In this document: one piece after another, positions 1 to 64,000 of the stretch | Numbering within the stretch: position 1 is the first letter of the stretch | Layout: every line of letters starts with the position of its first letter | From: Candidatus Parcubacteria bacterium | Lineage (GTDB): Bacteria > Patescibacteriota > Saccharimonadia > Saccharimonadales > 2-12-FULL-41-12 | DNA length: 64,000 bases | Assembly: GCA_019347895.1 (NCBI GenBank) | Contig: JAHWKM010000003.1 | Location: 771 to 64,770 of the forward strand | Reading direction: 5' to 3' | Translations under genes and position numbers: made by a program | The notes under the pieces: generated by a model | Told to the model about the DNA's origin: nothing | What the model saw: only the letters and a program-made list of their open reading frames with translations | The model's database searches: none

Positions 1-442
1 CGGCAAAAGGAGATTGTTGATATTGCTGAGGATTTTGCACGAAACCAAGTCTTTCGTAGAAAGCGAGTCTCTGTAATGAGACGGGGTCGCTTTGATCGGG
101 TGGATCTGACTCAAGTACCACAGTTTTACTTTGAGCACCCAAGAAATCACCAAGGATTTCGCTCCCCAGACCCTCACCTCTTCGGTCTGCCTCTATGGCC
201 AGATGTTCAATGTATATAAAGTCTCCTAGATCCCAGTAGGACAAGCAGCCAGCGACCTCCCCTTTACTCATTACTAGCTGTAAAGAAAAGCCTTCTTTGC
301 TTAAACATTCCTTTTGTGCGGCTTCAGGACGCCTTTGGTCTATGGGGAAAGCCTCAACATAGATTTTCCAGAATTCCTTAAACTCTTCGCTCTCTGAGTC
401 ACTGACACTGAGTAGTTTTATACTCTTCGGCTCTTTTTCCAT
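1..442 (-). CDS. GNAT family N-acetyltransferase (C-terminal part runs off window start)
   Basis: Manual minus-strand translation from ATG at 442: MEKEPKSIKLLSVSDSESEEFKEFWKIYVEAFPIDQRRPEAAQKECLSKEGFSLQLVMSKGEVAGCLSYWDLGDFIYIEHLAIEADRRGEGLGSEILGDFLG... The R-x-x-G-x-G acetyl-CoA motif is present. The frame stays open to position 1. Not in supplied track. Confidence 0.6.
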   Translation of the reverse strand, partial: MEKEPKSIKLLSVSDSESEEFKEFWKIYVEAFPIDQRRPEAAQKECLSKEGFSLQLVMSKGEVAGCLSYWDLGDFIYIEHLAIEADRRGEGLGSEILGDFLGAQSKTVVLESDPPDQSDPVSLQRLAFYERLGFVQNPQQYQQSPFA

Positions 443-527
443 ACCTCAATCATAACAAAAAAACACTCTCACGTCTTTTAAGCATAAGCGGCTTGGAGGG
501 CCATCTAGGACGTAATTGCAAACGAGA

Positions 528-755
528 TTAGAAGAAGTACAGTACGTATTTCGTATTGATTGTGCAGCCAGCACCAGGCGGATCTTTTCTATTTTTAACT
601 TCATTAATTGAGTCACCGTTAATCAAATGAAGTCGAGACGTTGGAGCTGTTTCAAGCTGACAGCCATAGCTAGTAGTATACGAGTCGAGTGGTATAAAAA
701 AGCCAGCCACAAACAAGACAATTAGTATAGTTACAGAAATTATTAGTTTTTTCAT
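528..755 (-). CDS. small secreted/membrane-anchored hypothetical protein
   Basis: 75-aa ORF with N-terminal hydrophobic signal/anchor (MKKLIISVTILIVLFVAGFF). No recognisable domain. Confidence 0.4.
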   Translation of the reverse strand: MKKLIISVTILIVLFVAGFFIPLDSYTTSYGCQLETAPTSRLHLINGDSINEVKNRKDPPGAGCTINTKYVLYFF

Positions 756-834
756 TTGACTTCAGTATAACAAAAGATCTCTCAGTTGAGAGATCAAAGT
801 GCTTACGGTTTGGAGGACGCTACCGCAACTAAAA

Positions 835-1152
835 TCAAGAACGCTGAGATTTATTCCCTACTTTACTAATTATAAAATTTCCTATCAATACAATTATCGC
901 CGAAGGCAACAATAACAACCCATAACCGAGTACAAACTTACCACCCATAAACCCCTCTTTTTCATTATAAAAGTCTAGAAATCCACGATTTTCAACCACA
1001 TTTTCACCGTGACAAGGTCGTGGTGAATCCTGGGGCTGAGAAGCTACAAATTCATCGCTGCATAATTGTGCAACATCTGTAAAATATGAAACTGCTATAA
1101 GAAAAAACGGAATAAAAAGTATTAACGCAAAAAGTAGGTATTTCTTGCTCAT
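835..1152 (-). CDS. hypothetical membrane protein
   Basis: ORF 835..1179. Preferred start is MSKKYLLFALILFIPFFLIAV at 1152. Two hydrophobic segments. Confidence 0.4.
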   Translation of the reverse strand: MSKKYLLFALILFIPFFLIAVSYFTDVAQLCSDEFVASQPQDSPRPCHGENVVENRGFLDFYNEKEGFMGGKFVLGYGLLLLPSAIIVLIGNFIISKVGNKSQRS

Positions 1153-1159
1153 GAAGCTA

Positions 1160-1188
1160 CTATAACAAAAAGTCTCCAAAGGAGACCC
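1160..1188 (-). terminator. rho-independent terminator downstream of the Lys satellite element
   Basis: Minus-strand GGGTCTCC-TTT-GGAGACT followed by TTTTGTTAT. Confidence 0.5.
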
Positions 1189-1201
1189 TAATGCTTATGC
1201 T

Positions 1202-1357
1202 TGGAGGGCCAGGAGGGACTCGCCCACATTCTGCGGGCCCAGAACTTTCATACTTACGGCATAGTCGCAAATCTGAAAGATTCTCTTGCGAAATGCCCCC
1301 GGCATTTCTCACCCCCGACACCCTTTTGGCGTGTTCGGGATTCGAGTCCATTCTCCA
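1202..1357 (-). ncRNA. class-1 tRNA-satellite element (Lys-CUU type): antisense T-arm copy + sense 3' third of tRNA-Lys with ~88-nt insert in the T-loop, ends in CCA
   Basis: Minus strand reads TGGAGAATGGACTCGAATCCCGAACACGCC-AAAA-GGGTGTCGGGGGT|GAGAAATGCCGGGGGCATTTCGCAAG...GGGCCCGCAGAATGTGGG|CGAGTCCCTCCTGGCCCTCCA. The flanks match tRNA-Lys at 1401..1477. The insert is conserved in 4 other copies. Confidence 0.5.
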
Positions 1358-1405
1358 ATGAAAAGGCCCCGCACAAAGCGAGAAAGCGAGGCTTTTTCAT
1401 TGGAG
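1353..1405 (-). terminator. palindromic (bidirectional) terminator hairpin joining tRNA-Lys CCA to the satellite element
   Basis: CTCCAATGAAAA / TTTTCATTGGAG 12-bp outer inverted repeat encloses the GC stem GCCTCGC...GCGGGGC. U-tracts on both strands. Confidence 0.5.
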
Positions 1406-1477
1406 GGCCAGCGGGGACTCGAACCCCGGACACCCTGCTTAAGAGGCAGGTGCTCTAACCAGCTGAGCTACTGGCCC
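1401..1477 (-). tRNA. tRNA-Lys (anticodon CTT), CCA encoded
   Basis: Reverse complement GGGCCAGTAGCTCAGCTGGTTAGAGCACCTGCCTCTTAAGCAGGGTGTCCGGGGTTCGAGTCCCCGCTGGCCCTCCA folds as a cloverleaf. Anticodon loop is CTCTTAA. Confidence 0.9.
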
Positions 1478-1480
1478 GGC

Positions 1481-1566
1481 TGTCTGCAAGACAGCCGGGC
1501 TGGCCCATCATTGCAAACATCTTGATTGATTTGTCTGCAAGACAGCCGGGCTGGCCCATCATTGCA
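1481..1566. repeat. 35-bp perfect direct repeat x2 upstream of tRNA-Lys (duplicated leader/promoter carrying a copy of the acceptor 5' strand)
   Basis: tgtctgcaagacagccgggctggcccatcattgca occurs at 1481-1515 and 1532-1566. On the minus strand each copy reads TGCAATGAT-GGGCCAG-CCCGGCTGTCTTGCAGACA, where GGGCCAG is the tRNA 5' acceptor strand followed by a hairpin. Confidence 0.8.
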
Positions 1567-1570
1567 GACA

Positions 1571-1810
1571 TTAAATTCTTTTGTGAAGGTTAGCTCTTAT
1601 TGCGCTGCTCCGCTTTACTTGTTTTTTACGGAATCTGGCATTTTGAAGGCCTTCATATGCTTTATAGTATATCAGTCGAAGCGGTCTTCGAAACTTTGTA
1701 GAAGTTACTTTTCCGTTGTTATGATCCGTGAAACGCTTTTTAAGATTACTTGTTGAACCGTAGTAATGCCGTCCATCTTCCCCGGAAACAAGTATATAAA
1801 AATAATACAT
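1571..1810 (-). CDS. GIY-YIG nuclease superfamily small protein
   Basis: 79 aa, MYYFYILVSGEDGRHYYGSTSNLKKRFTDHNNG, with the GIY...YIG spacing typical of the UPF0213/YhbQ-like family. Confidence 0.7.
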   Translation of the reverse strand: MYYFYILVSGEDGRHYYGSTSNLKKRFTDHNNGKVTSTKFRRPLRLIYYKAYEGLQNARFRKKQVKRSSAIRANLHKRI

Positions 1811-1938
1811 ACCTAAAAATTATCATACGGAGAAAGTATAACCACAAACTTTTTAGCAGGTTACCCCTGTTATGACAACGGTTTTTCTGAAATAAGTTGT
1901 CAATGTAAGTATGTTAAGCACAATGATAAAATTGAGTT

Positions 1939-2412
1939 ATGCATTCGGGGAAGCAGAAGCTGCGAAAAAAGCTGTTACTACGCCGGCAACTAATGGATGC
2001 TCAAGAAGTGGCAGCCAAAAGTAATAATATTACCCATACACTGATCGACAGCGTGGATTGGCGGTCAGTAAAATTCCTGCACATCTATACTCCACTCAGG
2101 AAATGGAACGAGATAGATACTGGTCTAATCAAGGCTACTGCAGCGCAGCGCTGGCCGCATATTGAAATTGTTTCGCCGGCTCCGGATAAAAACCAACCGT
2201 TCCCCGTCGAAAAATTTGACCTGATTATTGTGCCAGTTTTAGGGTTTGACAAGGATAAATATCGTCTAGGCTACGGCGGCGGCTGGTACGACCGTTTCTT
2301 GGCAGGCCAAAAACAGGCCCGAACTATCGGCTTGGCCTATAAGGACGCGCTCATAGAAAACTTGCCGCGCGAAAGCCACGATATTTCTCTGACTACTATA
2401 CTGACAGATTAA
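1939..2412 (+). CDS. 5-formyltetrahydrofolate cyclo-ligase
   Basis: C-terminal LIIVPVLGFDKDKYRLGYGGGWYDRFL signature of the 5-FCL family. Confidence 0.75.
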   Translation: MHSGKQKLRKKLLLRRQLMDAQEVAAKSNNITHTLIDSVDWRSVKFLHIYTPLRKWNEIDTGLIKATAAQRWPHIEIVSPAPDKNQPFPVEKFDLIIVPVLGFDKDKYRLGYGGGWYDRFLAGQKQARTIGLAYKDALIENLPRESHDISLTTILTD

Positions 2413-2475
2413 TATTATTAGTTACTTATATATTAATATTAATAATCTTTTGCTAACATTACCCTATGGGGCTCC

Positions 2476-3267
2476 ATGTTGCGGGGGCTCCATGTTGCGA
2501 TCTCTACGTCCGCTGTAGAAAGCGATCCTTTTAATGAGTCTGCTTTAGAAGCTTTTAATTCTATTGGCTGCAACCAGTCAGTTGTCCCTTATACTTTAGT
2601 ACCTGAAAGCGTAGAAATGCTCGAAGCTGCCGATAGTGTAACTGTTCTGGGAACGCCGCTTCACTATTCCAAAAAAACCGCCGAACTTCTCAGGCCATAT
2701 TTTGAACCTTTAAAAAACGCGAATATAAAACGCTGGCTGGGTATCTGTGCCGGTATGCAAGTAATGGGCCTATTATATGGAGCTGAAATGAAGCGGGGCG
2801 AAGAAGTAGAAATAGGGCGTTCTATTGTCAAAGCCGTTGACGGGCAAGAAACAGATCTGCTGTTATCCGGCTTGGGGAAATACTTTTTTATAAACAATCT
2901 ACATACGGCGTCTCTTGATATAAATGATGCGCCCGATGTGGTTCATGTTGCTAGCTCCTTGAAAACACCTGGAGTTACCGAAACTGGCTGCGAAGTCCAG
3001 ATTATGAGAGTCCTCGGAAAAAACAATTGGTACGGCATACAAGGACATCCAGAAAAAGGTTTTGATGGTCTTAAAATTCTCCGCAACTTTTTAGATTTGC
3101 CGCAGCCGGAGTATGTTGATTCTGATAACGCCTTTAATAATCATGAATATAGAACCAGGCAAAACAGGTCTGGATTATGGGTAGTTAATGGTCAAGATTC
3201 CTCTCCGCCTCACCCATCAATGCACCTACCTTCTGACCAAAGTATTAGAGAGTTGTTAGCCGCCTAA
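2476..3267 (+). CDS. class I glutamine amidotransferase-like protein
   Basis: Nucleophile elbow LGICAGMQVM and GIQGHPEK His-Glu motif. Sits between folate genes. Confidence 0.55.
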   Translation: MLRGLHVAISTSAVESDPFNESALEAFNSIGCNQSVVPYTLVPESVEMLEAADSVTVLGTPLHYSKKTAELLRPYFEPLKNANIKRWLGICAGMQVMGLLYGAEMKRGEEVEIGRSIVKAVDGQETDLLLSGLGKYFFINNLHTASLDINDAPDVVHVASSLKTPGVTETGCEVQIMRVLGKNNWYGIQGHPEKGFDGLKILRNFLDLPQPEYVDSDNAFNNHEYRTRQNRSGLWVVNGQDSSPPHPSMHLPSDQSIRELLAA

Positions 3268-4503
3268 CGATTTCAGGGTTTTTCGAAGCTTTGATGCAAG
3301 GTACAGCGAGCCCGTAATAAGTACTTTTGATTCGACCGATTTAAGCCCTTTTTTAAGTGCTTCTTCCGGATTGGGCGCCACTATGCAGTGGCTATTTTCA
3401 AAATATTCAGCGATGTAGGCTGGTTCAAGCGACTTTTGGTGATGATCTTGCTTAGTGTCAAATGAAGTTATAATGACCCGGCTGGCGATTTTTTGAACCA
3501 GCCTGGTCATCTGCAACAAATGGGGTTTTTTATTTTTGCCGACGGCTAAAATAACGCAAACTTTCTCCTCTCCAAGTTCTTGTTTTAAGCTGTCAATAAG
3601 AGCCTGCATTTTTTGGGTGTTATGAGCGCCGTCTAAAATAAGTTCTTTATCCTCAAATTTATATCTTTCAATTCTCCCGGGAATAGTTAATTTTAAAGTT
3701 TTTTCCAGGCTATCTGTTGGCAAAGGTTTTTTATTTTCAAGGTTAAAAATATGCTCGGCTACTTTATTTGCCAGCGTAAAATTGCGTTTTTGCAACATTG
3801 GCAGATCAATATTTTTATCGATTTGTCGATTTACTATCAAGTCAGCTTTTTTGGACTTTGCCTCAGACTTAATGATATCAATAATTTTACCGGCCTGATC
3901 GTTTGCGAATACGGTATTGCCCGGCTGCAATATGCCTGCTTTTTGCATTGTTATTTTCTGGATTGTGCTACCTAAAATATCGGTATGGTCAAGCCCTATA
4001 TCGGTTATTACGCATATTTTGTTTACACCGGCGACAATATTGGTAGCATCTAACTTCCCGCCCAGGCCTGTCTCAATAACCGCGTAGTCAACCTTAATTT
4101 TAGCGAAATACCAAAAAGCAAAAGCCGTGAATAATTCAAAATATGTCAGCTTAATACTTAACCTGTTAAGTATACTTAAGAAGTTAGAAAACTCTTTACA
4201 AAATAATGCTTCTTCAAGCGGTTTTAAGTCTATCTGTATCCGCTCATTAACTTGGTCAATATGCGGGGAGATACTCAGCCCGGTCTTAAGGCCATTTTGC
4301 CTGAGCAGCTCGGCAATATAATAACTAGTCGAGGTTTTGCCGCTGGTACCAGCTACGTGAATAACCTTGATTTTATCCTGGGGATCTCCCAGCCGGTTCA
4401 TCAAATTCTTAATTCTATCCAGGCTATAGCTGTCTTTATCGGGCAATTCCATAATGCTGCGCGGTAAAACAGTCTTCAGATCATCAAATGTGTTAATCCT
4501 CAT
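3256..4503 (-). CDS. folC: folylpolyglutamate synthase / dihydrofolate synthase
   Basis: Mur-ligase P-loop VIHVAGTSGKTSTSYY and overall FolC-like sequence. Start moved to MRINTF (4503) because the longer ORF overlaps the tRNA at 4513..4589. Confidence 0.8.
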   Translation of the reverse strand: MRINTFDDLKTVLPRSIMELPDKDSYSLDRIKNLMNRLGDPQDKIKVIHVAGTSGKTSTSYYIAELLRQNGLKTGLSISPHIDQVNERIQIDLKPLEEALFCKEFSNFLSILNRLSIKLTYFELFTAFAFWYFAKIKVDYAVIETGLGGKLDATNIVAGVNKICVITDIGLDHTDILGSTIQKITMQKAGILQPGNTVFANDQAGKIIDIIKSEAKSKKADLIVNRQIDKNIDLPMLQKRNFTLANKVAEHIFNLENKKPLPTDSLEKTLKLTIPGRIERYKFEDKELILDGAHNTQKMQALIDSLKQELGEEKVCVILAVGKNKKPHLLQMTRLVQKIASRVIITSFDTKQDHHQKSLEPAYIAEYFENSHCIVAPNPEEALKKGLKSVESKVLITGSLYLASKLRKTLKSLGG

Positions 4504-4512
4504 AGTTTTTAG

Positions 4513-4589
4513 TGGTACCCGTGGACGGATTCGAACCGCCGACACCTGGTTCCGAAGACCAGTGCTCTAATCCGCTGAGCTACACGGGC
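4513..4589 (-). tRNA. tRNA-Arg (anticodon TCG), CCA encoded
   Basis: Reverse complement GCCCGTGTAGCTCAGCGGATTAGAGCACTGGTCTTCGGAACCAGGTGTCGGCGGTTCGAATCCGTCCACGGGTACCA. Anticodon loop is CTTCGGA. Confidence 0.9.
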
Positions 4590-4690
4590 ATAATTAACAT
4601 TATAAGCCATATGTTCGAATCCTTGGCTTGACCTACCCGTCGTTTTCATAAATGAAAACGCGGTCAGGCCCAGTCTGTTAGCCCATAATC
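4590..4690 (-). other. degenerate class-1-like remnant plus TATAAT promoter directly upstream of tRNA-Arg(UCG)
   Basis: Minus strand reads ACTGGGCCTGACCGCG-[TTTTCAT TT ATGAAAA]-CGACGGGTAGGTC-AAGCCAAGGATTCGAACATATGGCTT-ATAATGTTAATTA. It resembles the GGGCCTGC..GGTAGGTCGAATCC end of the Arg class-1 element. Confidence 0.3.
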
Positions 4691-4700
4691 ATATTTTGAA

Positions 4701-5273
4701 CTATTTATCCGTCTTGTTTTCGTCGTTTTGCTTTTCGGTTTTTGGGGCGGATAATAGCTTGGTTTCTTGGGATTTGTCGTATTTTTCTAAGGTCGTCTTT
4801 ATAACTTTTAGCATTCTCTCGGCGTGTTCACGGCTCATACCAACCTGGCTAACAGATACCGGTTTGCCGTTTTGCGACTGCATAAACTGCAGCACCATGC
4901 CGTGTTTGTTAACAGTCGCGTTCATGCTGTCAGTGTATACCACGCGGTTGTCCACCGGCAGATACATAACAACTTGCTTCATCAGCATGTCCTCGATCCC
5001 ACCAGCCAGTAAACTTTCCGGAATTGCTGTATCTTTTGGCACTGTAGCCATGGCCCGCAGCTCCAAAGCCTGTTCTTCGCTCAGCAGGAAGTGGTTGATT
5101 ATCATATCGAGCAGATTGTCATTGGGCAGAATTTTCCCGGACTCGATTTGCTTCAATTCTTTTTCATCAATCTCTAAAGTCGTAGACACCTCGTCAACCG
5201 TTTGCTGCCACTTCTCTCTAAGGCTCTTAATTTTTTCGCCTAAAACCTTGTGCGGTTGTTCACTTTTACCCAT
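4701..5273 (-). CDS. helix-turn-helix (XRE-like) domain protein
   Basis: N-terminal LGEKIKSLREKWQQTVDEVSTTLEIDEKELKQIESGK HTH pattern. The rest is unassigned. Start at MGKSEQ preferred over the 5324 start. Confidence 0.4.
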   Translation of the reverse strand: MGKSEQPHKVLGEKIKSLREKWQQTVDEVSTTLEIDEKELKQIESGKILPNDNLLDMIINHFLLSEEQALELRAMATVPKDTAIPESLLAGGIEDMLMKQVVMYLPVDNRVVYTDSMNATVNKHGMVLQFMQSQNGKPVSVSQVGMSREHAERMLKVIKTTLEKYDKSQETKLLSAPKTEKQNDENKTDK

Positions 5274-5612
5274 ATTATTTATGTTATACCCCTCTTTTTT
5301 TATATGCAAGCCCCCCACATTCAACTGGTATACTTAAGCACGATGGATATCGATAAAATCACAAGCTACGCACTTGAGTGCCCAGTGTATTTTCTCAGTG
5401 ACACTAGGGGTCCCCAAGCTGAGAGGATTCAGCTTGGGGTAAAGCTCCGGAAAAAGCTGTACAAGTGGTACTGCTTTAGAGTAGCGCAGCTGAAAAATGT
5501 GCTGGGTGCTCGTTCGAGTCTGAGCCTGAGGGCTCTTCCCTCAGAGTCGAAGACCAAGAACGACTTGCAAGAACAAACTTGGTTTGGTCTGGAAAGGCGT
5601 TGTGGGTAGGTT

Positions 5613-6641
5613 GTGAAGATTGAACCTAAAGAAAATATACCGCTTAGCAGCTACTCTACCATGCGCCTCGGGGGCCCGGCCCGGTATTTGCTGGAAATAA
5701 CTTCACCCTTTGAAATCGAGCCGGCTTTGAAGTGGGCTGAGGAAAAAAATCTAGACGTAATGATGATCGGCCAAGGCAGTAATATTGTCTGGAACGACGC
5801 GGGTTTTGACGGATTGATTTTAGTTAACAAAATAATGGGGCTTGAGATGCAAGACAATGAATATCAAGCTTTTGCTGTTATTGGCGGCGGGGAGCCATGG
5901 GACAGCGTAGTAGCCCGGATTGTCGATGCTAATCTATCCGGGGTGGAACATTTGTCTTTGATTCCAGGCACAGCAGGCGCTACGCCAGTGCAAAATGTAG
6001 GGGCATACGGCCGGGAAATTGCCGATGTGCTAGTCTGCGTTCAAGCATACGACAGGCAGGCTAATAAAATGGTGATTTTATCCAAGACCGAGTGTGATTT
6101 CAGCTACCGGAAAAGCCGTTTTAACACTGTCGACAAAAACCGGTTTTTTATCACTTCGGTAACTCTGGCCTTATCCCACGATAATCCGATGCCACCCTTT
6201 TATCCGGCTTTGGAAGCCTTTCTAAAGTCTCATAACATCACCCAGCACACGGCAAAAAACATTCGCCAAGCGGTTATTGAAGTGCGCAACAGCAAACTTC
6301 CCGACCCGGCCAAAGTCGCCAACTGCGGCTCATTCTTCGCTAATCCGATCATTGATAATATGCAGCTTGATTCACTGGTAGAACAATACCCAGGGATTCC
6401 GCGCTGGGAAATCGACAGCGATAATACCAAAATTTCAGCCGCCTGGATGTTAGAACAGCTGAAGTTAAAGGGTTATCATGAGCCTAACACCGGCATGGCC
6501 ATCTGGGACAAGCACTCTTTGGTTTTGGTCAATGAAAACGCTCCCAACACCGCCTCGCTGCTGGCTTTTCGCGATGCAATTGTCAAAAAGGTCGAAGAAA
6601 AATTCGGCGTTACCCTGCAGCAGGAACCCGAACTGATTTAA
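5613..6641 (+). CDS. murB: UDP-N-acetylenolpyruvoylglucosamine reductase
   Basis: FAD-binding MurB pattern (STMRLGGPARY, MMIGQGSNIVW, LIPGTAGATPVQNVGAYG, CGSFFANP). GTG start. Confidence 0.85.
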   Translation: MKIEPKENIPLSSYSTMRLGGPARYLLEITSPFEIEPALKWAEEKNLDVMMIGQGSNIVWNDAGFDGLILVNKIMGLEMQDNEYQAFAVIGGGEPWDSVVARIVDANLSGVEHLSLIPGTAGATPVQNVGAYGREIADVLVCVQAYDRQANKMVILSKTECDFSYRKSRFNTVDKNRFFITSVTLALSHDNPMPPFYPALEAFLKSHNITQHTAKNIRQAVIEVRNSKLPDPAKVANCGSFFANPIIDNMQLDSLVEQYPGIPRWEIDSDNTKISAAWMLEQLKLKGYHEPNTGMAIWDKHSLVLVNENAPNTASLLAFRDAIVKKVEEKFGVTLQQEPELI

Positions 6642-6686
6642 TATGTGGCTTACCTTTGATCTTATTTTATAATATTATTAATATTA

Positions 6687-7175
6687 ATGACCGTTGAAGG
6701 AAGTTGCGAGGATATAGATTACGCTGCTCCTGTTGTTGACACCCTTATTCAAAGCGGTCTAGAACTAAATGATTGCGTAGTCATTGGAGGAGCAGCACTA
6801 GCTCTTAACTGTATCCGCCCCGCAGGTGATCTTGATCTAGTTTTGAACCCGTTTGTTTTTGATGAAATTGCTAACGCCGGACAAACGCCGGGAGGCTTAG
6901 CGGTTAAGGCAATGAAGTGGAGGGATAACCGGCTAATTGGTGAGACCCCTGAGGGGCCAATTACTGCCTTAGCGCTGGATCTCAATACATTTGATGGCAA
7001 AAGGAGAATTTTTACCTTTAGCGATTTTAAAAAGCGAGCCAATCAACAAGATTCATCACACGGAGAAATATACTGCGCAACTCTTGATGACATACTTGCT
7101 ATTAAGGCGCGCTCGTGGAGTCTAAAAGGGCGTCGTGACGCTAGAAGAATACGCCAATATTTAAAAGTTGGTTAA
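6687..7175 (+). CDS. putative nucleotidyltransferase-fold protein
   Basis: VVIGGAALALNCIRPAGDLDLVL resembles the G-G-x-A...D-x-D minimal NTase motif. Otherwise unassigned. Confidence 0.35.
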   Translation: MTVEGSCEDIDYAAPVVDTLIQSGLELNDCVVIGGAALALNCIRPAGDLDLVLNPFVFDEIANAGQTPGGLAVKAMKWRDNRLIGETPEGPITALALDLNTFDGKRRIFTFSDFKKRANQQDSSHGEIYCATLDDILAIKARSWSLKGRRDARRIRQYLKVG

Positions 7176-8449
7176 TTGTCGCTGGGCAGGGGGAACTGCA
7201 GGGCAAATTCTTTAACTTCATTATGAATTTGTACAAGTTTTTGATCGTCATTTCGAGCTTCAACTGCCTGCTTCATCCACTGCGCAATTTGCTCCATGTC
7301 GCCTTCTTTAAGCCCCCGGGTAGTTAGCGCTGGGGTGCCCAGACGGATTCCGCTTGGCCGAAATGGCGGGTTAGGATCATCGGGAATGGAATTTTTATTC
7401 AGGGTTAAACCTATTTTATCGAGTGTTTCTTCGGCAACCTTGCCGTTAATCCCAAAACTTGTCTGAACATCAACTAGCATAAGATGGTTGTCGGTTCCAT
7501 TAGTAATCAGTTTAAAACCGCGTTTCATCAGCTCTTCAGCCAGTTTCTTAGCATTATCAACCACCTGGCGGGCATATTTCTTAAACTCCGGCTGGGCAGC
7601 TTCGCCAAAAGCTACAGCCTTAGCTGCAATCGCATGCATATGCGGACCGCCCTGAAAACCCGGAAAAACTTCACGGTCTATCAAGGTCGGAAGGTTGTCG
7701 ACAGTTTTTTCTACCTTTTTTAGGGGGTTGCCAACTTTTCCATTACTTAAAATTAACCCTCCCCGCGGACCGCGCAGAGTTTTGTGAGTGGTAGAGGTAA
7801 TTATATGAAAGCCGAAATCAAAAGGATTAGGCGAAACTCCTCCGGCAATTAAGCCGGCAATGTGCGCCATATCGGCCACCAAAACGGCTCCCACCTCCTC
7901 GCCTATTTCCGCGAATTTTGCATAATCCAGATTGCGAGGATAACCGGAAAAACCGGCTAAAATAATTTTTGGTTTTTCTCTCTTAGCCACAGCCAGCATT
8001 TCATCATAATCAATCTCTCCGGTTTCAATGTCCTTCATGCCATAGCGCACAAAATTGTAAAGCTTGGCAGAACTTGTTACCGGGTGGCCATGCGTTAAAT
8101 GCCCGCCTTGATCCAGTTTCATTCCTAAGACAGTATCACCGGGCTCCAGCCAGGCTTGATAAACCGCAATATTTGCCGGCGCGCCGGAATGCGGCTGTAC
8201 ATTGGCGTGGTCGCAATCAAACAATGCTTTAACCCGATCAATTGCCAATTGCTCGACCTGGTCGGTAAAATCTTGCCCGCCATAATAGCGTTTTCCAGGG
8301 TAACCCTCTGAATATTTATTAGTAAAAACGCTGCCTAAAGCATTCAATACATCGCGGCTGACATAGTTCTCGCTGGGGATTAGCTCCAGGCCTTCGCGCT
8401 GACGCTTTTCCTCGCCTTTTATCAATTTAGCAATGACTTGGTCTTGCAT
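7172..8449 (-). CDS. glyA: serine hydroxymethyltransferase
   Basis: Full-length SHMT similarity including the TSTTHKTLRGPRGG PLP-lysine motif. Start at MQDQVI (8449) follows GAGGAA. The longer ORF would reach 8467. Confidence 0.9.
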   Translation of the reverse strand: MQDQVIAKLIKGEEKRQREGLELIPSENYVSRDVLNALGSVFTNKYSEGYPGKRYYGGQDFTDQVEQLAIDRVKALFDCDHANVQPHSGAPANIAVYQAWLEPGDTVLGMKLDQGGHLTHGHPVTSSAKLYNFVRYGMKDIETGEIDYDEMLAVAKREKPKIILAGFSGYPRNLDYAKFAEIGEEVGAVLVADMAHIAGLIAGGVSPNPFDFGFHIITSTTHKTLRGPRGGLILSNGKVGNPLKKVEKTVDNLPTLIDREVFPGFQGGPHMHAIAAKAVAFGEAAQPEFKKYARQVVDNAKKLAEELMKRGFKLITNGTDNHLMLVDVQTSFGINGKVAEETLDKIGLTLNKNSIPDDPNPPFRPSGIRLGTPALTTRGLKEGDMEQIAQWMKQAVEARNDDQKLVQIHNEVKEFALQFPLPSDN

Positions 8450-8647
8450 AATGCTCTTCCTCTTCATATCCCCTATTTATAGTCGCTCTTTACTTCTAAA
8501 TTATACGTGCAATAAAAATATAAACAAAACAGTACCAAATTATTGTCCGGCCGGACAGGTTTGTGGTACTGTTTGTTGTTTTTTTGTTTTGAGAATGGTT
8601 GAGGAATGGTTGTTTGGTGACATCACTTTTGATATCATATACCCCAA

Positions 8648-10168
8648 ATGGCAAATACAAACGAGAAAATCGGCTCCCTAATTTACCAGATCAGGCAAGA
8701 AAGAGGTTTGACGCAAGCTGAATTTGCCCGACGGCTGGGCACCAGCCAGAGCGCGGTAAACCGTATCGAAAAAGGCCGCCAAAATCTTAGTCTGGACACA
8801 CTTGGGCGCATTAGCGACGTACTTAACAAGCAGATTATTTCATTGGGCGGCGATACGGTTAACCTAAAAATTGAAGGCGGTCAAGAACTTTCCGGATCAA
8901 TAGAAACAAGGGTTGCCAAAAACTCTGCGGTTTGCCTGCTTTTTGCAGCTTTGTTAAACAAAGGTACCACCCGGCTAAAGAACATGCCGAGAATTGAGGA
9001 AGTTAATCGACTCATAGAGGTGTTGGTTAGCGTAGGCGTTAAAATCCGCCGGATGGCTGGAAACGATTTGGAAATACGGCCGCCTGAAAAATTCGACTTA
9101 TCCAAAATAGACAAGATCGCCGCCCGCAAAACCCGCAGCGTAATCATGATGCTGGGGCCTATGATGCATATGGAAAAACAATTCAGCATCCCCTATGCCG
9201 GCGGATGCAAGCTCGGCATTAGGACAGTTACGCCCCACCTCTACGCCCTGGAAGAATTCGGAGTACATATTGATACCAAAACCGGCCATTACCAGGTAGA
9301 TGTCAAGAAAAAAACGCCCAAGCAAGTGGTTATGTATGAGTCGGGCGATACTACGACAGAAAACGCCATTATGGCGGCGGCCTACCAAACCGATGAAGTC
9401 ATAATAAAAATGGCTAGCGCCAATTATCAAGTCCAGGATTTATGCTATTTTCTGAAAAAACTAGGCGTAAAGATCGAGGGCATCGGCACCAGCACGCTTA
9501 AAATCCGCGGCGTCCAGGAAGCCCATAAAAACATTACTTACTCTCCGATTGAAGACCCTATAGAATCAATGACATTTATAGCGGCAGCCGTCGCTACTAA
9601 TTCAAAAATTACCGTTAAAAGAGCGCCGATTGAGTTCTTGGAATTAGAGATTTTGAAACTTGAGAAGATGGGTCTTAGGGTTGATGTGGGCGAGCAATAC
9701 AAAGCCGACAATGGGCATAGCTGGCTAGCCGACATAACCGTGCACAAGCACAACGGTAAGTTGGTGGCGCTGGAAGAGAAAATTTATGCCCGGCCTTACC
9801 CGGGGTTAAACATAGACAACTTGCCCTATTTCGTGCCGATTGCCGCCGTAGCCAAAGGCCGCACCCTGATACATGACTGGGTTTACGAAGAGCGGGCGCT
9901 ATATTATACCGAGATGCGCAAACTTGGCGTGAATGTGACCTTAGCCGATCCGCACCGCGCTTATATTGACGGACCGACTAAATGGCATGTAGCGGATATC
10001 GTCTGCCCCCCGGCCTTGCGCCCGGCAGTTTTACTGCTGATAGGCATGCTGGCCGCCGACGATATTTCGATTTTACGCAATGTCTACTCTATTAACCGCG
10101 GCTATGAATATTTAGCGGAACGACTTAATTCCCTAGGCGCCAAGATAGAAATTCTCCACGACATATAA
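8648..10168 (+). CDS. murA: UDP-N-acetylglucosamine 1-carboxyvinyltransferase with N-terminal XRE-type HTH domain
   Basis: Residues ~1-65 are HTH (IRQERGLTQAEFARRLGTSQSAVNRIEKGRQN). The remainder is MurA/EPSP-fold with catalytic-Cys loop PYAGGCKLGIRTV and C-terminal INRGYEYLAERLNSLGAKIE. Confidence 0.8.
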   Translation: MANTNEKIGSLIYQIRQERGLTQAEFARRLGTSQSAVNRIEKGRQNLSLDTLGRISDVLNKQIISLGGDTVNLKIEGGQELSGSIETRVAKNSAVCLLFAALLNKGTTRLKNMPRIEEVNRLIEVLVSVGVKIRRMAGNDLEIRPPEKFDLSKIDKIAARKTRSVIMMLGPMMHMEKQFSIPYAGGCKLGIRTVTPHLYALEEFGVHIDTKTGHYQVDVKKKTPKQVVMYESGDTTTENAIMAAAYQTDEVIIKMASANYQVQDLCYFLKKLGVKIEGIGTSTLKIRGVQEAHKNITYSPIEDPIESMTFIAAAVATNSKITVKRAPIEFLELEILKLEKMGLRVDVGEQYKADNGHSWLADITVHKHNGKLVALEEKIYARPYPGLNIDNLPYFVPIAAVAKGRTLIHDWVYEERALYYTEMRKLGVNVTLADPHRAYIDGPTKWHVADIVCPPALRPAVLLLIGMLAADDISILRNVYSINRGYEYLAERLNSLGAKIEILHDI

Positions 10169-10172
10169 TTTT

Positions 10173-10247
10173 TGGTGCGGGCGGGGAGAATCGAACTCCC
10201 ATCTCTTGCTTGGAAGGCAGGTATATTAGCCGTTATACGACGCCCGC
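10173..10247 (-). tRNA. tRNA-Gly (anticodon TCC), CCA encoded
   Basis: Reverse complement GCGGGCGTCGTATAACGGCTAATATACCTGCCTTCCAAGCAAGAGATGGGAGTTCGATTCTCCCCGCCCGCACCA. Confidence 0.9.
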
Positions 10248-10264
10248 GTCAATGTTTAACTATA

Positions 10265-10930
10265 CTACACAGGCTCTAGCGCTCTATCAATCCAGCCGCT
10301 TATCCTTCTGTACAAGGTTACACCTTTCTCAGATTCGCCATTACAAACTACACTGATATGTGCTGTGCCGTGCGGCAGTTTGCTGCGGTTATTACGATTT
10401 TTATTTATTCGTTTATCGACCATGGTTTTTCGAAAGTTCTTGATCGGCAATTCCGTTATTGTCCGCCAGTATTTTTTGGCTTCTAGTTCATTATTGTCCG
10501 GATAAATGTGAAGTCTGACCGTTAAATTATCGTTTGTTAAATCACAAATTTCTTTAAGCCATCTAACAGCAATTGCAATAACAACCGGATCAGAATTCGA
10601 TATACGGATACCCTCTGTGGTCTTTGAACCTTCGCCGATGTATAGACCAAGACCAAGCATCCATAAATCTCGGCGTGACAGCTTTCCGATCTCTGCTTTG
10701 CCTAGCTTCCTATACTTGGCAATATCTTTTAATCTTTGCTCATGCCTTAAAGCGCCGGATTTAATAGGTCCATATTGAATTCTTTTTAACATTTCTGTGT
10801 TCGGTGAAAAAGGCCTGTCCTTAAACCAATAGCTCATTGTACTTTTAGAGATTCCCAGAGTATCACTAATCATATTGTAGGAGTATCCCTTGTCCCTTAA
10901 CGTGGTTGCTTCATGCCTAAGTGAATTCAT
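10265..10930 (-). CDS. LAGLIDADG-type homing-endonuclease-like protein with N-terminal HTH
   Basis: Single LAGLIDADG-like motif LWMLGLGLYIGEGSK. N-terminal GYSYNMISDTLGISKSTMSYWF HTH. Lies 18 bp from tRNA-Gly. Confidence 0.6.
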   Translation of the reverse strand: MNSLRHEATTLRDKGYSYNMISDTLGISKSTMSYWFKDRPFSPNTEMLKRIQYGPIKSGALRHEQRLKDIAKYRKLGKAEIGKLSRRDLWMLGLGLYIGEGSKTTEGIRISNSDPVVIAIAVRWLKEICDLTNDNLTVRLHIYPDNNELEAKKYWRTITELPIKNFRKTMVDKRINKNRNNRSKLPHGTAHISVVCNGESEKGVTLYRRISGWIDRALEPV

Positions 10931-10991
10931 ATCAGCAGTATATCAATATCAGTTAATGGGTTCAATAATTTTTTAACTGGTATACTTAAGG

Positions 10992-11789
10992 TTGATTATG
11001 TATGAGGAAGATTTAAAAAAAGCATTTAAGCTGGCTGATGTGGCTGATGAGATTGGTATGAAATATTTCATGTCGAGGGATCTGAAAGTCGAGACCAAAC
11101 CTGATGATACTCCCGTCACACAAGGCGACAAAGAAATTGAAGAAGCATTAACCAAAATTGTCGTGGAAGAATTTGGCGACAGTTACGTCGGTGAAGAAGG
11201 AGCTCGGGAAGGTAGCGGTACCCGGCGCTGGTTAATCGACCCGATAGACGGAACTAAAAATTTTCTGCGAGGCTTTCCGGTTTGGGGAAGCCTGATTTCA
11301 CTTAAAGAGGCCGATGAGGTTACTGTGGCTTGCATCTCCGCCCCCGCTCTTGGCCGCCGGTGGTGGGCTACCAAAAATGGCGGAGCTTTTACACACGACG
11401 TTAACGGTAAACAAAGGCAGATCCAAGTTTCAGATGTCAAGAATCTGTCCGATTCTTTCCTGCTACACAACGCCATGATGACATGGGACAAGCAACCGGA
11501 CGGGATTGATAAAGTCTTAAAGCTTCTTCGAAAAACCTGGCGACAGCGTCATGTCGGTGATTTTCTGGCCTTCATGTATGTGGCGGAGGGCGTGGCCGAC
11601 GGCTGCTTTGACAGCTTCCCCGCCCTCTGGGATATCGAAGCCGCCCAGCTAATAGTTGAGGAAGCCGGTGGCGCAGTCTGGACAAGCGCTAACGAGAATA
11701 CTCCAGTGGACGAAAGACGTAGCTGTGTCGCCTCAAATGGCAATTTTCAAGAAACCATATTAGAACACCTAGGATTAAGTAAGTCATAG
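10992..11789 (+). CDS. inositol monophosphatase family protein (IMPase/HisN-like)
   Basis: WLIDPIDGTKNF and WDIEAAQLIVEEAGG family motifs. Confidence 0.75.
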   Translation: MIMYEEDLKKAFKLADVADEIGMKYFMSRDLKVETKPDDTPVTQGDKEIEEALTKIVVEEFGDSYVGEEGAREGSGTRRWLIDPIDGTKNFLRGFPVWGSLISLKEADEVTVACISAPALGRRWWATKNGGAFTHDVNGKQRQIQVSDVKNLSDSFLLHNAMMTWDKQPDGIDKVLKLLRKTWRQRHVGDFLAFMYVAEGVADGCFDSFPALWDIEAAQLIVEEAGGAVWTSANENTPVDERRSCVASNGNFQETILEHLGLSKS

Positions 11790-11800
11790 CCCTGCCCTGT

Positions 11801-11806
11801 TATAAT
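11801..11806 (+). promoter_or_regulatory. -10 box (TATAAT) upstream of interrupted tRNA-Arg-like element
   Basis: TATAAT lies 12 nt upstream of the GCCCCGG acceptor start at 11819. Confidence 0.4.
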
Positions 11807-11818
11807 ATTTTGTACCGC

Positions 11819-11974
11819 GCCCCGGTAGCTCAGCTGGATAGAGCAGGAGACTTCTAAGCTCAAGGTCGTAGGTGAGAAATGCCTTGAATGGCATTTCGCA
11901 AGGTCGGAGCGCGACGGCGCGAGACATGCCGAAAAGAATTTTTAGCAGAAAATTACTTTTGGGCGAATCCTATC
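11819..11974 (+). ncRNA. tRNA-Arg(UCU)-like sequence interrupted in the T-loop by a ~90-nt class-2 module (pseudo-tRNA or novel tRNA-scaffold RNA)
   Basis: GCCCCGGTAGCTCAGCTGGATAGAGCAGGAGACTTCTAAGCTCAAGGTCGTAGGT|GAGAAATGCCTTGAATGGCATTTCGCAAGGTCGGAGCGCGACGGCGCGAGACATGCCGAAAAGAATTTTTAGCAGAAAATTACTTTTGGG|CGAATCCTATC. T-stem GTAGG/CCTAT pairs. There is no acceptor 3' strand and the anticodon stem is weak. Confidence 0.5.
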
Positions 11975-12002
11975 TTAAACCTTACAATATAAACCGGTAC
12001 CT

Positions 12003-12079
12003 GCCCCGGTAGCTCAGTGGATTAGAGCAAGACGGTTCTAACGTCAAGGTCGGGGGTTCGAATCCCTCCCGGGGTACCA
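12003..12079 (+). tRNA. tRNA-Arg (anticodon TCT), CCA encoded
   Basis: GCCCCGGTAGCTCAGTGGATTAGAGCAAGACGGTTCTAACGTCAAGGTCGGGGGTTCGAATCCCTCCCGGGGTACCA. TACAAT -10 lies at 11983-11988. Confidence 0.9.
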
Positions 12080-12117
12080 ATATAAAAGCTGGTCCTTGTG
12101 ACCGGTTTTTATATTGG
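12077..12117 (+). terminator. palindromic terminator hairpin after tRNA-Arg(UCU)
   Basis: CCAATATAAAA-GCTGGTC-CTTGT-GACCGGT-TTTTATATTGG. Confidence 0.5.
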
Positions 12118-12264
12118 ATATCTCGGGGAATCAAACCACCGACCAAAAGGTCGGGGTGAAAAATGCCTGTGGCATTTTGCAAGGAAACCTACTCTTCAAA
12201 ACTTGTTTTGAGAGACGTAGTTTCGGGCCTGCCGAAGGTAGGTCGAATCCCTCCCGGGGTACCA
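12115..12264 (+). ncRNA. class-1 tRNA-satellite element (Arg-UCU type), ends in CCA
   Basis: TGGATATCTCGGGGAATCAAACCACCGACC-AAAA-GGTCGGGGT|GAAAAATGCCTGTGGCATTTTGCAAGGAAACC...AGTTTCGGGCCTGCCGAAGGTAGG|TCGAATCCCTCCCGGGGTACCA. Confidence 0.5.
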
Positions 12265-12266
12265 AC

Positions 12267-12295
12267 TTGACAACTACTTAGCCTTATGCTATTAT
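12267..12295 (+). promoter_or_regulatory. strong sigma70-type promoter (TTGACA-17-TATTAT)
   Basis: TTGACA at 12267-12272, 17-nt spacer, TATTAT at 12290-12295. The predicted TSS coincides with the ATG at 12302. Confidence 0.6.
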
Positions 12296-12301
12296 GTAGT
12301 T

Positions 12302-12443
12302 ATGTTTGAACGAAAAGAAGATACGCATCTGCCCCTTTCTTGATCTTGAACCAAAAGTAGATACACCACCGCCCCCTCCTCTCCCGGAAAAAGAAGACAC
12401 GCCACCTTCAACACCTGGTACGCCTGAAGGAGTGTGGCTTTAG
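12302..12443 (+). pseudogene. leaderless proline-rich small ORF with tandem 33-39 nt repeats, broken by a 1-nt frame change in a C-run
   Basis: The ATG frame gives MFERKEDTHLPLS*. The shifted frame continues LDLEPKVDTPPPPPLPEKEDTPPSTPGTPEGVWL*. The repeat peptide E-x-K-x-D-T-P-P appears in both frames. Removing one C at ~12331-12334 yields one 50-aa ORF. Confidence 0.3.
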
Positions 12444-12448
12444 CCACG

Positions 12449-12469
12449 CGATATCCTACCCGGGTACCA
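12449..12469 (+). other. isolated tRNA-Arg-like 3' fragment (T-loop to CCA)
   Basis: CGATATCCTACCCGGGTACCA versus the genuine CGAATCCCTCCCGGGGTACCA. Preceded by hairpin GTGTGGC-TTTA-GCCACGC. Confidence 0.4.
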
Positions 12470-12574
12470 AATGATTACCTAGACTGCGCGTATTTGATAC
12501 TAATCCCTATCCTACCTTTGCCCATGAATAGCGAGATTTGTTACTGAATTTAAGGTTAGTTTTTATATAATTGC

Positions 12575-12772
12575 TTGACTAAATGTCGAGTAGGATTTAT
12601 GAACAATATTAATGGAAGTCTAAAGGGAGGTGATGACGATGCAGCTCCTGTCAAAAGGACTGTCTTCGGAATTGGCGCAATTTTATTCCTCCTAATCACT
12701 GGTTTGGTAGTGTTGTTTTGGATTTTTAGCAATTCTTTATCAAAATCAAACCGATCCAACCAATTCAGGTAG
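12575..12772 (+). CDS. N-terminal membrane-anchor fragment of a frame-disrupted gene (continues in 12801..13157 frame)
   Basis: The TM segment FGIGAILFLLITGLVVLF stops soon after a T-run. The frame of the next ORF is open back to 12711 and reads CCFGFLAILYQNQTDPTNSGSGVTNVSESIMFSL... Confidence 0.4.
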   Translation: MTKCRVGFMNNINGSLKGGDDDAAPVKRTVFGIGAILFLLITGLVVLFWIFSNSLSKSNRSNQFR

Positions 12773-12800
12773 CGGAGTCACGAACGTAAGCGAATCTATA

Positions 12801-13157
12801 ATGTTTAGTCTAACAAGTGACAAAGAAGGTTATGATTACGGCGACACAGCGGCTTTTCAGGCTACGGTTACAAATATATCTCCTGAAACTATCACAAAAG
12901 AAATTGATCAAGATTGCGCTGACCCGATTTTGCTTATAAATGATACCAAGCTTGAATCGCCGGAGTGCCAGAGAAATGAGTCGGAAATAGTTTTGGAACC
13001 CGGCAATTCCGTTTCCTGGCAATGGAGCTATAAAATACTTGAGCCAGATGCAGACGCTCGTTCAACCCAGGAAGTTGCATTGAAAGCCGGCAAGCATGAG
13101 CTATCCTCCCTCTGGCTTGGTGAGCCGCAAGAAAGCGTCGAATTTTCCGTAGATTAA
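12801..13157 (+). CDS. hypothetical extracytoplasmic domain protein (probable C-terminal part of the frame-disrupted gene)
   Basis: 118-aa ORF with no recognisable motif. The upstream in-frame extension joins the TM anchor. Confidence 0.5.
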   Translation: MFSLTSDKEGYDYGDTAAFQATVTNISPETITKEIDQDCADPILLINDTKLESPECQRNESEIVLEPGNSVSWQWSYKILEPDADARSTQEVALKAGKHELSSLWLGEPQESVEFSVD

Positions 13158-13186
13158 TTCCTCGCTAAAGAGGTATAATTGGGCCA

Positions 13187-13288
13187 ATGCCTGAAAAATT
13201 CTCTTCAAAAGAAAAGAAGCGACAGTTTTGGAAATGGGCGGCCATCGGCGGAGTGGCGCTGGTTGGAGCCGGGGTTTTAATAGGATGA
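13187..13288 (+). CDS. small single-TM protein (33 aa), apparently leaderless
   Basis: MPEKFSSKEKKRQFWKWAAIGGVALVGAGVLIG*. TATAAT at 13174-13179 lies 7 nt before the ATG. The stop overlaps the next ATG (ATGA). Confidence 0.35.
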   Translation: MPEKFSSKEKKRQFWKWAAIGGVALVGAGVLIG

Positions 13289-13860
13289 GAACTATTGCTC
13301 CTAAGAATGCTAAACTGCTTCCGCAAAAAGCTAAGCGGGTTTTCAAAGGCCAAATTTTTGATGTTTACCAATGGCGGCAAAAAATGTTTGACGGCAGCCT
13401 CGAGACTTTTGAGATGCTAAAACGGACGGATACAATCAAGATTATTGCTATCAAGGACGATGAAATAGTGGTGCTTGAAGAGGAACAGCCGCCTCACCCG
13501 CCCTTCATTGCCATTCCCGGCGGGCGGCATGATAAGGAAAATGAAACCGAGCTGGAGGCCGCAAAGCGCGAACTGCTAGAAGAAACCGGCATGAAATTTA
13601 AGAACTGGCGGCTGCTCAGCGTGGATCAACCGCATACCAAAATTGATTGGTTTGTTTATGTTTTCCTGGCCACCGAATTTGAATCCCAAACCGAACAAAA
13701 TCTCGACGCCGGCGAAAGAATCGAAGTGAAGCTTTATAGTTTTGAAGAAGTAAAAGATTTGTTAAGCGACCCAAAGAACCGCTACCTGCCCAAGAAAATA
13801 TTGGAAGAAGTCAATTCATTGCAAGAATTAAAAAATTACCCGGAATATTTAGCGAACTAA
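13285..13860 (+). CDS. NUDIX hydrolase
   Basis: Nudix box GGRHDKENETELEAAKRELLEETG. Start at MRTIAPKN preferred over 13228. Confidence 0.75.
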   Translation: MRTIAPKNAKLLPQKAKRVFKGQIFDVYQWRQKMFDGSLETFEMLKRTDTIKIIAIKDDEIVVLEEEQPPHPPFIAIPGGRHDKENETELEAAKRELLEETGMKFKNWRLLSVDQPHTKIDWFVYVFLATEFESQTEQNLDAGERIEVKLYSFEEVKDLLSDPKNRYLPKKILEEVNSLQELKNYPEYLAN

Positions 13861-13861
13861 T

Positions 13862-14326
13862 ATGGTTCATGCCTTGGCTTATGTTGTCTTCATTTTACCT
13901 TTTACAGCCTGGTTGGGCTGGGAATTAAACAAAAGATATTCGCTTAAAGCATATTGGTATTGGGTAGCTGCTGCTTTTATAACCGGGGTTGCCGGCAGTT
14001 TAATTTATGGCCAGTATACAGATAAATTCGGCAATTTCCTGCTGCACATGAGCGGCGGTATTTCGGCTACATTTTTGTTTGTTTACTTTACAAAAACTCT
14101 GAAGCTTAAATTTATTAACTGGCGAATAACATTGCTGGTGCTTTTCGGGTTTGTCTCAACGTTAGGCGTGCTAAACGAGCTGGCAGAATATATTTTGGAG
14201 ACACTAGGTTTTGGTATATTCAGCGATGATTCACATGATACCTGGCGGGATTTCGCGGCCAATATCTTCGGTATGCTGGTGGCTTGGGTTGCTTTAAATA
14301 TCCTTCAAGTATTTGACAAAAAGTAA
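13862..14326 (+). CDS. hypothetical integral membrane protein
   Basis: 154 aa with 4-5 hydrophobic helices. Confidence 0.5.
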   Translation: MVHALAYVVFILPFTAWLGWELNKRYSLKAYWYWVAAAFITGVAGSLIYGQYTDKFGNFLLHMSGGISATFLFVYFTKTLKLKFINWRITLLVLFGFVSTLGVLNELAEYILETLGFGIFSDDSHDTWRDFAANIFGMLVAWVALNILQVFDKK

Positions 14327-14350
14327 GCATAAATGCTATAATACAAATAT

Positions 14351-14467
14351 ATGGCCGAACGATACACACCTAAAGAAAACAAGAATAGCGAACTGTTGTG
14401 GGCATTTATATTGGGCGGATTTATCCTAGTGGCAGCCGGTCTCATACCTGATGGTTTCGAAGTCTAA
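14351..14467 (+). CDS. small single-TM protein (38 aa)
   Basis: MAERYTPKENKNSELLWAFILGGFILVAAGLIPDGFEV*. Preceded by TGCTATAAT extended -10. Confidence 0.35.
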   Translation: MAERYTPKENKNSELLWAFILGGFILVAAGLIPDGFEV

Positions 14468-14748
14468 ACAAGCGAACACCTATAACCCTTACACATATTT
14501 GTAAAATCTTAAACAAAAATTAAAAACAATTATACAGACTCAAAATAAGCCAACCCGCATCTTATAACTTAACAAATATGGACGATCGTCTCTATTTGTT
14601 TAGTTTTGGCTTATGGCTTTTTGGTATTTGTTTTAAATTCCCTAATTTTGTCAATGTAAGTTTAATGCTTGGTTTTAAAGCTTATATGGCTGTGTCATAA
14701 TTGTCATTACCTTGGTTCCTCATCATAAGAAGGATCTAAAGGATTTTT

Positions 14749-14824
14749 GGTGCCCGTAGTTTAACGGTTAAAGCGCCGCTTTGTGGAGGCGGATACGAGG
14801 GTTCAACTCCCTTCGGGCACCCCA
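14749..14824 (+). tRNA. tRNA-His (anticodon GTG) with encoded G-1 and CCA
   Basis: G-GTGCCCGTAGTTTAACGGTTAAAGCGCCGCTTTGTGGAGGCGGATACGAGGGTTCAACTCCCTTCGGGCACCCCA. G-1 lies opposite C73. Confidence 0.9.
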
Positions 14825-14875
14825 CAAAACTTATGGTTAAAGACTACTTCTTCAGCTTGCGATTGATATAAAGGT

Positions 14876-15553
14876 TTAAACACTTAATACAACTAAAAAT
14901 TTTCCGGACGTTATTTTTAGTTTGGCGGAGTCATCGACAAGCTCGTTGCTAATGCCGGAATTGGTTTGCATGCTCATTTTGTATTTTGAGGGGTCGTATT
15001 TCAGGCCGCTTGAGCTTTTTACTTTTACTTCTCCAAATAAAGGAATCAACGAAAGCTTTTGGCCAATGGTGCCCGTAATTTTTACTTCGTCGGACACTAT
15101 GAAAAGTTCTTGGTTTGGCTGGATTATTTTAATATTTTTGCCGGCGTATTTTGGTTTATGGAGCATAAAAATAATGCCTAAAACGTGATCTGTTTCATCG
15201 CCCAGGGCGTTGAGAATAATTATTTCATTCAGTCCTTTCTCTATGGCAAAGTCTATGGCCAGTTCCGTATCCAGATAGAATTTGTCGGTTGGGTATTTGC
15301 GGTAGATTATCCCGTCAATAATTTTTTGTGTTCCGCTTATTTTAGGTTTTAGTTTTTTGATTTTATCTGGAATATTTTGTATGGAATCAAAGTCGCCGAT
15401 GACAGCGTGCGGTTTGTAGCCGAGCTCATAAATTTTATCGGCTCCGCCATCCGCACCTATCAAATAGGTAGAAGCGTTGATCAAATTTTTAGTAAAATCC
15501 AATTTAGCCAGGTTGCCGTTTACAAAAATAACCGCTTCGGCAAATTTATGCAT
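14876..15553 (-). CDS. thiN: thiamine pyrophosphokinase
   Basis: LIGADGGADKIYELGYKPHAVIGDFDSI TPK catalytic motif. Last gene of the riboswitch-controlled operon. Confidence 0.75.
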   Translation of the reverse strand: MHKFAEAVIFVNGNLAKLDFTKNLINASTYLIGADGGADKIYELGYKPHAVIGDFDSIQNIPDKIKKLKPKISGTQKIIDGIIYRKYPTDKFYLDTELAIDFAIEKGLNEIIILNALGDETDHVLGIIFMLHKPKYAGKNIKIIQPNQELFIVSDEVKITGTIGQKLSLIPLFGEVKVKSSSGLKYDPSKYKMSMQTNSGISNELVDDSAKLKITSGKFLVVLSV

Positions 15554-16310
15554 TATTCGCTCGCTTCCAAGGCATTGTTAACTTTTGTACCAGAAAAACA
15601 CTGCCAAGCAGCATGAAGGCTATGGCCATAATTACTAATATTGTGGCGAAAACTTGGGCGGTAGCATATGAATATGCGGAACTTTGCAGGTAAACTCCCA
15701 GACCTTTGTAGGCTCCGACGAATTCGCCTACTACGGCGCCGGTGACAGCATAGACCGCGCCGATTTTTAGCCCGATAAAGAATTTGTCCAGGGCCGCCGG
15801 ATAGTTAACTAAGCGCAAAATTTGCCAGCGGGTAGCGCCCTGGCTTTTCATGTAATCGACTAAGTTTTTAGGCGTAGCGGACAAGCCGTCAACCAAAGCT
15901 ACCGCTACCGGGAAAAAGCTATAAATCACCACTACGATAATCTTGGGCACGATTCCAAAGCCGAACCAGATTAAGAGCAGCGGCGCCAGCGCTATTATCG
16001 GAATCGTTTGCGAAGCGACGAGCAAGGGGTACAGAGCTTTCTTAACTGGAGTCGACAAGAAAATGGCCGTCGCTGTAATCACCGCGAAACATACGGAAAT
16101 AATGAAGCCGGCCAATACTTCTACGAAGGTTACCAAGGCATGGTCGGCAATGATAGCCTTGGCGTCAAACAGCGCGCTCAGTATTAACGAGGGCGACGGC
16201 AAAATTCTCTGGCTGATCAGCCCGCTGGCCACGTATGCCTGCCAGCCTATTAAAATTGCCAGGGTTAAAAATAAAGCTGGCAGGTATTTTCTAAATTCTC
16301 TCATTGACAA
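15546..16310 (-). CDS. ABC transporter permease (NitT/TauT family; ThiX-like)
   Basis: Six-TM BPD-type permease. Operon context with NMT1/THI5-like binding protein. Confidence 0.75.
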   Translation of the reverse strand: MSMREFRKYLPALFLTLAILIGWQAYVASGLISQRILPSPSLILSALFDAKAIIADHALVTFVEVLAGFIISVCFAVITATAIFLSTPVKKALYPLLVASQTIPIIALAPLLLIWFGFGIVPKIIVVVIYSFFPVAVALVDGLSATPKNLVDYMKSQGATRWQILRLVNYPAALDKFFIGLKIGAVYAVTGAVVGEFVGAYKGLGVYLQSSAYSYATAQVFATILVIMAIAFMLLGSVFLVQKLTMPWKRANNA

Positions 16311-17046
16311 GCAGTTCCCTCAGTTCTTTTTGGGCATTTAGCAATCTTTTTGTACTTAGTTTATCGATATCCCTCGGCCGCCGGGCGTCTACTGTCATTT
16401 GGCGGATAATTTTGCCCGGACGGGAGCTTAGTACATAGATTTCATCGGCCAAAAACATAGATTCGTTAATATCGTGGGTCACGCAAATAACCGTGCATTT
16501 AAGCTTTCGCCAAAGCTCAACCAGCCAAACCTGCATCTGCAGTCTGGTGATGGCGTCGAGCGCTGAAAACGGCTCGTCCAGAATAATTAAATCCGGTGTA
16601 TAAAGAGCCGTCCTGATCAGAGCCACCTTTTGCTGCATACCGCCGGACAGCTCGGCCGGATAAAAACCTGCGAACTTGTCTAAGCCGAATTGTTTCAAAT
16701 TCCTGTCAATATTTTTTTCTAATTTATTGTCCAGCTGGTTTTTGATTTTAGCCGGCAGGCGCAGATTTTCGCGTACAGTCAGCCAGGGCATCAAGCTGCC
16801 TTGCTGCGGCAGATAAGCAATGTTATCAGGCGCGGTTACCTTGCCGGCGGATTGTTTTTCTATGCCGGCCAGGATCTTGAGTAAAGTGGTTTTGCCGCTG
16901 CCATTAGGCCCGATTAGGCAAACGAATTTGCCCGGATCAACCGTTAGGCTAATATCATCTACTACTTTTAGCCCGGCATTGTTAACCCTATAGCTTTTGC
17001 TGATATTTTCAAATACAACCCGGTCTGTTGCTAGTCTAGTGGTCAC
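16291..17046 (-). CDS. ABC transporter ATP-binding protein (ThiZ-like)
   Basis: Walker A GPNGSGKTT, signature LSGGMQQK, Walker B LIILDEP. Confidence 0.8.
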   Translation of the reverse strand: MTTRLATDRVVFENISKSYRVNNAGLKVVDDISLTVDPGKFVCLIGPNGSGKTTLLKILAGIEKQSAGKVTAPDNIAYLPQQGSLMPWLTVRENLRLPAKIKNQLDNKLEKNIDRNLKQFGLDKFAGFYPAELSGGMQQKVALIRTALYTPDLIILDEPFSALDAITRLQMQVWLVELWRKLKCTVICVTHDINESMFLADEIYVLSSRPGKIIRQMTVDARRPRDIDKLSTKRLLNAQKELRELLVNERI

Positions 17047-18081
17047 TTATTCTATAAATTTGTTAGTGTAGAGCGCGTCGAAATTGACAGTGTCAACCGG
17101 TTTGCCGCTAACGTCTAAAACCGCGTCATTGTCCAGCATGAACTGCGGGTAATTCCGCCAATAACTTTTTTCCTGGATTCCCCAGGTCTTGCCGGGTTTT
17201 TGATATTTGCCGCTCAAATACTCCTGGCTGGCATAAACCAAGCCCTCGTCATCAAAAGTACCTTCAGACGCTTCAGCTATTAAAATCCGGGCGGCTTCGT
17301 CTGGATTGTTGCGGGCGAATTCATAGCCGCGAACGGTTGCTTTCATAAAGCGTTTCAACAAATCCTCTTTTTTGGAAATAGTGTCAGGCGAACTGATAAT
17401 GTTTGGCGTGTAATAGTCCGGTATGCCGTGTTCTATGACGGGAAATGTATCTATGGCAAAACCGCTTCTCTCGGCTTGGATTTTTTCCCAGCCGTCAAAA
17501 ATCCAAACAAAATCTACCTTGCCGGATTCCAGCGCTTGAAGCGGCGCAGTAGAAACTGTTACATTTTTGAAATTGCCTTCGCCGCCGTCGTTTTTTATAG
17601 CGGCCTTCATGACCGGTTCCTCATAGGGCATACCGTAACCGCCGTAGATTTTGCCGTCCAGCTGGTCTAGCGAAGTTATGTTATCGCTTTTCCTGGTAGC
17701 GATGGATGAGGTGTTGGTGGTGATTATAGCCGCGATTGACGTCACCTGCGAATCACTGGCCGCGTTGGCTACCACCCCTTCCGTGAAACCAATACCCGTA
17801 TCGGCCTTGCCGGCGGATACTAAAGCATCAGAAGAAGCACTGGTGGAGTACGGCAAAAGCTTTAGCTCGACTCCTTCTTCTGCGTAATAACCTTGGTTTT
17901 TAGCCACATAAAGCCCGCTGTGGTTGGTATTCGGCGTCCAATCAAGCGCCAGCGTCACTTCCTCTAGCGGCTTTTTTGCTGTCTGTTCTTTATCATTATT
18001 AACATTCTTGGCTATTAAAAAAGCGCTTAGCCCAGCCACCAAGACCAGCGCGGCAATCGCAATTAATTTTATATTCTTCAC
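17047..18081 (-). CDS. NMT1/THI5-like substrate-binding protein (ThiY-like, HMP/thiamine precursor uptake)
   Basis: N-terminal anchor, then LALDWTPNTNHSGLYVAKNQGYYAEEG, typical of the NMT1/THI5 SBP family. First gene after the TPP riboswitch. Confidence 0.75.
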   Translation of the reverse strand: MKNIKLIAIAALVLVAGLSAFLIAKNVNNDKEQTAKKPLEEVTLALDWTPNTNHSGLYVAKNQGYYAEEGVELKLLPYSTSASSDALVSAGKADTGIGFTEGVVANAASDSQVTSIAAIITTNTSSIATRKSDNITSLDQLDGKIYGGYGMPYEEPVMKAAIKNDGGEGNFKNVTVSTAPLQALESGKVDFVWIFDGWEKIQAERSGFAIDTFPVIEHGIPDYYTPNIISSPDTISKKEDLLKRFMKATVRGYEFARNNPDEAARILIAEASEGTFDDEGLVYASQEYLSGKYQKPGKTWGIQEKSYWRNYPQFMLDNDAVLDVSGKPVDTVNFDALYTNKFIE

Positions 18082-18087
18082 GTTAAT

Positions 18088-18178
18088 TCTCCCTTCGACG
18101 GCATTACCCGTACAGGTTCATTGGGTTTATCCAGGTGTCAGCTGGAATTTCTCAGCCCGGCTATCCCGAGCTCCCCAT
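18088..18178 (-). promoter_or_regulatory. TPP (THI-box) riboswitch
   Basis: Minus strand reads GGGGAGCTCGGGATAGCCGGGCTGAGAAATTCCAGCTGACACCTGGATAAACCCAATGAACCTGTACGGGTAATGCCGTCGAAGGGAG. It contains the CTGAGA, ACCC..TGAACCTG and GGTAATGCC..GAAGGGA cores. TATAAT lies at 18197-18202 (minus). Confidence 0.8.
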
Positions 18179-18207
18179 TTATATTTGGTAACGATAATTA
18201 TAACAAC

Positions 18208-18864
18208 TTATATGTTTAGCACCAAAGTACCCGTAGGCAACCCGAAGGCAAACAACACGGCCAAAGGTATCAATACATTGTCAATCCCGTTACGAGAAAT
18301 GCTCTCGACTGCCGTGGCTAAAAACGGCGTCAACGCGAAAACGGCCAAGGAAGTTCCCGGCAGTCCGGGCAAAAGGACTATGTAAGCAAGAATACAAAGC
18401 GCAAGCGAAGTAATAAAAAAGGCCGCTGAGCCAAGCAAAGATTTAGTGTGCTGGCCAATCTGATAATGCCTTAATCCAAATCTATAGCCGACAATTGAAG
18501 CGAATCCGTCGGCTAATGACAGATGTAGAATGGCTATCGTAAAAATCCATGGCTGTGAAGTAAAGAGCGCCGCCAGGCCGATGCCTATCGGATACCATAA
18601 TTCACCGCTGCTTTGCTGTTTTATTTTATGAATCGCTCCAAAAACCCCCAGCTGGTATGACAATAATATGCCGATGAAGAGCAATCCGGCCAGAGTTTGG
18701 ATCGTTCCCCAGCTCATGTACAGCGGCCAAAAAGCAATGAAGGTCCCGACGGCGATATGAATAAATTTGCGCGTAGTCTCCGCTTCCAGCCTGTCTGTCC
18801 GCCACAAATATTCGGAGATTACAAGCAGGCCAAAAATTAACCCTAGAGAAATAATAGCTGCCAT
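18208..18864 (-). CDS. polyprenol (dolichol/phytol)-kinase / CdsA-like membrane protein
   Basis: Multi-TM protein with the RKFIHIAVG motif seen in CTP-dependent polyprenol kinases. Confidence 0.45.
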   Translation of the reverse strand: MAAIISLGLIFGLLVISEYLWRTDRLEAETTRKFIHIAVGTFIAFWPLYMSWGTIQTLAGLLFIGILLSYQLGVFGAIHKIKQQSSGELWYPIGIGLAALFTSQPWIFTIAILHLSLADGFASIVGYRFGLRHYQIGQHTKSLLGSAAFFITSLALCILAYIVLLPGLPGTSLAVFALTPFLATAVESISRNGIDNVLIPLAVLFAFGLPTGTLVLNI

Positions 18865-18866
18865 CG

Positions 18867-21251
18867 TTAGCTCTCGCCCAGCGCCTCAAAGTCCGCTACG
18901 TCCAGCTTTATACTGCTGCCGCTGTCCACGCTGCGTTCTAACAGCCGCCGCGCCAAAATATTTTCTACATATTTTTGCACTACGCGGCGCATCGGCCTGG
19001 CTCCCAGTTTGGCGTCATAACCTTTTTCTACCAGCCATTTTTTAGCCGGCTCGGATAGTTCAACTTGTACTTTTTGTTTGTCCAGCGTCCGGTTGATTCC
19101 GGCAATAATAAGGTCAATCACTTGGATTAATTCTTCCTGGGTTAGCGGCCTGAAGATTACCACCTCGTCAAAACGGTTGACGAATTCCGGCGTAAAAATC
19201 TGCTGCTCTATTATATGATCGACTAGCTGGCCCTGGAGGCCTACCAGGTCCTGCTTTTCGTCAATAGCTTTGCGTATACGGTCAGCCCCGGCATTAGAGG
19301 TGGCGATTATAATCGCGTCCTTGAAACTTACCGGTTTGTTGTCGACGTCGCGCATCACGCCTTCGTCCAGCATTTGCAGCAGCAGGTTAATCACGCTTTT
19401 ATGAGCTTTTTCTATTTCATCCAGCAAGATCACGCTGAACGGGCGGCGGCGGATTTGCCCGAGCAAGCCCAGCTGTTCGCCCAGTATTGGAGTGATCAAT
19501 CGTTTGATGTCTTCGGGACTCACAAACTGGTTCATATCGGCCCGAATGATAGACGTCTCATCGCCGAAGTAGACTTTGGCCAGCGCTTTAGACAATTCAG
19601 TTTTACCGACGCCGGTCGGGCCTAAAAACAAAAACGTACCGACCGGCCGTTCGGGATTTCCGACCCCGCTGCGCGAGCGGCGCAGGGCGTTGGCTATGAC
19701 GGACACGGCCTGCTTTTGGTTTATGACGTATTTGTGCAGTTCGTCTTCCAGATGAAGCAGGGTTTGGGATTCATCGCCCGAAGATTGCTGGATTTTTACG
19801 CCGAACGTAGATTCAATACTTTGCTGGACCACTTCCGGCGTTACGTAGCCGTCGCTGGCCACCGGCGCCGCGGCTTCCAGCACGTTCAAGGCAGCGCCGG
19901 GCATGGCTTGATTATCCACATAGCGGCTGCCTAAACGATAGGCTTCTTTTAAGGCTTGCTGGGTAAACAGCACGCCCCGCTTATGCTCGATAAATAAAAC
20001 CTGGTCCCGCAGTATATGGATCGTTTCAGGCTCGCCGGCGGCCGGTACTTGCAGCGGCTTAAGCTTGCTGGCAATAGCCGGATTATTGGCGCCAATCTGC
20101 TGCCACTGGCGGGGCGTGAGCGCGAAGATAATTTTTAGACTGCCTGAGTCCAGCACCTGCTGCAAAGTATTGGAAAGATCGACGCTACCGCTTCCCTGGC
20201 CGAAGAAAACATGGGCGTCGTCAAAAAACAGCATTATATTTTTAGCCCGCTGGGCTTCATTAATAATTTTAATCAGTAGACCTTCAAGTTCTCCCGGGGT
20301 TTTGGTTTGGGCCAGCAAAGAGGGCGCGTCCAAGGCTACTATCTGGCGAAATTTCATACTCTTGGAAACGTTTCTATCCTCGATTAAGCGATTAGCCAGG
20401 GCATGGATACAGGTGGTTTTACCAACGCCTATCTCCCCTACCAGCGTAATGGAGCTGGTACCGCTGCCCATGGCGTTAATCATCTGGTCGACTATTTGGT
20501 TATGCGGCTTAGTATCTATATAAAACCCTTGGAACTGGACTTCTTCGGTTATATTTCGGCCCAGGTAGCGCAGGATAGGCGTGTAGCCATAGGCCCAGTC
20601 GCGGGCCAGCCCGCCGTAGTGCTGTTTTTGCCGGGCCAGCTTGCGCTTGGACTCAATGCTGGATATCCAATTAATGCCTTCTTCAACTTCATTTAAATCC
20701 AATTTGATCCGGCGGAGCATATCGTCTACCCCAGGAATGGATTTTAAAAGCGCCACTAAAACTATCGAAGCTGGCAGATCCGGCCTCTGATATTGCTTTT
20801 GCAGATCATTGGCAATGTCCCAAATCTGCTCGGCTGTGCCTGGTTCCCGGCTTAAATATTCATCGAATATTACGGGGTGCAGCATGTAGCGGTTTTGGAA
20901 GAACCAGCGGGCAGGCGTATCCTTGGCGGCCTGCCATATGGCGTAAGCTGACTGGCTGTCGTTTTTAATACCGGCTAAGATTGCCGGATCCAGCTTGCCT
21001 TCCAGGCCAAACTCGTCTGTAAGCTCCTCCAGCCGGGAAAGTTCTCCCTTGTCCCATATATAAGCCATCATGGTAAAAATTGCAGGCACTAAAACAATAC
21101 CGGCCAGTTTATTTTCCAAGTATAAAAGAGCTAACCCGCCGAACAAAGACAATAAACCTGCACCGTAAAAGCCAAGGCTAAATTTCTTATTGTTAATCTT
21201 TTTGGCGTAACGGGATTTTATAGCCCGGGCGCTGTTAATATTAACTTTCAT
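18867..21251 (-). CDS. Clp/Hsp100-family double AAA+ ATPase with N-terminal transmembrane region
   Basis: Walker A motifs GEIGVGKTT and GPTGVGKTELSKALA, plus C-terminal GARPMRRVVQKYVE. The N-terminal ~70 aa carry two hydrophobic helices instead of a Clp_N domain. Confidence 0.7.
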   Translation of the reverse strand: MKVNINSARAIKSRYAKKINNKKFSLGFYGAGLLSLFGGLALLYLENKLAGIVLVPAIFTMMAYIWDKGELSRLEELTDEFGLEGKLDPAILAGIKNDSQSAYAIWQAAKDTPARWFFQNRYMLHPVIFDEYLSREPGTAEQIWDIANDLQKQYQRPDLPASIVLVALLKSIPGVDDMLRRIKLDLNEVEEGINWISSIESKRKLARQKQHYGGLARDWAYGYTPILRYLGRNITEEVQFQGFYIDTKPHNQIVDQMINAMGSGTSSITLVGEIGVGKTTCIHALANRLIEDRNVSKSMKFRQIVALDAPSLLAQTKTPGELEGLLIKIINEAQRAKNIMLFFDDAHVFFGQGSGSVDLSNTLQQVLDSGSLKIIFALTPRQWQQIGANNPAIASKLKPLQVPAAGEPETIHILRDQVLFIEHKRGVLFTQQALKEAYRLGSRYVDNQAMPGAALNVLEAAAPVASDGYVTPEVVQQSIESTFGVKIQQSSGDESQTLLHLEDELHKYVINQKQAVSVIANALRRSRSGVGNPERPVGTFLFLGPTGVGKTELSKALAKVYFGDETSIIRADMNQFVSPEDIKRLITPILGEQLGLLGQIRRRPFSVILLDEIEKAHKSVINLLLQMLDEGVMRDVDNKPVSFKDAIIIATSNAGADRIRKAIDEKQDLVGLQGQLVDHIIEQQIFTPEFVNRFDEVVIFRPLTQEELIQVIDLIIAGINRTLDKQKVQVELSEPAKKWLVEKGYDAKLGARPMRRVVQKYVENILARRLLERSVDSGSSIKLDVADFEALGES

Positions 21252-21613
21252 GCCCCGCCCATCTTTATAGAAATTACCGGCAAAGCCACCAGCAGCAGAG
21301 GAATCAGCGGCCAGATAATTGCCACGATTAACCCCAAAAACACCACCAACAAACTTAAGACTAAGGCCGTCAGCAGCATGCCCAGGCGGACGGTAGCGCC
21401 AATAAAACGCGAAATAAAATTGTCGATGCTGGACTGGATAAAATTCTGAAAAGTTGTGGCTGATTGGATCTGTTTCCAGGGAGCGAACAGAGTTTTCAGC
21501 AAAGTGGCCACCGAGAAAACTTCATCGATAGTTTTTAAATAATTTACGGACTGCCGGTTAACCCATAGCCAGCCCCGGCCGTACCACCAGCTAAGTAAAA
21601 GAAGCGCAAACAT
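21248..21613 (-). CDS. hypothetical membrane protein, translationally coupled to the Clp-like ATPase
   Basis: 121 aa with TM helices at both ends. 4-nt overlap with the downstream gene. Confidence 0.45.
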   Translation of the reverse strand: MFALLLLSWWYGRGWLWVNRQSVNYLKTIDEVFSVATLLKTLFAPWKQIQSATTFQNFIQSSIDNFISRFIGATVRLGMLLTALVLSLLVVFLGLIVAIIWPLIPLLLVALPVISIKMGGA

Positions 21614-21687
21614 AGTAGTAATTGTAGCGAGAATAACCTGCTATAGCCAGGCTGTTCAAATATGGGCGTTAAGCTGTAAAATAAGCT

Positions 21688-23271
21688 ATGGTAAGTTTGA
21701 TGAATTTACATACTCCCGGCGAGCAAGCCGATTGGGATTTGATTAGGCCAAGCGAACGCAATGGCTGGCAAAAATTAGCTTCGGCTACCGGTGGGTTGGT
21801 AACAGCCAGCAATATTTTATCCGCTGTTGGCTTGATTTTGGTTGTATTTGGATTATTTGAAATAACTTCCGCGAATTATATTAACGGGTCTTTGCTAATT
21901 GCCGCCGGACGGGCTTTTGATTTATTAGATGGATATGTTGCGGAAATAACCAAAACCAAAAGTTCTCTTGGCGAAATGATTGACGCTACTGTTGATAAAT
22001 TTGAAATTTTTGCAGCCTTAGCAGCCATAGCAATCGCCGGCATATTGCCGCCGCTTGTAATAGCCGTCATGATTTTTATTAGTGCGTGGGCTAGCGTAGC
22101 AGCATTAGTTGCCCGCATTCGCAGCATCGAGATACACCCTAGCCTGATTGGAAAACAAGCTACCGCAGCCATATGGTTAAGTATAATTTTGTTTTTGTTC
22201 ACTAATGCATTTGACGAGCTAAGCGGTCTTATATCGGTGTTGGCTTACACCTCCTTCGCTTTATTTGCCATACTTGGGTATTTATCCGCGGCCCAATACT
22301 CGAAGGAAGCCTTTCGCTCCGGGTCCCCTGTCAGCCGGCTGGTTAAAGGATTTGATAATTTTTTAATCGTCTTAAATTCCAAAAGCAGCAATGCCCGGCG
22401 TACATCGGAGCGTATGGATAGTCTAAAAGAACTTCTGCCCACCACACCGGATATAATCCACGCGTATAGGAATCGTGAAAAGCTGCACAATGAAATTCAT
22501 AAGTATTTGGCGAATAAGCCTGGTAAAACTCTGATTTTTGTGGGCGGCGGCGACGGTACGGTTCATGAAGTGGTAAATGCTTTGATGGAATCAGAAAAAT
22601 TAAATTCCGCGGCAGTGCTGCCGACATGGAGCGGCAATGCTAATGATTTCGCCTACATGCTCAACGGCATCTCCTATAGAAGAAAGCTTGCCAAAGTGTT
22701 AAAAGAAGGCAGGATAGTAAAAATAAAACCGCTGAAAATCAGCACCACCCATAAAAATAAAACTTCGGTCCGCTACGCCGCTTGCTATGCCAGTTTCGGT
22801 GCCACCGCATTTGCAGCCCATCAGTTAGGTAAACGCTTGCCTGTTAAGAAAAACTGGTTGTTTTCTACCCCTGCGGCTTTGATTCTTCAAGAGATTTGGG
22901 GCGTAACCGATGCCTTTAGAAAAGCGCCAGTGTTTAGCGCAGAGATTAACGGCGAAAAAATTACGATTTTCGAAGAGTCTTTTATGAACGGGTCCAGAAT
23001 CGCTAAAATATTTACTGTCCCGCTGAAACTAACGGACAATGCCTATTATCATGCGCATCAGCCGGACAAACATCCATTTTTATCCCGCCGGGTTATACAA
23101 GCATTGACCGGCAGGAAATTCGGCAACGTTATCAGCGAACCGACCAGCCTTACGTTTAACGAGCCTGCAATCAGCCAGTTTGACGGCGAAGTCAGTAGTA
23201 TCGAAAAAAATTCGAAGATTACAGTGAGCTTAGCCTCCCGCTCAATCCAAGCCGTCAGCATAAAATTATAG
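21688..23271 (+). CDS. CDP-alcohol phosphatidyltransferase / diacylglycerol-kinase-catalytic-domain fusion protein
   Basis: N-terminal DLLDGYVAE...GEMIDATVDK (D-x2-D-G-x2-A...G-x3-D-x3-D) in a multi-TM region. C-terminal half has the DAGK_cat motif LIFVGGGDGTVHEVVNAL. Confidence 0.6.
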   Translation: MVSLMNLHTPGEQADWDLIRPSERNGWQKLASATGGLVTASNILSAVGLILVVFGLFEITSANYINGSLLIAAGRAFDLLDGYVAEITKTKSSLGEMIDATVDKFEIFAALAAIAIAGILPPLVIAVMIFISAWASVAALVARIRSIEIHPSLIGKQATAAIWLSIILFLFTNAFDELSGLISVLAYTSFALFAILGYLSAAQYSKEAFRSGSPVSRLVKGFDNFLIVLNSKSSNARRTSERMDSLKELLPTTPDIIHAYRNREKLHNEIHKYLANKPGKTLIFVGGGDGTVHEVVNALMESEKLNSAAVLPTWSGNANDFAYMLNGISYRRKLAKVLKEGRIVKIKPLKISTTHKNKTSVRYAACYASFGATAFAAHQLGKRLPVKKNWLFSTPAALILQEIWGVTDAFRKAPVFSAEINGEKITIFEESFMNGSRIAKIFTVPLKLTDNAYYHAHQPDKHPFLSRRVIQALTGRKFGNVISEPTSLTFNEPAISQFDGEVSSIEKNSKITVSLASRSIQAVSIKL

Positions 23272-23364
23272 ATTACTGGACAGTGCAGGGTAACTTTTAT
23301 TACAGAACCCTTTTGTTCGAGTCCCTATACTATTTATTGTCAGAAAGAAAAGCGAGGAGGACCT

Positions 23365-23469
23365 ATGAGAGGAAAGAGCTGGAAAAAAGTAGCCGACGAA
23401 CAATACCAGCGAATGCCGAAAAATTGGCAGGATGATTGGCGGGATTTGCGCAGCACGGTTTATAGGTAA
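23365..23469 (+). CDS. small basic protein (34 aa)
   Basis: MRGKSWKKVADEQYQRMPKNWQDDWRDLRSTVYR*. Strong SD GAGGAGG 5 nt upstream. Terminator follows. Confidence 0.4.
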   Translation: MRGKSWKKVADEQYQRMPKNWQDDWRDLRSTVYR

Positions 23470-23493
23470 TAGATAGTAGAAAGATTTTTAATT

Positions 23494-23529
23494 AAAGGGC
23501 TTCTTGCAAAAGAGCCCTTTTATCTTTGT
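23494..23529 (+). terminator. rho-independent terminator
   Basis: AAAGGGCT-TCTTGCAAAAG-AGCCCTTT followed by TATCTTTG. Confidence 0.5.
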
Positions 23530-23592
23530 CTTTTTCTATGACGCTACAATCTAGGTTGACAAGTATCTGAAATATTGTAGTATATACTCCTT

Positions 23593-24171
23593 ATGTCGCT
23601 TACAGGTGAATTGATGGCTATAGATGATAAGCAGGTTGATGCAGCTATAAAGTCAGTTTTTCCATCGGGTTACAGTACTAATGGAGCTGATGAACGATTG
23701 TCCGACGAGCCATATAAGGTCTTAGCTTCATTAGGTCAGGAGGTGATAGATAGAGGCCTTGAGGAAAATCAGGTGGTATCTGAAGAAGAGGGAATGGTGC
23801 GATTGGGTGGGCGGCTCGGTCTAGCCATACTTATAGAATGCGGTGAAAATTCAGCATCCACCCGTTCTGATACATCGCTCAGAGACGAGTTAAGGGATAT
23901 CGGAGATGGGCAAGTTGGCACCGCTATAGATGCAGTATTCAAAAAGATCAGTGACACTGATGAATGGAGCGAACTTGAAAATACATTGGATAGAAATTAC
24001 GATGCATTAGTTAAACTAGGCCGTAAAATTATAGAAGTGACATTGGAGAGAGGTTCATTTTTTAACCTAGATATCATAAATAGCATGGAATGGGGTTGGT
24101 GGCTCAATCTGGCCATACTTAAAGAAATCGGCGAACGGCAACTGTTCAAATCCGCCGATTTACTAGAATAA
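23593..24171 (+). CDS. hypothetical protein with two ~90-aa internal repeats
   Basis: Repeat 1 is ...IDDKQVDAAIKSVF...LGLAILIECGE. Repeat 2 is ...IGDGQVGTAIDAVF...LNLAILKEIGE. TTGACA promoter upstream. Confidence 0.5.
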   Translation: MSLTGELMAIDDKQVDAAIKSVFPSGYSTNGADERLSDEPYKVLASLGQEVIDRGLEENQVVSEEEGMVRLGGRLGLAILIECGENSASTRSDTSLRDELRDIGDGQVGTAIDAVFKKISDTDEWSELENTLDRNYDALVKLGRKIIEVTLERGSFFNLDIINSMEWGWWLNLAILKEIGERQLFKSADLLE

Positions 24172-24349
24172 TGTGTACATGAAACTTGAGGACTTGAACT
24201 TCCCTATCAAGTTTATTTTTTGCAAGCATGAGCGAAAAAGTGCCTAGCTTTTTACCTTCAGAAGGCATATATAATTTTATTTGCATATATGGCGATAAGG
24301 TGTAAAACTGTATATAAGAATATGTTTGGAGAGATAAAAATCTAAGGTT

Positions 24350-25333
24350 ATGCGAGAACGAAAGGTTAGTTTCTATAGCGAAGGCCACAAACTCACCGGT
24401 ACGGTATACCTGCCGGATGATTACCAGCCTGGCGAGAAACGGCCGGTTATCATCCCGAGTTCCGGCTATCAAGGCTTTAATGAGTTTTATCCCAAGTTGT
24501 TTAGCCGTTACCTTACGGCAGCCGGTTATGTGTGCCTGGGGTTTGATTACCGCGGTTTTGCCGAGAGCGGCGGCCGCAAAGGCCGGGTGATACTCGATGA
24601 GCAAATCCAGGATATCAAAAACGCACTGACGTTTGCTCAGATCCAGGAAGAGACGGATCCCGAACGCATCGGCCTGTTGGGCTGGGGTATGGGCGCCTTT
24701 AACGTCGTCCAGGTCGCCGCGGCCGACAAACGCGTCAAGGCTGTCGCGGCGCTCAACGGTTTTTACAACGGCGAGCGTTGGCTCAAATCAATCCATTCCT
24801 ATCTGCAATGGCACGACATCTTAGAAATGATCGAAGCCGATCGAGTGCGGCGTGTCACAACCGGTAAATCACTACGTACCGACCCTTTTATTCACTATCC
24901 GCTCGACCCGGCCACCAACCGCTACGTCCAAAAAGAGCTGGCTCCTTTGTCTCCGTTTGGCAAAAAAATCGACTTGCAGTTTACCGATTCAATAATGGCC
25001 ATGGACGCCGAGCAAGTGGCGGCGTCTATAGCTCCGAGGCCGCTCTTTATCGGGCACGGCCGGCAGAATTTGCTGCATCCTTGGGAAGAAGCCGCCGCGC
25101 TGTACGAGTCAGCCGCGCAGCCAAAAGAGCTGTATTGGATTGACGGCAAGCACAATGATTTTATGTACTCCGACCACCCGGTCTTCAATGATCTTATCCT
25201 GCGGATGATCGAGTTTTTCCGGATTTTGCAGCAACAGCCGGATGTCCGCAACAAAACGCGCCCCACTCCGTTGCCAGACGAACTATACGCCGGCAACACC
25301 CGGCTGGAGGAGGCTCGCTCAGCCAATCAATGA
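24350..25333 (+). CDS. alpha/beta hydrolase fold protein (nucleophile Ser replaced by Gly)
   Basis: Fold-typical order (VIIPSSGYQG, nucleophile elbow, C-terminal GKHNDF His). The elbow reads GWGMG, not G-x-S-x-G. Confidence 0.65.
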   Translation: MRERKVSFYSEGHKLTGTVYLPDDYQPGEKRPVIIPSSGYQGFNEFYPKLFSRYLTAAGYVCLGFDYRGFAESGGRKGRVILDEQIQDIKNALTFAQIQEETDPERIGLLGWGMGAFNVVQVAAADKRVKAVAALNGFYNGERWLKSIHSYLQWHDILEMIEADRVRRVTTGKSLRTDPFIHYPLDPATNRYVQKELAPLSPFGKKIDLQFTDSIMAMDAEQVAASIAPRPLFIGHGRQNLLHPWEEAAALYESAAQPKELYWIDGKHNDFMYSDHPVFNDLILRMIEFFRILQQQPDVRNKTRPTPLPDELYAGNTRLEEARSANQ

Positions 25334-25372
25334 CCTTAGTATTATTTGCCAAATATCCGACATAAACTATAA

Positions 25373-26053
25373 CTACTTATAATTTAAAATGTGCTCTGAA
25401 ACGATATTAAGGGTAATGTCATTCTTCTCATCTACCTTAAGTTTTGACGGAGAAGCAACGTAATATGACCCATTATATCCAGAGTACGAACAGAGTTTTT
25501 TAAACTTCGCCACGCAAGGAACGCACAATTTGAAGTCAGCTTGCTTGATTAACGGGCTATAGAACTTCTTTGCTCTGCCACAAGAATTGCATTTATCATC
25601 AGCTTTGTTTGCGCGAGCGTTTTCTACAAAGTTATTGGCAGATTCGATCTGCCTTCTAAACTCTACAGCTATTTTGTCGCGTTCAGTTTCTGGCTCACCT
25701 AGAAGCTCATTTTTTAGCTGCTCAAACTCCTCAGAGTCAATCTTGCCCGTAACATACCGTTCAGCAAGCTTTACGCCTGCGCCACGGCCAAAAATCATCA
25801 AGTCGACGGTTATTTCAGCGTCGCGCTTAGCCAGCTTGTCATACGTTGTCTTATCAATCTTTCCTGCTGCGTATTGCTCACTCAGCTTCTGAATCGGTTT
25901 AGAGCGCCGCTCTTCGGCTAAACTTACTTTACGATTAAACTTCTCCTGCAACTCCTGAACTTGTCTCTGCTGTCTTTTCTGCTCGCGTTCGGATGCGCGT
26001 ATTGAGCGATTTACGCTTCCTCTGACCGATCTTAGCGTTCCTTTGTAGCCCAT
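25373..26053 (-). CDS. hypothetical protein with two SHOCT-like motifs and C-terminal Cys4 zinc ribbon
   Basis: YAAGKIDKTTYDKLAKR and YVTGKIDSEEFEQLKNELL. CNSCGRA...CVPC. Confidence 0.45.
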   Translation of the reverse strand: MGYKGTLRSVRGSVNRSIRASEREQKRQQRQVQELQEKFNRKVSLAEERRSKPIQKLSEQYAAGKIDKTTYDKLAKRDAEITVDLMIFGRGAGVKLAERYVTGKIDSEEFEQLKNELLGEPETERDKIAVEFRRQIESANNFVENARANKADDKCNSCGRAKKFYSPLIKQADFKLCVPCVAKFKKLCSYSGYNGSYYVASPSKLKVDEKNDITLNIVSEHILNYK

Positions 26054-26093
26054 TACTTCCTCCTAACGTTCTTAGACATACTATACTTAGTAT

Positions 26094-26852
26094 ATGTCAA
26101 GAATCGAGAGAACTGAAAAGTCAAAACCTATCTCAAGATATGACCGCAAAGATTCTATACGGCTAGCTTGCTACTTATGTGGTTCATCTGACAACTTAGA
26201 TCGTGAGCACGTTTTTCCCAGGGTATTATTCAGGCCGAATGATCTGGAAGATCCTTTGATCCTTAGCGCCTGTAGAAGTTGCAATTCCGCAAAAGCAAGT
26301 AACGAAGAGTATGTATCAGAGCATTTTATGTGGACTACTGAGACTCCGGAGGCGGAAGTCTCCGGAAAGAAGTTTATCGAGGGCGTAAAAAAACGAGTTC
26401 CGCTCGTTATTGGCAAGGAAAAGATCCTTCGTAACGCACGTGCTGCGCGCTTAGCTAAGCTGACTGAAAATATGACAGATGTAACTATAAGGAGTCCGTC
26501 GGGAATAATTTTAGGTGAAGGTGGTCAAATAAAGATTGATTCGAAAAAGTTTAGTGATTTTTATTCAGATATAGCCAAGGGACTATTCGTTGCTGCATCA
26601 GGCTCACATAAAGACTGGTCAGAATACACAATCCACCAGCAATTCGATAGCTTCACTTACGGAAAACACTGGAATAAAGATACTTACCTTCTTCCTTTTC
26701 AGCATTCAGATTTTCGCGAAGAGTGGGACAGACATTTAATCTTCTCGGGATTTGTCCGTACTTTTCCTAGTGGAGTCTCAGCTAGTATGTGGTCGGTAGC
26801 GATTTATAATGAACAGCTCGGCATCGTTGTGTTCAGAACAAAAACTGACTAA
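26094..26852 (+). CDS. HNH endonuclease domain protein with unknown C-terminal domain
   Basis: CYLCGSSDNLDREHVFPRVLF...CRSCNSAKASNEEY (HNH_5-like pattern). Confidence 0.55.
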   Translation: MSRIERTEKSKPISRYDRKDSIRLACYLCGSSDNLDREHVFPRVLFRPNDLEDPLILSACRSCNSAKASNEEYVSEHFMWTTETPEAEVSGKKFIEGVKKRVPLVIGKEKILRNARAARLAKLTENMTDVTIRSPSGIILGEGGQIKIDSKKFSDFYSDIAKGLFVAASGSHKDWSEYTIHQQFDSFTYGKHWNKDTYLLPFQHSDFREEWDRHLIFSGFVRTFPSGVSASMWSVAIYNEQLGIVVFRTKTD

Positions 26853-26980
26853 GCGACACGGGCACAGTTATACTGCGAAAAAACATTAATTCTTGTACCA
26901 ACAGGTTTATAGAACCCCGAGCAAATACTAGACAAATTAAGGTTCTTATGCTACTATTTAAATAGTAATCAAAAACAAAT

Positions 26981-27799
26981 ATGACCAGTGAAACTGATTT
27001 ACCAACACAAAGCACCCCTAGTCTAGTAGAGCAATTAGGCACGAGCCAAGTTATGTTAGTAAATACAAAACATAATGCGCCTTGGCCGTTTGCGGAGTAT
27101 AACCCACGTTTAAATGAGCAAAGTAACATTATGGCCAGAGCAATGGGTAGTGAAGCTATAAAAGCGTTTAAATTACACGAGGAACCTACTGACCCAAACG
27201 TAGTGAACACTTTTAACGCGCTTGCACAAGATAGACCTGCCTACGTACCTGTTGAAGCTGAAGAATTAACCCAAAAGCTACAAGACGCAAGTGAAGCATT
27301 TGGCGCAGATAGTGCGGGTATGATTGTAAAAACTAATGCACTACGTAGACCTATGTTTGGTACGGAGTTCAGCTATTTTAATACTTTTGCAGCCTTACAA
27401 ATTAAAAGTAAACCATATAGATTATTAGCTAAAGAAGGCACTGCTGACATAGAGACGATTGAAAGAGCATTTAGTTTGCTTGCACCGCCCTCGTCAGTAG
27501 CAACGGCTAACGGTAACACTTATGCAGCGGTAGAATTTGTAGAAAAAGCAGAACACCCTACTAGCCTTACAGAGGATGAGTTAGCTGATTGGACAAACAG
27601 ATTTAAGCAAGCTAACGTTGATATTGGTTTAGATATTGGTGATGACGATGTAATCCTGGATAATTTTGTGCGACATAATGGCAAGCTATACTGGTGTGAT
27701 GGTAACCTAATGGGTGCCAAACAACTTGCGCTTGAAAAAGCAGCTGATTACTTTGCCCAATGGCAAGCAAAGTTAGAAAAATTTGTTGAAACTATATAA
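26981..27799 (+). CDS. hypothetical protein
   Basis: 272-aa ORF with no motif I can assign. C-terminal VILDNFVRHNGKLYWCDGN is vaguely kinase-like. Confidence 0.45.
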   Translation: MTSETDLPTQSTPSLVEQLGTSQVMLVNTKHNAPWPFAEYNPRLNEQSNIMARAMGSEAIKAFKLHEEPTDPNVVNTFNALAQDRPAYVPVEAEELTQKLQDASEAFGADSAGMIVKTNALRRPMFGTEFSYFNTFAALQIKSKPYRLLAKEGTADIETIERAFSLLAPPSSVATANGNTYAAVEFVEKAEHPTSLTEDELADWTNRFKQANVDIGLDIGDDDVILDNFVRHNGKLYWCDGNLMGAKQLALEKAADYFAQWQAKLEKFVETI

Positions 27800-27829
27800 A
27801 AAAAGCCTGGAAAAATCTAGGCCTTTTTC
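27800..27829. terminator. bidirectional terminator
   Basis: AAAAAA-GCCTGG-AAAAAT-CTAGGC-CTTTTT. It terminates the plus-strand CDS and the minus-strand Pro satellite element. Confidence 0.5.
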
Positions 27830-27830
27830 A

Positions 27831-27976
27831 TGGTCGGGGTGAGAGGACTTGCCCACGTTCCGCGGGCCCGAAACTTCATCTTTGAAAACAAGTTTTCAAG
27901 AGAAGATTTCCTTGCGACCCGCCCTGGCGGGTCTCACCTCCGACCTTTTTAGCGTCGGAGATTCAAATCTCGACCA
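27831..27976 (-). ncRNA. class-1 tRNA-satellite element (Pro-UGG type), ends in CCA
   Basis: Minus strand reads TGGTCGAGATTTGAATCTCCGACGCT-AAAA-AGGTCGGAGGT|GAGACCCGCCAGGGCGGGTCGCAAGGAAATC...AGTTTCGGGCCCGCGGAACGTGGG|CAAGTCCTCTCACCCCGACCA. Confidence 0.5.
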
Positions 27977-28009
27977 AAATAAAAACTGCCGAAAAGGCAG
28001 TTCATATTT
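27977..28009 (-). terminator. palindromic terminator hairpin after tRNA-Pro
   Basis: Minus strand reads (GACC)AAAATATGAA-CTGCC-TTTTC-GGCAG-TTTTTATTTT(GGTC). Confidence 0.5.
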
Positions 28010-28086
28010 TGGTCGGGGTGAGAGGACTTGAACCTCCGACCTTGCGGTCCCAAACCGCACGCGCTAGCCAACTGCGCCACACCCCG
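28010..28086 (-). tRNA. tRNA-Pro (anticodon TGG), CCA encoded
   Basis: Reverse complement CGGGGTGTGGCGCAGTTGGCTAGCGCGTGCGGTTTGGGACCGCAAGGTCGGAGGTTCAAGTCCTCTCACCCCGACCA. TACAAT -10 lies ~16 nt upstream. Confidence 0.9.
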
Positions 28087-28218
28087 ATAAACAAGTTTTA
28101 TTGTAAAGGTTCTAGCCAGGACTTGGTCACCTCCGGCCGCGACATCAAAACTTAAAATACCTAACAGGGGTAATTCTACCATGAATTATTTGAGGCGAGA
28201 AGACTTGCGCTAATCGAT

Positions 28219-29016
28219 TTATTTTATTATACGTTGAATATGCTCGATTGAGCGGGCCAAACCGGTTGTTTCATCGATATCTAACAGCACGGCGTTGAAC
28301 TGGAGAGGACCGGATTGCTCGATTTCATTGCGGCTGGACTTGCCGAATTTCCAGCGCTCGGCAATAACCGGTGTTTTAACCCCAAGAGAGGAGTGCAGCG
28401 TACCGCACATGCCTACATCAGTAATGTGCGCCGTGCCGCCCGGCAATACCATGGCGTCGGCCGTCGGCACATGCCAATGGTCGCCGATAACGGCCGAAGC
28501 CCGGCTGTCAAGGTAGTAGCCGAAAACTCGCTTTTCACTGGAAAAGTCTCCGTGAAAATTTATAATGCTCGCCGCTAGCTGTTGGTTGCTTAACACGTTA
28601 AGTATTTTATCGATTGTTTTTAGAGGATTATCAATTTCAGCCGGATTGCTGCTTACGGTTTGACCTAGTATGCTAGCAAACAAAATATTGCCATGCTTTG
28701 TCTCGACAACCTTCCAACCGCTGCCGATTTCTGTTTTCAGGTTCGCCGGGCGGATGGCCGGCACGTTCGGCTCGGCAAACAACTTCTCAGACTCTTTGCC
28801 CAGCAGGCTATGGTTGCCACCGGTAAAAAAATCTACCCCCGCTTCCTGCAGCTCCCGAATCTCCTTAGGCCCAGCACCCTTGCCCGCATCATCAGCGTTT
28901 TCTACCTGAGCTATTACAAAATCAGGCCCGGGCCGATTTTTGGCATCACCTAAATACTGTATGACGGCCCGTCGGCCCGGCTCCGCCATAACATCTCCGA
29001 TGTAGAGAATTTTCAT
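28219..29016 (-). CDS. ymdB: YmdB-like metallophosphoesterase (2',3'-cyclic-nucleotide phosphodiesterase family)
   Basis: MKILYIGDVMAEPGRRAV N-terminus plus GNH and GDHWH metal motifs. Confidence 0.8.
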   Translation of the reverse strand: MKILYIGDVMAEPGRRAVIQYLGDAKNRPGPDFVIAQVENADDAGKGAGPKEIRELQEAGVDFFTGGNHSLLGKESEKLFAEPNVPAIRPANLKTEIGSGWKVVETKHGNILFASILGQTVSSNPAEIDNPLKTIDKILNVLSNQQLAASIINFHGDFSSEKRVFGYYLDSRASAVIGDHWHVPTADAMVLPGGTAHITDVGMCGTLHSSLGVKTPVIAERWKFGKSSRNEIEQSGPLQFNAVLLDIDETTGLARSIEHIQRIIK

Positions 29017-29050
29017 ATTAAAATTCCCGGTAGTGCGAGAGTAGAAGGCA

Positions 29051-29626
29051 TTACTGCCATTGTAGAATTTTTTTATTAATTATTTCAAGTAGCTCTGGAA
29101 ACTTATCAAATCGCGCATCCAGCCGGAGCTTAAAATGGCCCATTCCTTGCAGTTCAATAAACTCGCCCTGAAGATTTTCGGCTAAATATCGGGCTTGTTC
29201 AATCGGACAGTACGGATCATCCCCGGAATGTACAAAGATAAATTGCTTGGACTTTTTCTTGATCGCCTTAAAATCAAACGGCTCCTCAAACAGCTCCTTA
29301 AGCATTTCCCAGCTTGGGCTCTCAACCAGCCTTTCAGTGAATGCGCCAACAAGGATGGCTGTATTGATCTTTGCCCCCTCCGGCAGAGCTTGCAGCAAGC
29401 CCAAAATTGCCACAGCGCCTGAGGAATGTCCTATAATTACCGAATCGTTAAAATCCCAGCCTTGATTTAAAAGTAAATTATTATATTTTTGAATATTGGG
29501 CCGATGCGCGTCGGGCAAATCCGGTATCCAAACCTCGTGGCCTGATTTTTTCAGCTCTGATCCGAGCCATGGGAACCAATTGCCTTGGCTGCTGGAACTT
29601 GTACCGTGCAAAATCAAAAACTGCAT
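29051..29626 (-). CDS. YdeN/RBBP9-type serine hydrolase
   Basis: ILHGTSSSSQGNWFPWL and nucleophile elbow IIGHSSGA. Confidence 0.6.
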   Translation of the reverse strand: MQFLILHGTSSSSQGNWFPWLGSELKKSGHEVWIPDLPDAHRPNIQKYNNLLLNQGWDFNDSVIIGHSSGAVAILGLLQALPEGAKINTAILVGAFTERLVESPSWEMLKELFEEPFDFKAIKKKSKQFIFVHSGDDPYCPIEQARYLAENLQGEFIELQGMGHFKLRLDARFDKFPELLEIINKKILQWQ

Positions 29627-29631
29627 TAGCG

Positions 29632-29787
29632 CTTAGCGGCCACTGTCTAATATTTTTTGTTCAATCTCGGGATTAATCACCCGTTCGCTTCGCTCGCTAA
29701 AGTCTCTGATAAATATATAGAGTGTACCTGCACAGAATAGCAGCAGGAAAATTCCTATTATTATTTTAAAGTTAGTGCTTGGTTTCA
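29632..29787 (-). CDS. small single-TM protein (51 aa)
   Basis: MKPSTNFKIIIGIFLLLFCAGTLYIFIRDFSERSERVINPEIEQKILDSGR*. Fills the gap between rny and the hydrolase gene. Confidence 0.4.
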
Positions 29788-29812
29788 TGAGTGTTTGGCG
29801 AACCGGGCTCGG

Positions 29813-31327
29813 CTACTTGGCGAATTCAATGGCGCGCGTTTCGCGAATTACGTTGACCTTGATCGTTCCCGGGTATTGCATGGTCGACTCGATTTTGTTG
29901 GCAACGTCGCGGGCCAGTTTGATAGAGCCCAAATCGTCCAGATCAGTTGGCTTTACGAACACCCGTACTTCCCGGCCGGCGCTGATAGCGTAAGCCTTCT
30001 CGACCCCCTTAAATCCGGTAGCCACATTTTCTAAATCTTTCATACGCTCGACGAAGTTTTCCTGGCTGATGTTGCGGGCCCCCGGACGGGCGGCGCTGAT
30101 GGCGTCCACAACTCTCACAACCAGAGCTTCAGTCGTAGTGGCTTCCATGTCATCATGGTGCGCCTCGGCGGCGTGGGCGACTTCTTCTGCTACGCCGTAC
30201 TTGCGGGCAATTTCGCCGGTTATATGATGATGCTTGCCTTCGATTTTATGTGTCAGGGCTTTGCCCATATCATGAATCAAGGCGGCATACTTGGCGGTTT
30301 TTACATCGGCACCAATTTGCTCGGCCAAGACACCGGCCAGATGAGCCATTTCCGTACTGTGTTTTAACACGTTTTGGCCATAACTGGTTCTGAATTTAAG
30401 CTCGCCCAAATACTGCAAAATCTCCTTGGGAATACCGATAATACCTACTTCCCTGGCGGCGTCTTCTCCGGCCCGGACCACTTCCTTTTGAACTTGCTTT
30501 TGAGCTTTTTCGACAACTTCCTCAATCCGGCCCGGATGTACCCGGCCGTCTTTAAGCAGCATTTCCATGGTAATTCTGGCCACTTCGCGGCGCACCGGGT
30601 CAAAAGAACTGAAAACTATCATGCCCGGGGTGTCGTCAACCATGATATCGACGCCGGTAGCCCGTTGCAGCGCCTGGATATTACGGCCCTCTTTGCCTAT
30701 AATCCGGCCTTTCATTTCCTCGTCTTCCAGTTTCATGGCCGTAACGGTGCGCTCGGCCGTAACTTCGCTGGCCATCCGCTCCATAGTCTGGATTAATATA
30801 GTGCCTGAAAGTTCTTCGGCATTTTCTTTGGCATCATTTTGAAGCTTATTGATCAAGCTTTTGAGATCCTGCTTTATATCGCGTTCCGTCATTTCCATTA
30901 ATTTTCCGGCGGCTTCTTGCTTAGTCAGCTTGGCAATCTTTTCCAATTTATCCTGCTGCCGGCCGCGGATTTCGCGAATTTCATTCTTGAGTTTATCCAG
31001 TTCGTCTTCCGCCTTGCGCAAAGATTCGGAGCGCTTATCAAGGACGTCTAATTTTTTATCTAGGGATTCCTCGCGGTCGAGCAAGCGCTTTTCAATATCT
31101 TTGAATTCCCGGCGTCTTGATTGGTCTTCCTTGCGAGCTTCATCAACTAATCCTGCCGCATCTTCCTTGGCTTGGCTGACTAATTTTTCAGCTTCCGCCT
31201 TAGCTTTTTTTAACTCCTTTTGAGCGTTTTCCTCCGCGCTGCCTAATTTCTTTTTGTTTAAGTAGGTACTGACTCCAAAGCCTATCCCAATGCCGGCAAT
31301 AGCCAACAAAATGGTTATCGGATCCAT
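29813..31327 (-). CDS. rny: ribonuclease Y
   Basis: N-terminal TM, coiled coil, KH (GRIIGKEGRNI) and HD domain (LIHDMGK...HH). Start at MDPITILL. Confidence 0.85.
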   Translation of the reverse strand: MDPITILLAIAGIGIGFGVSTYLNKKKLGSAEENAQKELKKAKAEAEKLVSQAKEDAAGLVDEARKEDQSRRREFKDIEKRLLDREESLDKKLDVLDKRSESLRKAEDELDKLKNEIREIRGRQQDKLEKIAKLTKQEAAGKLMEMTERDIKQDLKSLINKLQNDAKENAEELSGTILIQTMERMASEVTAERTVTAMKLEDEEMKGRIIGKEGRNIQALQRATGVDIMVDDTPGMIVFSSFDPVRREVARITMEMLLKDGRVHPGRIEEVVEKAQKQVQKEVVRAGEDAAREVGIIGIPKEILQYLGELKFRTSYGQNVLKHSTEMAHLAGVLAEQIGADVKTAKYAALIHDMGKALTHKIEGKHHHITGEIARKYGVAEEVAHAAEAHHDDMEATTTEALVVRVVDAISAARPGARNISQENFVERMKDLENVATGFKGVEKAYAISAGREVRVFVKPTDLDDLGSIKLARDVANKIESTMQYPGTIKVNVIRETRAIEFAK

Positions 31328-31560
31328 ATAAAACCTTTCCATCGTTTCAGATTAGTGGTTTGACTGTTTGTCGAGCACCCTTTGTTTTATATAACTCGGG
31401 GGTAATCACTTTCACTTCATTAGCTGGCAAATCAGACAAATTCCCAGAAAACTGTTATTTCGATTGATCGTTACAAATTTACTAAACTTAAGGATCATCT
31501 CTTACAATCCCTTAAATTTAATTATAGCTTTTTTTTGCCAGCTAACAAACCGAACCTTAT

Positions 31561-31950
31561 TTATTTTCTAGGAGACGTGACTTTAACTGCCTGGCCATAG
31601 AAGGGCACGTCCATAGGCTTGCCCTTTCCCCGCGCCAGCACTTCAATCGTCCGGTCCGTCCAGTCGTCGCCACTAGCTGCGGAGACGGGAATTTTTAAAC
31701 CGTAAGCCAGAGCGTTAGCCACGCTCACGCCAATCCTAAGACCGGTAAAGCTGCCTGGACCTTGAAATACAATTATTCCTTTTATATCTTGGTATTTTTG
31801 GCCGTTTTTGTTTAATAAATCTTCTATTTTTTGATGTATTTGGCTTGATAAGTTTCTGTGCGCTTCCCAGATATAATAATCAACTTGTTTTTGGCCGTCG
31901 AACAAACCTATCTCGGCTTGCGGTTTATCGGTTCTAATACTTAAGATCAT
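31561..31950 (-). CDS. tsaB: tRNA t6A37 biosynthesis protein TsaB (short form)
   Basis: VFQGPGSFTGLRIGVSVANALAY motif. Confidence 0.7.
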   Translation of the reverse strand: MILSIRTDKPQAEIGLFDGQKQVDYYIWEAHRNLSSQIHQKIEDLLNKNGQKYQDIKGIIVFQGPGSFTGLRIGVSVANALAYGLKIPVSAASGDDWTDRTIEVLARGKGKPMDVPFYGQAVKVTSPRK

Positions 31951-31969
31951 TGCCGTCTACGCGCCGTAA

Positions 31970-32410
31970 TCATTTAGGGTCTCCTGATGGCGGGTCGATT
32001 ATTATGCGCCTGGATTCATCGGGATTGGTTACAATTTTTATTTTGTAACGTTTCCGCGGTAATACATATTCTACAATATCGCTCCACTCAATAACCACGG
32101 CGGCATCCGGCTCCTCCAGTGCTTCTTTAATCTGATGATCTATCAAGCCGGGCTCGTCCAAACGAAACAGATCCATATGATGCAGTTTTATCCGGCCCCT
32201 GTAAGTTTGGAGAATATTAAATGTCGGGCTGGTAGCCGGCCGGTCGCTTTTAATACCGTCCGCCATCCCCCTGACGAAGGTAGTTTTACCCGCGCCGATA
32301 TCACCGGTTATTTCTACCAAATCACGGGGCTTTAAAATCTCGCCAAGTTTTTGTCCGACCATCCGTGTGTCGAATTCGCTTCGGCAGGTTACTTGAATTT
32401 TTTTAATCAT
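31970..32410 (-). CDS. tsaE: tRNA t6A37 biosynthesis ATPase TsaE
   Basis: P-loop GDIGAGKTTFVRG, SPTFNILQTY, HMDLFRL. Confidence 0.75.
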   Translation of the reverse strand: MIKKIQVTCRSEFDTRMVGQKLGEILKPRDLVEITGDIGAGKTTFVRGMADGIKSDRPATSPTFNILQTYRGRIKLHHMDLFRLDEPGLIDHQIKEALEEPDAAVVIEWSDIVEYVLPRKRYKIKIVTNPDESRRIIIDPPSGDPK

Positions 32411-32455
32411 CTTAATTATTATACCCTCCGGGGAAACTTGGTTATAATATTGATA

Positions 32456-32980
32456 ATGCTTAAATTATCAAACGCAATGACTAACATAAGTGTAATGTCG
32501 CTTAGGACCGGCGGCCAGGTTGGGACAGCCGTTCAAATGATAATCAACCCTAACAATTTAAAAATAGAAGGCTGGTACGTGGACGACAGGTTTAGCGGCC
32601 AGCGGCGGATTTTATTAGCGAACGACGTGCGCGACATAGTGCCACAAGGAATAGCCGTAAATGATCAAGAGGTGCTGAGCGAACCGGACGAACTTGTGCG
32701 GCTTAAACCTATTTTGGAGATTAATTTTCAGCTAACGGGCAAGCAAGTTCGCAGTCAAGGCGGAAAAAAATATGGAAAGGTCACGGATTTTGCCGTAGAA
32801 ACATCCGGTTTAATTATCAAGAAAATTTATGCCAGCCAAGCGATTGTCAAAAGCTTGTCCGATGGCAATCTTAGCATTGATAGAACCCAGATTGTCGAAA
32901 TTACAAACACCAGCATAATCATCGAAGACCCGACGGTAGAAGACAGAGTCCCGGCAACCGCGGTGGTCACTGCCCCTTAA
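32456..32980 (+). CDS. PRC-barrel-like domain protein (two repeats), apparently leaderless
   Basis: Start at MLKLSNAM. TATAAT at 32442-32447 lies 8 nt upstream. Pattern SLRTGGQVGTAVQMIINPNNLKIEGWYVDD. Confidence 0.4.
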   Translation: MLKLSNAMTNISVMSLRTGGQVGTAVQMIINPNNLKIEGWYVDDRFSGQRRILLANDVRDIVPQGIAVNDQEVLSEPDELVRLKPILEINFQLTGKQVRSQGGKKYGKVTDFAVETSGLIIKKIYASQAIVKSLSDGNLSIDRTQIVEITNTSIIIEDPTVEDRVPATAVVTAP

Positions 32981-33599
32981 TTGCGGCCAGCGCCGATTTA
33001 ATGTCTCCGTAGTTGTAGCCTTGGCGGGACAGGTAGGCAATGAGTTTTTGGTCGTCTTGGTAGCGCGTTTGGCGGCGTTTTTTGTTTATCTCGGCTTTTA
33101 TGACCTCGATTTCATCGGTTTTGTCGGCGGCCAGAACTTCGTCGACTATCTCATCAACGACTCTTTTTTGCTTAAGTTCTAGCCGTAATTTGCGCTGGCT
33201 GATGTTTTTTAGCAGCCGCCGGCTTTCTACCCAGCGCCGTGCGAAATCAGCATCATTAACAAATCCCTTATCACTTAAGGTATTAATTATTTCCTCAACC
33301 ACATCCTTTGATTTCCAAGGACTGTCCTTGGAAATAGGAATTTTATTGTATAAATAGCTTTCTATTTCCCAGCGGCTTCGGGGCCGGCGGGCTATTAGAG
33401 AGAGAACTTGGTTATAAATCTTGTCGGTTTTGGCTTGTTCTTTCAGTTTTTCTAAGTCAACCTTTGAAATTTCCTGTCCTATTCTCAAGCCAGAATTTAT
33501 AAGCCCCAGCTCGCTAATCCCAAAAGCAAACTTCTCGTCAACAAAAACCGAATACCGTCCCTTTCTCTTAACCTGCGCCTCAATCCTAGTAATCTTCAT
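32967..33599 (-). CDS. recX: RecA regulator RecX
   Basis: Three-repeat helical RecX pattern (VLSLIARRPRSRWEIESYL..., DADFARRWVESR, LIAYLSRQGYNYGDI). Confidence 0.7.
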   Translation of the reverse strand: MKITRIEAQVKRKGRYSVFVDEKFAFGISELGLINSGLRIGQEISKVDLEKLKEQAKTDKIYNQVLSLIARRPRSRWEIESYLYNKIPISKDSPWKSKDVVEEIINTLSDKGFVNDADFARRWVESRRLLKNISQRKLRLELKQKRVVDEIVDEVLAADKTDEIEVIKAEINKKRRQTRYQDDQKLIAYLSRQGYNYGDIKSALAAIKGQ

Positions 33600-33665
33600 A
33601 ACGGTTCGCAATCATTAAGAGATATCATAACACCCGCCAGTAAGTCAGTTTACAGATTGATAGAT

Positions 33666-34238
33666 TTAGGCTGATAGCCAGTAATGGTAGATGTCCAGCT
33701 CGGCGCTGAGTTCGGGGTGGAAGGTGGCGCACAAGATTTTATTTTGCTGAACCAAGACCGGTTCGTTTTTATGGACGGCTAGGATATTTACGTCCGGGCC
33801 GGTTGATTTAATGCGCGGAGCTCTTATGAAGGTCATGTTAAGTTTGGCCGGGAGCGGCTTTTTTCCTTCGCCGATTGACTCAAAACTATCGAGCTGGCGG
33901 CCGTAAGCGTTTCTTTTGATTTCAATATCTATTAAGCTTAAGCTTCTTTGATGGGGGTTAATTACCTTTTTAGCCAGTAAAATCGCGCCGGCGCAGGTAC
34001 CGAAAACCCGTCCGCCATTTTTTGCGAATTCGCTGATCGTACTTAGCAAGTCAAAACTTTCGGCCAGATAAAATAGGGTTGTACTCTCGCCGCCGGGGAT
34101 AATTAAGCCGTCTAAGTTATTAAAATCACCCGGTTTTTTTATCAATTTTGCCGATACTCGCAACTTGGCTAAAGCTCTAGAGTGCAGTGACGTGTCACCC
34201 TGAAGCGCTAAAATTCCAATTGTTTGTTTAGCGGCCAC
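33666..34238 (-). CDS. pdxT: pyridoxal 5'-phosphate synthase glutaminase subunit
   Basis: GVLALQGD-like IGILALQGD, catalytic [15 protein letters not shown]. Confidence 0.85.
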
Positions 34239-35106
34239 GATTTTGCAGAAGTTCGCTGTCGCTCAAATCATCCATGTTGATTCCGGTCATAGGCGCGCCC
34301 AAGTCTTCTGATAGTTTGGCCAGCATGTCCGCGTCGTCATAAAAAGTGGTGGCTTTGACAATGGCAGAAGCCCGTTTGGCCGGGTCGGCGGATTTGAAGA
34401 TGCCGCTGCCGACAAACACGGCCTGCGCGCCCAGGCCCATCATTAAGGCCGCATCGGCTGGGATGGCTATGCCGCCGGCCGCGAAGTTTGGCACAGGCAG
34501 CTGGCCGCTGCTAGCCACTTGCTTTACTAAATCAAGCGAGACTCGATATTCTTTGGCGATCTTTGCCAATCCCGCTGGTTTTAGCTTATCCAAAGCTTTT
34601 AGCTGCTCGTTCATGGCCCGCATGTGTTTGACCGCCTCTACGATATTACCGGTACCGGCCTCGCCCTTGGTGCGGATCAAAGCCGCGCCTTCTTCAACCC
34701 GACGCAGGGCTTCGCCCAGATCTCGCGCCCCGCAGACAAATGGCACCTTAAAGTCTGATTTTTCGATGTGATGGAAATCATCAGCCGGAGTAAGCACTTC
34801 GCTTTCGTCTATATAATCCACGCCCAGCGCCTGCAGAATTTGGGCTTCGGCGATATGACCTATTCTCACCTTGGCCATTACCGGAATGCTAACGGACTTC
34901 ATGATGTCTTTGATAATTTTCGGATCAGCCATGCGCGCCACCCCGCCGCTTGCTCTAATGTCTGCCGGCACTCTCTCTAGCGCCATAACCGCTACAGCGC
35001 CGGATTTTTCGGCAATTACAGCCTGCTCGGCATTTATCACGTCCATGATAACGCCGCCCTTTAGCATCTCGGCTAAGCCGGTTTTCAGCTTCAAACTTCC
35101 GCTCAT
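34228..35106 (-). CDS. pdxS: pyridoxal 5'-phosphate synthase lyase subunit
   Basis: [32 protein letters not shown]. Highly conserved PdxS. Confidence 0.9.
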
Positions 35107-35150
35107 TAACTATATTATAACACTAGTAATGTAATATTCTCTGTGCCAAA

Positions 35151-35663
35151 CTATCTGTTATAAAAATTTTCTACGGCGTACTTTAATCCACCCGTAACCT
35201 TATCTGGATTCTGTTTAACCAGCAGTCTTACGTGGTCAACCGGCAGCCATTTCACCTCGGCTACTTCAACAGAGTCAAATATTATTTTTTGCCTTGGGAC
35301 GACAGCTCGGTAAAGTTTATAAAATCGGTTTAGTTTTTTGCCTTCAAATTCTTCTTCTCTATATAGTTTGTCTAAAAATTCCAGCTTTAAACCTGTCAAA
35401 TTAATTTCTTCCATGGCTTCGCGAGCAGCCGCTTGCTCATAGTTTTCTCCGGCGTCGACGTGGCCACCAGACGATACATCCCAGCGATCCGGCCAAAGCG
35501 GCTTAGTTTTAGTGCGTTTTTGTAACAGAATATTTCCCTTGCCGTCCTCAATAATTACCCAAACGATCCGATGCCGCTCCCCGGTTTGCCAAACTTCTTC
35601 CACACTAGCGGCCCTTGTAGGCTGATCATTCTCGTCAACAACTTGAATTTTCGGCTTATTCAT
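35151..35663 (-). CDS. NUDIX hydrolase
   Basis: Nudix box SGGHVDAGENYEQAAAREAMEEINL. Confidence 0.7.
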   Translation of the reverse strand: MNKPKIQVVDENDQPTRAASVEEVWQTGERHRIVWVIIEDGKGNILLQKRTKTKPLWPDRWDVSSGGHVDAGENYEQAAAREAMEEINLTGLKLEFLDKLYREEEFEGKKLNRFYKLYRAVVPRQKIIFDSVEVAEVKWLPVDHVRLLVKQNPDKVTGGLKYAVENFYNR

Positions 35664-35729
35664 TTGTAAATTATAGCAATAATAAAAATGGTGTTGCCAA
35701 GATATAAGAAATAGTGTATAGTATAATAT

Positions 35730-36479
35730 ATGATAGCTTTAGGTGGAGCAGAAATTGCTGAAGTACGTCCTGAGATGGCTAGCCTTCTATTTGAAAATAT
35801 TCAGCAGGCCGCTAACATGGTGTTTCCTGGTAGTGATTCCCATCCTCGTTACGAGGACCCTTCTAAGCCAGTTGGTCTCGCCGTTGTGGTTGCACGTGAG
35901 GCGGAAGCCATAAAAACTCTAGATGTATTTGACCCTTCATCTTATGAACTTACGTCCGGGGGACTTACCTTTCATAAAAACAACCGTTCAGAACGTACAG
36001 AAAAAGCTTGGGTACCAGCCCAAAGACACAAGGAGCTTTTAGATGGTGAAGTTAATGATGGAATTGGCGTATTTTCTATGTTCGCTTTGGCAAAAGTTAT
36101 TCACCTTATGCAAGATCCCGGAAGATTAACAAGCTTCGAGCCAGATAGAGCAAATATTGCTAGAGGTGTATCGGGCTTAGCTGGCGGATATAGGTTCAGG
36201 AACGCTGCGGATTCTGGTACTTTGGTGGCGGTAAGCGGGCTTTGGGAAGTACATGATCATGTGACTACAGCAATGTTTTATAGAGAATTAACCAAAAAAG
36301 GAGTTGCCGCTACGCACGTTCCCAGCCCAGACAAGTTGGCTGAAGAAATAAAAGATCAAGTTGGCAAAATTACAAAAGTGCACGAAGGCGAAGATGCAAA
36401 AGATCTGGACCAGGATCGTAAAAAATTAAAAGGTCTTCTTCAAATGATAACTCCTGTGTTGACCCGTCAAACGATGTAA
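35730..36479 (+). CDS. hypothetical protein
   Basis: 249-aa ORF with no assignable motif. -10-like TATAGT/TATAAT lies immediately upstream of the ATG. Confidence 0.45.
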   Translation: MIALGGAEIAEVRPEMASLLFENIQQAANMVFPGSDSHPRYEDPSKPVGLAVVVAREAEAIKTLDVFDPSSYELTSGGLTFHKNNRSERTEKAWVPAQRHKELLDGEVNDGIGVFSMFALAKVIHLMQDPGRLTSFEPDRANIARGVSGLAGGYRFRNAADSGTLVAVSGLWEVHDHVTTAMFYRELTKKGVAATHVPSPDKLAEEIKDQVGKITKVHEGEDAKDLDQDRKKLKGLLQMITPVLTRQTM

Positions 36480-36498
36480 GCCGAGTCAAATTTTTTGC

Positions 36499-37527
36499 TT
36501 AAATTTCTTGGTCGGCTAGGTCGCGGAGCTGTTTTTCCAGTTCGGTTAGAATTTTCGGATTGGCCTCCAGGTATTTTTTGGCGGCTTCGCGGCCTTGGGC
36601 GATTTTCTCGCCCTTGTAAGCAAACCAAGCGCCGGATTTTTCCACTAGCTCTTTGTCCGCGGCCAGGTCCAGCACGTCGCCGCTTTTGGAAATTCCCTTG
36701 TTGTACATAATGTCGAACTCGGCTTGGCGGAAAGGCGCCGCTACTTTGTTCTTTACGACTTTTACGCGAGTCCGGTTGCCGACGATTTCCTCGCCTTGCT
36801 TGATCTGTGAAATGCGCCGGATATCCATGCGCACGCTGGAGTAAAATTTCAGCGCGTTGCCGCCGGTGGTAGTTTCCGGGTTGCCGAACATCACGCCGAT
36901 CTTCATGCGGATTTGGTTAATAAAAATCACGGTGGTGTTGGAACGGTTTATTACGCCGGTAAGTTTGCGCAGCGCCTGGCTCATCAGCCGGGCTTGAAGC
37001 CCCATATGCGAGTCACCCATATCGCCTTCGATTTCAGCCCGCGGAACCAGGGCCGCTACGGAGTCAATTACCACCAAGTCCACGGCGCTTGATCGAACTA
37101 ACGTCTCGGCTATCTCCAGCGCCTGTTCGCCGTTGTCGGGCTGGGAAATGAGCAGGTTTTCGACATCGACGCCGACTCTTTTGGCGTAAGCCGGGTCAAG
37201 GGCATGCTCAGCGTCCACGAAGGCCGCCGTACCTCCGTTTTTTTGAATTTCCGCGATGGCATGCAGCGTTAAGGTGGTTTTGCCGGAACTTTCCGGGCCG
37301 TAGACTTCAATAATCCGGCCTTTGGGTATGCCGCCGCCCAACGCAATATCCAGGCTTAAGCTGCCGGTGGAAACGGTTTCGACATTGGTCTTATGAGCAT
37401 CGCCGAGTTTCATGATCGAGCCTTTGCCGAACTGTTTTTCGATAGTTTCCAGAGCTAACCCTAAGGCCTTGCTCTTACCTTCTTTTTCACTGGTTTTTAT
37501 CTTATTTTCAGTGTCCGCTTTTGACAT
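36499..37527 (-). CDS. recA: recombinase A
   Basis: Canonical RecA ([31 protein letters not shown]). Confidence 0.95.
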
Positions 37528-37592
37528 CCTATCCTCCGTTTAATCCACCCATAGGGTATTTAGTATACACGATATTACATCAAGACTTAGCG

Positions 37593-37690
37593 GTTAAAAG
37601 CCATTTTAATTTAGAAGAGCTCTTTACAGGTTTCGCTTTGCTCCGCTTGCGAGCGTTTGCGACGCTTCTAAATTAAAATGGCTTTTTAAC
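37593..37690. repeat. ~25-bp inverted repeat with 47-nt spacer between recA and pilB
   Basis: GTTAAAAGCCATTTTAATTTAGAAG (37593-37617) pairs with CTTCTAAATTAAAATGGCTTTTTAAC (37665-37690). Confidence 0.7.
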
Positions 37691-37743
37691 CTAATTTTGT
37701 CGGTTTTAGCCTTAAGCTTTATAATGGTTATAAGCAAAGAATT

Positions 37744-39558
37744 ATGAGAATATCAGATAAATTGGTGGAGAAACTTTTGATTGACGCCGGCAAGCTTACC
37801 GCGCGCCAGCTTGATCCTCTGCGCGAACAAGAAAAAACTGAAAAACTGCCGCTGCAACAGATCGCCATCAACAACAATCTAATTGACGAAAAAGAACTGG
37901 CTGAACTCTACGCCAAAGAGATTGATGTACCTTTTATTGAACTGAATGCCAAAGAATTGCAGCGCGAGATACTGCGCTTGGTACCGGAGCGGATTGCCCG
38001 CCAATACCATGTCGTACTATTCGGCGTGGAAAATGACGGCCACAAGCTGCTGGCCATGGAAGACCCTGATGATATCCAGGCGTTGAGCTTTTTGCAAAAA
38101 CAACTGGGTACCGACATCAAAGTCCATATCGCTACGCCCAGCAACATAGAAGCGGCACTGGACCAATACCGGGGCAATGACTCATCCGAGCTGACCAAGG
38201 TTTTAACCACCGAACAAGAAGTCGAAGAGGCCTTGGACGAAGTAGACGAAGAAGACTTGGCGGAGGATTCGCCGATAGCCCAAACCGTTAATTTGATAAT
38301 TGAATACGCTATAAAAGCCGGCGCCAGCGACATTCACGTCGAGCCGAGAGACGCCCATGTTTTAGTCCGCTACCGCGTCGACGGCATTTTGAGAGAGGCT
38401 AATAAGCTGCCTAAAAAAGTCCACGGCCCGCTGGTTTCACGCATAAAAATTTTGAGTAATTTGAAAATCGACGAAAAACGGGTGCCCCAAGACGGCCGGT
38501 TTAAAATCCAGGTTGGCAGCGGCGTGTTCGCTCTGCGGGTATCTACCCTACCGATCAGCGAAGGCGAGAAAGTGGTTATGAGAATTTTGAGCGAGTCCAG
38601 CAAGCCGGTGACTCTAGAGGAACTGGGCTATTGGGGCACCTCTCTTAAAACTGTCAACCACTCTATAACCCAGCCGCACGGCATGATTTTAGTTACCGGT
38701 CCGACCGGCTCCGGCAAGTCAACAAGCTTGTTTAGTATTTTGAGCCTGCTTAATAAGCCGTCTGTAAATATATCGACTATAGAGGACCCGGTGGAGTACA
38801 AAATTCCCGGCGCCAACCAGACCCAGATAAACCCCAAGGCCGGCATGAACTTTGCCAGCGGTCTGCGCTCGCTGCTCAGACAAGACCCTAATATAATAAT
38901 GGTAGGCGAGATCCGCGATTCGGAAACGGCCGATCTGGGAATCCAGGCGGCTTTAACCGGCCATTTGGTTTTTGCAACGCTTCACACCAACAACGCGGCC
39001 ACCACTCTGCCCCGGCTGCTAGACATGGGTGTGGAGCCGTTTTTAATCGCCAGTACAATCCGCGCCGTAGTCGGTCAGAGACTGGTCCGCCGGCTTTGCG
39101 TTGATTGCCGCGAATCATATGAGCCGGACGATAACGAGCTAAAGCAAATCGCCGATACTTTCTACACCGACAATCCACAGCAAATGAAACTGATTCACCT
39201 AAAAGAAAAGGACGCGCTGGATAACGGCATCGGCAAGGCAAATATCAATAAAGGCACTGGTCCGTCAACTAACGAGCTGTCGACAAATCCCGCCAAAATA
39301 AACCGCTTGTGGCGGGCCCCGAGCAATGGCTGCGCTAGCTGCGGGCACACCGGCTATAAGGGTCGGATGGGCATTTATGAAGCTTTAGGCAGTTCGCCTG
39401 AGCTGCAAAAATTGATAGTAGGCAACGGAACCAGCGACATGATTCAAAATCAAGGTATAAAAGATGGTATGGTTACAATGCAGATCGACGGCTTTATAAA
39501 AGCCTTGCGCGGACAAACTTCCGTAGAAGAAATATTAAGGGTTACTTCCGAAGCATGA
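37744..39558 (+). CDS. pilB: type IV pilus assembly ATPase (GspE/PilB family)
   Basis: Walker A GPTGSGKST, Asp box, His box, tetracysteine motif CVDC...CASCGHTGY. Confidence 0.85.
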   Translation: MRISDKLVEKLLIDAGKLTARQLDPLREQEKTEKLPLQQIAINNNLIDEKELAELYAKEIDVPFIELNAKELQREILRLVPERIARQYHVVLFGVENDGHKLLAMEDPDDIQALSFLQKQLGTDIKVHIATPSNIEAALDQYRGNDSSELTKVLTTEQEVEEALDEVDEEDLAEDSPIAQTVNLIIEYAIKAGASDIHVEPRDAHVLVRYRVDGILREANKLPKKVHGPLVSRIKILSNLKIDEKRVPQDGRFKIQVGSGVFALRVSTLPISEGEKVVMRILSESSKPVTLEELGYWGTSLKTVNHSITQPHGMILVTGPTGSGKSTSLFSILSLLNKPSVNISTIEDPVEYKIPGANQTQINPKAGMNFASGLRSLLRQDPNIIMVGEIRDSETADLGIQAALTGHLVFATLHTNNAATTLPRLLDMGVEPFLIASTIRAVVGQRLVRRLCVDCRESYEPDDNELKQIADTFYTDNPQQMKLIHLKEKDALDNGIGKANINKGTGPSTNELSTNPAKINRLWRAPSNGCASCGHTGYKGRMGIYEALGSSPELQKLIVGNGTSDMIQNQGIKDGMVTMQIDGFIKALRGQTSVEEILRVTSEA

Positions 39559-39600
39559 AAACAAGCAATTTAGAAATGAGCAATCAAGCCGGAGGCGCAC

Positions 39601-40818
39601 GTGGCTAAATTTTCATATACCTCGACTAAGGACGGCAAAGCTATAAGCGGCGTGGTAGAAGCCTCGTCCAAACAAGCGGCTTTATTTACCTTATCGCAAC
39701 AAAAAATACACACATTATCTATTAAGCAGGTAAAAAAACGCAGCAATTTTTTGTCTCTAGGCTTTGGCAATAAAGTAAAACTAAAAGACCTAGTCGTTTT
39801 TACCCGACAGCTTTCCACCATGATATCGGCCGGCGTGCCCCTGAACAGATCATTGACCACACTGCAAAATCAAACCGGCAACAAATATTTTAACCAAATA
39901 ATCGGACAGGTCGCCAAAGATATTGAAGGTGGCGGATCTTTGGCCAGTGCCTTTGCAAAACACCCTAATGTTTTCAATGACATTTACGTCAATATGGTAC
40001 GGGCCGGCGAGGCCGGCGGGATTTTAGACGATATTTTAAAAAAACTGGCCTCCCAAGTAGAAAAGGATGCTTCCATGCGCAAAAAAATTAAAAGCGCCAT
40101 GGCCTACCCTATTGTTATTTTTACTATCACTATCGCCGCGTTTTTCGGGATCATGATTTTTATTATTCCCAAAATCGGCGCTATTATTCTTGATCTGGGC
40201 GGCCCGGACGCCGAGCTGCCGGTCTATACGCAGGCCATGCTCTCCATCAGCGACTTTATGCGGGCTAACGCGGTTATCATTCTGATAGCAGGTTTCGCCG
40301 GGGTATTTTTGATAAAGCGCTACATAAAAACGCCCAAAGGCAAATACCGGTTCCATTACCTGCTGCTTAAAATTCCCATAATAAAAACTATCATTGCCAA
40401 AATTGCCTTGGCGCGGTTCGCGCGGACTTTTGCCTCGCTAATGTCTGCCGGCGTGGCTGTTTTGGACGCTCTGGAAGTAACCGGCAGCGCCATAGGCAAC
40501 AAGGTGATAGAAGCCGAGCTCAAGGAAGCCGCCAAGGCCGTCAAAAACGGCCGCCAGCTTAGCGAACCGCTAAGCAACAGCGTTTATTTTCCGCCGATTG
40601 TCAGCCAGATGCTGGCGGTGGGCGAGGAAACCGGCCAAATCGACACTATATTGGTCAAGGTAGCGGACTTTTACGAAGAAGAGGTTGACGCCGTAATAGA
40701 GGGAATCAGTTCTTTGATAGAGCCGGTTATGATAATTATTTTGGGCAGCATGGTCGGTGTTATAGCAGCCAGCGTGATGGGACCGATCGCCTCTCTTAGC
40801 CAGAACATCGACGGCTAG
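39601..40818 (+). CDS. pilC: type IV pilus platform protein (GspF/PilC family)
   Basis: Two GspF repeats (FTRQLSTMISAGVPL... and FARTFASLMSAGVAVL...) with 3 TM segments. Confidence 0.85.
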   Translation: MAKFSYTSTKDGKAISGVVEASSKQAALFTLSQQKIHTLSIKQVKKRSNFLSLGFGNKVKLKDLVVFTRQLSTMISAGVPLNRSLTTLQNQTGNKYFNQIIGQVAKDIEGGGSLASAFAKHPNVFNDIYVNMVRAGEAGGILDDILKKLASQVEKDASMRKKIKSAMAYPIVIFTITIAAFFGIMIFIIPKIGAIILDLGGPDAELPVYTQAMLSISDFMRANAVIILIAGFAGVFLIKRYIKTPKGKYRFHYLLLKIPIIKTIIAKIALARFARTFASLMSAGVAVLDALEVTGSAIGNKVIEAELKEAAKAVKNGRQLSEPLSNSVYFPPIVSQMLAVGEETGQIDTILVKVADFYEEEVDAVIEGISSLIEPVMIIILGSMVGVIAASVMGPIASLSQNIDG

Positions 40819-40919
40819 CGGCAAAAGGCACTTGACCCTGTAGTGAGCTTTTTATAGCATTTTCAGAGAAAAATGCTCAGCTTCAACGAAGTTGAAGTGA
40901 TAAAAAATCTACTACGGGG

Positions 40920-40948
40920 TTGACCTGATTGTACTAATGCTTAATAAT
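40920..40948 (+). promoter_or_regulatory. putative pilin promoter (TTGACC-17-AATAAT)
   Basis: TTGACC at 40920-40925 and AATAAT at 40943-48. SD AAGGAGGGTG lies before the ATG at 41032. Confidence 0.5.
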
Positions 40949-41031
40949 CATTGCCTAGATGCCTAATTCAAATTTCCTGGATTAGCTCATAACAATAAAA
41001 GAACAAATTAAAAAAAGGAGGGTGGGTCCTC

Positions 41032-41544
41032 ATGATCTCACTTAAAAGAAAACAAACCGGCATGGCCCTGAGCCAGTCGAAGGGTTTCACGATTGTGGAA
41101 CTTTTGATAGTAATTGTCGTTATCGGCATATTAGCAGCGATAGTAATAACAACCTTCGTAGGGGTTCAAAAGCGAGCTCGCGACAGCGAAAGGAAGTCTG
41201 ACCTGCAAGCTATGGCCAGCCAGATCGAAGTGTACTTTGCTGATAACGGAAAGTATCCGACGCTTGATAATATGAATAATGTTAGTCCAACAGATTTCCG
41301 TACAAAGAACCTAAAAGGCTTGAAGGCAGAAGCTTTGGCTGACCCCAGTAATGCTGCCACTCAAACCCTAACCGCTACAGTTCCAGGAGCTAGTTCGACA
41401 GTACGTCAGTACTCATATGTTGTTTTGCCATCTCTTTGCGACAACACAGCGGGCAATGAATGTACCAGCTTTACCTTAGAAGCTAACTTGGAAAACGACG
41501 CCTCTCCAGCGGTTAATCACATAATAACCGGCGCGAACAACTAA
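41032..41544 (+). CDS. pilA: type IV major pilin
   Basis: Prepilin leader ending G|FTIVELLIVIVVIGILAAI. Followed by a strong terminator. Confidence 0.75.
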   Translation: MISLKRKQTGMALSQSKGFTIVELLIVIVVIGILAAIVITTFVGVQKRARDSERKSDLQAMASQIEVYFADNGKYPTLDNMNNVSPTDFRTKNLKGLKAEALADPSNAATQTLTATVPGASSTVRQYSYVVLPSLCDNTAGNECTSFTLEANLENDASPAVNHIITGANN

Positions 41545-41564
41545 AATATAGTTGTAGCTAATTT

Positions 41565-41597
41565 AAAACCCTGGCATTAACCGCCAGGGTTTTTTAT
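41565..41597 (+). terminator. rho-independent terminator after pilin gene
   Basis: AAAACCCTGGC-ATTAACC-GCCAGGGTTTTTT. Confidence 0.7.
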
Positions 41598-41611
41598 ACT
41601 TAAACATAAGC

Positions 41612-42010
41612 ATGAGGACAATAAAAAACACAGATGGTTTTACTCTTGTAGAGCTTATGGTCGCCATAGTAATAAGCGCTATATTCGCAGCTAGCATTTC
41701 AGGACTGATTACCACTAATGCCAGGCTAGCCCAGCGCGGCCGGGATTTAGCCGCGTCAAATTCTTTCGCGGAAGATAAAATTGAATCATTTAGAAGCTTA
41801 GGTTACTTGGGGCTAGGCTTAGGCACGTCTAATATTACCAGTGAACTGCCCAGCGAGTTAAATACGCCACGTAGCGCCTCGGTCGACATTACCCAGCATT
41901 CTACGTCTGTAAAGAAAGTTTATCTGACAATTGATTATTCTGACCAGGGACAAACACGGACCCTTAACTACACTACTTTAGTGGGGGAACTAGGTGTTGG
42001 CCAATATTAA
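41612..42010 (+). CDS. minor pilin (prepilin-type N-terminal cleavage/methylation domain)
   Basis: G|FTLVELMVAIVISAIF. Confidence 0.6.
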   Translation: MRTIKNTDGFTLVELMVAIVISAIFAASISGLITTNARLAQRGRDLAASNSFAEDKIESFRSLGYLGLGLGTSNITSELPSELNTPRSASVDITQHSTSVKKVYLTIDYSDQGQTRTLNYTTLVGELGVGQY

Positions 42011-42023
42011 AAGCGCTTCGCTT

Positions 42024-42788
42024 ATGAGAAAACCCAGGTTTTCTCATCGGACTTGGCGAAATAAATTCGCCTCCCGGCTTACCGCCGGGACCAGTCCTGC
42101 TCTTTCCTGCAAAAAAAAGCGAGCTCTTAGATTAGCGGAGGGAGGCTTTAATCTCGTTGAATTGAATATTGCTATGGGAGTGGCGGCAGTTTTGTCCGTA
42201 GCCTTTTTAACCATATTTACAACTTTTTTAGTAACTGCGACGCGTACTAACGATTCCATCGATATGACCGCCAAATCCCAGATTTTGCTGCGTTCACTGG
42301 TAGAAGAACTTCGCTACGGAGCTGGCGTTAGGGACACTAATTCTATTGACGATCCTAATCTCGCTGGAACAACCGGGGAATGGACCACCAGCAATGCCGA
42401 TACGGTTCTTATTACGGCAGTTCCGGCAGAAGATTCATCAGGTGCATATATAATCGACCCTGACACTGGAAGCCCTTATTACAATGAGTACGTTTATTAT
42501 AAGGAAGGCAGCATCTTGTATAAAAGAACCCTCGCCAATGCTTCGGCTACCGGTAACACAGCCAAGACCTCCTGTGGGACTGAGACACCAACCTGTCCGG
42601 CCGACAGAAAACTGATTGAAACCTTAGACAGCATGGTTTTTGCGCTTTATGACCAAGACGATGCTTTAACAACCGTATCCACAGAAGCCAGATCAATAAA
42701 AATTGATTTATCGTTAAATAAGAATTCTTACGGAAAAGCCTTAACGTTCGATAACAGCATAAGGATAACACTTAGAAATGTATTTTAA
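42024..42788 (+). CDS. minor pilin, PilW-like
   Basis: AEGG|FNLVELNIAMGVAAVL. Start at MRKPRF; the longer ORF starts at 41994. Confidence 0.5.
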   Translation: MRKPRFSHRTWRNKFASRLTAGTSPALSCKKKRALRLAEGGFNLVELNIAMGVAAVLSVAFLTIFTTFLVTATRTNDSIDMTAKSQILLRSLVEELRYGAGVRDTNSIDDPNLAGTTGEWTTSNADTVLITAVPAEDSSGAYIIDPDTGSPYYNEYVYYKEGSILYKRTLANASATGNTAKTSCGTETPTCPADRKLIETLDSMVFALYDQDDALTTVSTEARSIKIDLSLNKNSYGKALTFDNSIRITLRNVF

Positions 42789-44208
42789 TCTAACGGCTCG
42801 AGCAAAAATCTGCAAAACCGAGCAAACGGGATCGGTAATGTTGGCGATTGTCATAATGTTTCCGTTTTTTTTGTTAGTAATCGCCTCATACATGCAGCTA
42901 GCCGTATCAAATTTCCAGGTGTCCAGGAAAGACATGCACAGGACGCACGCCCAGTTCGCGGCCGATGCCGGAGCTGACAAGGCCTTGGAATTTATTAACA
43001 CTATCGATAACTGGGGGGGTACCGGCGGTCAGATAAATTTGCACGACGACGACGTTAAGACAACGTACGAAGCGAGCGTAGCAACACCTGATGCCGACAA
43101 CAAAATTGTAACTGTTACCGGCCGGGCCTTTCATCCTAATGTGCTGGCCAATACTACTCCTGAAGCTAGTGTAAAAATAGAAATCAAATTGCGTCCCGTA
43201 AGAGCCGGTAACTTTAGTATTGTGACAGGCGTCGGCGGGTTATATATGCAAAATAGCGCTAAGGTTCTAGGCGGAGACGTTTTTGTAAATGGTGAGCTTA
43301 ACATGCAAAATTCGGCCCAAATCGGCCAGGAAACTAAATCTGTTAATTTAAGCGTAGCTCATCATAACTGTCCGGATCCTCCCGATGGAACTTACCCGAG
43401 CGCTTGCGCCGCCATTGATGGGGAGCCTATAACCATCACTAACCCGGCTCACATATACGGCGACGTAAAGGCTAACAATCAAGTCAGTACGGCTGGAATG
43501 AGCAACCCCGGTTTGGATCCAGCTAATCCGGTCGTAGATCCCGAACCTTTGCCTCCTCATGAGCGCGATGACCAAATAGCAAACGTCACTAGTATTAAGA
43601 GCGGCGACCCTTACTACAATGATTGTGATGCCAATGCTACAACCAGAACCTGGGCAGGAAGAATAAAAATTGAAGGCGATGTTTATATTAAAAAATCCTG
43701 CAAGGTAATTATCGAAGGAGACGTTTGGATAACCGGCCGCTTAACACTGCAAAACTCCGCCCAGCTGGTTATTAAAGACGGCATTGCTTTAGGCAGTCCA
43801 AATACGGTGGATCCGAACCGTCCAACGGTAATGGTGGACGGAAGCGAAGGCATATCTTTGCAACAATCAGCTAGTATTGTTGGTAATGCCGGTGATGTAG
43901 GTGCTCAAATGATTACTTATTGGAGCCGAGCTACTTGCTCGCCGGACTGCCCTGACGTGACTGGACAAGATTTATATGATACTCGCGGAGACCGGACGAT
44001 TTACCTGCAAAATAGCGCTAGTGCACCGGAATCTATCTTGTATGCCCGCTGGAGCCAGGCAGAACTAAGCAACGGCGGCAATATCGGCGCGATTGTAGGC
44101 CAAACCGTGCGCTTGAGCAACTCAGCAGCCATAACTTTCGGAGCCTCTGCCGGCGGAAGCAGTACGGAAAGCTGGATTATTGACTCAATGAGAAGGACAT
44201 TCAACTAG
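42778..44208 (+). CDS. PilX-N-like pilus-associated protein with predicted beta-helical repeats
   Basis: N-terminal GSVMLAIVIMFPFFLLVIASY...AQFAADAGADKALEFI. Recurrent MQNSA/LQNSA repeats. Confidence 0.5.
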   Translation: MYFNLTARAKICKTEQTGSVMLAIVIMFPFFLLVIASYMQLAVSNFQVSRKDMHRTHAQFAADAGADKALEFINTIDNWGGTGGQINLHDDDVKTTYEASVATPDADNKIVTVTGRAFHPNVLANTTPEASVKIEIKLRPVRAGNFSIVTGVGGLYMQNSAKVLGGDVFVNGELNMQNSAQIGQETKSVNLSVAHHNCPDPPDGTYPSACAAIDGEPITITNPAHIYGDVKANNQVSTAGMSNPGLDPANPVVDPEPLPPHERDDQIANVTSIKSGDPYYNDCDANATTRTWAGRIKIEGDVYIKKSCKVIIEGDVWITGRLTLQNSAQLVIKDGIALGSPNTVDPNRPTVMVDGSEGISLQQSASIVGNAGDVGAQMITYWSRATCSPDCPDVTGQDLYDTRGDRTIYLQNSASAPESILYARWSQAELSNGGNIGAIVGQTVRLSNSAAITFGASAGGSSTESWIIDSMRRTFN

Positions 44209-44336
44209 TATTTGGCGAGTGCATCCCTTCAAATCATGGTACAATTACCTAAGACGCTAATGATATATATGCTTAAGTGGGCGAGCATGAAATACAAAAA
44301 AATAACTCACCCAATATACCAGTCAGGTCGACATAA

Positions 44337-45404
44337 ATGAGTTCTTACGGCTATTTTTATAAAGACAAACCGATTTTCGGCCTTGATATTGGATTTAATA
44401 CCATCAAGGTTATGCAGCTGGAAGAACATTCCCGGCAGTACAGGGTGATAGGCTACGGCATCGGCGGGTTTAAAAGCGAAGCTATAAAAGACGGCGTAAT
44501 CGTCGACTATGAGCATTTAGCCCAAGCAATTTTAAATTTGTTCAAAAACAACATTGTCGGCGAGATAACCACCAAACGCGTCGCAGTTAGCATCCCGGCA
44601 ACTCGTACTTTTCCGCACGCTATAAGTTTGCCGGTTCTTTCCGGCAAAGCCTTGGACGAAGCCGTTATGCTGGAGTCTGAGCAGACCATTCCATTGCCGA
44701 TGTCCGACCTTTATATTGATTATGAAACTATTGGCAAGACCGCTGATTCTATAGAAATCCAAACTGTCGCGGTGCCTCGTAAAATTGTCGACTCGTATTT
44801 GGATCTGATGAAAATTATAGGGCTGGAACCGGTAGTTTTTGACAGCAGCATCAAAGCCGCCGGGCGCTTGTTTAACCGCCAAGAAGAAAATAGCGACATA
44901 CCTGCCGTATTAATTGATTTCGGGTCAGTATCGGCCGACATCGCCATCCAGGATAAAACCAGCATAATTACCGGTACGATACCGGCCGGCAGCGATATAT
45001 TTACCGATTTGCTGGCTAAAGGACTTAAAATAAGCCGGGAAGAAGCCTTGGTAATAAAGACCAAATACGGAATCGGCAAGAGTAAAAAACAAGCTGAAAT
45101 AATCGACTTATTAAAACCTGAACTAGAGCAGATTGTTCGCGAAGTGCGCCGGGTAATCCGCTACTACGAGGAAAGGTCCACTACGGGGAATAAGGTCGGC
45201 CAAATAATTACCATGGGCGGAGGCGCTAATTTGCCGGGACTTTCCGGTTATTTGACGGATTTGCTCCGGCTGCCGGTGCGGACTAGCGAGCCCTGGCAAG
45301 ATTTTAAATTGAAGAAACTCAAAGCTCCGAGTCAAAATGAAAAAACAGTTTTCGTGACAGTTTCCGGGCTGTGTATGATCAAACCTGGGGAAATCTTCGC
45401 ATGA
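44337..45404 (+). CDS. pilM: type IV pilus assembly protein PilM (actin-like ATPase fold)
   Basis: GLDIGFNTIKVMQL...LIDFGSVSADIAI...ITMGGGANLPGL pattern. Confidence 0.8.
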   Translation: MSSYGYFYKDKPIFGLDIGFNTIKVMQLEEHSRQYRVIGYGIGGFKSEAIKDGVIVDYEHLAQAILNLFKNNIVGEITTKRVAVSIPATRTFPHAISLPVLSGKALDEAVMLESEQTIPLPMSDLYIDYETIGKTADSIEIQTVAVPRKIVDSYLDLMKIIGLEPVVFDSSIKAAGRLFNRQEENSDIPAVLIDFGSVSADIAIQDKTSIITGTIPAGSDIFTDLLAKGLKISREEALVIKTKYGIGKSKKQAEIIDLLKPELEQIVREVRRVIRYYEERSTTGNKVGQIITMGGGANLPGLSGYLTDLLRLPVRTSEPWQDFKLKKLKAPSQNEKTVFVTVSGLCMIKPGEIFA

Positions 45405-46006
45405 TAAATTTACTACCTTCAGATTATAAAACTAATATAATTTATGCCCGCCGCAACTGGTTGTTTAGAAAATGGATTTTTACCCTTATAATCGCCCTGT
45501 TTGGCAGCTTGGCTATTATCGCGGGCGGCTATATCTTTATGGACCAATCGATTAAGGACCAAACCAGGGGCATGGAAGCCGCCCGCGCTGATTTAGAGGC
45601 TGATAATATCGAGGGCACCAGAAAAGAACTAAGCGAAATATCAACTAATACCAAACTGATCTTGCAGGTCCTCTCCAAAGAAGTGCTCTTTTCTAAACTC
45701 ATAAGACAGCTGGGCGCTTCCTTGCCGGCTAACACCGCCCTTGAGGAAGTCAAAATTGATGACCTGGACGGCAGCGTAAATTTGCGGGCTGTAGCCACTA
45801 GTGTGGATTCCGCCACACAGATCCAGGTAAATCTTAATGACCCGGGCAATAAAATTTTTGAGAAGGCCGATATAGAAAATATTACCTGCGAAAAGGGCGA
45901 AGAAAGCAGCCCCTACCCCTGCATCGTCCAACTGAAAGCTTTGTTCTCCAAAAATAACCCCTACACTTACGTTCCGGCAACGACGGGGACGGAGAAAAGC
46001 CCATGA
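45401..46006 (+). CDS. pilN: PilN-like pilus assembly protein
   Basis: MINLLPSDYK start overlapping the pilM stop (ATGA). Single TM. Confidence 0.65.
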   Translation: MINLLPSDYKTNIIYARRNWLFRKWIFTLIIALFGSLAIIAGGYIFMDQSIKDQTRGMEAARADLEADNIEGTRKELSEISTNTKLILQVLSKEVLFSKLIRQLGASLPANTALEEVKIDDLDGSVNLRAVATSVDSATQIQVNLNDPGNKIFEKADIENITCEKGEESSPYPCIVQLKALFSKNNPYTYVPATTGTEKSP

Positions 46007-46608
46007 CGCCTAAACGCTTATATTTTCTGATTCTTGGCCTGTCGGCGCTTATTTTTATTGCGCTAATAGCTTCGGTTTTTGCCGGCAACTATCTGCTGAA
46101 GCAGCAATCGGAAAAATTAAGCCAGGCCAAGGCTGAAGCCCAGGCTATAGATAACCAGAAGGTATCGCTGGCCCAGGCTAAAAATGATCTTGAGCAGTAC
46201 GCCGAACTAAACGAAATCGCCAAGTCGGTGGTGCCGCAAGACAAAGACCAGGCCAAAACCGTTCGGGAGATTAATAAAATTGCCGGCGCCAGCGGCATCG
46301 AACTAAGCCAAATCTCATTCCAAAGTTCTACACTGGGCCAAAGAGCACCGACTTCTTCCGATACGCAATCTAAATTGCCGGCCATAACCCAGGTCCAGCC
46401 GGTCCCGGGAATCAACGGAGTTTACGCACTTGAAATCACCATAGTGTCCAGCAAAGACCCGATCCCTTATTATAAGTTCCTGGAATTTTTGGAAGGGCTG
46501 GAAAATAACCGCCGTACCGCCCACGTGAAGAGCATCTCGGTAAGCCCGGTAGCCGCTGGCGCCAACGTGACCTTTTTATTAAAACTTAACGCCTATTTAA
46601 AGCCATAA
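46003..46608 (+). CDS. pilO: PilO-like pilus assembly protein
   Basis: N-terminal TM plus coiled coil. ATGA overlap with pilN. Confidence 0.6.
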   Translation: MTPKRLYFLILGLSALIFIALIASVFAGNYLLKQQSEKLSQAKAEAQAIDNQKVSLAQAKNDLEQYAELNEIAKSVVPQDKDQAKTVREINKIAGASGIELSQISFQSSTLGQRAPTSSDTQSKLPAITQVQPVPGINGVYALEITIVSSKDPIPYYKFLEFLEGLENNRRTAHVKSISVSPVAAGANVTFLLKLNAYLKP

Positions 46609-46610
46609 TT

Positions 46611-46925
46611 ATGAGTACTAACGCCAACCTTGACATCAAACAATTTTCAGCCGGTTTTAAAAAACTAGGCGCGTTTTTAAAAAAACACGCTCCGATTATT
46701 TTTATAGTCACGGTGTTCGTCATTTACGGTTTTTTGATATTTCAGATTAACCGCCTGTCAACCGCCGAGCCGTCCCAAGAGCAAATCGCCGAGCAGCAAA
46801 ACCTCATTCAGAGGCTTAAGATCGACCAAGAAACCGTTGACAGGATTGAACGGCTGCAAGACCAAAACGTCAGCATTCAGTCCTTGTTCAAAGCTGCCCG
46901 GGACAACCCTTTCCGCGATAATTAG
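46611..46925 (+). CDS. small membrane protein, last gene of pilus cluster
   Basis: 104 aa with one TM (IIFIVTVFVIYGFLIF). Confidence 0.4.
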   Translation: MSTNANLDIKQFSAGFKKLGAFLKKHAPIIFIVTVFVIYGFLIFQINRLSTAEPSQEQIAEQQNLIQRLKIDQETVDRIERLQDQNVSIQSLFKAARDNPFRDN

Positions 46926-46927
46926 GT

Positions 46928-47611
46928 TTAGATATTGCCGGGCTGGCGGTTGCCGCTGTGCTTTTTAAAGTAGGCCGCGCGGGCGTCCTGCAGGGCCTTG
47001 GCATAGGCGTTCGGGTTGGGACAGTATTTAAAAATAAAGTTGTTTTGCTCGCCGGCGGTTTCGACCTTTAAGGTTCCGTAGTTAAAAAGTGTAGGGAAAA
47101 TACCATGTTGCTCGGCAGTTACGTCCTCGACGTTTTCCATGGTCAGTTCGGAAACCTTGCGGCTAAATAAACCAATTTGCAAAACCTGGGTTACGTTGAT
47201 ATCGGTAATTATTAGCTGGTTGGAATTGTAGATTTTGGTGACCAGCACCAAAAATAAGGCGCCCAGCGTAATTACTATAAGACTCAGCAGCATTACCGCG
47301 GATTTAGCGGTTCCGCCGTTTCCAAACACGCTTGGAGTCAGGAAAATAATCAGCCCTAAAGCCAGCCCGATAGCTAAAATAGTTTCCAGATATTTAATAA
47401 ACAGGCCAAAAAAGTGCCGGCGGATGTCAGCAATTTTTACTTCTTCCTGGTTAATATCCTCTACCCGTCCTAGCGGATTAAAAACGTGCTGGCGATCTGA
47501 AAATGCTGACTCGGTTATCGGATGCCGGGCCGGCTTTTTTTCTTTGATAGTATCGGTGGCAATTTTACCCAGATAGGTTCCAAAGGGTTCGGGGCGCTGG
47601 TTTTTATTCAT
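46928..47611 (-). CDS. membrane protein with bacterial PH (YdbT/bPH_2-like) domain
   Basis: Two TM helices, then QLIITDINVTQVLQIGLFSRKVSELTMENVEDV...GTLKVETAG. Confidence 0.45.
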   Translation of the reverse strand: MNKNQRPEPFGTYLGKIATDTIKEKKPARHPITESAFSDRQHVFNPLGRVEDINQEEVKIADIRRHFFGLFIKYLETILAIGLALGLIIFLTPSVFGNGGTAKSAVMLLSLIVITLGALFLVLVTKIYNSNQLIITDINVTQVLQIGLFSRKVSELTMENVEDVTAEQHGIFPTLFNYGTLKVETAGEQNNFIFKYCPNPNAYAKALQDARAAYFKKHSGNRQPGNI

Positions 47612-47621
47612 TTGCCGATAA

Positions 47622-48653
47622 TTATACCAGTTTAGTTTGATCTGGCGGCTTATGAGATTTTTTGCCTAGGTGAGTATATGCCTTATCCGTAATCTTACGG
47701 CCGCGCGGCGTTCGTTCCAGCAGCCCGATCTGCATGAGGTAGGGCTCAAAAAAATCTTCAATGGTGCTGCGTTCGTCGCCGGTTAGCGCGGCGATAGTCT
47801 CCACGCCCACCGGGCCGCCGCGGTGATGTTCGATAATAGTTTCCAGCATGCGCCTGTCGGCCGGATCCAAGCCCAGCTCGTCCACCTCCATCATTATCAT
47901 AGCCTTCTCGGCAGTCTTGGTATCTACTATGCCGTCACCGTTTACGTCCGCATAATCGCGTACCCGCTTCAGCAGACGATTGGCTATACGAGGGGTTAGG
48001 CGAGCCCGGGCGGCTAAATGTTCAGCCGCCCCTTTGTCGATTGGAACGCCTAAAATATTGGCTGCGCGGGCAATAATCTGTGCGACTTCCAGGGTTGTAT
48101 AAAATTCCAGCCGCTGCTGCAATCCAAAGCGGTCGCGAAGAGGCGCGGCCAATGCGCCGGTTCTGGTAGTGGCGCCTATTATCGTAAATTTGGGCAGGTC
48201 AAGCCGCAAACTGCGCGCACTCGGACCTTTGCCGAGCATAATATCCAGTTTGAAATCTTCCATGGCGGCATACAGCACTTCCTCAATGCTGCGATGCAAG
48301 CGATGTATTTCGTCAATAAATAAAATATCGCCGTCCTGCAAATTTGTAAGCAAACTGGCCAAATCGCCCGCCCTCTCTATCGCCGGACCGCTGGTAACGC
48401 GTATCTGGGCGCCCATTTCGTTGGCTATTACGCTGGCCATTGTAGTTTTTCCCAGGCCCGGCGGACCGTAAAGCAGCACGTGGTCAATCGGCTCGCCCCG
48501 CTTTTTGGCGGCGGCGATGGCCAGCTGCAGAGCCTTTTTCATCCGCTCCTGGCCGATATAATTGTCAAAATCAGCCGGCCGCAGCGTTAGCTCGATCTTT
48601 TCTTCCTGTTCGTTTTCCGGCTGGTTAGCCGATACGATTCTCTCTACCGTCAT
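47622..48653 (-). CDS. ruvB: Holliday junction branch migration helicase RuvB
   Basis: [22 protein letters not shown]. Canonical RuvB. Confidence 0.95.
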
Positions 48654-49234
48654 TGCAAGTTCCTTGTTAAGGCCATCTTAATGCGTTCTTCGGTTGAGAG
48701 GGTTTTCTCGACCTTATCCAAAGCTGTCTGGGCGTCTGCCTCGGTGTAGCCCAGCGCTATCAAGGCTTGGACAGCTTCATCGCTTGCGTCCACACCTCCT
48801 CGATTAACGATTTCCTCCGCCGTCTCGCTAGCCGCCAAGCCGACTTTATCGCGCAGTTCAACCACGATCTGTTCGGCCGCCCGTTTGCCAACCCCTTTAG
48901 CGCTCTTTATAAGCTTAACATCGCCGCCGGCAATGGAGCTTCTGACCCGGCTCTCGGGACCGAGGTTCATCACTGCCATGGCCACTTTCGGACCGACATT
49001 TTTAGCCGTCAACAGCTGCTGGAAAAGCTGCTTGCCGGTTATTTCTATAAATCCGAACAGTTCATAGGCGTCTTCCCGTATATGTTCATAAATGTAGAAT
49101 TTGACATTATCGCCCGTGGTTAGCCTGGCGGCATCGTTAGAGCTTATCTTTATACCGTAACCTACACCGTTTACATCAATTACCGCACTCTCCAAACCTT
49201 TGTCGGCCACATCACCTTTTAAATACGCAATCAT
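48650..49234 (-). CDS. ruvA: Holliday junction DNA-binding protein RuvA
   Basis: MIAYLKGDV start, HhH motifs ([28 protein letters not shown]). Confidence 0.85.
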
Positions 49235-49263
49235 TAGCCACAATTATACCTATAAATAGGCAC

Positions 49264-49740
49264 TTAGGCGAAACGAGCTGTCATGCTATGGCAGATGGCA
49301 GTTGCTAACGCGTCGGCGCAGTCGTCTGGTTTGGGTATATCTTTGAGTTTTAAAACTACCCGGACCATTTCCTGAATTTGTTTTTTTTCGGCCCGGCCAT
49401 AACCGGTTAATGCCTGTTTAATTTGCAGCGGCGTGTATTCGAAAACCGACAGGCCGTTTTGCTGGCCACAGAGTAAAACTACGCCACGGGCTTGAGCGAC
49501 CGTCATCGCCGTTGTCACATTTTGGGCAAAAAATAGTTTTTCTACCGCCATTACTTCCGGCTTGTGCTGTTTTATAATTTCGGTCAGTTCGTCAAAAATC
49601 GTCTTCAGTCGGACGCTGCTTTCTTGGTTGACCGGTGTCTTGATTACCCCGCCATCCAGCAAACTAGCCCGATTGCCATCAGCTTCAATCACTCCAAAAC
49701 CTAAGATTCCTGTCCCCGGATCAATCCCTAATATTTTCAT
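49264..49740 (-). CDS. ruvC: crossover junction endodeoxyribonuclease RuvC
   Basis: MKILGIDPGT...AVEKLFF...DCADALATAICH. Confidence 0.9.
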   Translation of the reverse strand: MKILGIDPGTGILGFGVIEADGNRASLLDGGVIKTPVNQESSVRLKTIFDELTEIIKQHKPEVMAVEKLFFAQNVTTAMTVAQARGVVLLCGQQNGLSVFEYTPLQIKQALTGYGRAEKKQIQEMVRVVLKLKDIPKPDDCADALATAICHSMTARFA

Positions 49741-50462
49741 ACCAAATTATCGGAAACGTCGAAATTTACATGGGTTTTAGTGACGTCATCCAGATTTTCC
49801 AGCGCGTCCATTAGGCGCTCGATTTTACCGGCGGTGGAAGCGTCGCTAATTTCAATGATATTCTTCGGAAGGTAGCTGAGCTGTGCTTCGGTTATTTCTA
49901 TGTTTTTGGTTTTTAAGCTGTCTCTGACTTCGGCTAATTTTTTCGGCTCGGTATAAACTATAATTTCGCCGTCGTCTTCTTCGGCGTCTTCCGCGCCGGC
50001 ATCCAGAATTTCCAGCAGCAGCTCTTCGCCGCCGCCCTTAACTCTTATTACGCCTTTTGAATCGAATTGAAAGGCCACGGCGCCTTTTTCGGCTATGCCG
50101 CCGCCGTGCTTGCTAAAGACGTTGCGAACATCAGGATAAGTCCGGTTAATGTTGTCGGTAGCGCACTCCACAAGGATAGCCGCTCCTCCAGGTCCGTAGC
50201 CTTCATACATAACTTCTTGTATTTGTTCGCCGCCTAGTTTTCCGCTGCCGCGGTCAATCGCCCGCTGAATATTATTGGCCGGCATATTGGCTTGCTTGGC
50301 CTTGTCTATCGCCAAACGGAGCGAAAAGTTCATTTCCGGATCATCGCCTGCCCTAGCCGCTATGGCGATAGCGTTGCCCAGCTTTGTAAAAACCGCTCCA
50401 CGCTTAGCATCCTCTATTGCCTTGCCGCGGTGAATCTTAGCCCATTTGCTGTGTCCTGACAT
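49737..50462 (-). CDS. yebC: YebC/PmpR family DNA-binding regulator
   Basis: MSGHSKWAKIHRGKA... Confidence 0.9.
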   Translation of the reverse strand: MSGHSKWAKIHRGKAIEDAKRGAVFTKLGNAIAIAARAGDDPEMNFSLRLAIDKAKQANMPANNIQRAIDRGSGKLGGEQIQEVMYEGYGPGGAAILVECATDNINRTYPDVRNVFSKHGGGIAEKGAVAFQFDSKGVIRVKGGGEELLLEILDAGAEDAEEDDGEIIVYTEPKKLAEVRDSLKTKNIEITEAQLSYLPKNIIEISDASTAGKIERLMDALENLDDVTKTHVNFDVSDNLV

Positions 50463-50608
50463 ATAGGGTTATTATAACATTTTTAACCATAATTAACTTT
50501 ATAAAAATTCGAGGCCTACTTGCTTGCAGCACGGAGATATTTACACTATAAGTTGATAAAATGCTTATGTTTTGTGGCATAATGTAGGCTGTAATAAAGG
50601 ACAGATAG

Positions 50609-50785
50609 ATGGCAAAACGCAAAAAACGCGAGAGGGATTACGAAAGCGGCGGAGTCGGCTTTGTTGGCTCGGCTTTGCTCGGCGCCGGAGCCGGCTTATT
50701 ATTCGGCGAGCTGTTAGCTGGTCTATTCATAGGTGTAGGCGCCGGCTTCATCGTCCTCGCCCATTTTACCCGAATACAAGAGTAA
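50609..50785 (+). CDS. small glycine-zipper membrane protein (58 aa)
   Basis: MAKRKKRERDYESGGVGFVGSALLGAGAGLLFGELLAGLFIGVGAGFIVLAHFTRIQE*. SD AAGGA upstream. Replaces the overlapping track ORF 50572..50808, which is Arg-rich and in a different frame. Confidence 0.45.
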   Translation: MAKRKKRERDYESGGVGFVGSALLGAGAGLLFGELLAGLFIGVGAGFIVLAHFTRIQE

Positions 50786-50872
50786 ATCAGACTTTTTATA
50801 AAATCTAGCAAACATAATTTATTAGAAATACATTCCCTTCCCTAAAAGTTTATGCCTTATTAACACAAATAT

Positions 50873-51997
50873 TTAGGGATGGCCGCTGATAAAGTGACGG
50901 GGATCTGCCGCTTTGCCATTTACTCGAATTTCAAAATGCACGTGCGGACCCGTCGAAACGCCTGTTGAGCCTACGAGACCGAGCGTAGTGTTCTTATCAA
51001 CTGTTTCCCCGGCGTGGACAGAAATTGAGGCGAGATGAGCGTATACTGAAGTCACACCGCTTCCGTGATCTATTACCACATGATTACCCAGTCCTTTGCT
51101 TGACTTTACTGTTTCGATAACGCGCCCGGGCTTAAAGGGCTTCACAGCCGTGACCCCTGAAGACTTCCCATCACTAATATCTATTCCGGTATGTGTGGCT
51201 TGATACGGCCAGTGATTTACGCCAAAGTGGGTAGTAATTTTGCCATGAATCGGCCATGCCGGCGTTGAATCAGTCTGAGATGCATGGCTGGGATTTGTAT
51301 TCATTGCGAGTCGTGCCTCTTTCAGCGCAGGCGAGTTCGGATCAATTATCGGCACAGGCGAGTGATCGGCCGGCCTTATGACAGCAGTGACAATAGCCGA
51401 ATTGGAAATGAATTCTAACGCAGCGCCAGGAAGAGAAAGAACGTACCCCGCACCGCTGGCGATAGCACCGGCGGCAGACCCAAAGCCATTGCTGATAGCA
51501 CCTGCGGCGGATCCAAAACCATTACCTAGAGCACCTGCGGCAGACCCTACCCCACTGCCGACACCGTTAACCGTAAATTTAAGACCGTTGCCAAGAGTAG
51601 GTGTTACAGACCCTAAAAGGTTTCCTGTTTTGCGTCCTATGGCTACTGTCCCGGAAGCTGCATTATCTGCAAGAGATCTGGTGCTCTGAGCAGCAAAATC
51701 ACCGCTTTGGCTGACAGTTCCACCAACGGATTGTAAAAGATTGCTAGCAGTATTTTCTGTAGCAATTATGGTTTTTTCCGTTTCATTTGCGGCCGTAAGC
51801 ATACCGGCAGTTATAACATTTGGATCGTCAGAAACGCTTATGGCCTGCTCGTCATCAGAAAAATTCTTTTGTTCAGCCTGTGCGCTGCTGTCTTCTATGG
51901 TCGAAAAAAGAAATGCTAACAGCAGTAAGATCGCAACAATAAGCACACTGAAGTATAAAAATTGCAATTTGTGTAGTAAATTTACGTTCCCAATCAT
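50873..51997 (-). CDS. M23 family peptidase with N-terminal anchor and Gly/Ser/Ala-rich repeats
   Basis: HTGIDI...GSTGVSTGPHVHFEI LytM motifs. Repeats GNGFGSAAGAISNGFGSAAGA. Confidence 0.75.
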   Translation of the reverse strand: MIGNVNLLHKLQFLYFSVLIVAILLLLAFLFSTIEDSSAQAEQKNFSDDEQAISVSDDPNVITAGMLTAANETEKTIIATENTASNLLQSVGGTVSQSGDFAAQSTRSLADNAASGTVAIGRKTGNLLGSVTPTLGNGLKFTVNGVGSGVGSAAGALGNGFGSAAGAISNGFGSAAGAIASGAGYVLSLPGAALEFISNSAIVTAVIRPADHSPVPIIDPNSPALKEARLAMNTNPSHASQTDSTPAWPIHGKITTHFGVNHWPYQATHTGIDISDGKSSGVTAVKPFKPGRVIETVKSSKGLGNHVVIDHGSGVTSVYAHLASISVHAGETVDKNTTLGLVGSTGVSTGPHVHFEIRVNGKAADPRHFISGHP

Positions 51998-52316
51998 AGT
52001 GCCTGCACTTACATACCCCGTTTAGTACGAATAGTATACTATACACTATATTAGTACTTTTAGCACGTTCTTGTTAGTTTTAAGCTCATACTTATAGCAT
52101 ACTAAGGGAAATACTGCGGGGGCGAGGTATTATTGGCAGCAGCTTACCAATATCCGATATACAAAGACGGGCTCAATTGCTATTCCTAGATGTGTTGCAC
52201 TACCTAGTGACTAGGTGCTTGTGGACGACCTACTCGTCGAATAGCAGCAATACAGACCCCACTAGCAAGGGTTATATTGAGGTGGCCATTCCTAGATTGT
52301 TTACAGGTACTAATAA

Positions 52317-53405
52317 CTAAGTGTTAGCAGGTAATTCAACAGGTGGTCGCAAGTGGCTACGGTCATAGCGCGGTTCAGCATCCGTAAGGCCAGCGCCGCC
52401 GCTAGCAAAGAAATTAGCAATGGCTATTTCGCCTGCAATAGCAGCAGCCTCGCGCTTATAAAAACGCCTTTCCCTGAAGTGAGATGAGCGTGCAAGTACC
52501 CTATAACCATCCATCACTGTCTGTTGAGGAGCACCATAATCATCAAGGTCATATACAGCAGCTTTAAGTAGCTCTTTTTCAGGCCCCTTAACTTTATCTT
52601 TCTGAGGTAAAATTCTTAATATTCCCGACTGAGCCTCTACAATGTGTTTAGCTAATTCATCAACCTCGGCTGTATGGCGGCTTGGCTCGCCTTGCGCCAT
52701 AACACTTTTGAGACGTGTTTTTAGTAAGTCACTAGCAGCCTTAAAAGTTACCACTGCATTATCTGGTTCACCTTTACGTTCATAGGCAGCCCCTAGCTCA
52801 ATTGCGCCCACACCTGCGGCGTGAAGATCACCACGTTCACCAAGGGAATTTACAGCGGTAGTCCATGCGCTTACTTCATTCCCTTCAATAGCTTCGCGAC
52901 CTTTTTGAGCTATGCTTTCTAAATCTTGCTTATCGTCATAAGGATTATCAAATGCTGCTTGCATAGCAAGATGCATTTGTCTCAGACTACCCTTTAACGC
53001 ATCCATGGCAACATCACGCTCAGTTTCATCACCTTGCGGTATGCGTTTCGGCTGCTCAAGTGGGTCTTTCATGCTCATAGCTCTCACCACACAGCCCTGG
53101 TTATACATAAAAGCTCCGCCACGCCATGGTATATCAAGCGCCATCCTAGCTGATATGACCGCCTCGGCTGACTTTTCATCGACAAGTGAACGGGCGGCAT
53201 CAATTCTTGGCTCCTGAAATGCCTTACGCCCAGCATCATATTCTCGGACCCATTGTTCCTCTGCCCTAGGATTATGGTTAATCTCAACGTGTGCGATGTG
53301 AGGAGTGGCACCCTTGCCGGTCAGCCAATGACCTGGATTGCCCCGCTCAATCCAGCTTTCTACATTTAATGGTGGTCCAAAATATGGTGACGGCTCGGCT
53401 GCCAT
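52317..53405 (-). CDS. hypothetical protein
   Basis: 362-aa ORF with no motif assignable by eye. Confidence 0.45.
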   Translation of the reverse strand: MAAEPSPYFGPPLNVESWIERGNPGHWLTGKGATPHIAHVEINHNPRAEEQWVREYDAGRKAFQEPRIDAARSLVDEKSAEAVISARMALDIPWRGGAFMYNQGCVVRAMSMKDPLEQPKRIPQGDETERDVAMDALKGSLRQMHLAMQAAFDNPYDDKQDLESIAQKGREAIEGNEVSAWTTAVNSLGERGDLHAAGVGAIELGAAYERKGEPDNAVVTFKAASDLLKTRLKSVMAQGEPSRHTAEVDELAKHIVEAQSGILRILPQKDKVKGPEKELLKAAVYDLDDYGAPQQTVMDGYRVLARSSHFRERRFYKREAAAIAGEIAIANFFASGGAGLTDAEPRYDRSHLRPPVELPANT

Positions 53406-53590
53406 AATAACTCCTAGTTAGTTGTCATTACTGTAAAACTTAGTTTTACTACAAGCAAGCATGAGCAAAATTAAAACGACGTTATCTAGCATATCTAAAG
53501 TCGGAGTTGAGGATGATAATGATTCCTAGTAACACTTATACACTTGTTAAACAAATACCATTAAGAAGTTAGTGCTCGAGGTGTTTTCAT

Positions 53591-53881
53591 TGGAGGGTCC
53601 GGTGGGACTCGGCCACATCCTGCGGTCACTTTTCGCGACCCCGCTAGTTACATACTTTGAACGAGTTCAAAATCTGAAACGTAGCCTTACAAAAAGTCCC
53701 CAACTTTTCTCAACTGGAACTTTCATACTTACAGCATGCTGAAAATCTGAAAGGTTCCCTTGAGAACGTCCACTGGACGTTCTCACCCCCGACACCCTTT
53801 TGGCGTGCCGTGTTTTCAAATCTCACCAGTGAGATTCTCCAAACAAAAAACCCAGCTCTAAGCTGAGTTCTTTGTTTGGAG
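53591..53881 (-). ncRNA. class-1 tRNA-satellite element, long variant (Lys type) with duplicated middle module, ends in CCA
   Basis: Minus strand reads ...CGGCACGCC-AAAA-GGGTGTCGGGGGT|GAGAACGTCCAGTGGACGTTCTCAAGGGAACC-TTTCAGATTTTCAGCATGCTGTAAGTATGAAAG...GTTTCAGATTTTGAACTCGTTCAAAGTATG...GACCGCAGGATGTGGC|CGAGTCCCACCGGACCCTCCA. Confidence 0.45.
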
Positions 53882-54114
53882 TGTCCGGTGGGACTCGCCT
53901 CGCAAGAAAAAGAAAAAATACTTTTTCTAATGCGACCCCAAAGGCCTCTGGCCTTTCTGGGGCAAGGGGCCGGGTGAGAACTGCCCGGTGGCAGTTCGCA
54001 GAGCCGGAAGCGCGACGGCGCGCTGAGGCGGGCTCGCGAAATCCGCCAGCAGGCGGATATTTGTGAGTTGCCGAGTAGGCAATCCCGTTCGAGTCCCAAC
54101 GGAAACATCCTCCA
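53877..54114 (+). ncRNA. class-2-like tRNA-satellite element on the plus strand, ends in T-arm-like hairpin and CCA
   Basis: TGGAGTGTCCGGTGGGACTCG (antisense Lys 3' end)...CCCCAAAGGCC-TCT-GGCCTTTCTGGGG...GGGT|GAGAACTGCCCGGTGGCAGTTCGCAGAGCCGGAAGCGCGACGGCGCGCT...CCGTTCGAGTCCCAACGGAAACATCCTCCA. Palindromic hairpins flank it at 53837-53881 and 54110-54151. Confidence 0.35.
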
Positions 54115-54210
54115 AACGAAAAACTCCCATTCGGGAGTTCATAGTTTGGAGAAGCAAGGTGCAAACTATTGCAACTGAACTACAAAAGAACCACAATCTT
54201 TTTATTGCAA

Positions 54211-54732
54211 CTAGGGGTTGACTTTGTAAACCAGTCTGACCCGTCCCAAGCTAAGTTGCTTCACACTGAGCAGCGCCATACCGAACTCAAAATTATCAAA
54301 AGCTAAAAATGGTCTACCTTTACCAATAATATAGGGTGTTACCGTAAGTTGAACTTGATTGACGAGCTTTCGTTTCGCAAAAGATGAATTGAGTATTCCA
54401 CCACCAATAAGGAACAGTGTTTTAACGCCAACCTTTTCCAAAAACTCAATGGCTTCTTCTGGACTATGCACGAGAGTGTAGCCTTTTGGTGTTTGAGAAT
54501 CATTGTTGCGAGTGACAATGAGCTTGTGGTCTACCTGCACATTATCAAAGTTCTCGTTCTCATATTTTTCAGTGACTTGTTCGTATGTTTCACGACCCAT
54601 AACGATATTGTTGTGCTCTTTTGCTTCCGCAACAAAGTCGTCCCAGCCGTCACTTGGCAACCAGTCTTCATCACCATTCTCACGAGCAATAAAGCCGTTT
54701 GGCGAAATAACCATATCCAAAATTACTTTCAT
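54211..54732 (-). CDS. dihydrofolate reductase-like protein (RibD C-terminal domain family)
   Basis: MKVILDMVISPNGFIA...NIVMGRETYE...LFLIGGGILNSSF pattern. Start at 54732 preferred over 54795. Confidence 0.7.
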   Translation of the reverse strand: MKVILDMVISPNGFIARENGDEDWLPSDGWDDFVAEAKEHNNIVMGRETYEQVTEKYENENFDNVQVDHKLIVTRNNDSQTPKGYTLVHSPEEAIEFLEKVGVKTLFLIGGGILNSSFAKRKLVNQVQLTVTPYIIGKGRPFLAFDNFEFGMALLSVKQLSLGRVRLVYKVNP

Positions 54733-54809
54733 GTGTGTATCATAACAAAAAGAGCCATTGCTGACTCTTAGTTCAGACTTTCCCGCTAGGGTCATCTGTA
54801 AGGTCGAAT

Positions 54810-54976
54810 TGGAGGGTCCGGTGGGACTCGGCCTACCTCCGGCAGGCCCGGAAGTTCACTATTGCAAGCACAGCTTGCATCGGAACGTTCCCTTACGACA
54901 TGCCACTGGCATGTCTCACCCCGACACCCTTTTGGCGTGTCGCAGATTCGAGAACCACAAAACATTAATCCTCCAT
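54810..54976 (-). ncRNA. class-1 tRNA-satellite element (Lys-UUU type), ends in CCA
   Basis: Minus strand reads ATGGAGGATTAATGTTTTGTGGTTCTCGAATCTGCGACACGCC-AAAA-GGGTGTCGGGGT|GAGACATGCCAGTGGCATGTCGTAAGGGAACG...TGCAAGC-TGT-GCTTGCA...CGGGCCTGCCGGAGGTAGGC|CGAGTCCCACCGGACCCTCCA. Confidence 0.5.
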
Positions 54977-55011
54977 AGCTCCGCAAAAAGCGGAGCGACG
55001 GAGAATGGAGG
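54970..55011 (-). terminator. palindromic terminator hairpin after tRNA-Lys(UUU)
   Basis: Minus strand reads CCTCCAT-TCTCCGTC-GCTCCGC-TTTTT-GCGGAGC-T-ATGGAGG. Confidence 0.5.
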
Positions 55012-55082
55012 GTCCGGTGGGACTCGAACCCACGACACCCTGCTTAAAAGGCAGGTGCTCTAACCGGCTGAGCTACGGACCC
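55006..55082 (-). tRNA. tRNA-Lys (anticodon TTT), CCA encoded
   Basis: Reverse complement GGGTCCGTAGCTCAGCCGGTTAGAGCACCTGCCTTTTAAGCAGGGTGTCGTGGGTTCGAGTCCCACCGGACCCTCCA. Confidence 0.9.
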
Positions 55083-55089
55083 TTGTTTA

Positions 55090-55321
55090 ATATTGTAAAT
55101 GATCACGGGTAAATCCACGACCCAAAGATAATTTTCTGGTGAAAATTTCTTTCGGCATGCCTCGCTCCGTCGCGCTCCGGCCTTGCGAACTGCCATCAGG
55201 CAGTTCTCACCCTGCTTAAAAGGCAGGTGCTCCCATGTCATCCGACATGGCCGTATCGTATGATACGGTAACCGGCTGACCTGTCCGCCGAAGCCTTGGC
55301 GTAGGCGGGAGCTACGGACCC
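55090..55321 (-). ncRNA. hairpin-decorated tRNA-Lys(UUU)-like RNA: three perfect hairpins inserted in the D-arm plus a class-2 module after the anticodon arm
   Basis: Minus strand reads GGGTCCGTAGCT[CCCGCCTACGCCAAGGCTTCGGCGGACAGGT]CAGCCGGTTA[CCGTATCATACGATACGGCCATGTCGGATGACATGG]GAGCACCTGCCTTTTAAGCAGGGT|GAGAACTGCCTGATGGCAGTTCGCAAGGCCGGAGCGCGACGGAGCGAGGCATGCCGAAAGAAATTTTCACCAGAAAATTATCTTTGGG|TCGTGGATTTACCCGTGATC. The non-inserted 47 nt are identical to the 5' 47 nt of the adjacent tRNA-Lys. Confidence 0.5.
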
Positions 55322-55500
55322 GCGTCGGAACTTACGGCAAAGTCTCGTTTTGCCTTTCGGCAAAAGCTTCGACCTACGCCTATGTTCCTCCTTTCAAAAT
55401 CACAAACAGTCGCTTCACTCCTTGGTTTGTGATTTTGTAGCAAAAACCTTGTGGTTTTTGCAGGATTGCTTCTTTTCACTGAAAATCAGAGAAATTAACT
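55322..55500 (-). ncRNA. hairpin-rich leader upstream of the decorated tRNA-Lys-like RNA
   Basis: Minus-strand hairpins: GCAAAAACC-ACAA-GGTTTTTGC (55440-55461), a 13-bp stem CAAAATCACAAAC/GTTTGTGATTTTG (55395-55437) and TTTTGCC-GAAA-GGCAAAA (~55347-55365). It also has GACTTTGCCGTAAGT and GGCGTAGGTCGAAGC, related to class-1 motifs. Confidence 0.35.
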
Positions 55501-55506
55501 TCTTAA

Positions 55507-55534
55507 ATTATCGTTATTTTAGCTAAAAAGTCAA
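55507..55534 (-). promoter_or_regulatory. putative promoter (TTGACT-16-GATAAT) for the Lys satellite/tRNA transcription unit
   Basis: Minus strand reads TTGACTttttagctaaaataacGATAAT. Confidence 0.4.
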
Positions 55535-55610
55535 TCGCGCTTAATATAAGATTTGCAAGATATAAGCAAAAGCTTTACTCTATTTACAGAGTAAGACAAA
55601 AGGATAGTTC

Positions 55611-56096
55611 ATGTTTAAAAAATTGTTTAGTATTTTCAAAAGTAAAAAAAATAAGGAAAATTCAGGCGAGCCAGCCTCTGTAAAACCCGCTGCTACAGGC
55701 GCGGCAGTAGGTGCTGCTCAGCCTGGGGTAAATCCGGCTGAACCCTCAACTCCTGCACAAGGCATCACGCCGGAGGATATATCCGATTCCAGCCCCAGCC
55801 AGACAAACGCCTATTCTGCGCCTGCGCAATCCGCGGCCCCGCCGGCACAAGAACAACCGGCGCCGTCAGCCACAGTTGCACAAGCTCCAAGTTCCCCGAC
55901 AGCTGATGATTTTAGCCAGCAGCCGTCCCCTCCTCCGCCAGCCGGCCCCGACACAGAAGAGCCTTTCAACGAATCGCCCGCTCCCACTCCCGCGCCTGGA
56001 GAAAGTGTTAGTCCGGACACCACTCAACAGACAGAGCAGCCGTCAGCTGAGAACGAACAACCCAAGCCGGAAGACAATACCCCGAACTTCGGCTAG
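55611..56096 (+). CDS. Pro/Ala/Ser/Gln-rich low-complexity protein
   Basis: 161-aa ORF with basic N-terminus MFKKLFSIFKSKKNKE, then a P/A/S/Q-rich tract. Coding status uncertain. Confidence 0.4.
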   Translation: MFKKLFSIFKSKKNKENSGEPASVKPAATGAAVGAAQPGVNPAEPSTPAQGITPEDISDSSPSQTNAYSAPAQSAAPPAQEQPAPSATVAQAPSSPTADDFSQQPSPPPPAGPDTEEPFNESPAPTPAPGESVSPDTTQQTEQPSAENEQPKPEDNTPNFG

Positions 56097-56097
56097 A

Positions 56098-56574
56098 TTA
56101 TTTGTGTTTGCTCCCGTGTTTAGCCGGATGTTTTAAGCGTGGCAACCAGGCGCTTAGAAGTATCAAAGCGCCGGATAATGAGACAATGTAGCTCTGATTA
56201 GCAGTCAAAATTATCTGCTGGCTGGCGTCAAGCCGGCTTACCACGTCAAAATAGGGGTTAATGAATATGCCCAGCGTAACCAGGCACAACAGCAGCGGCA
56301 AAACGTTGAGCAGCGTTCCAGATTTTGCTACGGAACCTTTTAAGAAAATTATTGTTAAAACTGCCGGCAGAACCAACAGTATTATTTGAAGTAATGTAGG
56401 GTTCAGTCCGGGCACAATGCCGGCGATAAAATCATAAACTTCCAGGGACAGTTCCTCGGCAAATAACTTGCCGGTCAATATACTCAAAAATAAAATGGCC
56501 GCCGGCACCCGCAGGTAAGCTATGGCAATCCATAGCACTAAAATAATAATACCAAGCATGTGCGTTTCGTTCAT
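56098..56574 (-). CDS. hypothetical integral membrane protein
   Basis: 158 aa with 4-5 TM helices. Confidence 0.5.
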   Translation of the reverse strand: MNETHMLGIIILVLWIAIAYLRVPAAILFLSILTGKLFAEELSLEVYDFIAGIVPGLNPTLLQIILLVLPAVLTIIFLKGSVAKSGTLLNVLPLLLCLVTLGIFINPYFDVVSRLDASQQIILTANQSYIVSLSGALILLSAWLPRLKHPAKHGSKHK

Positions 56575-56631
56575 CGCCTTAGAGCCCTCTTTGACCTATT
56601 AAACTTTTGATAAGCTCTAGCGGTATTCATC

Positions 56632-57060
56632 CTAGAATTTTAACCTTGTTCCGGTTTTTAATCCATATTCTTCGGCAAAACCCCCGTCAAATTCCAAAAC
56701 GTATTTTGTGTCTTCGGCGCAAAAAGACTTAGGGTACGAGTCCGGCGAGACGGCTTTTTCGATTTTTATTATCTGTTTTGCCTGGTTGGTCCATATTATA
56801 TCAATGTCAAAGCGCATATCCTTCATCCAAAAACATTGTTCGGCCGGGGCTTCAAAAACAAACAGCATACCTGTATTATCCGGCAAACCCTCTCTATCGG
56901 ACAGTCCTTTTACTCTAGCTTGGTTGGTTTCTACGCGCTCCAGCGCCAGACAGCTGTTTTTGATTTCCAGCCCTTCGCAGGAAACATTTGCAGGGGATTG
57001 CGATGTGTTATCCGACGGCTTCTTGTCCGGTTGGTTAGCTAAAAATAATATAGCAGCCAA
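56632..57060 (-). CDS. DUF192-like protein (N-terminus unresolved)
   Basis: GLSDREGLPDNTGMLFVF...FWMKDMRFDIDIIW pattern. In-frame upstream sequence encodes a signal anchor, but the ATG at 57161 is out of frame by one A in an A7 run. Confidence 0.6.
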   Translation of the reverse strand: MAAILFLANQPDKKPSDNTSQSPANVSCEGLEIKNSCLALERVETNQARVKGLSDREGLPDNTGMLFVFEAPAEQCFWMKDMRFDIDIIWTNQAKQIIKIEKAVSPDSYPKSFCAEDTKYVLEFDGGFAEEYGLKTGTRLKF

Positions 57061-57193
57061 AAATAAGCCTAAAATAATGCCTGAAGCTAAAGTAAGCTCG
57101 GGAAATATAAGCTTGGCCAGTTTTTTATCAGATAGTTTCGAGTTTTTCTTTTTTTAGCCATGTATTAATTTTACCGCTTATATTTTTTGCAAG

Positions 57194-58489
57194 CTATTTT
57201 TTTGATTCTACAATTTTGGCGTTGCGCTGCGGCTGTTTGATTTGGATATTGACAGTTTTTTCAACCCGTCGTACATCGGCCAGCAATTTAGAGCGATCTG
57301 AATTGAATAAAACCATATAAAATATCGGGTCGTCGCCGTTGCTTGCAAAATCGCACAGGTCGCCAACTTGTTTAATGGGGTTGAGCCGGGAAAATGACTC
57401 TAGGCGCTGAATTTTCTTGATGCCTTCCAGTTTTTCCAGGCGGCCTTTTTTAGGCGGATAAAACTTCAGTATCATGGTAAATCCCTTGGATTTTTTGGTA
57501 AGAATGGGTTTTTTAGGTATACGGATTAAAATATCATTGAGGTTGTGGTCTATGCCGTAAGACTTTTCGTACACTTCATCGCGGAATCCGCCCACCCGGG
57601 GGCCGACTTCAATAACTTTCCAGCCGTCTTCGCTCCTAATCAATTCTATGTGGCAGGTCGTACTGCGTAAATTCAGTGCCTCTATAGCTTTTTCAGCAGT
57701 CCTGTGAGCCTTTTCTATACGATGAGGCAGTAATTTCACCGGCGTTAACTGGGCATAGCCAAAAAAATCGTCAAAGCCAACCGAACGGCCTGTCCGCACG
57801 TGCACCATAGGCGCGTGGTAAACCACGCCGCGCTGGTTTACATAAGTGTCAATAGAATACATGGATCCTTCCATGAACCCTTCGACCAATATTTGCGGCT
57901 CGCCTCTTCCGCCTTCGCGTTTATAAATTTTGTTTATTTTTTTAACGGTATTTTTTAAATTAGCTTCTAATTCTTCCTGGTGAAAACACAGCGTTACCAG
58001 CAAGCTTCTGGCCAACCCGGCAGGTTTAATGATCAAGGGAAAGCCAATTTGCTTTTCTATCTGCTGCATCGTCTCCTTCGTGTCATCGTGAACCACCATA
58101 AACTTCGGCGAAATCGATTTGTCGAAATTACGCAGCAGCTGGCGCTGGCGTATTTTATTGGTTGTCCATTCTAAGGATACGGCTGTCGGGGTGTGGATGT
58201 ATGGGATGTGAGGAATAATTTTTTTGAACAATACGACGTTCCTGTCTTTGTGGGCGGTAGCTGCCAAAAACCGGTGCTTGTAAGGTTTTAATACATTTTC
58301 CATAGCCAGCGAAGAAGAAAAGTCACAGTCTAAAACTACCGCCCGGCTGTCGGCAGCTACCTTCTTTTGATCCGGCGGCAGCGTAGTGTCAACTAAAACG
58401 CAAGCTGACATGTCTTTTCCCAAAAGCTTGCTTAGCTTGCGCATTGACTCGCTCTGGGCTGAGGTATAGGTACCTATGAAAAGAATCAT
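57194..58489 (-). CDS. ATP-grasp domain protein
   Basis: GFPLIIKPAGLARS...ILVEGFMEGSMYSIDTYV...CHIELIRSEDGWKVIEVGPRVGG. Start at MILFIGT; the longer ORF runs to 58522. Confidence 0.6.
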   Translation of the reverse strand: MILFIGTYTSAQSESMRKLSKLLGKDMSACVLVDTTLPPDQKKVAADSRAVVLDCDFSSSLAMENVLKPYKHRFLAATAHKDRNVVLFKKIIPHIPYIHTPTAVSLEWTTNKIRQRQLLRNFDKSISPKFMVVHDDTKETMQQIEKQIGFPLIIKPAGLARSLLVTLCFHQEELEANLKNTVKKINKIYKREGGRGEPQILVEGFMEGSMYSIDTYVNQRGVVYHAPMVHVRTGRSVGFDDFFGYAQLTPVKLLPHRIEKAHRTAEKAIEALNLRSTTCHIELIRSEDGWKVIEVGPRVGGFRDEVYEKSYGIDHNLNDILIRIPKKPILTKKSKGFTMILKFYPPKKGRLEKLEGIKKIQRLESFSRLNPIKQVGDLCDFASNGDDPIFYMVLFNSDRSKLLADVRRVEKTVNIQIKQPQRNAKIVESKK

Positions 58490-58673
58490 GTTTCTTTCTT
58501 GTGCTGCTTCAAATGTCGGCATTAAAAGGCTCCATAAAATTCTATAATGGTTTTATAATCTTTATTAAAGGTAGTGGCAAATCTTAACATGACACTTTTA
58601 AAAAATCAATACTGCTTTACTTTGGACGGTCGCCAACCTTTAGAATAATACTCTGCGCTTAAATTATCTACTG

Positions 58674-58790
58674 CTACGGCTGCTGGGAAGCAACGCGCTG
58701 GAAGGCAAAAAATATAACGGCCACTATAATAAAAAGCAAAAAGAGAAGCATCGGGATAAAACCCTGGTCATTACGGTAAAGCTTTTTCAT
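58674..58790 (-). CDS. small single-TM protein (38 aa)
   Basis: MKKLYRNDQGFIPMLLFLLFIIVAVIFFAFQRVASQQP*. Confidence 0.3.
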   Translation of the reverse strand: MKKLYRNDQGFIPMLLFLLFIIVAVIFFAFQRVASQQP

Positions 58791-58829
58791 TATTCTAATT
58801 GTAATCCAGGAATTAACAAATATAAAGGT

Positions 58830-59954
58830 CTATAGCCCGAAAATCCCCTTTTTAGGGGTCTGCTTAAAGTCCTCTAAGACCTTGGTTTGTTCCTTCGACA
58901 GTTTAGTCGGCGTATCTACTATAACTGTCACAATATGAGCGCCGCGCTGAGAGCTTTTAAGATTGGGGACACCGTGGCCGGATAGTCTGAAATCCGTACC
59001 GCTTTGGGTGCCGGCCGGAATCTTCATTCTTACCGGCCCGTCTACAGTCTCTACGTCTATTTCGGTACCGAGAGCGGCATCCACCATGCTTATATGTTCT
59101 TCGCTCAAGATCAACTCGCCTTCGCGCGTAAAGCGCTTATGCGGCTTAACCCTGATGTTAATGTATAGGTCGCCTTTGGCGCCATTGGCTATGGCTTCGC
59201 CGTGCTCCCGAAGGCGTATAGTCGCTCCGTCGTCTATGCCGGGCGGTACTTTTAATTTGACGGTTTGGCTTTGCTTTTGAGTACCTGAACCTCTACATAC
59301 CGTGCATGTTTTTTTCGGAATACGGCCCGAACCCCTGCAGGTTTCGCAGACCGCAGCTTGCCGTATATTGCCGAAAACAGTCCGTATAGCTTTTATTACT
59401 TGGCCTGAACCTTTGCAGGTTTCGCAAGTTTTTAGCTCATAACCGGGTTCCGCCGTGGATCCTTTGCAATGCGGGCAAGTATCCGTCAAGTTCATTTTGA
59501 GCTCGCGCTCCACACCAAAAACCGCTTCTTCGAAATCAAGCTCTATTAAGGTTTCAACGTCGTTGCCGCGAGCTTTGCTGGATCCGCGCTGGCTGGGCCC
59601 TCCGCCGCCGAAAAAACTGCTGAAGATATCGCCCAACCCCAAGTCTTCAAAATCAAAATGCACCTCCTGCCGGCCGCCGCCAAAGCCGCTGAAGCCTTCA
59701 AACGGACTGCCTCCGCCACCTGGCGTGGCGCCAACTCCGGCATGGCCGAACTGATCGTAGCGCTGGCGTTTTGAAGGATCTTTGAGCACCTCGTAGGCTT
59801 CGTTAATTTCCTTGAATTTAGTTTCGTCGCCGCCCTCTTTATCGGGGTGATGTCTGACCGCTTCCCGCCGGAATGCCTTTTTGATCTCATCGGCGCTGGC
59901 GTCCTTGCCAATTCCCAATACTTCGTAATAGTCCCGTTTATTCATAGTACTCAT
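58830..59954 (-). CDS. dnaJ: chaperone DnaJ
   Basis: J domain with HPDK, G/F region, four CxxCxGxG zinc motifs. Confidence 0.95.
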   Translation of the reverse strand: MSTMNKRDYYEVLGIGKDASADEIKKAFRREAVRHHPDKEGGDETKFKEINEAYEVLKDPSKRQRYDQFGHAGVGATPGGGGSPFEGFSGFGGGRQEVHFDFEDLGLGDIFSSFFGGGGPSQRGSSKARGNDVETLIELDFEEAVFGVERELKMNLTDTCPHCKGSTAEPGYELKTCETCKGSGQVIKAIRTVFGNIRQAAVCETCRGSGRIPKKTCTVCRGSGTQKQSQTVKLKVPPGIDDGATIRLREHGEAIANGAKGDLYINIRVKPHKRFTREGELILSEEHISMVDAALGTEIDVETVDGPVRMKIPAGTQSGTDFRLSGHGVPNLKSSQRGAHIVTVIVDTPTKLSKEQTKVLEDFKQTPKKGIFGL

Positions 59955-59960
59955 ACTATT

Positions 59961-60281
59961 CTAACCTTTAACTAAACTCTTTTTCAGCCATTTTTCGGCC
60001 TTTTTAGAAATTTTAGTGACCGGGGTGGCGGTTAAGACTGGTGTGTCGTAACTGTGAACTCGAGCAACTTCTTTTTCAATTTCATCAAACAAATCTTCCC
60101 GGCTTTCCATCACAAGCATCACCTCATCTTCATTTTCCACTTCATTCTTCCATATAAATTGCGACTTTGTCGCAAATTCTCTGACGCACGCTACCAACTT
60201 CTTCCCCAGCAATACCTTTGAAATTTTATCTGCCTCCGTGCTGTCGGCACAGGTTAGCAACAGCTGGCACAGATTCGGCAT
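59961..60281 (-). CDS. cutA: CutA1 divalent-cation tolerance protein
   Basis: 106 aa with the LVACV...IWKNEVE...EDEVMLVMES...HSYDTPVL CutA pattern. Inserted between dnaK and dnaJ. Confidence 0.7.
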   Translation of the reverse strand: MPNLCQLLLTCADSTEADKISKVLLGKKLVACVREFATKSQFIWKNEVENEDEVMLVMESREDLFDEIEKEVARVHSYDTPVLTATPVTKISKKAEKWLKKSLVKG

Positions 60282-62233
60282 TATTTTTCTTTCTTGTCAG
60301 CCTGTCCGCCCTCTGGCGGATCGACTACTTCGCCTTCTACCGGTTCTTCTTTTTTGCCTTTTTTGGCTTTTTTGTCTTCCTTCGTATCCTCCTTCGCTGA
60401 AGCTTCGGAAGGATTCTCGTCCGCTTTGGCGGACTCGTACATTTTGGCGCCTATTGGCATAGTTTTTTCAGACAGTTCTTTGCCAGCGGCTTCCAGCGCG
60501 TCTTTGTCGGCTTTCTCATCGCTCTGGACCTTTTTAGCCGCGTCTATTGCTTCGTTCAGAGTCTTTACATCAGCATCTGCCAGCTTATCCTTGTGCTCGG
60601 TCTTCATTTTTTCCGCCTGATAAATGGTGTTTTCTAAGGTGTTTCGAGCTTCTACTGCGGCCCGCTTTTGTTTATCTTCCTCGGCGTGGGCTTCGGCTTC
60701 CTTGGCGGCTTTTTCGACTTCTTCCTTATCCAGGTTTCCGCTGTTTTGGATGGTAATGCTCTGCTCTTTGCCGGAGCCTTTGTCCTTGGCCGTGACATTC
60801 AATATACCGTTGGCATCAAGGTTGAAGGTAACTTCAATTTGCGGAACGCCGCGCGGCGCCGATGGTATACCGTCAAGAACAAAGCGCCCGAGCGACTTGT
60901 TGTCAGCCACCATTTCCCGCTCGCCCTGCACTACATGGATTTCCACCTGCGGCTGGTTGTCGGCCGCGGTCGAGAATGTCTCGCTTTTGCTAGTAGGAAT
61001 GGTTGTATTTCGCTCAATCAGCTTGGTTGCCACACCGCCTAAGGTTTCAATTCCCAGAGATAGCGGAGTCACATCCAGCAATAGTACGTCTTTGACGTCG
61101 CCTTGCAATACACCGCCTTGGATGGCAGCACCGACAGCCACAACTTCATCGGGATTGACGCCTTGCTTTGGATCTTTGCCGAATATACCTTTTACTTTCT
61201 CTATAACAGCCGGCATGCGAGTCATGCCGCCAACCAAAATAACTTCGCTGATGTCGCTAGCTTTTAGTTTGGCATCTTTTAGTGCCTTCTCAGAAGGGCC
61301 GGCGGTCTTGTCTATTAGGTCAGACACTAGATCAATTAGCTTGGAGCGAGTTAATTTGTACTCAAAGTGCTTCGGACCTTCAGCATCGGCGGTTAAAAAC
61401 GGAAGGTTAATATCGGCTACTTCGGTGGTGGACAGTTCTTTTTTAGCCTTTTCAGCTTCTTCCTTCAGCCGCTGCATAGCCGCCTTGTCTTCTTTAATGC
61501 TAATACCGGTTTCCTTTTTGAATTCATCTACAAAATGATTGACCAGCCGCATGTCGAAGTCTTCGCCGCCCAAGTGTGTGTCGCCGTTGGTAGCCAGCAC
61601 CTCAAACACCCCGTCGCCAAGCTGCAAGATAGATACGTCGAAGGTCCCGCCGCCGAGGTCAAAGACTACTATTTTTTCCTCCTTGCCCTTGTCCAGGCCG
61701 TAAGCTAGGGCGGCTGCCGTCGGTTCGTTGATAATTCTTTTTACTTCCAGGCCGGCGATCTTGCCGGCGTCTTTGGTGGCCTGGCGCTGGGAATCGTCGA
61801 AATAGGCCGGAACGGTGATGACGGCTTCAGTTACCGGTTCGCCTAAATAAGCCTCGGCGTCGGTTTTAAGCTTGCCTAAAATCATTGCGCTGACTTCTTC
61901 AGGGCTGTAGTCCTTGTCAGCCATGGTCACCTTGACATGCGAGTTGGATTTTTTAATTTTGTAAGGCATCAGCTCAATGTCTTTTTGGACTTCCTTGTCA
62001 GAAATTTTGCGGCCAATCAGCCTCTTGACTCCAAAAATAGTATTGGTCGGGTTGGTAACCCTTTGACGGTTGGCTACTTGGCCGACAAGCCGCTCACCGT
62101 TTTTGTTGATGGCTACTACAGACGGGGTTGTCCGGTTGCCTTCGGAATTAGCAATAATTTCCGGCTTGCCGGATTGCATAACGGCCATTGCCGAGTTAGT
62201 AGTTCCTAAATCAATCCCAATTATTTTCCCCAT
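60281..62233 (-). CDS. dnaK: chaperone DnaK (Hsp70)
   Basis: [27 protein letters not shown]. Canonical Hsp70. Confidence 0.97.
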
Positions 62234-62307
62234 ATGAATGCTCCCTTTGAAAGAACAGTAGCAAGCAGCCTGCGACTCGCTCTGCTCGTTAAATCTTTAA
62301 ATTTTAT

Positions 62308-62334
62308 TGGCAGTCTTGATTGCATAGTGCCAGT
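62308..62334 (-). promoter_or_regulatory. degenerate second CIRCE-like inverted repeat
   Basis: TTGGCAGTC-N9-TAGTGCCAG. Confidence 0.35.
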
Positions 62335-62342
62335 ATAAAAAA

Positions 62343-62369
62343 CTAGCACTCAGGTGTCAAGAGTGCCAA
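62343..62369 (-). promoter_or_regulatory. CIRCE operator (HrcA site) upstream of dnaK
   Basis: CTAGCACTC-aggtgtcaa-GAGTGCCAA versus consensus TTAGCACTC-N9-GAGTGCTAA. Confidence 0.75.
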
Positions 62370-62412
62370 TTCATTTTATTGACAGGATTTTTGGGATTTT
62401 TAAATTCTTTCG

Positions 62413-62901
62413 TTATTGCTTCTGGGTTTTGACTTTGACTATGGCGTGGCGCAAAACTTCGTCGTTTAGCGTGTAGCCGGGCTGGAGTTCTTCGCTGACT
62501 ATTTCTTCGCTGGACAGTGAATTACCCTCGCCTTCCATGCTAACCGCTTCGTGCAGTTTCGGATCAAATGGTTCGCCGACGGCTTTTATTTTGGCTACGT
62601 CCATGTCTTGCAAGGTTTTTTCAAATTGTTTTACTACTCCTTGGACACCTTTGACGTAATTATGGTGCTTGAGATCTTTAGGTGTGTGACTAAGTGCCCG
62701 CTCCAGATTGTCAATAGCCGGCAAAATATCTTGTACCACTTGGGCTTTAACAATATTTTTTAGACTGGCTATCTGCTCGTCATACCGACGGCGAATGTTA
62801 ATTACGTCGGCGCGTTCACGCTTTAAGGCATCGGTTAATTCCGCAATTTGCTGTATTAGCTGTTCACTGTCAACTGTTTTGTGTTTACCTTTTTTAGGCA
62901 T
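62413..62901 (-). CDS. grpE: nucleotide exchange factor GrpE
   Basis: Coiled-coil N-terminus, FDPKLHEAV, GYTLNDEVLRHAIVKV. Confidence 0.9.
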   Translation of the reverse strand: MPKKGKHKTVDSEQLIQQIAELTDALKRERADVINIRRRYDEQIASLKNIVKAQVVQDILPAIDNLERALSHTPKDLKHHNYVKGVQGVVKQFEKTLQDMDVAKIKAVGEPFDPKLHEAVSMEGEGNSLSSEEIVSEELQPGYTLNDEVLRHAIVKVKTQKQ

Positions 62902-63598
62902 ATAAAATTGACTCCAGTGATTTTCCGGCGTGCTGAACTAAATGCATTGTATCGCGATAGCTTTGGCGGGTGGGTCCAAGTACGCCGACGTAGCTTCGGT
63001 CAGAGTATGAGCTGCGGAATTTGCTGATTATCAAGCTGCAACCCGCTCCGCGGCCAATTGGATTTTCGCCGCCTATAAAGACATTCAGAGGTTTATTGGG
63101 GGCTGTCTCATGAAGCCATGGTTCAAGATTGTCCAGCAAACGCGCGACTTCACGAACTTGGCCGGGATGCATAAATTCAGGCTGGCCGAAAAGATTGGAA
63201 AGACCGCTCATATAAAGCCGGTCGCCGATAGTTGCCAAACCTAAATTGTGCGTCAATTCAACTAGCGTATCCACGGCATTGCGAATGGTTTGTTCGGGCC
63301 TTCCCCCATGGCTTACCCTGGAGGTAAGAGCTCTTTCACCGGAAGAAATTTGCCTTGGCTCGGGAGCTTCGGAGACTATATTAACGTAGTGCCTATAGCC
63401 TTTGTCTGTCGGTACCCGTCCGGCGCTAGTATGCGGCTGCGAAATAAAGCCCAGTTGTTCCAGCTCGGACATTTCGGAGCGGATAGTAGCGCTTGAGACA
63501 TTGAAAACCTTGGCTAGCAGACTGCTGCCTACAGGGACCGCTACTTCGGCATACTGCTCAACAATAGCTTTTAGAATCTCTTGCTGGCGCTCTGTCAT
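62894..63598 (-). CDS. hrcA: heat-inducible transcription repressor HrcA (short form)
   Basis: N-terminal wHTH LTERQQEILKAIVEQY...PVGS..L......SSATIRSEMSELEQLGFI.QPHTSAGRVPTDKGYRHYV. Confidence 0.8.
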   Translation of the reverse strand: MTERQQEILKAIVEQYAEVAVPVGSSLLAKVFNVSSATIRSEMSELEQLGFISQPHTSAGRVPTDKGYRHYVNIVSEAPEPRQISSGERALTSRVSHGGRPEQTIRNAVDTLVELTHNLGLATIGDRLYMSGLSNLFGQPEFMHPGQVREVARLLDNLEPWLHETAPNKPLNVFIGGENPIGRGAGCSLIISKFRSSYSDRSYVGVLGPTRQSYRDTMHLVQHAGKSLESILYA

Positions 63599-63616
63599 AC
63601 CGGCAAGTATATAAAA

Positions 63617-63643
63617 TTAGCACTCAAGGGTCAAGAGCGCCAA
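63617..63643 (-). promoter_or_regulatory. CIRCE operator upstream of hrcA
   Basis: TTAGCACTC-aagggtcaa-GAGCGCCAA. Confidence 0.75.
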
Positions 63644-63655
63644 CCTATATTGATT

Positions 63656-64000
63656 TTATTCTAAATTTACTTTTACGGCTCTCATGTGCCTGGCAATACG
63701 AACTAAATCTAAATCTCCGAGCTCATCAACCCTTCCTTCAATTGACTGGGGCTGGTTTTCGACATCAAGCCTGATGAGAATACTGCCCATACCATGCTCA
63801 ATTCTGGCACGGCTTTCAAATCTTCTGAAAGGTTTAAACGAACTTAAATAAGTATCTGTAGTCTCGCTATCATAACTAACCCTAACAGTATCCTTTAAAT
63901 CCTCTCTGTAATTCCTGTATGTTCCGGCGGAAGGCTGATCTGCTAATCTGCTTTTGGCAATACCCCGTATAGAAGCTTCATTGCGCTTAATACTTCTTGT
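63656..64000 (-). CDS. hypothetical protein, C-terminal 114 aa (5' part beyond window end)
   Basis: Manual minus-strand translation is open from 64000 to TAA at 63656-63658: TRSIKRNEASIRGIAKSRLADQPSAGTYRNYREDLKDTVRVSYDSETTDTYLSSFKPFRRFESRARIEHGMGSILIRLDVENQPQSIEGRVDELGDLDLVRIARHMRAVKVNLE*. Not in supplied track. Confidence 0.5.
   Translation of the reverse strand, partial: TRSIKRNEASIRGIAKSRLADQPSAGTYRNYREDLKDTVRVSYDSETTDTYLSSFKPFRRFESRARIEHGMGSILIRLDVENQPQSIEGRVDELGDLDLVRIARHMRAVKVNLE

Follow-up and report, generated by a model that had tools for sequence, protein, structure and literature searches.

A tRNA-Arg(UCU) gene in a genome of the Saccharibacteria lineage is interrupted in its T-loop by a structured element whose family is found neither in Rfam nor in the literature searched and occupies spare tRNA gene copies across the phylum. 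The locus lies in a 64-kb stretch of DNA, referred to here as the window (GCA_019347895.1, contig JAHWKM010000003.1, positions 771 to 64,770 of the forward strand), and its features are collected in Table 1. We put the probability at about 55% that the element is a non-autonomous, structured mobile insertion, cotranscribed with tRNAs, which broke a resident tRNA-Arg(UCU) gene that then lost its acceptor 3' strand.

Table 1. Features of the disrupted tRNA-Arg(UCU) locus and related copies in the window
Feature	Position	Strand	Basis and remarks
Extended -10-like box TGTTATAAT	11798..11806	+	Directly 3' of IMPase-family gene; sequence
Type A tRNA-Arg(UCU), positions 1-54	11819..11873	+	2 differences from intact L145 tRNA-Arg(TCT) (ARAGORN, alignment)
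Class-2b structured insertion element, 90 nt	11874..11963	+	Not in L145 orthologue; R1 match
Rest of type A T-loop (CGAAT), T-stem 3' strand (CCTAT) and one base	11964..11974	+	Sequence
Spacer with -10-like box TACAAT (11983-11988), 14 nt 5' of intact tRNA	11975..12002	+	Sequence
Intact type B tRNA-Arg(UCU), 28 nt past disrupted copy	12003..12079	+	ARAGORN; Rfam tRNA 61.1 bits
Terminator-like hairpin (stem takes in tRNA CCA), antisense T-arm/variable-region copy, AAAA loop	12080..12146	+	Sequence
Class-1 element in partial copy of same tRNA-Arg, downstream	12147..12265	+	R1 103 bits, E = 1e-23
Class-2a relative (same P1/P2, GC-rich hairpin in P3)	53965..54110	+	R1, pattern
Second class-2b copy, in partial tRNA-Lys(UUU) copy	55090..55321	-	R1, alignment

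The disrupted type A copy comprises an acceptor 5' strand (GCCCCGG), D-arm, anticodon arm (loop CTTCTAA), variable loop and T-stem 5' strand GTAGG, the last ending at 11872 and followed by T54 at 11873, an anatomy that the first-pass annotation of this DNA had given exactly to the base. Its bounds for the insert, the placement in the T-loop, the completion of the T-stem by CCTAT beyond the insert and the missing acceptor 3' strand and CCA also agree with the sequence, and the real tRNA-Arg(UCU) that it had placed directly downstream is called there as an intact gene. The split T-stem GTAGG/CCTAT pairs at 5/5 positions, one as G.U where the orthologue at locus L145 has G-C, and the type A gene ends at 11974 where L145 reads on CCTACCCGGGGCACCA. 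No tRNA is called by ARAGORN or Rfam in 11819-11974, which lacks a complete cloverleaf with a paired acceptor stem, and only the downstream type B gene is called. Aminoacylation of the disrupted copy and its processing by RNase P or RNase Z are unlikely because the acceptor stem cannot form; the type B copy is the predicted functional gene of the locus.

That the type A part was once a gene is indicated by comparison with relatives. The annotation had described it as the 5' two-thirds of a tRNA-Arg(UCU)-like sequence within a module. It is no designed module: its orthologue, at L145:1094-1170, is an intact tRNA-Arg(UCU), which ARAGORN calls tRNA-Arg(tct). L145 is the closest relative found (the neighbouring IMPase-family protein is 84% identical), and there the tRNA stands at this locus without interruption; the window therefore holds an insertion into a once-functional gene rather than a tRNA-like invention. 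The empty site in L145 reads ...GTAGGTTCGAATCCTACCCGGGGCACCA and the filled site ...GTAGGT[90 nt]CGAATCCTATC, placing the insertion between T54 and C56 with one base lost and no target duplication, and this pair of sites constitutes a concrete, testable insertion event. The same type A allele begins at the same spot in L144 and L146. Its anticodon stem GGAGA/GCTCA is shared by L144 and intact L145 and is thus native to the allele, which rules out decay as the origin of this stem. The type B tRNA is one T-loop base apart from the tRNA-Arg(TCT) at the same locus in L002 and L003, and one acceptor-stem base further from that of L147. Orthologous loci in L001 and L003 are free of the element, and L002 has a copy at tRNA-His where the window has none.

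The extended -10-like box preceding the disrupted copy recurs upstream of tRNA-Arg in L002, L003, L145, L146 and L147, and we infer that it is the putative promoter of the single tRNA-Arg gene of these relatives. It had further been proposed that the 3' tail of the insert supplies the -10 box of the downstream genuine tRNA. The tail, TTACAATAT(A/T)AAAC, is indeed present at both the Arg and Lys loci, but the box is probably not a contribution of the insert: TACAAT is an ordinary -10-like box before tRNA genes in these genomes. Elsewhere, almost every upstream-type copy has TATAAT or TACAAT at a distance of 8-14 nt from the tRNA, and a similar box precedes tRNA-Pro. A simple sigma-70 scan of the tail found no full -35/-10 promoter, and TACAAT is better read as the real tRNA's own putative promoter.

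The family core comprises three hairpins, P1, P2 and P3, which in T-loop copies form part of a four-way junction whose closing helix is the T-stem of the tRNA. P1 starts right after the target GG and has an invariant base (UGAGAA/UUCGCA) across the family, the middle hairpin is long with a conserved bulge and loop, the junction bases are invariant, and the last two pairs of P3 use the target's own next bases. In the window Arg copy, P1 spans 11873-11900, the P2 closing stem pairs 11903-11905 with 11923-11925, the P2 inner hairpin lies at 11909-11920, and P3 is an AU-rich hairpin at 11928-11964. A 14-sequence alignment of class 2b (A2) has 92.4% of cells paired and changes on both sides in 18/30 pairs, with 0/500 shuffles as high; all class-2b helices are present and paired in the window Arg copy, which shows a compensatory GUC/GAC versus GCC/GGC (U-A) change in the P2 closing stem. 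For class 1, 96.5% of cells are paired (32-45% in slid controls), double changes occur in 25/35 pairs, and again 0/500 shuffles score as high. A G.U pair in P3 is kept in 68/77 sequences, so the fold is strand-specific. Even among copies inside this one genome, P2 diverges strongly while the fold is always kept. The alignment confirms the co-variation of hairpin 1 noted earlier (ATGCC/GGCAT versus CTGCC/GGCAG), and both conservation past this genome and stem-respecting substitutions, two of the observations on which the proposal had been staked beforehand, were found. We infer selection on the fold at the RNA level, or as same-sense single-stranded DNA.

R1, a covariance model built from other genomes, matches the window at 11863-11976 (32.9 bits, E = 2e-6), and this copy has the P1 base, P2, P3 and post-GG junction typical of the family. 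Seven window copies carry the GTGA-hairpin-GCAAG pattern and R1 finds eight, bearing out the suggestion that the opening motif is common to class 1; the continuation is, as described, near-identical in the Lys copy and partly present at 53965-54049. In the Lys copy the insert follows variable-loop position 46, extra hairpins occupy the D-loop, the inner hairpin P2b has one mismatch, and the intact tRNA-Lys(UUU) (55006-55082) lies just downstream; the class-2a copy terminates in a T-arm-like hairpin and TCCA. Altogether, 5/7 tRNA genes in the window are flanked by the element, with nine copies or partial copies. Beyond the window, the family has at least 118 matching genome stretches in about 98 assemblies (counted as accession prefixes from the matches listed), nearly all of them Saccharibacteria; covariance-model matches number 126 in 100 loci, and 12 true class-2b loci were found among 22 metagenome matches. 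Recurrence of the architecture in these genome stretches and metagenome loci is far beyond chance. No Rfam model covers the family and no description was found in the full-text literature searched.

These observations dispose of a decaying tRNA pseudogene with a chance junk insertion, which as a whole is scarcely credible. The flanking tRNA part is a pseudogene, being a dead gene without an acceptor 3' strand and with a T-stem G.U where L145 has G-C. As an account of the insert, junk is refuted: the insert matches a model derived from other genomes, its stems are intact and include a compensatory pair, the same subclass occupies twelve metagenome loci, and the apparent anticodon-stem defect belongs to the intact L145 allele.

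Saccharibacteria genomes are about 1 Mb in size and under strong deletion pressure, and still roughly a hundred of them, counted at species level, carry the element. It is either an unrecognised mobile element that has spread through the tRNA genes of an entire phylum, or one of a class of structured RNAs, anchored at tRNAs and kept by these bacteria, that lies outside Rfam and the literature searched. Both options bear on tRNA gene annotation in candidate-phyla genomes, because partial copies can be mis-called, and on assembly breaks at tRNA genes, tRNA gene turnover and the reservoir of novel RNA folds.

The insertion sites argue for the first option. The left junction is always ...GG+T|GAGAA, at tRNA positions 23, 25, 37, 46 or 51-66, and the right junction is ...GTGA|CC, with hairpins P1 and P3 at the element ends; the ends vary, with A or G as the final base and a loss of one or two bases from the target. 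The core is found at about 20 tRNA species, in D-, anticodon-, variable- and T-loop positions. Copies adjoin intact tRNA genes and sit within partial tRNA copies; none lies in a functional tRNA gene. Nesting at a GG before the P3 of another copy is seen at 53612-53793 of the window and in L047, L126, L127 and L134, and one copy sits inside an antisense tRNA-Phe fragment. On the mobile-insertion reading, the element of about 90 nt would have entered the resident tRNA-Arg(UCU) between T-loop positions 54 and 56, and the disrupted gene would subsequently have lost its acceptor 3' strand while the second, intact tRNA-Arg(UCU) served from its own -10 box. The element would target GG^YC-like sites, above all in the T-loop, would share a transcript with the adjacent tRNA (at this locus, one started at the promoter of the former gene), and, since it is presumably not removed from RNA, would persist in no tRNA copies but redundant or partial ones.

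The window holds no mobility gene: no transposase, integrase, reverse transcriptase or HNH domain was detected in the 67 of its 74 ORFs that were scanned, and the element itself has no coding capacity, with no ORF between T-loop halves 90 nt apart. A GIY-YIG ORF (1571-1810) was considered as a homing nuclease and rejected, having no homologue in any other locus. A known parallel in form is with non-autonomous IS200/IS605-type (PATE/MITE-like) elements, which are likewise small and non-coding with a strand-specific fold and hairpins at both ends, have no terminal inverted repeats or target duplication, and insert 3' of a short conserved sequence, as found here. Among the 67 ORFs scanned in this 64-kb part of the genome, no Y1 transposase or TnpB was seen. 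Unlike in those elements, the middle hairpin and invariant junctions exceed the needs of end recognition, and target bases are built into the last helix.

The T-loop is also a known crossover sublocation in integration at tRNA genes. A partial tRNA gene beside an intact one is a classic integration footprint (PMC9897764), and in L002, L003 and L147 a stretch of 15 nt from the 3' end of tRNA-Arg is repeated, by itself, ~55-65 nt downstream. These points would favour a relic of an integrase attachment site, with partial tRNA copies left after phage or island integration and deletion and the insert representing arm sequence. The resemblance to such partial genes (PMC9897764) extends to a fragment flanking an intact tRNA and to downstream copies that repeat the T-loop-to-CCA segment. 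What divides the fragment here is a small structured core rather than an island, however, and no integrase accompanies it; the core is found at many tRNA species and several positions, and between gene and fragment there is an antisense copy of the T-arm. At 11819-11974 no tRNA 3' repeat bounds an integrase or cargo element; instead both halves of one T-loop flank a 90-nt insert and the upstream part is otherwise unchanged. Use of D-, anticodon- and variable-loop positions, the lack of integrase or cargo among the scanned ORFs, the absence of any match to either of two motifs in 2.9 million viral contigs, and RNA-type covariation with a conserved G.U, which is unexpected for protein-binding arm DNA, make such a relic highly improbable.

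The modules downstream of tRNA genes tell for a possible function in the host. In the one following type B tRNA-Arg, tRNA positions ~43-54 precede the insert and positions 55-76 with CCA follow it, the 22 nt past the insert repeating the 3' end of the tRNA without a difference; ahead of the module, the antisense copy matches at 16/19 aligned positions. Other downstream copies, too, are mostly followed by 21-22 nt in 100% agreement with the 3' end of their cognate tRNA, and these nucleotides track T-stem differences between genomes. A terminator-like hairpin precedes 61/65 downstream modules, and such hairpins bracket the modules before and after, as expected for what would be real RNA genes. 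The 3'-end identity and the kept fold look like the product of long-term selection in place, which is no less compatible with a role in the host than with selfish spread. An alternative we regard as possible though unlikely is that the element, together with the flanks derived from tRNA, makes up host ncRNA genes that use the T-stem/CCA end as a scaffold and serve in the expression, processing, stability or mimicry of tRNAs; the Arg copy would then be a 5' leader RNA freed when RNase P cuts the real tRNA. Host genes are favoured by the strong covariation that all helices show and by junction bases that do not vary across the assemblies, as well as by the association of the same tRNA species with the same module type in many genomes (e.g. 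Lys(CTT), His, Gln) and by MFE folds that pair the 5' antisense copy with the 3' end into a closed, stable-looking RNA. Against them, the closest relatives have no element at tRNA-Arg, and L001 has six orthologous tRNAs and zero elements, so the element is dispensable. Nested copies and the copy in the antisense tRNA-Phe fragment resemble insertions rather than designed genes; at the tRNA-Arg locus the element destroyed a tRNA gene, and the Arg copy is without an antisense partner and does not end in CCA. Unrelated inserts of other kinds also occur in partial tRNA copies that have an antisense T-arm, so the scaffold may come first and the element second.

Insertion into tRNA loops after a U, together with a P3 that pairs with the first downstream 'exon' bases in the manner of intron guide sequences, raises the question of a tRNA intron, whether mini self-splicing, protein-spliced or cut without ligation, in genes that would then be functional. 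Group I introns are abundant in the tRNA genes of Patescibacteria (PMC13011429). In L100, the tRNA-Thr(GGU) gene has a genuine group I intron with the same P1-P2 module in its 3' (P9) region. The element thus shares with these introns a phylum-level host group, structured insertion in tRNA genes after U and pairing with adjacent target bases. It differs in measuring about 90-130 nt, against more than 200 nt for the introns, in preferring the T-loop to the anticodon loop, and in occurring only in partial or dead tRNA copies; about 90-110 nt is also far under any known group I core size. Excision in silico of 128 copies at 134,015 boundary combinations gave no intact tRNA from any, only chimeras with the adjacent real gene; the Arg copy has no acceptor 3' strand to restore, and the ends are not uniform.

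Rfam searches point the same way. At gathering score the whole window yielded only tRNA and one TPP riboswitch, and at E <= 10 the region 11700-12400, with one class-2b and one class-1 copy, gave no group I intron (RF00028) or ribozyme match and none to the small self-cleaving ribozymes (hammerhead, hairpin, twister, pistol, hatchet, HDV-like). Seven other loci had no self-cleaving ribozyme at gathering score; over all these searches and that of the L100 intron, the one match beyond tRNA, TPP and RNase P was a weak group I J8/7 match, which comes from that intron. K-turn, hairpin-ribozyme and hammerhead readings of GGUGAGAA, GCAAGG and GGA..GA were rejected by eye for missing partner bases and also because AGUC is absent from copies with GAAUCC. 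An intron is therefore quite improbable.

Other inserted helices offer partial parallels. Bacterial 23S rRNA intervening sequences are structured helices in a loop of a stable RNA, patchy among relatives, and resemble the element in both respects, but they occupy functional genes and are excised by RNase III without religation, whereas the element sits in partial or dead copies. Non-canonical introns of archaeal and red-algal tRNA genes occur at T-arm positions too (PMC3241643, PMC9602550) and share with the element insertion in D-, anticodon-, variable- and T-loops, sometimes several per gene (compare 55090-55321). Those introns have a bulge-helix-bulge, a splicing endonuclease and functional genes, in contrast to the bacterial host and non-functional genes here; the element's junctions fall at helix ends of a four-way junction, namely the first P1 pair and the end of P3, with no 3-nt bulges flanking a 4-bp helix.

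The layout of the downstream copies, a ~110-nt scaffold followed by the tRNA-identical 21-22 nt and a terminator, with sense and antisense target segments on its flanks, recalls a guide-type RNA (omega/reRNA of TnpB or IscB, or IS110 bridge RNA), by which the tRNA-gene flank would steer a nuclease or recombinase and the element would home. The IS200/IS605-like traits (end hairpins, insertion past a short fixed sequence, neither target-site duplications nor terminal inverted repeats) would agree with this. We judge it very improbable: neither beside the copies examined nor among the 67 ORFs scanned in the window is there one for TnpA, TnpB, IscB or a DEDD recombinase, no omega-RNA-type Rfam family matches, upstream-type copies including Arg have no flank of defined guide length, and cutting intact single-copy tRNA genes would be lethal. 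A unit of class X in L087 is followed by repeats that were considered as a CRISPR-like array and rejected, only two copies being present.

A further reading, which we hold to be doubtful, is that the core represents a new small mobile RNA, ribozyme-like or RNA-guided, whose targets are GG sites in the exposed loops of structured RNAs, among them tRNAs and the group I intron. It would enter them either as RNA, with a DNA copy made afterwards, or by guiding a nuclease that acts in trans. The downstream tRNA-identical tail and the antisense T-arm might then be guide- or exon-like segments acting on the cognate tRNA or its gene. The antisense T-arm copies themselves show a 2:1 excess of wobble-compatible transitions, yet also many transversions.

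The first-pass annotation had described the sequence at 11801-11974 as the 5' two-thirds of a tRNA-Arg(UCU)-like gene carrying a ~90-nt insert in its T-loop and a completed T-stem, and base-by-base inspection agrees, with neither an acceptor 3' strand nor CCA past 11973. The split copy is uncalled by ARAGORN and Rfam, whose sole call at the locus is the intact gene that follows, and it was rejected as a tRNA on these grounds. The neighbouring inositol-monophosphatase (IMPase) family gene encodes a product that is 100% identical to a protein held in NCBI for a candidate-phyla MAG, the next relatives being labelled Saccharimonadales, and syntenic loci were taken from relatives with 70-84% identity in this protein. 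At the most informative of these loci, L145 (84%), ARAGORN calls an intact tRNA-Arg(TCT) behind the same promoter box, with the T-arm GTAGG TTCGAAT CCTAC and 2 differences from window 11819-11873 in the first 54 aligned bases; the same allele starts at the contig ends of L144 (82%) and L146 (76%). The window segment is therefore this L145-type gene, into which 90 nt have entered between T54 and C56 at the cost of one T; its acceptor 3' strand has been replaced. The unusual anticodon stem GGAGA/GCTCA is native to the L145-type allele and is therefore not a sign of decay. More distant relatives (L001-L003 and L147) carry another allele at the locus, essentially the window's own intact gene; in the sequences read, L002 and L003 each depart from it at a single T-loop base, and L147 has one difference more.

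Features of the disrupted tRNA-Arg locus, nested copies and related inserts (window positions unless a locus is named)
Feature	Position	Strand	Source or remark
IMPase-family gene, neighbour of split tRNA	10992-11789		named histidinol phosphatase in database sources
Acceptor strand GCCCCGG, D-arm, anticodon loop CTTCTAA, T-stem strand GTAGG	11819-11872	+	sequence
T54	11873	+	sequence
90-base insert	11874-11963	+	sequence
CGAAT and CCTAT, completing the T-stem	11964-11973	+	sequence
Intact tRNA-Arg(TCT)	12003-12079	+	ARAGORN, Rfam
Two class-1 elements, nested or tandem	53612-53793	-	outer P1-P2 53716-53793, complete inner element 53612-53722
tRNA-Arg(TCT) locus with ~15-nt 3'-end repeat, no element	L002:4716-4790; L003:10922-11003; L147:7034-7113
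X-class unit, same P1 motif	L100:4290-4610	-	3' region of ~300-nt group I intron, tRNA-Thr(GGU), Paceibacteria MAG
X-class units	L031:1509-1635; L110:621-836; L087:1774-1879
Other structured inserts	L028, L039, L042, L051, L073, L074, L081, L082, L083, L106, L115, L131

The first-hairpin pattern of the insert was found in at least 118 stretches of species-representative genomes, almost all labelled Saccharibacteria and from ~98 assemblies (counted as accession prefixes among the matches listed), and was absent from 2.9 million viral contigs in a pattern scan. Within the window, a simple pattern for the common opening motif that had been noted (GGTGA-hairpin-GCAAGG) gives 7 copies; the continuation of the insert was likewise correctly reported, being matched nearly base for base by the element in the partial tRNA-Lys(UUU) at 55090-55321 (-), and the partial match placed near 53974-54030 corresponds to a part shared with 53965-54049. 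A consensus for class 1, the commoner form of this element, was derived from a 77-sequence alignment and comprises three hairpins that the tRNA T-stem encloses: P1 with an invariant base UGAGAA/UUCGCA that includes an A.G mismatch, P2, which is long and has one U bulged out, and P3 of 7-8 pairs with a GAA loop, its last two pairs formed with T-loop bases 55-56. Paired cells make up 96.5% of this alignment and 25 of the 35 pairs have changes on both sides, values reached by 0 of 500 shuffles; slid controls are 32-45% paired. A G.U pair in P3 is retained in 68 of the 77 sequences, so that the fold exists solely on the tRNA-sense strand. The class-1 covariance model recovers 8 window copies, the tRNA-Arg insert among them (32.9 bits, E = 2e-6), and 126 matches in 100 other loci, with none in L001 or L003. 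Typical elements beside tRNA-like sequence also lie on contigs from two non-Patescibacteria bins, a Calothrix MAG (L009) and a Burkholderiaceae MAG (L072), probably reflecting mis-binning rather than true occurrence.

The insert itself belongs to class 2b, which has the P1 of class 1, a P2 whose GCC/GGC closing stem surrounds a GGA/GA internal loop as well as an inner hairpin that varies, and an AU-rich P3 closed by GCC/GGC. A class-2b-specific pattern matched 22 metagenome stretches, 12 of them true copies adjoining tRNA-Lys, -Leu and -Glu genes, and the genome scan gave a further copy beside tRNA-Val (L029). The 14-sequence alignment of this class has 92.4% of cells paired and both-side changes in 18 of 30 pairs (matched by 0 of 500 shuffles). 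Every class-2b helix is intact in the window Arg copy, and its P2 closing stem contains a compensatory U-A (GUC/GAC versus GCC/GGC). The first-pass annotation had named a lack of conservation beyond this genome, or a decaying pseudogene with substitutions that ignore the stems, as grounds against it; neither applies to the insert, which recurs in other genomes and keeps its stems paired.

Several known identities were rejected for the insert. In-silico deletion at all plausible boundaries restored no tRNA in 128 copies, yielding solely chimeras with the neighbouring real tRNA gene, and so an intron of a working gene is ruled out; the element junctions are of another type than those of a bulge-helix-bulge intron, and the halves of one T-loop lie just 90 nt apart, which is not an integrase footprint. 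No Rfam family matched the insert at E <= 10 in a search of 11700-12400, group I introns and small ribozymes included.

About half of the 128 pattern matches listed begin 59-90 nt past the 3' end of a same-strand tRNA and about a quarter end ~100-150 nt ahead of a tRNA 5' end, each position being used by both classes. Upstream-type copies, which precede an intact gene and to which the window Arg insert belongs, follow that tRNA's positions 1 to 23, 25, 37, 46 or 51-66, often 100% identical, always with the junction ...GG + T GAGAA and with a TATAAT/TACAAT box 8-14 nt ahead of the real tRNA. Downstream-type parts have a fixed order: a terminator-like hairpin (61/65), an antisense T-arm copy (~82% identity over 1,030 aligned positions), a short loop, tRNA positions ~41-54, the element, a stretch of 21-22 nt that repeats tRNA positions 56-76 with the CCA, mostly at 100% identity, and, often, a second terminator-like hairpin (32/40). 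A downstream copy of the tRNA's own last 14 nt accompanies 67 of the 183 tRNAs with sufficient flank, and three genomes have the element inside an antisense tRNA-Phe fragment. Copies are nested at the GG ahead of P3: at window 53612-53793 (-) the inner element begins at the expected start of the outer P3 and is followed by the outer P3 remnant and a tRNA-Lys 3' end with CCA, an arrangement repeated in L047, L126, L127 and L134.

Sequence comparison establishes that the 90-nt insert belongs to a conserved family with a strand-specific fold and that it went into a once intact tRNA gene, at a favoured site of GG^YC type; the copies nest, are patchy among orthologous loci and are never in a functional tRNA. 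The main rival, in which the element would be a host ncRNA with tRNA fragments as its anchor, would account for 3' tails perfectly identical to tRNA, for the terminators at the modules and for a fold kept in very divergent copies, but it sits poorly with an element that is dispensable in close relatives and with the insertion and nesting events. We infer instead a non-autonomous mobile element that would not be removed from RNA and would therefore persist only in redundant tRNA copies. The window Arg copy would be transcribed with the intact gene from the old tRNA promoter, because no terminator separates the two. Of the 74 window ORFs, 67 were scanned, and in none of these was there a domain of the integrase, transposase, reverse transcriptase or HNH kind. 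The sole nuclease-like ORF, a 79-aa GIY-YIG protein at 1571-1810 (-) directly upstream of tRNA-Lys(CTT), is without a homologue at any other locus retrieved, and no gene is called at its position in the syntenic locus L001.

The family is not described in the full-text literature searched, including PMC13011429 and its preprint, PMC5737381 and PMC9897764. Its nearest kin in behaviour, as small structured non-coding insertions, are IS200/IS605-type miniatures and mobile introns. The T-loop targeting, the four-way junction using the target's own stem and the tie to sense/antisense tRNA fragments are unusual. We consider it unlikely that the element represents a mobile or guide RNA of a truly new kind. 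X-class units occur in a Paceibacteria intron, form tandem repeats of 92 nt and 187 nt on other Patescibacteria contigs, and are present once behind a terminator in a Kaiserbacteria MAG; the P1-bearing module is therefore older than Saccharibacteria and more widely spread.

Some partial copies of the downstream type have unrelated structured inserts in the element's slot. Between the antisense T-arm copy and the 3' tRNA copy downstream of intact tRNAs there are at least three further kinds of conserved, structured insert, one reading GAAAACAGCC-NGTG-GCTGTTTGAGTTTTCCTTGCTTGGCC, and the class-1 model matches none of them at the 12 loci. The partial tRNA-Lys(UUU) copy at 55244-55308 (-) has a D-loop with extra hairpins, CCGCCTACGCCAAGGCTTCGGCGGACAGG then CCGTATCATACGATACGG and CCATGTCGGATGACATGG, which are missing from the intact gene 55006-55082 and may be additional small insertions. 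Element-free relatives repeat ~15 nt of the tRNA-Arg(TCT) 3' end, CCTCCCGGGGT(A/G)CCA, behind a small hairpin and ~55-65 nt past the gene. A hairpin of ~35 nt, TGCAATGATGGGCCAGCCCGGCTGTCTTGCAGACA, stands twice in direct orientation at 1482-1567 (-), just upstream of tRNA-Lys(CTT), and each copy includes the acceptor 5' strand GGGCCAG of that gene. A similar leader motif, TCGAAGCTTTTGCCG-loop-GGCAAA..., stands ahead of the split tRNA-Lys (55330-55395 (-)) and the L147 tRNA-Arg (L147:6880-6950) and could be a further element of tRNA leaders. The downstream class-1 module's CCA is followed, 2 bases on, by a near-consensus promoter (TTGACA, 17 nt, TG-TATTAT) at 12267-12295 (+), which presumably drives the next ORFs; here relatives encode an aminotransferase and PEP carboxylase, both missing from the window. 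A TPP riboswitch (Rfam, 56.2 bits) at 18071-18187 (-) precedes an NMT1/THI5-like gene and an ABC transporter.

What the first reader, a model, noticed from the sequence alone, without database searches (positions are those of the whole stretch)
12115..12264. Family of conserved ~85-nt structured modules inserted in the T-loop of tRNA-derived 3' thirds (class 1, five copies)
Five copies share one architecture: minus 1202-1357, plus 12115-12264, minus 27831-27976, minus 53591-53881 and minus 54810-54976. Read 5'->3', each contains:
1. TGG plus a degenerate ANTISENSE copy of the neighbouring tRNA's acceptor-3'/T-arm.
2. An AAAA loop.
3. A SENSE copy of the variable loop and T-stem 5' strand, ending in GGT.
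4. An insert.
5. The rest of the T-loop, T-stem 3' strand, acceptor 3' strand, discriminator and CCA. These match the adjacent isoacceptor (Lys-CUU, Arg-UCU, Pro-UGG, Lys-UUU).

The insert consensus is GAGA(A)-hairpin-T(T)CG(C/T)AAG-GRAAYC-hairpin-AGTTYYGGGCCYGC-NGRAN-GTRGG. The stems change sequence but keep pairing:
- Hairpin 1: ATGCC/GGCAT, CCCGC/GCGGG, CGTCC/GGACG, CATGCC/GGCATG.
- Middle hairpin: TCAAAA/TTTTGA versus TGAAAA/TTTTCA.
- Last hairpin: CCCGC..GTGGG versus CCTGC..GTAGG (C:G to T:A).
- The GCAA tetraloop becomes GTAA in one copy.

This pattern argues for selection on RNA structure rather than random debris. Only the Lys, Arg and Pro tRNAs carry satellites. The Gly and His tRNAs in the same window do not. 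I know of no described RNA class or mobile element with this layout.

Possible readings, none decided:
- A novel tRNA-scaffold ncRNA.
- A miniature element or intron targeting T54/C56.
- A sense/antisense/sense switch acting on tRNA transcripts.
- Decoys for tRNA-targeting nucleases.
Basis: seen in the sequence. Interest (0 to 1): 0.9.

Follow-up and report, generated by a model that had tools for sequence, protein, structure and literature searches.

The report
Structured module marking tRNA T-loop insertions
A previously undescribed, strongly structure-conserved ~90-nt element of Saccharibacteria sits exactly where foreign DNA has been inserted into the T-loop of tRNA genes, fused to the displaced tRNA 3' end, which points to a new family of tiny tRNA-targeting mobile elements carrying an RNA of unknown function.

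Summary
All five copies exist at the stated coordinates. Four score 89-110 bits and the fifth 51 bits with a covariance model.

The same module occurs in more than 110 Saccharibacteria MAG loci. It folds as a four-way junction: a closing T-stem plus three hairpins. 96.7% of cells are paired and 25 of 36 pairs show compensatory changes. G.U outnumbers A.C 110:32, which marks the tRNA-sense strand as the folded one. Rfam, phage, plasmid and viral collections give no match.

It is not an intron. Removing it restores a tRNA in 1 of 128 cases.

It marks insertions after the GGT of a tRNA loop, usually T54. A close relative (L122) carries, uninterrupted, the tRNA-Arg allele that this window has split by ~575 bp. 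All 71 downstream copies of tRNA 3' ends start at T-loop position 55/56. The inserted DNA supplies a replacement tRNA part, so an intact tRNA persists beside the displaced fragment. Arrays, cargo genes and, in four loci, large serine recombinases accompany it.

The closest precedent is the T-loop-specific serine-recombinase islands at Dehalococcoides ssrA. Best reading: the junction module of small, mostly non-autonomous integrative elements. Its own function (RNA or folded strand) is unproven.

The parts
12115..12264 (+). Class-1 module downstream of tRNA-Arg(UCU). Order: degenerate antisense T-arm, AAAA loop, sense variable loop/T-stem 5' (to T54 at 12157), insert 12158-12242, displaced tRNA 3' end 12243-12264.
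   Evidence: Sequence; R1 hit 12149-12253, 107.9 bits; 3' 20 nt identical to the tRNA; RNA fold z = -5.4.
1202..1357 (-). Class-1 module downstream of tRNA-Lys(CUU).
   Evidence: R1 hit 1212-1319, 88.9 bits. The T-stem pair 49-65 changed C-G to G-C relative to the tRNA.
27831..27976 (-). Class-1 module downstream of tRNA-Pro(UGG).
   Evidence: R1 hit 27841-27944, 110.3 bits.
54810..54976 (-). Class-1 module (copy a) downstream of tRNA-Lys(UUU).
   Evidence: R1 hit 54821-54926, 99.3 bits.
53591..53881 (-). Rearranged class-1 module (copy b) with an internal duplication of hairpins 2/3. It ends in a tRNA-Lys(UUU) 3' end copy.
   Evidence: R1 hits 53691-53793 (51 bits) and 53624-53687 (24.5 bits). 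An identical contig exists in SRR15827330.
12003..12079 (+). Intact tRNA-Arg(UCU). This allele differs from the one that was split (see 11819-11873 and 12449-12469).
   Evidence: comparison with L121 and L122.
12080..12114 (+). Palindromic terminator-like hairpin between the tRNA and the module. Its arms extend to pair CCA with TGG. It is absent downstream of tRNAs without a module.
11819..11873 (+). Displaced 5' part of an older tRNA-Arg(UCU) allele, ending at T54. It matches the intact tRNA of relative L122.
11874..11988 (+). Upstream ('Type B') module of class 1b. It shares hairpin 1 + GCAAGG with class 1 and then has a different 3' half. It is followed by the T-loop remainder CGAATCC, the antisense segment TATCTTAAACC and a new -10 box TTACAAT for the intact tRNA.
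   Evidence: (23.3 bits).
12449..12469 (+). Displaced 3' end (CGATATCCTACCCGGGTACCA) of the older tRNA-Arg allele. Its T-stem 3' strand CCTAC pairs with GTAGG at 11868-11872.
55091..55321 (-). Upstream module at tRNA-Lys(UUU). It contains the tRNA 5' part with extra hairpin insertions, a class-1b insert 55121-55208 placed after GGT of the variable loop, and a new promoter TTTACAAT.
   Evidence: (21.4 bits).
53877..54112 (-). Class-2 module. It is GC-rich and multi-hairpin, closed by TGGAG-antisense T-arm pairing with a tRNA-Lys 3' end copy (53877-53896).
   Evidence: fold z = -7.4.
54211..54795 (-). Cargo gene (RibD_C/DHFR-like, 194 aa) lying between two tRNA-Lys 3' end copies.

Best explanation
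**What is shown**
- The ~85-90-nt insert belongs to a large Saccharibacteria-specific family of structured elements.
- It forms a four-way junction: a closing helix (usually a tRNA T-stem) plus three hairpins, read on the tRNA-sense strand.
- It marks places where DNA has been inserted into a tRNA gene immediately after the GGT of a loop. This is T54 of the T-loop in most cases, and sometimes the D- or variable loop.
- An intact tRNA gene always lies next to the split one.
  - When the inserted DNA lies downstream (the arrangement in this window), it begins with a replacement tRNA 3' part and a palindromic terminator.
  - When it lies upstream, it ends with a new promoter and a replacement 5' part.
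- The native tRNA piece that was cut off stays fused to the insert. It provides the insert's closing helix and, downstream, a CCA end.

**What is inferred**
- The units are small, mostly non-autonomous integrative elements. They would be mobilised in trans by T-loop-specific large serine recombinases, such as those found in larger islands that end in the same module.
- They accumulate as arrays next to tRNA genes, newest nearest the tRNA.
- The module is the cis-acting junction piece, and probably a transcribed RNA, that these elements need to persist or move.
- Its biochemical role is not known.
For: **Structure**
- 113 distinct sequences; 96.7% of cells paired; 25 of 36 pairs with double changes.
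- Covariation score 0.505, against 0.174 in shuffles and 0.07-0.11 with slid partners.
- G.U 110 vs A.C 32 in stems not constrained by the search pattern.

**Insertion**
- Relative L122 has, intact, the tRNA-Arg allele that the window has split after T54 by ~575 bp. L121 has only the upstream module.
- 71 of 71 downstream tRNA 3'-end copies begin at T-loop position 55/56. None is an uninterrupted T-arm copy.
- tRNAs without modules lack the CCA-spacer-hairpin-spacer'-TGG palindrome.
- 46 downstream cases in other MAGs show the same layout at 18 anticodons.

**Island features**
- Cargo lies between the tRNA and the module: RibD_C/DHFR in the window; HEPN, ASCH, GNAT and HAD elsewhere.
- A 555-aa recombinase (Resolvase + Recombinase + Zn_ribbon_recom) lies next to the regenerated tRNA on the opposite strand in L035. 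Homologues occur in L006, L003 and L073.
- Tandem arrays occur in L046, L096, L100 and at window Lys-UUU.

**Mobility**
- Same-genome inserts 94-99% identical sit in different flanks.
- Of the 30 most similar between-genome pairs, only 2 sit at the same tRNA.

**Precedent**
Against: - No recombinase lies near most copies (only 4 of 117 loci). None lies in the 64-kb window as far as it was annotated.
- Serine-recombinase att sites are short duplex sites. They do not explain RNA-like covariation in three hairpins.
- Insert relatedness is decoupled from tRNA identity. An element that carries a tRNA-specific replacement part therefore has to re-acquire it often. An alternative is that only the insert moves and the duplication arises by repair.
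- In the downstream arrangement a terminator-like hairpin precedes the module and no promoter was detected. Transcription is unproven.
- Stand-alone copies closed by stems unrelated to tRNA exist (L091, L003, L037, L009).
- The role of the antisense T-arm segment is unexplained.
- The data set was collected with a pattern inside hairpin 3, so it is biased towards that variant.
Confidence: 0.5

Rival explanations
1. Only the ~85-nt insert is mobile, like a MITE or a DNA- or RNA-level 'loop invader'. It lands after GGT in hairpin loops. Because tRNA genes are single-copy and essential, only insertions into one copy of a local duplication survive. The sense-antisense-sense layout would be the remains of a tandem-inversion-type duplication, later trimmed to the minimum.
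For: - The boundaries are constant (GGT|GAGA ... GG|(T)CGA) in T-, D- and variable loops and in non-tRNA hairpins.
- Nearly identical inserts sit in different flanks within one genome.
- Insert relatedness is independent of tRNA identity.
- The antisense copies have an uninterrupted T-loop.
- The palindrome extends through the spacer to CCA/TGG.
- In L046 the repeat includes the flanking promoter or terminator sequence.
Against: - In the window's Arg locus the intact tRNA is a different allele from the split one. It therefore came in with the inserted DNA and not by local duplication.
- In L122 the sequence after the displaced 3' end does not repeat the spacer/hairpin that follows the tRNA.
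- No uninterrupted partial duplications were seen at all (0 of 71).
- No transposase candidate is known.
Confidence: 0.2
2. The module is a host non-coding RNA with a cellular function. It uses tRNA promoters, T-stems and CCA ends for expression, processing and stability. The association with insertion scars would be secondary.
For: - Strong covariation and G.U bias on one strand.
- Stand-alone versions have their own closing stem and terminator (L091).
- Upstream copies sit directly behind a tRNA promoter.
- There are many copies per genome in core chromosomal regions.
Against: - Presence at a given tRNA is patchy between relatives.
- There are several unrelated insert classes in the same position.
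- There is no conserved neighbouring gene.
- Copies within one genome are only 61-74% identical, which is odd for a multi-copy housekeeping RNA.
Confidence: 0.12
3. The functional form is folded single-stranded DNA. It would be an attC/CTX-attP-like recombination site or a single-strand origin. The antisense T-arm would pair with the split sense T-arm to mimic the duplex tRNA target, with the three hairpins bulged out.
For: - The folding strand is specific.
- The antisense strand pairs continuously with both halves flanking the insert, in both downstream and upstream arrangements.
- GAA/GGA triloops closed by C-G are very stable in DNA (my own knowledge).
- A terminator upstream and no promoter argue against RNA for the downstream type.
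Against: - No integron-type integrase, Xer-exploiting signature or Rep gene was seen.
- Several G.T wobbles in short stems (for example 3 in 9 bp in L035) would be weak in DNA.
- CUUG-type loops and conserved junction nucleotides look RNA-like.
Confidence: 0.1
4. The insert is an intron-like sequence that is removed from tRNA precursors, or that allows trans-assembly of split tRNAs.
For: - The 5' boundary follows U and the 3' boundary follows G.
- One full-length tRNA-Gly(GCC) carries the insert (L112).
Against: - 127 of 128 in-silico excisions give no tRNA.
- An intact tRNA of the same anticodon lies beside nearly every copy.
- Many copies lack T55, so excision leaves a 6-nt loop.
- 85 nt is too small for a group I core, and there is no Rfam intron hit.
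- The reported Patescibacteria tRNA introns are group I introns in the anticodon loop (PMC13011429).
Confidence: 0.04

Closest known systems
Dehalococcoides ssrA-specific genomic islands (DsiB/CcrB-family large serine recombinase; PMC3146451)
   Same: [quoted passage not shown] Both leave a ~20-bp direct repeat of the 3' end at the far boundary. Both have a ~540-560-aa serine recombinase on the reverse strand next to the regenerated gene. Both show a conserved motif just upstream of the repeat, tandem arrays, and members without their own integrase.
   Different: Here the targets are at least 18 different tRNAs. Most units are only ~190 bp and carry no protein gene. The conserved piece next to the repeat is a ~90-nt four-way-junction element with heavy covariation, not a 15-bp motif. 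An antisense T-arm copy and a palindromic terminator are part of the unit. Upstream (5'-part) versions also exist.
Genomic islands in tRNA/tmRNA genes in general (Islander/TIGER; PMC4383910), T-loop sublocation class
   Same: The target gene is split and then regenerated by island sequence. The displaced fragment marks the island end (abstract seen). Cargo genes lie between the two.
   Different: Those islands usually encode tyrosine integrases and are kilobases long. No structured module interrupting a partial T-arm copy has been described for them.
Integron attC sites and CTX-phage attP(+) (folded single-strand recombination sites) - my own knowledge
   Same: Structure rather than sequence is conserved. 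The folded strand is specific. They occur as cassette-like arrays with one site at the end of each cassette.
   Different: No IntI or Xer signature is present. The target is a tRNA loop. Junction sequences are conserved, and the loops and wobble pairs look RNA-like.
IS200/IS605 miniature derivatives and TnpB omega-RNAs - my own knowledge
   Same: Both insert 3' of a short motif without a target duplication. Both have terminal hairpins. Both have a structured scaffold followed by ~21 nt of flank-derived sequence.
   Different: No TnpA or TnpB was seen in any locus. The two end hairpins are unlike each other. Rfam IS605/HEARO models give no hit. The 3' flank is base-paired, not free.
tRNA introns (group I in Patescibacteria, PMC13011429; archaeal non-canonical introns)
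   Same: Both interrupt a tRNA loop.
   Different: The module is not excisable to a tRNA, is too small for a group I core, and sits in truncated fragments beside an intact gene.

Membership tests
Any Rfam 15 family | Covariance-model match at or near the gathering score | tested here: not met
   Only tRNA and one TPP riboswitch reach the gathering score in the window. Nothing meaningful appears at E<=10 in 11950-12500. Only tRNA appears in 14 further loci.
tRNA intron (group I or protein-spliced) | Removing the insert restores a foldable full-length tRNA | tested here: not met
   ARAGORN finds a tRNA after in-silico excision in 1 of 128 cases.
tRNA intron (group I) | Catalytic core (P3-P9) of about 200 nt or more | tested here: not met
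   The insert is 85-90 nt with three simple hairpins. There is no Rfam intron hit.
Integrative island in a t(m)RNA gene | Regenerated target gene plus displaced fragment as a direct repeat at the far end | tested here: met
   The repeat is 20 of 20 identical in 3 of 4 window tRNAs. The same holds in 46 further loci. All 71 repeats start in the T-loop.
Integrative island in a t(m)RNA gene | Empty versus occupied site in relatives, with the boundary inside the gene | tested here: met
   The intact tRNA-Arg of L122 equals window 11819-11873 + 12449-12469, which are separated by ~575 bp after T54.
Integrative island in a t(m)RNA gene | Integrase gene inside the element | tested here: not met
   A large serine recombinase is present in only 4 of 117 loci. 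None lies next to the window copies. The minimal units have no ORF.
Dehalococcoides-type T-loop serine-recombinase islands | ~540-aa serine recombinase on the reverse strand adjacent to the regenerated gene | tested here: inconclusive
   Met in L035: 555 aa, with its C-terminus encoded antisense over the tRNA. The arrangement is similar in L006 and L073. It is absent from most loci. Homology to DsiB/CcrB was not tested directly.
Dehalococcoides-type T-loop serine-recombinase islands | Excision, circular form or recombinase activity on these sites | not testable with these tools
   This needs PCR or long reads for circular junctions, or recombination assays.
MITE (DDE-type) | Terminal inverted repeats and a short target-site duplication | tested here: not met
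   The insert ends (GAGA... and ...GTRGG) are not inverted repeats. There is no short duplication; T55 is often missing instead.
IS200/IS605 derivative or omega-RNA | TnpA/TnpB in the genome neighbourhood; similar subterminal hairpins; omega-RNA model match | tested here: not met
   No such ORF cluster exists among 689 ORFs of 117 loci. Hairpins 1 and 3 differ. There is no Rfam hit. Genome-wide absence was not testable.
Integron attC | R''-L''/L'-R' imperfect palindrome with a GTTRRRY core and an integron integrase | tested here: not met
   No such core or integrase was seen. The module is a three-hairpin junction.

The most novel reading that the evidence does not exclude
The module would be an active RNA of a new kind of mobile element. 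One version is a guide-like RNA: an ~85-nt scaffold followed by ~21 nt taken from the flank, analogous in layout to transposon omega-RNAs. It would direct a trans-encoded enzyme to tRNA T-loops. The other version is a small ribozyme-like RNA that inserts itself after GGU in hairpin loops and is copied back into DNA. In either version its spread would force the creation of a spare tRNA gene each time.
Probability: 0.15. Interest if true: 0.95.

Novelty: new variant of a known kind. Interest (0 to 1): 0.8.

Why it matters
Saccharibacteria have tiny, streamlined genomes. Yet in this window most tRNA genes are wrapped in layers of displaced tRNA pieces, each joined to a conserved structured module.

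If these are integrative mini-elements, three things follow:
- They are an unrecognised major route of gene-cassette gain and tRNA-allele replacement in the candidate phyla radiation.
- They are a record of successive insertions that can be read like tree rings.
- They are a source of error for tRNA annotation and MAG assembly, because contigs break at the repeats.

The module itself is a new RNA (or folded-DNA) family. With more than 100 members and unusually clean covariation, it is ready for structure probing and biochemical tests. If it guides or catalyses insertion, it would be a new programmable tRNA-targeting system.

Tried and rejected
- **Known RNA families:** Rfam at gathering and permissive thresholds gave nothing.
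- **Intron:** in-silico excision followed by ARAGORN was rejected.
- **Phage or plasmid origin:** the IMG/VR pattern scan gave one hit, a chance match in a high-GC coding region. BLAST against phage and plasmid collections gave nothing.
- **Conserved neighbouring protein:** clustering 689 ORFs from 117 loci recovered no recombinase family beyond the serine recombinase, which occurs in 4 loci.
- **Transposase in the window:** annotated ORFs are housekeeping genes such as Mur ligases, SHMT, RecA, RuvB and type IV pilus genes.
- **Close-strain polymorphism via exact-protein look-ups:** two proteins were not on record. One returned an identical contig, which gave no information.
- **Vertical inheritance at each tRNA:** rejected. 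Overall identities are near saturation, so the argument rests on the closest pairs.
- **Native terminator used as a fold-back point:** weakened, because module-less tRNAs have no such hairpin.
- **Hairpin 3 as a duplex recombinase half-site:** cannot be claimed from my data. The search pattern lay in hairpin 3, and variants (GTCGC/GTGAC, CTCGC/GYGAG) covary rather than conserve sequence.
- **Promoter for the downstream module:** none was found. The only consensus promoter (12267-12295) points away from it.
- **Literature:** six searches found no description of this module.

Full report
**1. Observation**

ARAGORN and Rfam find seven tRNA genes in the window. These are Lys-CUU, Arg-UCU, Pro-UGG and Lys-UUU, the last with two copies.

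- The 18-nt core GGGCCYGCNGRANGTRGG occurs exactly four times, and once more in degenerate form. No shuffle reaches the observed count.
- The last 20 nt of each unit repeat the neighbouring tRNA's last 20 nt. The repeat is exact for Arg, Pro and Lys-UUU, and has two changes for Lys-CUU. It stops precisely at CCA.
- No Rfam family matches.

**2. Family and structure**

Almost all come from Saccharibacteria/Saccharimonadales MAGs. I aligned 113 distinct sequences and tested the consensus fold on them. The fold consists of:

- three closing pairs of the T-stem;
- hairpin 1, extended by U9-A39 and G10-C38;
- a long hairpin 2;
- hairpin 3 with a GAA/GGA triloop.

The results:

| Measure | Observed | Control |
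|---|---|---|
| Cells paired | 96.7% | - |
| Pairs with changes on both sides | 25 of 36 | - |
| Doubly changed cells | 729 | 220 in shuffles |
| Covariation score | 0.505 | 0.174 in shuffles; 0.07-0.11 with slid partners |

Hairpin 3 was partly fixed by my search pattern. Its free positions (Y/R and N/N) still always pair. In the unconstrained stems G.U outnumbers A.C by 110 to 32, so the strand that folds is the tRNA-sense strand. Model R1 recovers the four canonical window copies at 89-110 bits and the rearranged fifth at 51 bits.

**3. Contexts**

- **Type A** is the window arrangement: intact tRNA, an A-rich spacer, a hairpin and the mirrored spacer ending in TGG, then a degenerate antisense T-arm, a short loop, the sense variable loop and T-stem 5' strand ending in GGT, the insert, and the rest of the T-loop through CCA. 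I found 46 further clean cases at 18 anticodons. The core lies 128-156 nt after the tRNA end.
- **Type B** is the mirror image, upstream of an intact tRNA: promoter, tRNA 5' two-thirds up to GGT, the insert, a few T-loop/T-stem nucleotides, their antisense, and a new -10 box. L046 holds three tandem 190-bp units of this kind.
- **Other contexts:** the insert also occurs in a D-loop (L041, L084) and in a variable loop (window 55121-55208). It occurs in hairpins unrelated to tRNA, including a stand-alone stem-plus-terminator version (L091).
- **More modules in this window:** there are two upstream modules of a sister class, which I call 1b. It has the same hairpin 1 + GCAAGG and a different 3' half. 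They lie at tRNA-Arg-UCU and tRNA-Lys-UUU. A GC-rich class-2 module lies at 53877-54112.

**4. Not an intron**

- Cutting the insert out restores an ARAGORN tRNA in 1 of 128 cases.
- An intact tRNA of the same anticodon lies beside nearly every copy.
- Many copies lack T55.
- The tRNA introns reported for Patescibacteria are group I introns in the anticodon loop (PMC13011429).

**5. It marks insertions into tRNA genes**

Three relatives of the IMPase-tRNA-Arg(UCU) locus differ:

- **L122** (94% protein identity) has an intact tRNA-Arg. Its sequence equals window 11819-11873 plus 12449-12469, with T-stem GTAGG/CCTAC.
- **The window** has these two pieces separated, exactly after T54, by about 575 bp. 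That stretch contains a class-1b insert, a new promoter, a different tRNA-Arg allele (like that of L121), the palindromic hairpin, the class-1 module with its 3'-end copy, and a strong promoter.
- **L121** has only the upstream module. L122 has only a downstream module, of yet another class.

Further evidence:

- Across 164 tRNAs in all held sequence there are 71 downstream copies of a tRNA's last 20 nt. Every one begins at T-loop position 55/56, and none continues into an uninterrupted T-arm.
- tRNAs without modules lack the CCA-spacer-hairpin-spacer'-TGG palindrome. That hairpin therefore belongs to the inserted DNA.
- Some units carry cargo between the tRNA and the module. The window has a RibD_C/DHFR-like gene. 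Elsewhere there are HEPN, ASCH, GNAT and HAD genes.
- In L035 the cargo includes a 555-aa large serine recombinase. It lies next to the regenerated tRNA on the opposite strand, and its C-terminus is encoded antisense across the tRNA. Homologues occur in L006, L003 and L073.

**6. Mobility of the insert relative to its flanks**

- Copies within one genome are usually no more alike than copies from different genomes (0.737 vs 0.701).
- Three same-genome pairs are 94-99% identical while sitting in different flanks.
- Among the 30 most similar pairs from different genomes, only two sit at the same tRNA. An example is a 93%-identical pair at Lys-UUU and Met-CAU.
- The flanks, in contrast, always match the local tRNA.
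- The antisense segment differs from a perfect complement mainly by changes that keep G.U pairing on the sense strand: G>A 62 and T>C 19, against C>T 32 and A>G 5 (the same trend).

**7. How it most likely works**

*Shown:* insertion after GGT of a tRNA loop; an intact tRNA always retained next to the split one; the displaced fragment fused to a structure-conserved module; arrays and cargo.

*Inferred:* these are small, mostly non-autonomous integrative elements, mobilised in trans by T-loop-specific large serine recombinases. The module is their cis-acting junction piece, probably an RNA. Its closing helix and CCA end come from the displaced tRNA fragment.

The precedent is the Dehalococcoides ssrA islands (PMC3146451). 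[quoted passage not shown]

Weak points:
- Most copies have no recombinase nearby.
- Duplex att sites do not explain three covarying hairpins.
- The antisense segment is unexplained.
- Transcription of the downstream type is unproven, because a terminator lies before it and no promoter was found.
- The decoupling from tRNA identity fits at least as well with a model in which only the insert moves and a partial, inversion-type duplication rescues the tRNA.

The Arg locus argues against purely local duplication, because there the intact tRNA is a foreign allele. I put 0.5 on the integrative-element reading, 0.2 on the insert-only reading, and less on host ncRNA, folded-DNA site and intron.

**8. 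Caveats**

- The comparative set was collected with a pattern inside hairpin 3, from MAGs, with one genome per species.
- A few MAGs labelled as other phyla may be mis-binned.
- E-values of R1 are rough.
- No expression data were available.

**9. Verdict**

This is a real, widespread element that is new to the databases and literature I could search. Its genomic logic resembles known T-loop-targeting islands, but its structured core has no known counterpart.

Noticed in passing
window 11819-11988 (+) and 55091-55321 (-): Upstream 'class 1b' modules at tRNA-Arg-UCU and tRNA-Lys-UUU. They share hairpin 1 + GCAAGG with class 1 and then continue YCGGAGCG..GCGAG.CATGCC..TTTGGG. A third copy is in L121. 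The Lys copy sits in the variable loop, and its tRNA 5' part carries extra hairpin insertions in the D-loop region.
   Followed up: partly
window 53877-54112 (-): A GC-rich (~0.7) class-2 module. It is closed by TGGAG + antisense T-arm pairing with a tRNA-Lys 3' end copy. Predicted fold -116 kcal/mol, z = -7.4. A similar module follows tRNA-Val in L011.
   Followed up: partly
window 12267-12295 (+) and 12296-12448: A near-consensus promoter (TTGACA-17-TATTAT with TG) lies directly after the module's CCA. It is followed by a 13-codon ORF and another antisense-T-arm-like stretch, before the older tRNA-Arg 3' fragment at 12449-12469.
   Followed up: no
window 4590-4669 (-) and 28087-28206 (-): Upstream of tRNA-Arg-UCG and tRNA-Pro there are remnants with the upstream-module signature: ...GGTAGG|TCAAGCC AAGGATTCGAAC ..TTATAAT, and ...GGTGACC|AAGTCC TGGCTAGAACC TTTACAAT. 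These tRNAs have therefore probably also been hit.
   Followed up: no
window 1478-1597 (-): A tandem duplication of ~35 nt (TGCAATGATGGGCCAGCCCGGCTGTCTTGCAGACA) lies just upstream of tRNA-Lys-CUU. It includes a copy of the tRNA's first 7 nt interrupted by a hairpin.
   Followed up: no
window 18071-18187 (-): A TPP riboswitch (56 bits, just above the gathering score) lies upstream of an NMT1/THI5-like gene (17047-18081).
   Followed up: no
L112 2730-2834 (-) and flanks: A full-length tRNA-Gly(GCC) with matching acceptor strands carries the insert in its T-loop. Its D-loop has lost the GG. No intact tRNA-Gly(GCC) lies within the 8-kb locus.
   Followed up: partly
L035 1891-3555; also L003, L006, L073: The C-terminal ~30 residues of the large serine recombinase (...GMEGFEPPNAWTKTRCLTTWPHP...) are encoded by the antisense strand of the tRNA gene that the island regenerates.
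   Followed up: partly
L022 ~2040; L016, L038, L059, L046, L114 (one search list): Other insert classes keep a hairpin-3-like stem-loop directly before the displaced tRNA 3' end (for example GGGGTCGCGGAACGTGACC and GGGCTCGCCAAAGGTGAG). Their upstream parts differ.
   Followed up: no
L002, L029, L057: Module-bearing contigs sit in MAGs labelled Nevskiaceae, Acidobacteriota and Limnocylindria. These are probably mis-binned Saccharibacteria contigs. L001 and the viral locus L119 are chance pattern matches inside coding sequence.
   Followed up: partly
L118 (SRR15827330), equals window 52038-53914: An independent short contig ends exactly at a tRNA-Lys 3'-end repeat. This suggests that these repeats break assemblies.
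   Followed up: no

Follow-up and report, generated by a model that had tools for sequence, protein, structure and literature searches.

How a short non-coding interval behind an intact tRNA gene came to hold pieces of that tRNA in both orientations, with a structured insert between them, is the question raised by the tRNA-Pro(UGG) locus of the 64-kb stretch of DNA analysed here (the window). The sequence-only reading had claimed a series of tRNA, terminator, antisense segment, 7-bp pairing, insert, sense copy and second terminator, and each part was found at its assigned position. On the minus strand the order was tRNA-Pro(UGG), a first terminator (T1), the antisense 3' half, a hairpin, the insert (element E), the tRNA 3'-end copy and a second terminator (T2). 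The tRNA gene (28010-28086, minus strand) was intact with encoded CCA, as called by ARAGORN and by the Rfam tRNA model (65.3 bits). In the palindromic T1 (27977-28009, minus strand) a GC hairpin was set between an A-rich and a T-rich arm; its hairpin gave a terminator-like call on both strands (27983-28003), and the palindrome reached into the tRNA (CGACCA) at one end and into the antisense copy (TGGTCG) at the other. The pairing of GACCAAAATA with TATTTTGGTC lay within the inverted repeat I1, whose 20-nt arms (27971-27990 with 27996-28015) were 90% complementary. The degenerate antisense copy of the tRNA-Pro 3' half (TGGTCGAGATTTGAATCTCCGAC, 27954-27976, minus strand), aligned to the tRNA reverse complement, ran from TGG through the acceptor complement with deletions and the T-loop complement TTTGAAT to the T-stem 5' complement CTCCGAC.

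The next segment of the minus strand (27937-27953) was composed of a loop, GCTAAAAAG, and a sense copy of the variable loop and T-stem 5' strand, GGTCGGAGG, both identified from the sequence, and its final GG overlapped positions 1-2 of the E model. Hairpin H2 was formed by CTCCGAC of the antisense copy (27954-27960) with GTCGGAG of the sense copy (27938-27944), and its loop, GCTAAAGAG, was identical in the orthologous module at locus L119. The 88-nt element E (27851-27938, minus strand) belonged to class A, scored 99.8 bits with the covariance model (E-value 3e-21) and interrupted the partial T-arm copy between G53/T54 and C56. It was followed by an exact direct copy of the tRNA-Pro 3' end, AAGTCCTCTCACCCCGACCA (27831-27850, minus strand), which covered A57-A76 including CCA and repeated 28010-28029; C56 was the last base of E (27851), and the copy was thus 20-21 nt long. 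Two exact matches of this 3'-end string were present in the window, compared to 0 expected. T2 (27796-27830, terminator-like hairpin at 27805-27822) also terminated a convergent ORF (26981-27799) and was homologous to the L119 terminator (9476-9510), which is sited directly after CGACCA. The arrangement at the tRNA-Pro locus is therefore real and far above chance expectation.

The fold of E was determined from 89 copies. The class-A copy at tRNA-Pro had the layout GGTGAGA, P1, AG, P2, GG, P3, in which P1 is a 12-bp helix with a conserved A·G mismatch, P2 a two-tier hairpin and P3 a 7-bp hairpin with a GAA triloop. Across the copies, the three hairpins gave 96.0% of cells paired, compared to 74.4% when shuffled and 27-43% when slid. 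Double-change cells numbered 629 versus 172, covariation was found in 26 of the 35 pairs, and the covariation score was 0.573 against 0.176 (shuffled) and ≤0.09 (slid). The forward strand was paired in 96.0% of cells and the reverse strand in 92.0%, and G·U pairs (151) greatly exceeded A·C pairs (28), which indicated that the tRNA-sense strand is the strand under selection. The E copy of the tRNA-Pro locus formed all 35 model pairs. Compensatory covariation around one common fold on one strand, as expected of a structured RNA, was thus found, and the fold is best explained as maintained by selection on its tRNA-sense strand, in the form of either RNA or single-stranded DNA; E may act as RNA. 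A 19-codon GTG frame in E was rejected as an ORF, since the compensatory changes would scramble it.

The 5'-domain pattern of E matched four times in the window (0.00 expected), and the covariance model scored 97.2, 92.2 and 72.5 bits at tRNA-Arg(TCT), tRNA-Lys(TTT) and tRNA-Lys(CTT), respectively. Pattern and model together bore out the earlier proposal that the flanks are specific to tRNA-Pro and the insert is common to the Lys and Arg loci; the Arg module is to be assigned to tRNA-Arg(TCT) (12003-12079), and tRNA-Arg(TCG) (4513-4589) carried none. Downstream ("D") modules followed tRNA-Lys(CTT) (gene 1401-1477; module 1202-1400, minus strand; E 1222-1313; 3'-end copy 1202-1221), tRNA-Arg(TCT) (module 12080-12264, plus strand; E 12155-12243; 3'-end copy 12244-12264) and tRNA-Lys(TTT) (gene 55006-55082; module 54811-55005, minus strand; E 54831-54920; 3'-end copy 54811-54830). 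Upstream ("U") modules contained a class-B element, which has the 5' domain of class A and a different 3' part. The U module of tRNA-Arg(TCT) (11819-12002, plus strand; 34.3 bits over 11871-11931) held a diverged tRNA 5' copy, the class-B element from 11871, the T-loop remnant CGAATCC and TACAAT before the intact tRNA. That of tRNA-Lys(TTT) (55083-55321, minus strand; 31 bits over 55153-55211) held a tRNA 5' copy with two small extra hairpin inserts in the D-loop, then the class-B element from 55211. Stacked and nested modules were found at 53591-54190 (minus strand), with two further tRNA-Lys(TTT) 3'-end copies at 53891-53910 (one mismatch) and 53591-53610 (exact), one E (53624-53714) inside another (53715-53787), and a class-B copy on the plus strand (53973-54050). 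In total, nine full or partial copies of E were present in the window, and modules, including the downstream type, adjoined four of its seven tRNA genes. No sigma-70-like promoter was found in 27700-28250, module included. The T-loop-complement motif was rejected as a -35 box, being too near to its partner (6-12 nt from the TATAAT of U modules, 9 nt from TAAAAA here).

Beyond the window, the 5'-domain pattern of E matched at least 118 GTDB contigs, most of them labelled Saccharibacteria, Saccharimonadales or Patescibacteria, and none of the 2.9 M viral contigs of IMG/VR, so that a phage origin of E was not supported. Among 129 matches, 60 were of the downstream type, 25 of the upstream type and 5 near an opposite-strand tRNA; E lay on the tRNA's own strand in 85 of the 90 matches with a tRNA within 400 nt, and an antisense copy was found beside tRNA-Phe. 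The tRNAs adjoining same-strand copies were intact and of every isotype, with E 62-90 nt after (D) or 125-190 nt before (U) the gene. Rfam 15 (4227 models, gathering score) returned only tRNAs and a TPP riboswitch in the window and did not match E; at E-values up to 10 in 27750-28120, E was again unmatched and the best non-tRNA match (E-value 0.14) lay outside it. At six loci with E in non-tRNA flanks, no host RNA family was returned by Rfam, and E was not described in any paper retrieved by full-text literature searches, some of them with literal sequence strings. These results indicated a large and apparently so far undescribed family beside tRNA genes across Saccharibacteria. Similarity between E copies was slightly higher for the same tRNA identity (0.741) than for different ones (0.722), a difference reached by 14 of 1000 label permutations, and was 0.775 within a locus against 0.719 between loci (9 pairs). 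This weak rise within loci gave no evidence of recent intragenomic bursts.

The positions of E were consistent across the family. The 5' flank ended in GG(T), and the tRNA fragment restarted at T55 or C56, with the 3' junction at C56 in 30 and at T55 in 7 of 38 modules. At L100 a clean insertion, ctggGGT|E|GGTGAGG, could be judged against an intact neighbour. At least seven nested copies were found, all of them following model position 73, and the upstream-type copies broke the D-loop, anticodon loop, variable loop or T-loop. Thus, E behaves as a site-specific insert. The junctions were imprecise by 1-2 nt and T55 was usually lost, unlike those of clean cut-and-paste or intron homing. No duplicated bases flanked E, and its termini (GGTGAG.../...GTGACC) formed at best a 4/6 imperfect inverted repeat that varied with the covariation of P3; a MITE was rejected for want of terminal inverted repeats and target-site duplication. 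Breakage by a restriction enzyme at TT^CGAA was also rejected, because the junction was unchanged in TTCAAGT loops. Pfam searches on 29 ORFs of the window gave no integrase, recombinase, transposase, TnpB or reverse transcriptase; across the loci, no mobility gene was consistently near E and no autonomous, ORF-bearing E was seen. With the serine recombinase of L119 as tblastn query, only L119 itself and a weak match in L005 were recovered from all loci, which argues against a general link of recombinases to E. E may be mobile, rather than spread by recombination alone.

A copy of the tRNA 3' end was carried downstream by 61 of the 163 tRNAs in the loci, mostly at a distance of 160-185 nt, and was exact through CCA in 15 of 38 cases. 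The direct repeat of the tRNA 3' end that is expected of an integrative element was present at the tRNA-Pro locus (27831-27850 and 28010-29), but the DNA bounded by it held no integrase and was about 160 nt of non-coding sequence. An antisense copy of the 3' half was found in all downstream modules examined; over 62 modules, the complements of the T-loop, the T-stem 5' strand and the variable loop were best kept, with 0.7-0.9 match per position. Simple tandem duplication of the tRNA was rejected, as the antisense copy cannot arise that way. The first and second terminators were identical or near-identical in about 20% of modules. At L075, for example, the terminators were identical and the acceptor part of the antisense copy was unrelated; this strong divergence means that a simple 'perfect inverted triplication at birth' fails in some cases. 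Modules with other insert families showed the same architecture, so it may not be caused by E itself. The tRNA duplications may have originated in break repair, and gene conversion appears to keep the 3'-end copy identical to the gene.

The orthologous loci showed both stability and turnover. A class-A module was present at the tRNA-Pro gene of the window, L119 and L121, L123 and L124 were empty, and L125 had the same architecture with a different insert. The earlier alternative of a module either spread or retained therefore resolves into both, with retention at L119 and L121 and turnover at L123, L124 and L125. Among the E copies of the window, L119 and L121, the differences in P1 and inner P2 were purely compensatory, whereas the terminator and the antisense copy had diverged. 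The genes for RNase Y, a Ser-hydrolase and YmdB were syntenic with tRNA-Pro across relatives, and the five ORFs at 23593-27799 had no match in any relative. The 23.6-27.8 kb block is absent there, which supports in part the earlier view of an accessory block at 23.3-27.8 kb. An att-like role of the tRNA fragment had also been proposed, and islands at such an end were seen in relatives only. A serine-recombinase island in L119 and L121 abutted exactly a ...CCGACCA end, which was the gene 3' end in one genome and the duplicated fragment in the other, and islands with large serine recombinases used the tRNA-Pro end in L119, L121 and L123. Hence the duplicated tRNA tail is an attachment site for serine-recombinase islands in relatives. 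The window block carried no recombinase, began after T2 and showed on its far side only a 15/16 T-arm-like match (24188-24203), and an att role in this genome is therefore unsupported.

We favour, with a probability of roughly 45%, the view that the locus is a composite non-coding 'tRNA-tail module' whose core, E, is a site-specific insertion element common in Saccharibacteria. E would enter after GG(T) in exposed loops, chiefly the T-loop (G53/T54 on one side, T55/C56 on the other) and less often the D or anticodon loop; the GG linker of another E would be a further site. An insertion in an essential single-copy tRNA gene would persist only if an intact gene were regenerated alongside, so that the survivors would be intact tRNAs beside partial, E-bearing copies. 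In the downstream type, this would leave the intact tRNA, terminator, inverted 3' half, hairpin, T-stem 5' strand, E and the part from T-loop to CCA; in the upstream type, a promoter, the tRNA 5' part, E, a few tRNA bases, a new promoter and the intact tRNA. The inverted-then-direct layout centred on a palindromic terminator would be the expected residue of fold-back or template-switch repair, and the 3'-end copy, kept identical by gene conversion, could serve integrative islands as a second place of attachment. Modules that are evidently old still carry a structurally intact E, and a host function fits this at least as well as a selfish element. A bolder version, which we hold unlikely, makes E either a new structure-dependent mobile element, with T-loop homing and gene regeneration by template switch, or a guide-type RNA that serves an effector. 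As a mobile element, E might act as RNA or single-stranded DNA that homes to the universally conserved T-loop; as a guide, the E scaffold would be joined to the exact tRNA 3'-end copy as a 20-nt match to tRNA genes.

Several other explanations were weighed against the insertion-element reading. A rather improbable one is that E is a host-beneficial structured RNA with tRNA-derived flanks as scaffold: the antisense copy would pair with the sense pieces on either side of E into a closed rod ending in ...CCA, made by tRNA read-through or from the pseudo-tRNA promoter of U modules and processed or stabilised by tRNA-maturation enzymes. The complete pairing of E beside unrelated module terminators and a decayed antisense copy agrees with this, as do purely compensatory change between orthologous copies, the strand-specific structure with conserved G·U pairs, the tightly constrained module length and the predicted fold of the 147-nt module RNA (-64.1 kcal/mol, z=-4.65); the best-kept antisense parts, too, partly form H2 beside E. 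Yet the module has no promoter-like site and lies behind a good terminator, the tRNA-Pro genes of L123 and L124 lack it, that of L125 has an unrelated insert in its place, only four of the seven window tRNAs have the downstream type, and the nested, opposite-strand and D- or anticodon-loop pseudo-tRNA copies resemble insertions. The direct repeats that bound a unit of constant size would instead fit a miniature integrative element or its stable remnant, inserted Campbell-style through the 21-nt tRNA 3'-end homology by a recombinase acting in trans, with the gene 3' end and its copy as attL/attR and E as cargo or part of the attachment region. Tycheposons are tRNA-targeting elements with serial integrations (bioRxiv 10.1101/2020.12.28.424599), and tRNA-dependent lysogeny has been described as 'destroy and replace' (PMC10865867). 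In common with such elements, the modules show an intact tRNA with a direct repeat of its 3' end behind it, head-to-tail stacks of partial tRNAs (at 53.6-53.9 kb of the window and at L105), variable islands beside the tRNA, and a disrupted gene functionally replaced by a good adjacent copy; true serine-recombinase islands occupy the same tRNA-Pro end, and the upstream-type modules are formally the Campbell product via the gene 5' part. Unlike them, the modules are about 180 nt long without integrase or any gene, always contain an inverted tRNA 3' half and a covarying T-loop insert, duplicate the tRNA 5' part and promoter in the upstream type, and have no match in viral contigs. No integrase lay within or beside the modules, and a single recombinase would have to serve all tRNA isotypes, with the element bearing the matching 3' end each time. 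Moreover, the covariation of E is RNA-like, unlike that of protein-binding arm sites, the crossover would fall in the T-loop, the very site of E, and identical terminators on both sides point to local duplication rather than an imported terminator. This origin appears improbable.

Small, non-coding, hairpin-rich and strand-specific, E also recalls IS200/IS605 miniatures, REP/RAYT and TnpB guide RNAs. It could be a non-autonomous, PATE-like IS200/IS605 element that is mobilised in single-stranded DNA form by a Y1 transposase whose gene lies elsewhere, and E with the next ~20 nt of tRNA would then be a right-end guide (omega) RNA whose guide matches the empty site beside GGT(T). P1 and P3 are subterminal hairpins at the two ends, terminal inverted repeats and target duplication are lacking, the short motif GG(T) precedes every insertion, those into other E copies included, the fold is strand-specific with G·T tolerated, and the sequence after E is exactly that after GGT(T) in the intact gene. 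We regard this as quite improbable nonetheless, as neither TnpA nor TnpB was found in the 64-kb window, no HUH transposase or TnpB was found near E, and Rfam returned nothing for it in the region at E-values up to 10. The hairpin stems covary freely, RNA-style, with no protein-recognised sequence kept, the junctions lose 1-2 nt, a guide that matches a tRNA gene, which is essential, would be self-toxic with any effector that is not nuclease-dead, and the inverted and direct tRNA duplications are left unexplained. E also differs from such elements in its target, the tRNA T-loop, and in the partial gene duplications that go with it. Known omega-RNA scaffolds are also longer than E. As a tRNA intron, self-splicing or protein-spliced in the archaeal bulge-helix-bulge style, E would make the partial copies decayed intron-containing alleles. 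It does break tRNA-derived loops, almost always in sense orientation, and its nested copies are reminiscent of twintrons. Patescibacteria are rich in tRNA group I introns, which are >200 nt long, self-splice and interrupt the anticodon loop of complete genes present as sole copies (PMC13011429). E shares with these the phylum, a structured insert in a tRNA loop and a tendency to be missed by standard annotation, but it is 88 nt long, far under group I size, is found mostly in the T-loop and is confined to partial copies, next to which the gene is always intact and uninterrupted. It is also found in antisense beside tRNA-Phe. Rfam gave no group I or II signal at E: the group I model RF00028 was unmatched at gathering score in the window and at E-values up to 10 in 27750-28120, and it did detect a true group I intron at L077 (7202-7409). 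In an in silico excision scan of every copy (~120; offsets 0-4, lengths 70-229) with ARAGORN, no complete tRNA was restored, and the sole tRNA calls were upstream copies joined to the neighbouring intact gene. E is thus absent from every complete tRNA and is not a working intron; the scan contradicts this origin, which we consider very improbable.

Two other kinds of system invite comparison with the tRNA-tail module. Rickettsia palindromic elements, Correia, ERIC and MITEs are small structured intergenic repeat families. E resembles them in being a high-copy, non-coding sequence of ~100 nt with conserved secondary structure, scattered in a small genome; it differs in having neither terminal inverted repeats nor target duplication, in its extreme specificity for tRNA-derived loops with tRNA-specific inverted and direct duplications, and in deep compensatory covariation instead of near-identical recent copies. 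In archaeal split, permuted and multi-intron tRNA genes, breaks in the tRNA fall in loops, the T-loop and D-loop among them. E modules likewise break the tRNA at loops, with complementary segments flanking the break, but they occur in a bacterial host, their fragments never combine into a needed tRNA, and an intact gene always accompanies them; no bulge-helix-bulge motif was recognised.

Although the genomes of Saccharibacteria are very small and streamlined, 64 kb of one of them hold nine full or partial copies of E, and the covariation signal of E is among the clearest obtainable from sequence alone. When candidate-phyla genomes are assembled, annotated for tRNAs and searched for islands, the pseudo-tRNA fragments and repeats of these modules will be a source of confusion. 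If E is a host RNA, it would be an abundant unknown player in the tRNA biology of an uncultivated phylum. If E is mobile, it would illustrate how a parasite can make use of the T-loop, biology's most conserved sequence, and leave its host alive, and would explain why tRNA neighbourhoods are integration hotspots in this phylum. Should the mobile-element or guide-RNA reading prove true, these modules would represent a new phylum-wide genetic system around the tRNA genes of ultra-small bacteria.

The tRNA-Pro(UGG) locus was re-read on the minus strand from 28086 to 27796, and an ordered series from the tRNA gene to a second terminator was found. The tRNA gene (28010-28086, minus strand), detected by ARAGORN and Rfam, was followed by a palindromic terminator, an inverted repeat of 20 nt with 90% complementarity whose arms extended into CGACCA of the tRNA on one side and TGGTCG on the other; terminator-like hairpins were called here on both strands. 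Then came a degenerate reverse complement of the tRNA-Pro 3' half (TGGTCGAGATTTGAATCTCCGAC, 27954-27976), the loop GCTAAAAAG, a sense copy of the variable loop and the T-stem 5' strand (GGTCGGAGG) that paired with CTCCGAC, and the 88-nt insert E (27851-27938), the three-hairpin element (P1, P2 and P3) that splits the partial tRNA copy. E was followed by AAGTCCTCTCACCCCGACCA (27831-27850), which repeats the final 20 nt of tRNA-Pro without mismatch (2 matches in the window versus 0 expected), and by the second terminator. The order, pairings and copies described for this locus in the sequence-only reading all held.

The consensus fold of E was determined by RNAalifold from 89 distinct copies of class A, the class at tRNA-Pro (mean column identity 70%), as 5'-GG-P1-AG-P2-GG-P3-3' with 35 pairs, 26 of which showed changes on both sides. 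Standard pairs were formed in 96.0% of cells, compared with 74.4% after shuffling and 27-43% when the partner was slid by 1-3 columns. Double-change cells numbered 629 (172 shuffled), and the covariation score was 0.573, versus 0.176 for shuffled and at most 0.09 for slid partners. The unpaired joints GGTGAGA and TCGCAAG and the GAA triloop were almost invariant, and an A·G mismatch within P1 was fixed. The excess of G·U over A·C cells (151 versus 28) and the poorer pairing of the reverse strand (92.0%) than of the tRNA-sense strand place selection on the latter, as RNA or single-stranded DNA. The tRNA-Pro copy formed all 35 pairs and scored 99.8 bits with the covariance model. E had no match in Rfam 15, and no description of it was found in the literature, which was searched also by literal sequence strings. 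In the minimum-free-energy fold of 27831-27977 (minus strand), the conserved GGTGAGA of E paired with TCTCACC of the tRNA-Pro fragment, a complementarity confined to tRNA-Pro and probably a coincidence.

The same layout, termed the D module (an E-bearing partial copy downstream of an intact tRNA), was repeated after tRNA-Lys(CTT), tRNA-Arg(TCT) and tRNA-Lys(TTT), and the pattern of the insert 5' domain gave 4 matches in the window versus 0.00 expected. Copies at Lys and Arg loci had been claimed before and were present, but the Arg copy belonged to tRNA-Arg(TCT) (12003-12079), not Arg(TCG). Upstream counterparts (U modules), absent from that earlier account, preceded tRNA-Arg(TCT) (11819-12002, plus strand) and tRNA-Lys(TTT) (55083-55321, minus strand), in the order of a copy of the same tRNA's 5' part fused to a class-B element, TACAAT and the intact gene. 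Class B had the P1 domain of class A, but its 3' part was different and P3 contained an additional hairpin; in the 5' copy of tRNA-Arg(TCT), divergence from the functional gene was clear. With filters off, a covariance-model search revealed an additional cluster of stacked and nested copies at 53.6-54.05 kb, in which the 3' end of tRNA-Lys(TTT) was copied two more times; the stacked modules with both copies and an ORF occupied 53591-54795 (minus strand), and a class-B element lay on the opposite strand (53973-54050). The ORF (RibD_C/DHFR-like, 54211-54795) separated the first 3'-end copy from the second and resembled a one-gene islet. The D-loop of the pseudo 5' copy of tRNA-Lys(TTT) (55225-55310, minus strand) contained two further hairpin inserts, both small and GC-rich (ccgcctacgccaaggcttcggcggacag, and ccgtatcatacgatacgg with ccatgtcggatgacatgg), suggesting activity of other families of hairpin inserts in tRNA copies that are not essential. 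Elsewhere in the window, a TPP riboswitch (18071-18187, minus strand, 56.2 bits) was detected directly 5' of an NMT1/THI5-like ORF (17047-18081).

When one genome per GTDB species was scanned with the E 5'-domain pattern, at least 118 contigs were matched, the great majority labelled Saccharibacteria, Saccharimonadales or Patescibacteria; among the matches listed, a handful fell under other phylum labels and were without the remainder of E. No match to the pattern was found in 2.9 million IMG/VR contigs. Among the 129 matches listed, 60 were of D type, starting 62-90 nt past the CCA of an intact tRNA on the same strand, 25 were of U type, starting 125-190 nt ahead of one, only 5 had an opposite-strand tRNA nearby, and most of the others were at locus edges. 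All isotypes were represented among the E-linked tRNAs, and at these loci the covariance model detected many additional copies, reaching four or more per 8 kb. At NCBI, the protein with a sequence identical to YmdB of the window carries the label 'Candidatus Parcubacteria bacterium'; close relatives and the E family are all Saccharimonadales. Some E-bearing contigs were binned as Nevskiaceae (L006; L-numbers denote related loci), Calothrix (L019) or Woesebacteria (L075), probably through labelling or binning errors.

In every D module examined, the tRNA was followed, ahead of E, by a palindromic terminator, TGG with a degenerate antisense 3' half, and a short hairpin involving a sense copy of the variable loop and T-stem 5' strand. 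Across 62 modules, the complements of the T-loop, T-stem 5' strand and variable loop were kept best in the antisense copy (about 0.7-0.9 match per position) and the acceptor complement worst (about 0.4-0.65). Of the 163 tRNAs whose downstream sequence was long enough, 61 were followed by a copy of their own 3' end, in most cases at a distance of 160-185 nt; class-A E preceded 36 of these copies and class B or other insert families the remainder, and the T-arm was uninterrupted in only about one of the 61. The 3'-end copies were exact through CCA in 15 of 38 cases, the terminators after gene and copy were identical or nearly so in about 20% of modules, and tandem arrays of units occurred in L105, L098 and the window (53.6 kb). 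Together, these features pointed to local duplication with ongoing homogenisation between direct repeats. Within the window, the first and second terminators of a module were unrelated, so the exact tRNA-Pro 3'-end copy is more likely to have been kept by conversion than newly made.

The site of E was regular. In D modules the 5' flank terminated at G52-G53(-T54), T55 was mostly absent, and tRNA sequence restarted at C56 in 30 of 38 and at T55 in 7 of 38. In U modules the adjacent intact gene served as a direct reference for the 5' copy, and in L100 the insertion was exact (E between ctggGGT and GGTGAGG). Other copies followed GG within the D-loop (L101, L115), the variable loop (L018 and the tRNA-Lys(TTT) copy of the window) or the anticodon loop (L012, L100). 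At least 7 copies were nested within another E; the insertion point was in each case behind model position 73, in the GG linker 5' of P3. At four tRNA-Phe loci (L063, L117, L020, L062) a reversed E lay immediately upstream of a complete T-arm and acceptor copy, the sole recurrent antisense context seen. The flanks were not tRNA-like in L104 (5290-5378) and L055 (298-387), nor in L048, L094, L077 and L050. L104 and L055 had common flanks, GAGCCTCCGGCG before and GAGGCACCGC after E, which suggests insertion into another conserved RNA or motif; no Rfam family was found at the loci with non-tRNA flanks. L077 also carried a group I intron (7202-7409, minus strand, Rfam 74.5 bits) unrelated to E. 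E itself does not work as a tRNA intron; that reading, given lower weight, was contradicted by in-silico excision, which never recovered a complete tRNA even with boundaries varied generously; an intact uninterrupted gene always adjoined the interrupted piece.

Relatives were recovered via YmdB homologues, and the gene order RNase Y, Ser-hydrolase, YmdB, tRNA-Pro was conserved in them. A class-A module was present at tRNA-Pro in L119 (YmdB identity 84%), with the same hairpin loop as the window, and in L121 (67%), and the site was empty, with tRNA and terminator only, in L124 (65%) and L123 (64%). L125 (60%) had the same architecture with a different GC-rich insert of about 65 nt; the terminator, antisense and fragment order followed tRNA-Pro (3426-3574), and the fragment began deeper in the T-arm (GTCCTTTATCCCCGACCA). 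Non-E inserts resembling this one preceded 3'-end copies in L054, L064, L082 and L099. Among the window, L119 and L121, differences of E in P1 and inner P2 were compensatory only, and the first terminator and antisense copy were far more diverged than E. These states and changes show that the module has had time to diverge, that lineages differ by its gain, loss or replacement, and that E is structurally constrained in place. The sequence-only reading had offered spread or retention; retention was seen at L119 and L121, and turnover as absence at L123 and L124 and replacement at L125. Similarity of E depended weakly on tRNA identity (0.741 versus 0.722, a difference reached in 14 of 1000 label permutations) and on locus (0.775 versus 0.719). 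These values speak both against lineages that are tRNA-specific and strictly vertical and against recent bursts.

For the block adjoining tRNA-Pro (23.3-27.8 kb), the sequence-only reading had suggested a test for absence in relatives, with the tRNA fragment as an att-like boundary. Tblastn with its five ORFs (23593-27799), for an alpha/beta hydrolase, a SHOCT-domain protein and three proteins without assignment, gave no match at the loci of any relative, so the region past the module is variable. No recombinase was found in the block. The block starts past the second terminator, and on its far side only a 16-mer (GAGGACTTGAACTTCC, 24188-24203, plus strand) matched the tRNA-Pro T-arm (15/16), which may be an old attachment remnant. 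Serine-recombinase islands were located at tRNA-Pro in relatives. In L119 (4403-9470) a 5.1-kb island encoding a large serine recombinase directly followed ...CCGACCA of the tRNA gene and displaced the module by 5 kb; in L121 (6230-6450) the homologous left end instead adjoined ...CCGACCA of the duplicated fragment; in L123 (3331-4998) the recombinase came after tRNA-Pro and its terminator. The positions in L119 and L121 showed that the duplicated tail can act as a second attachment site, and an att role of the fragment in the window is plausible. The second terminator of the window was homologous to the one that directly followed the L119 tRNA before the island arrived, which shows recombination between the repeats.

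We favour, with a probability of roughly 0.45, the explanation that E is a site-specific, structure-dependent insertion element. It would insert into essential tRNA genes, and insertions would be visible only where the intact gene was regenerated; regeneration would leave inverted and direct partial tRNA copies around the palindromic terminator. Beyond the anatomy, fold, site regularity, nesting, non-intron status and turnover observed here, we infer mobility of E, break-repair and gene conversion. Against an insertion element, the junctions were imprecise by 1-2 nt, the architecture was shared by other insert families, E was intact in old modules, and no mobility enzyme was found among the ORFs scanned in the window, nor one consistently near E in the related loci. 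A host-beneficial RNA on tRNA-like scaffolding would account for the constraint on E, but leaves the empty orthologous sites, the nesting and the missing promoter (no promoter-like site was found in the tRNA-Pro module) unexplained, and is considered less likely. Lower weight, as for the intron, was given to a miniature integrative element and to an IS200/IS605-like element in which E with its 3' flank would resemble a guide RNA.

As a small structured non-coding repeat tied to tRNA-gene rearrangement, E has kin in att scars, PATE/REP elements and palindromic repeats, and a categorically new mobile or guide-type system seems improbable. The combination of features in E, namely T-loop specificity, tRNA-specific inverted and direct duplication, U and D types, deep covariation and phylum-wide abundance, had no match in Rfam or the searchable literature.
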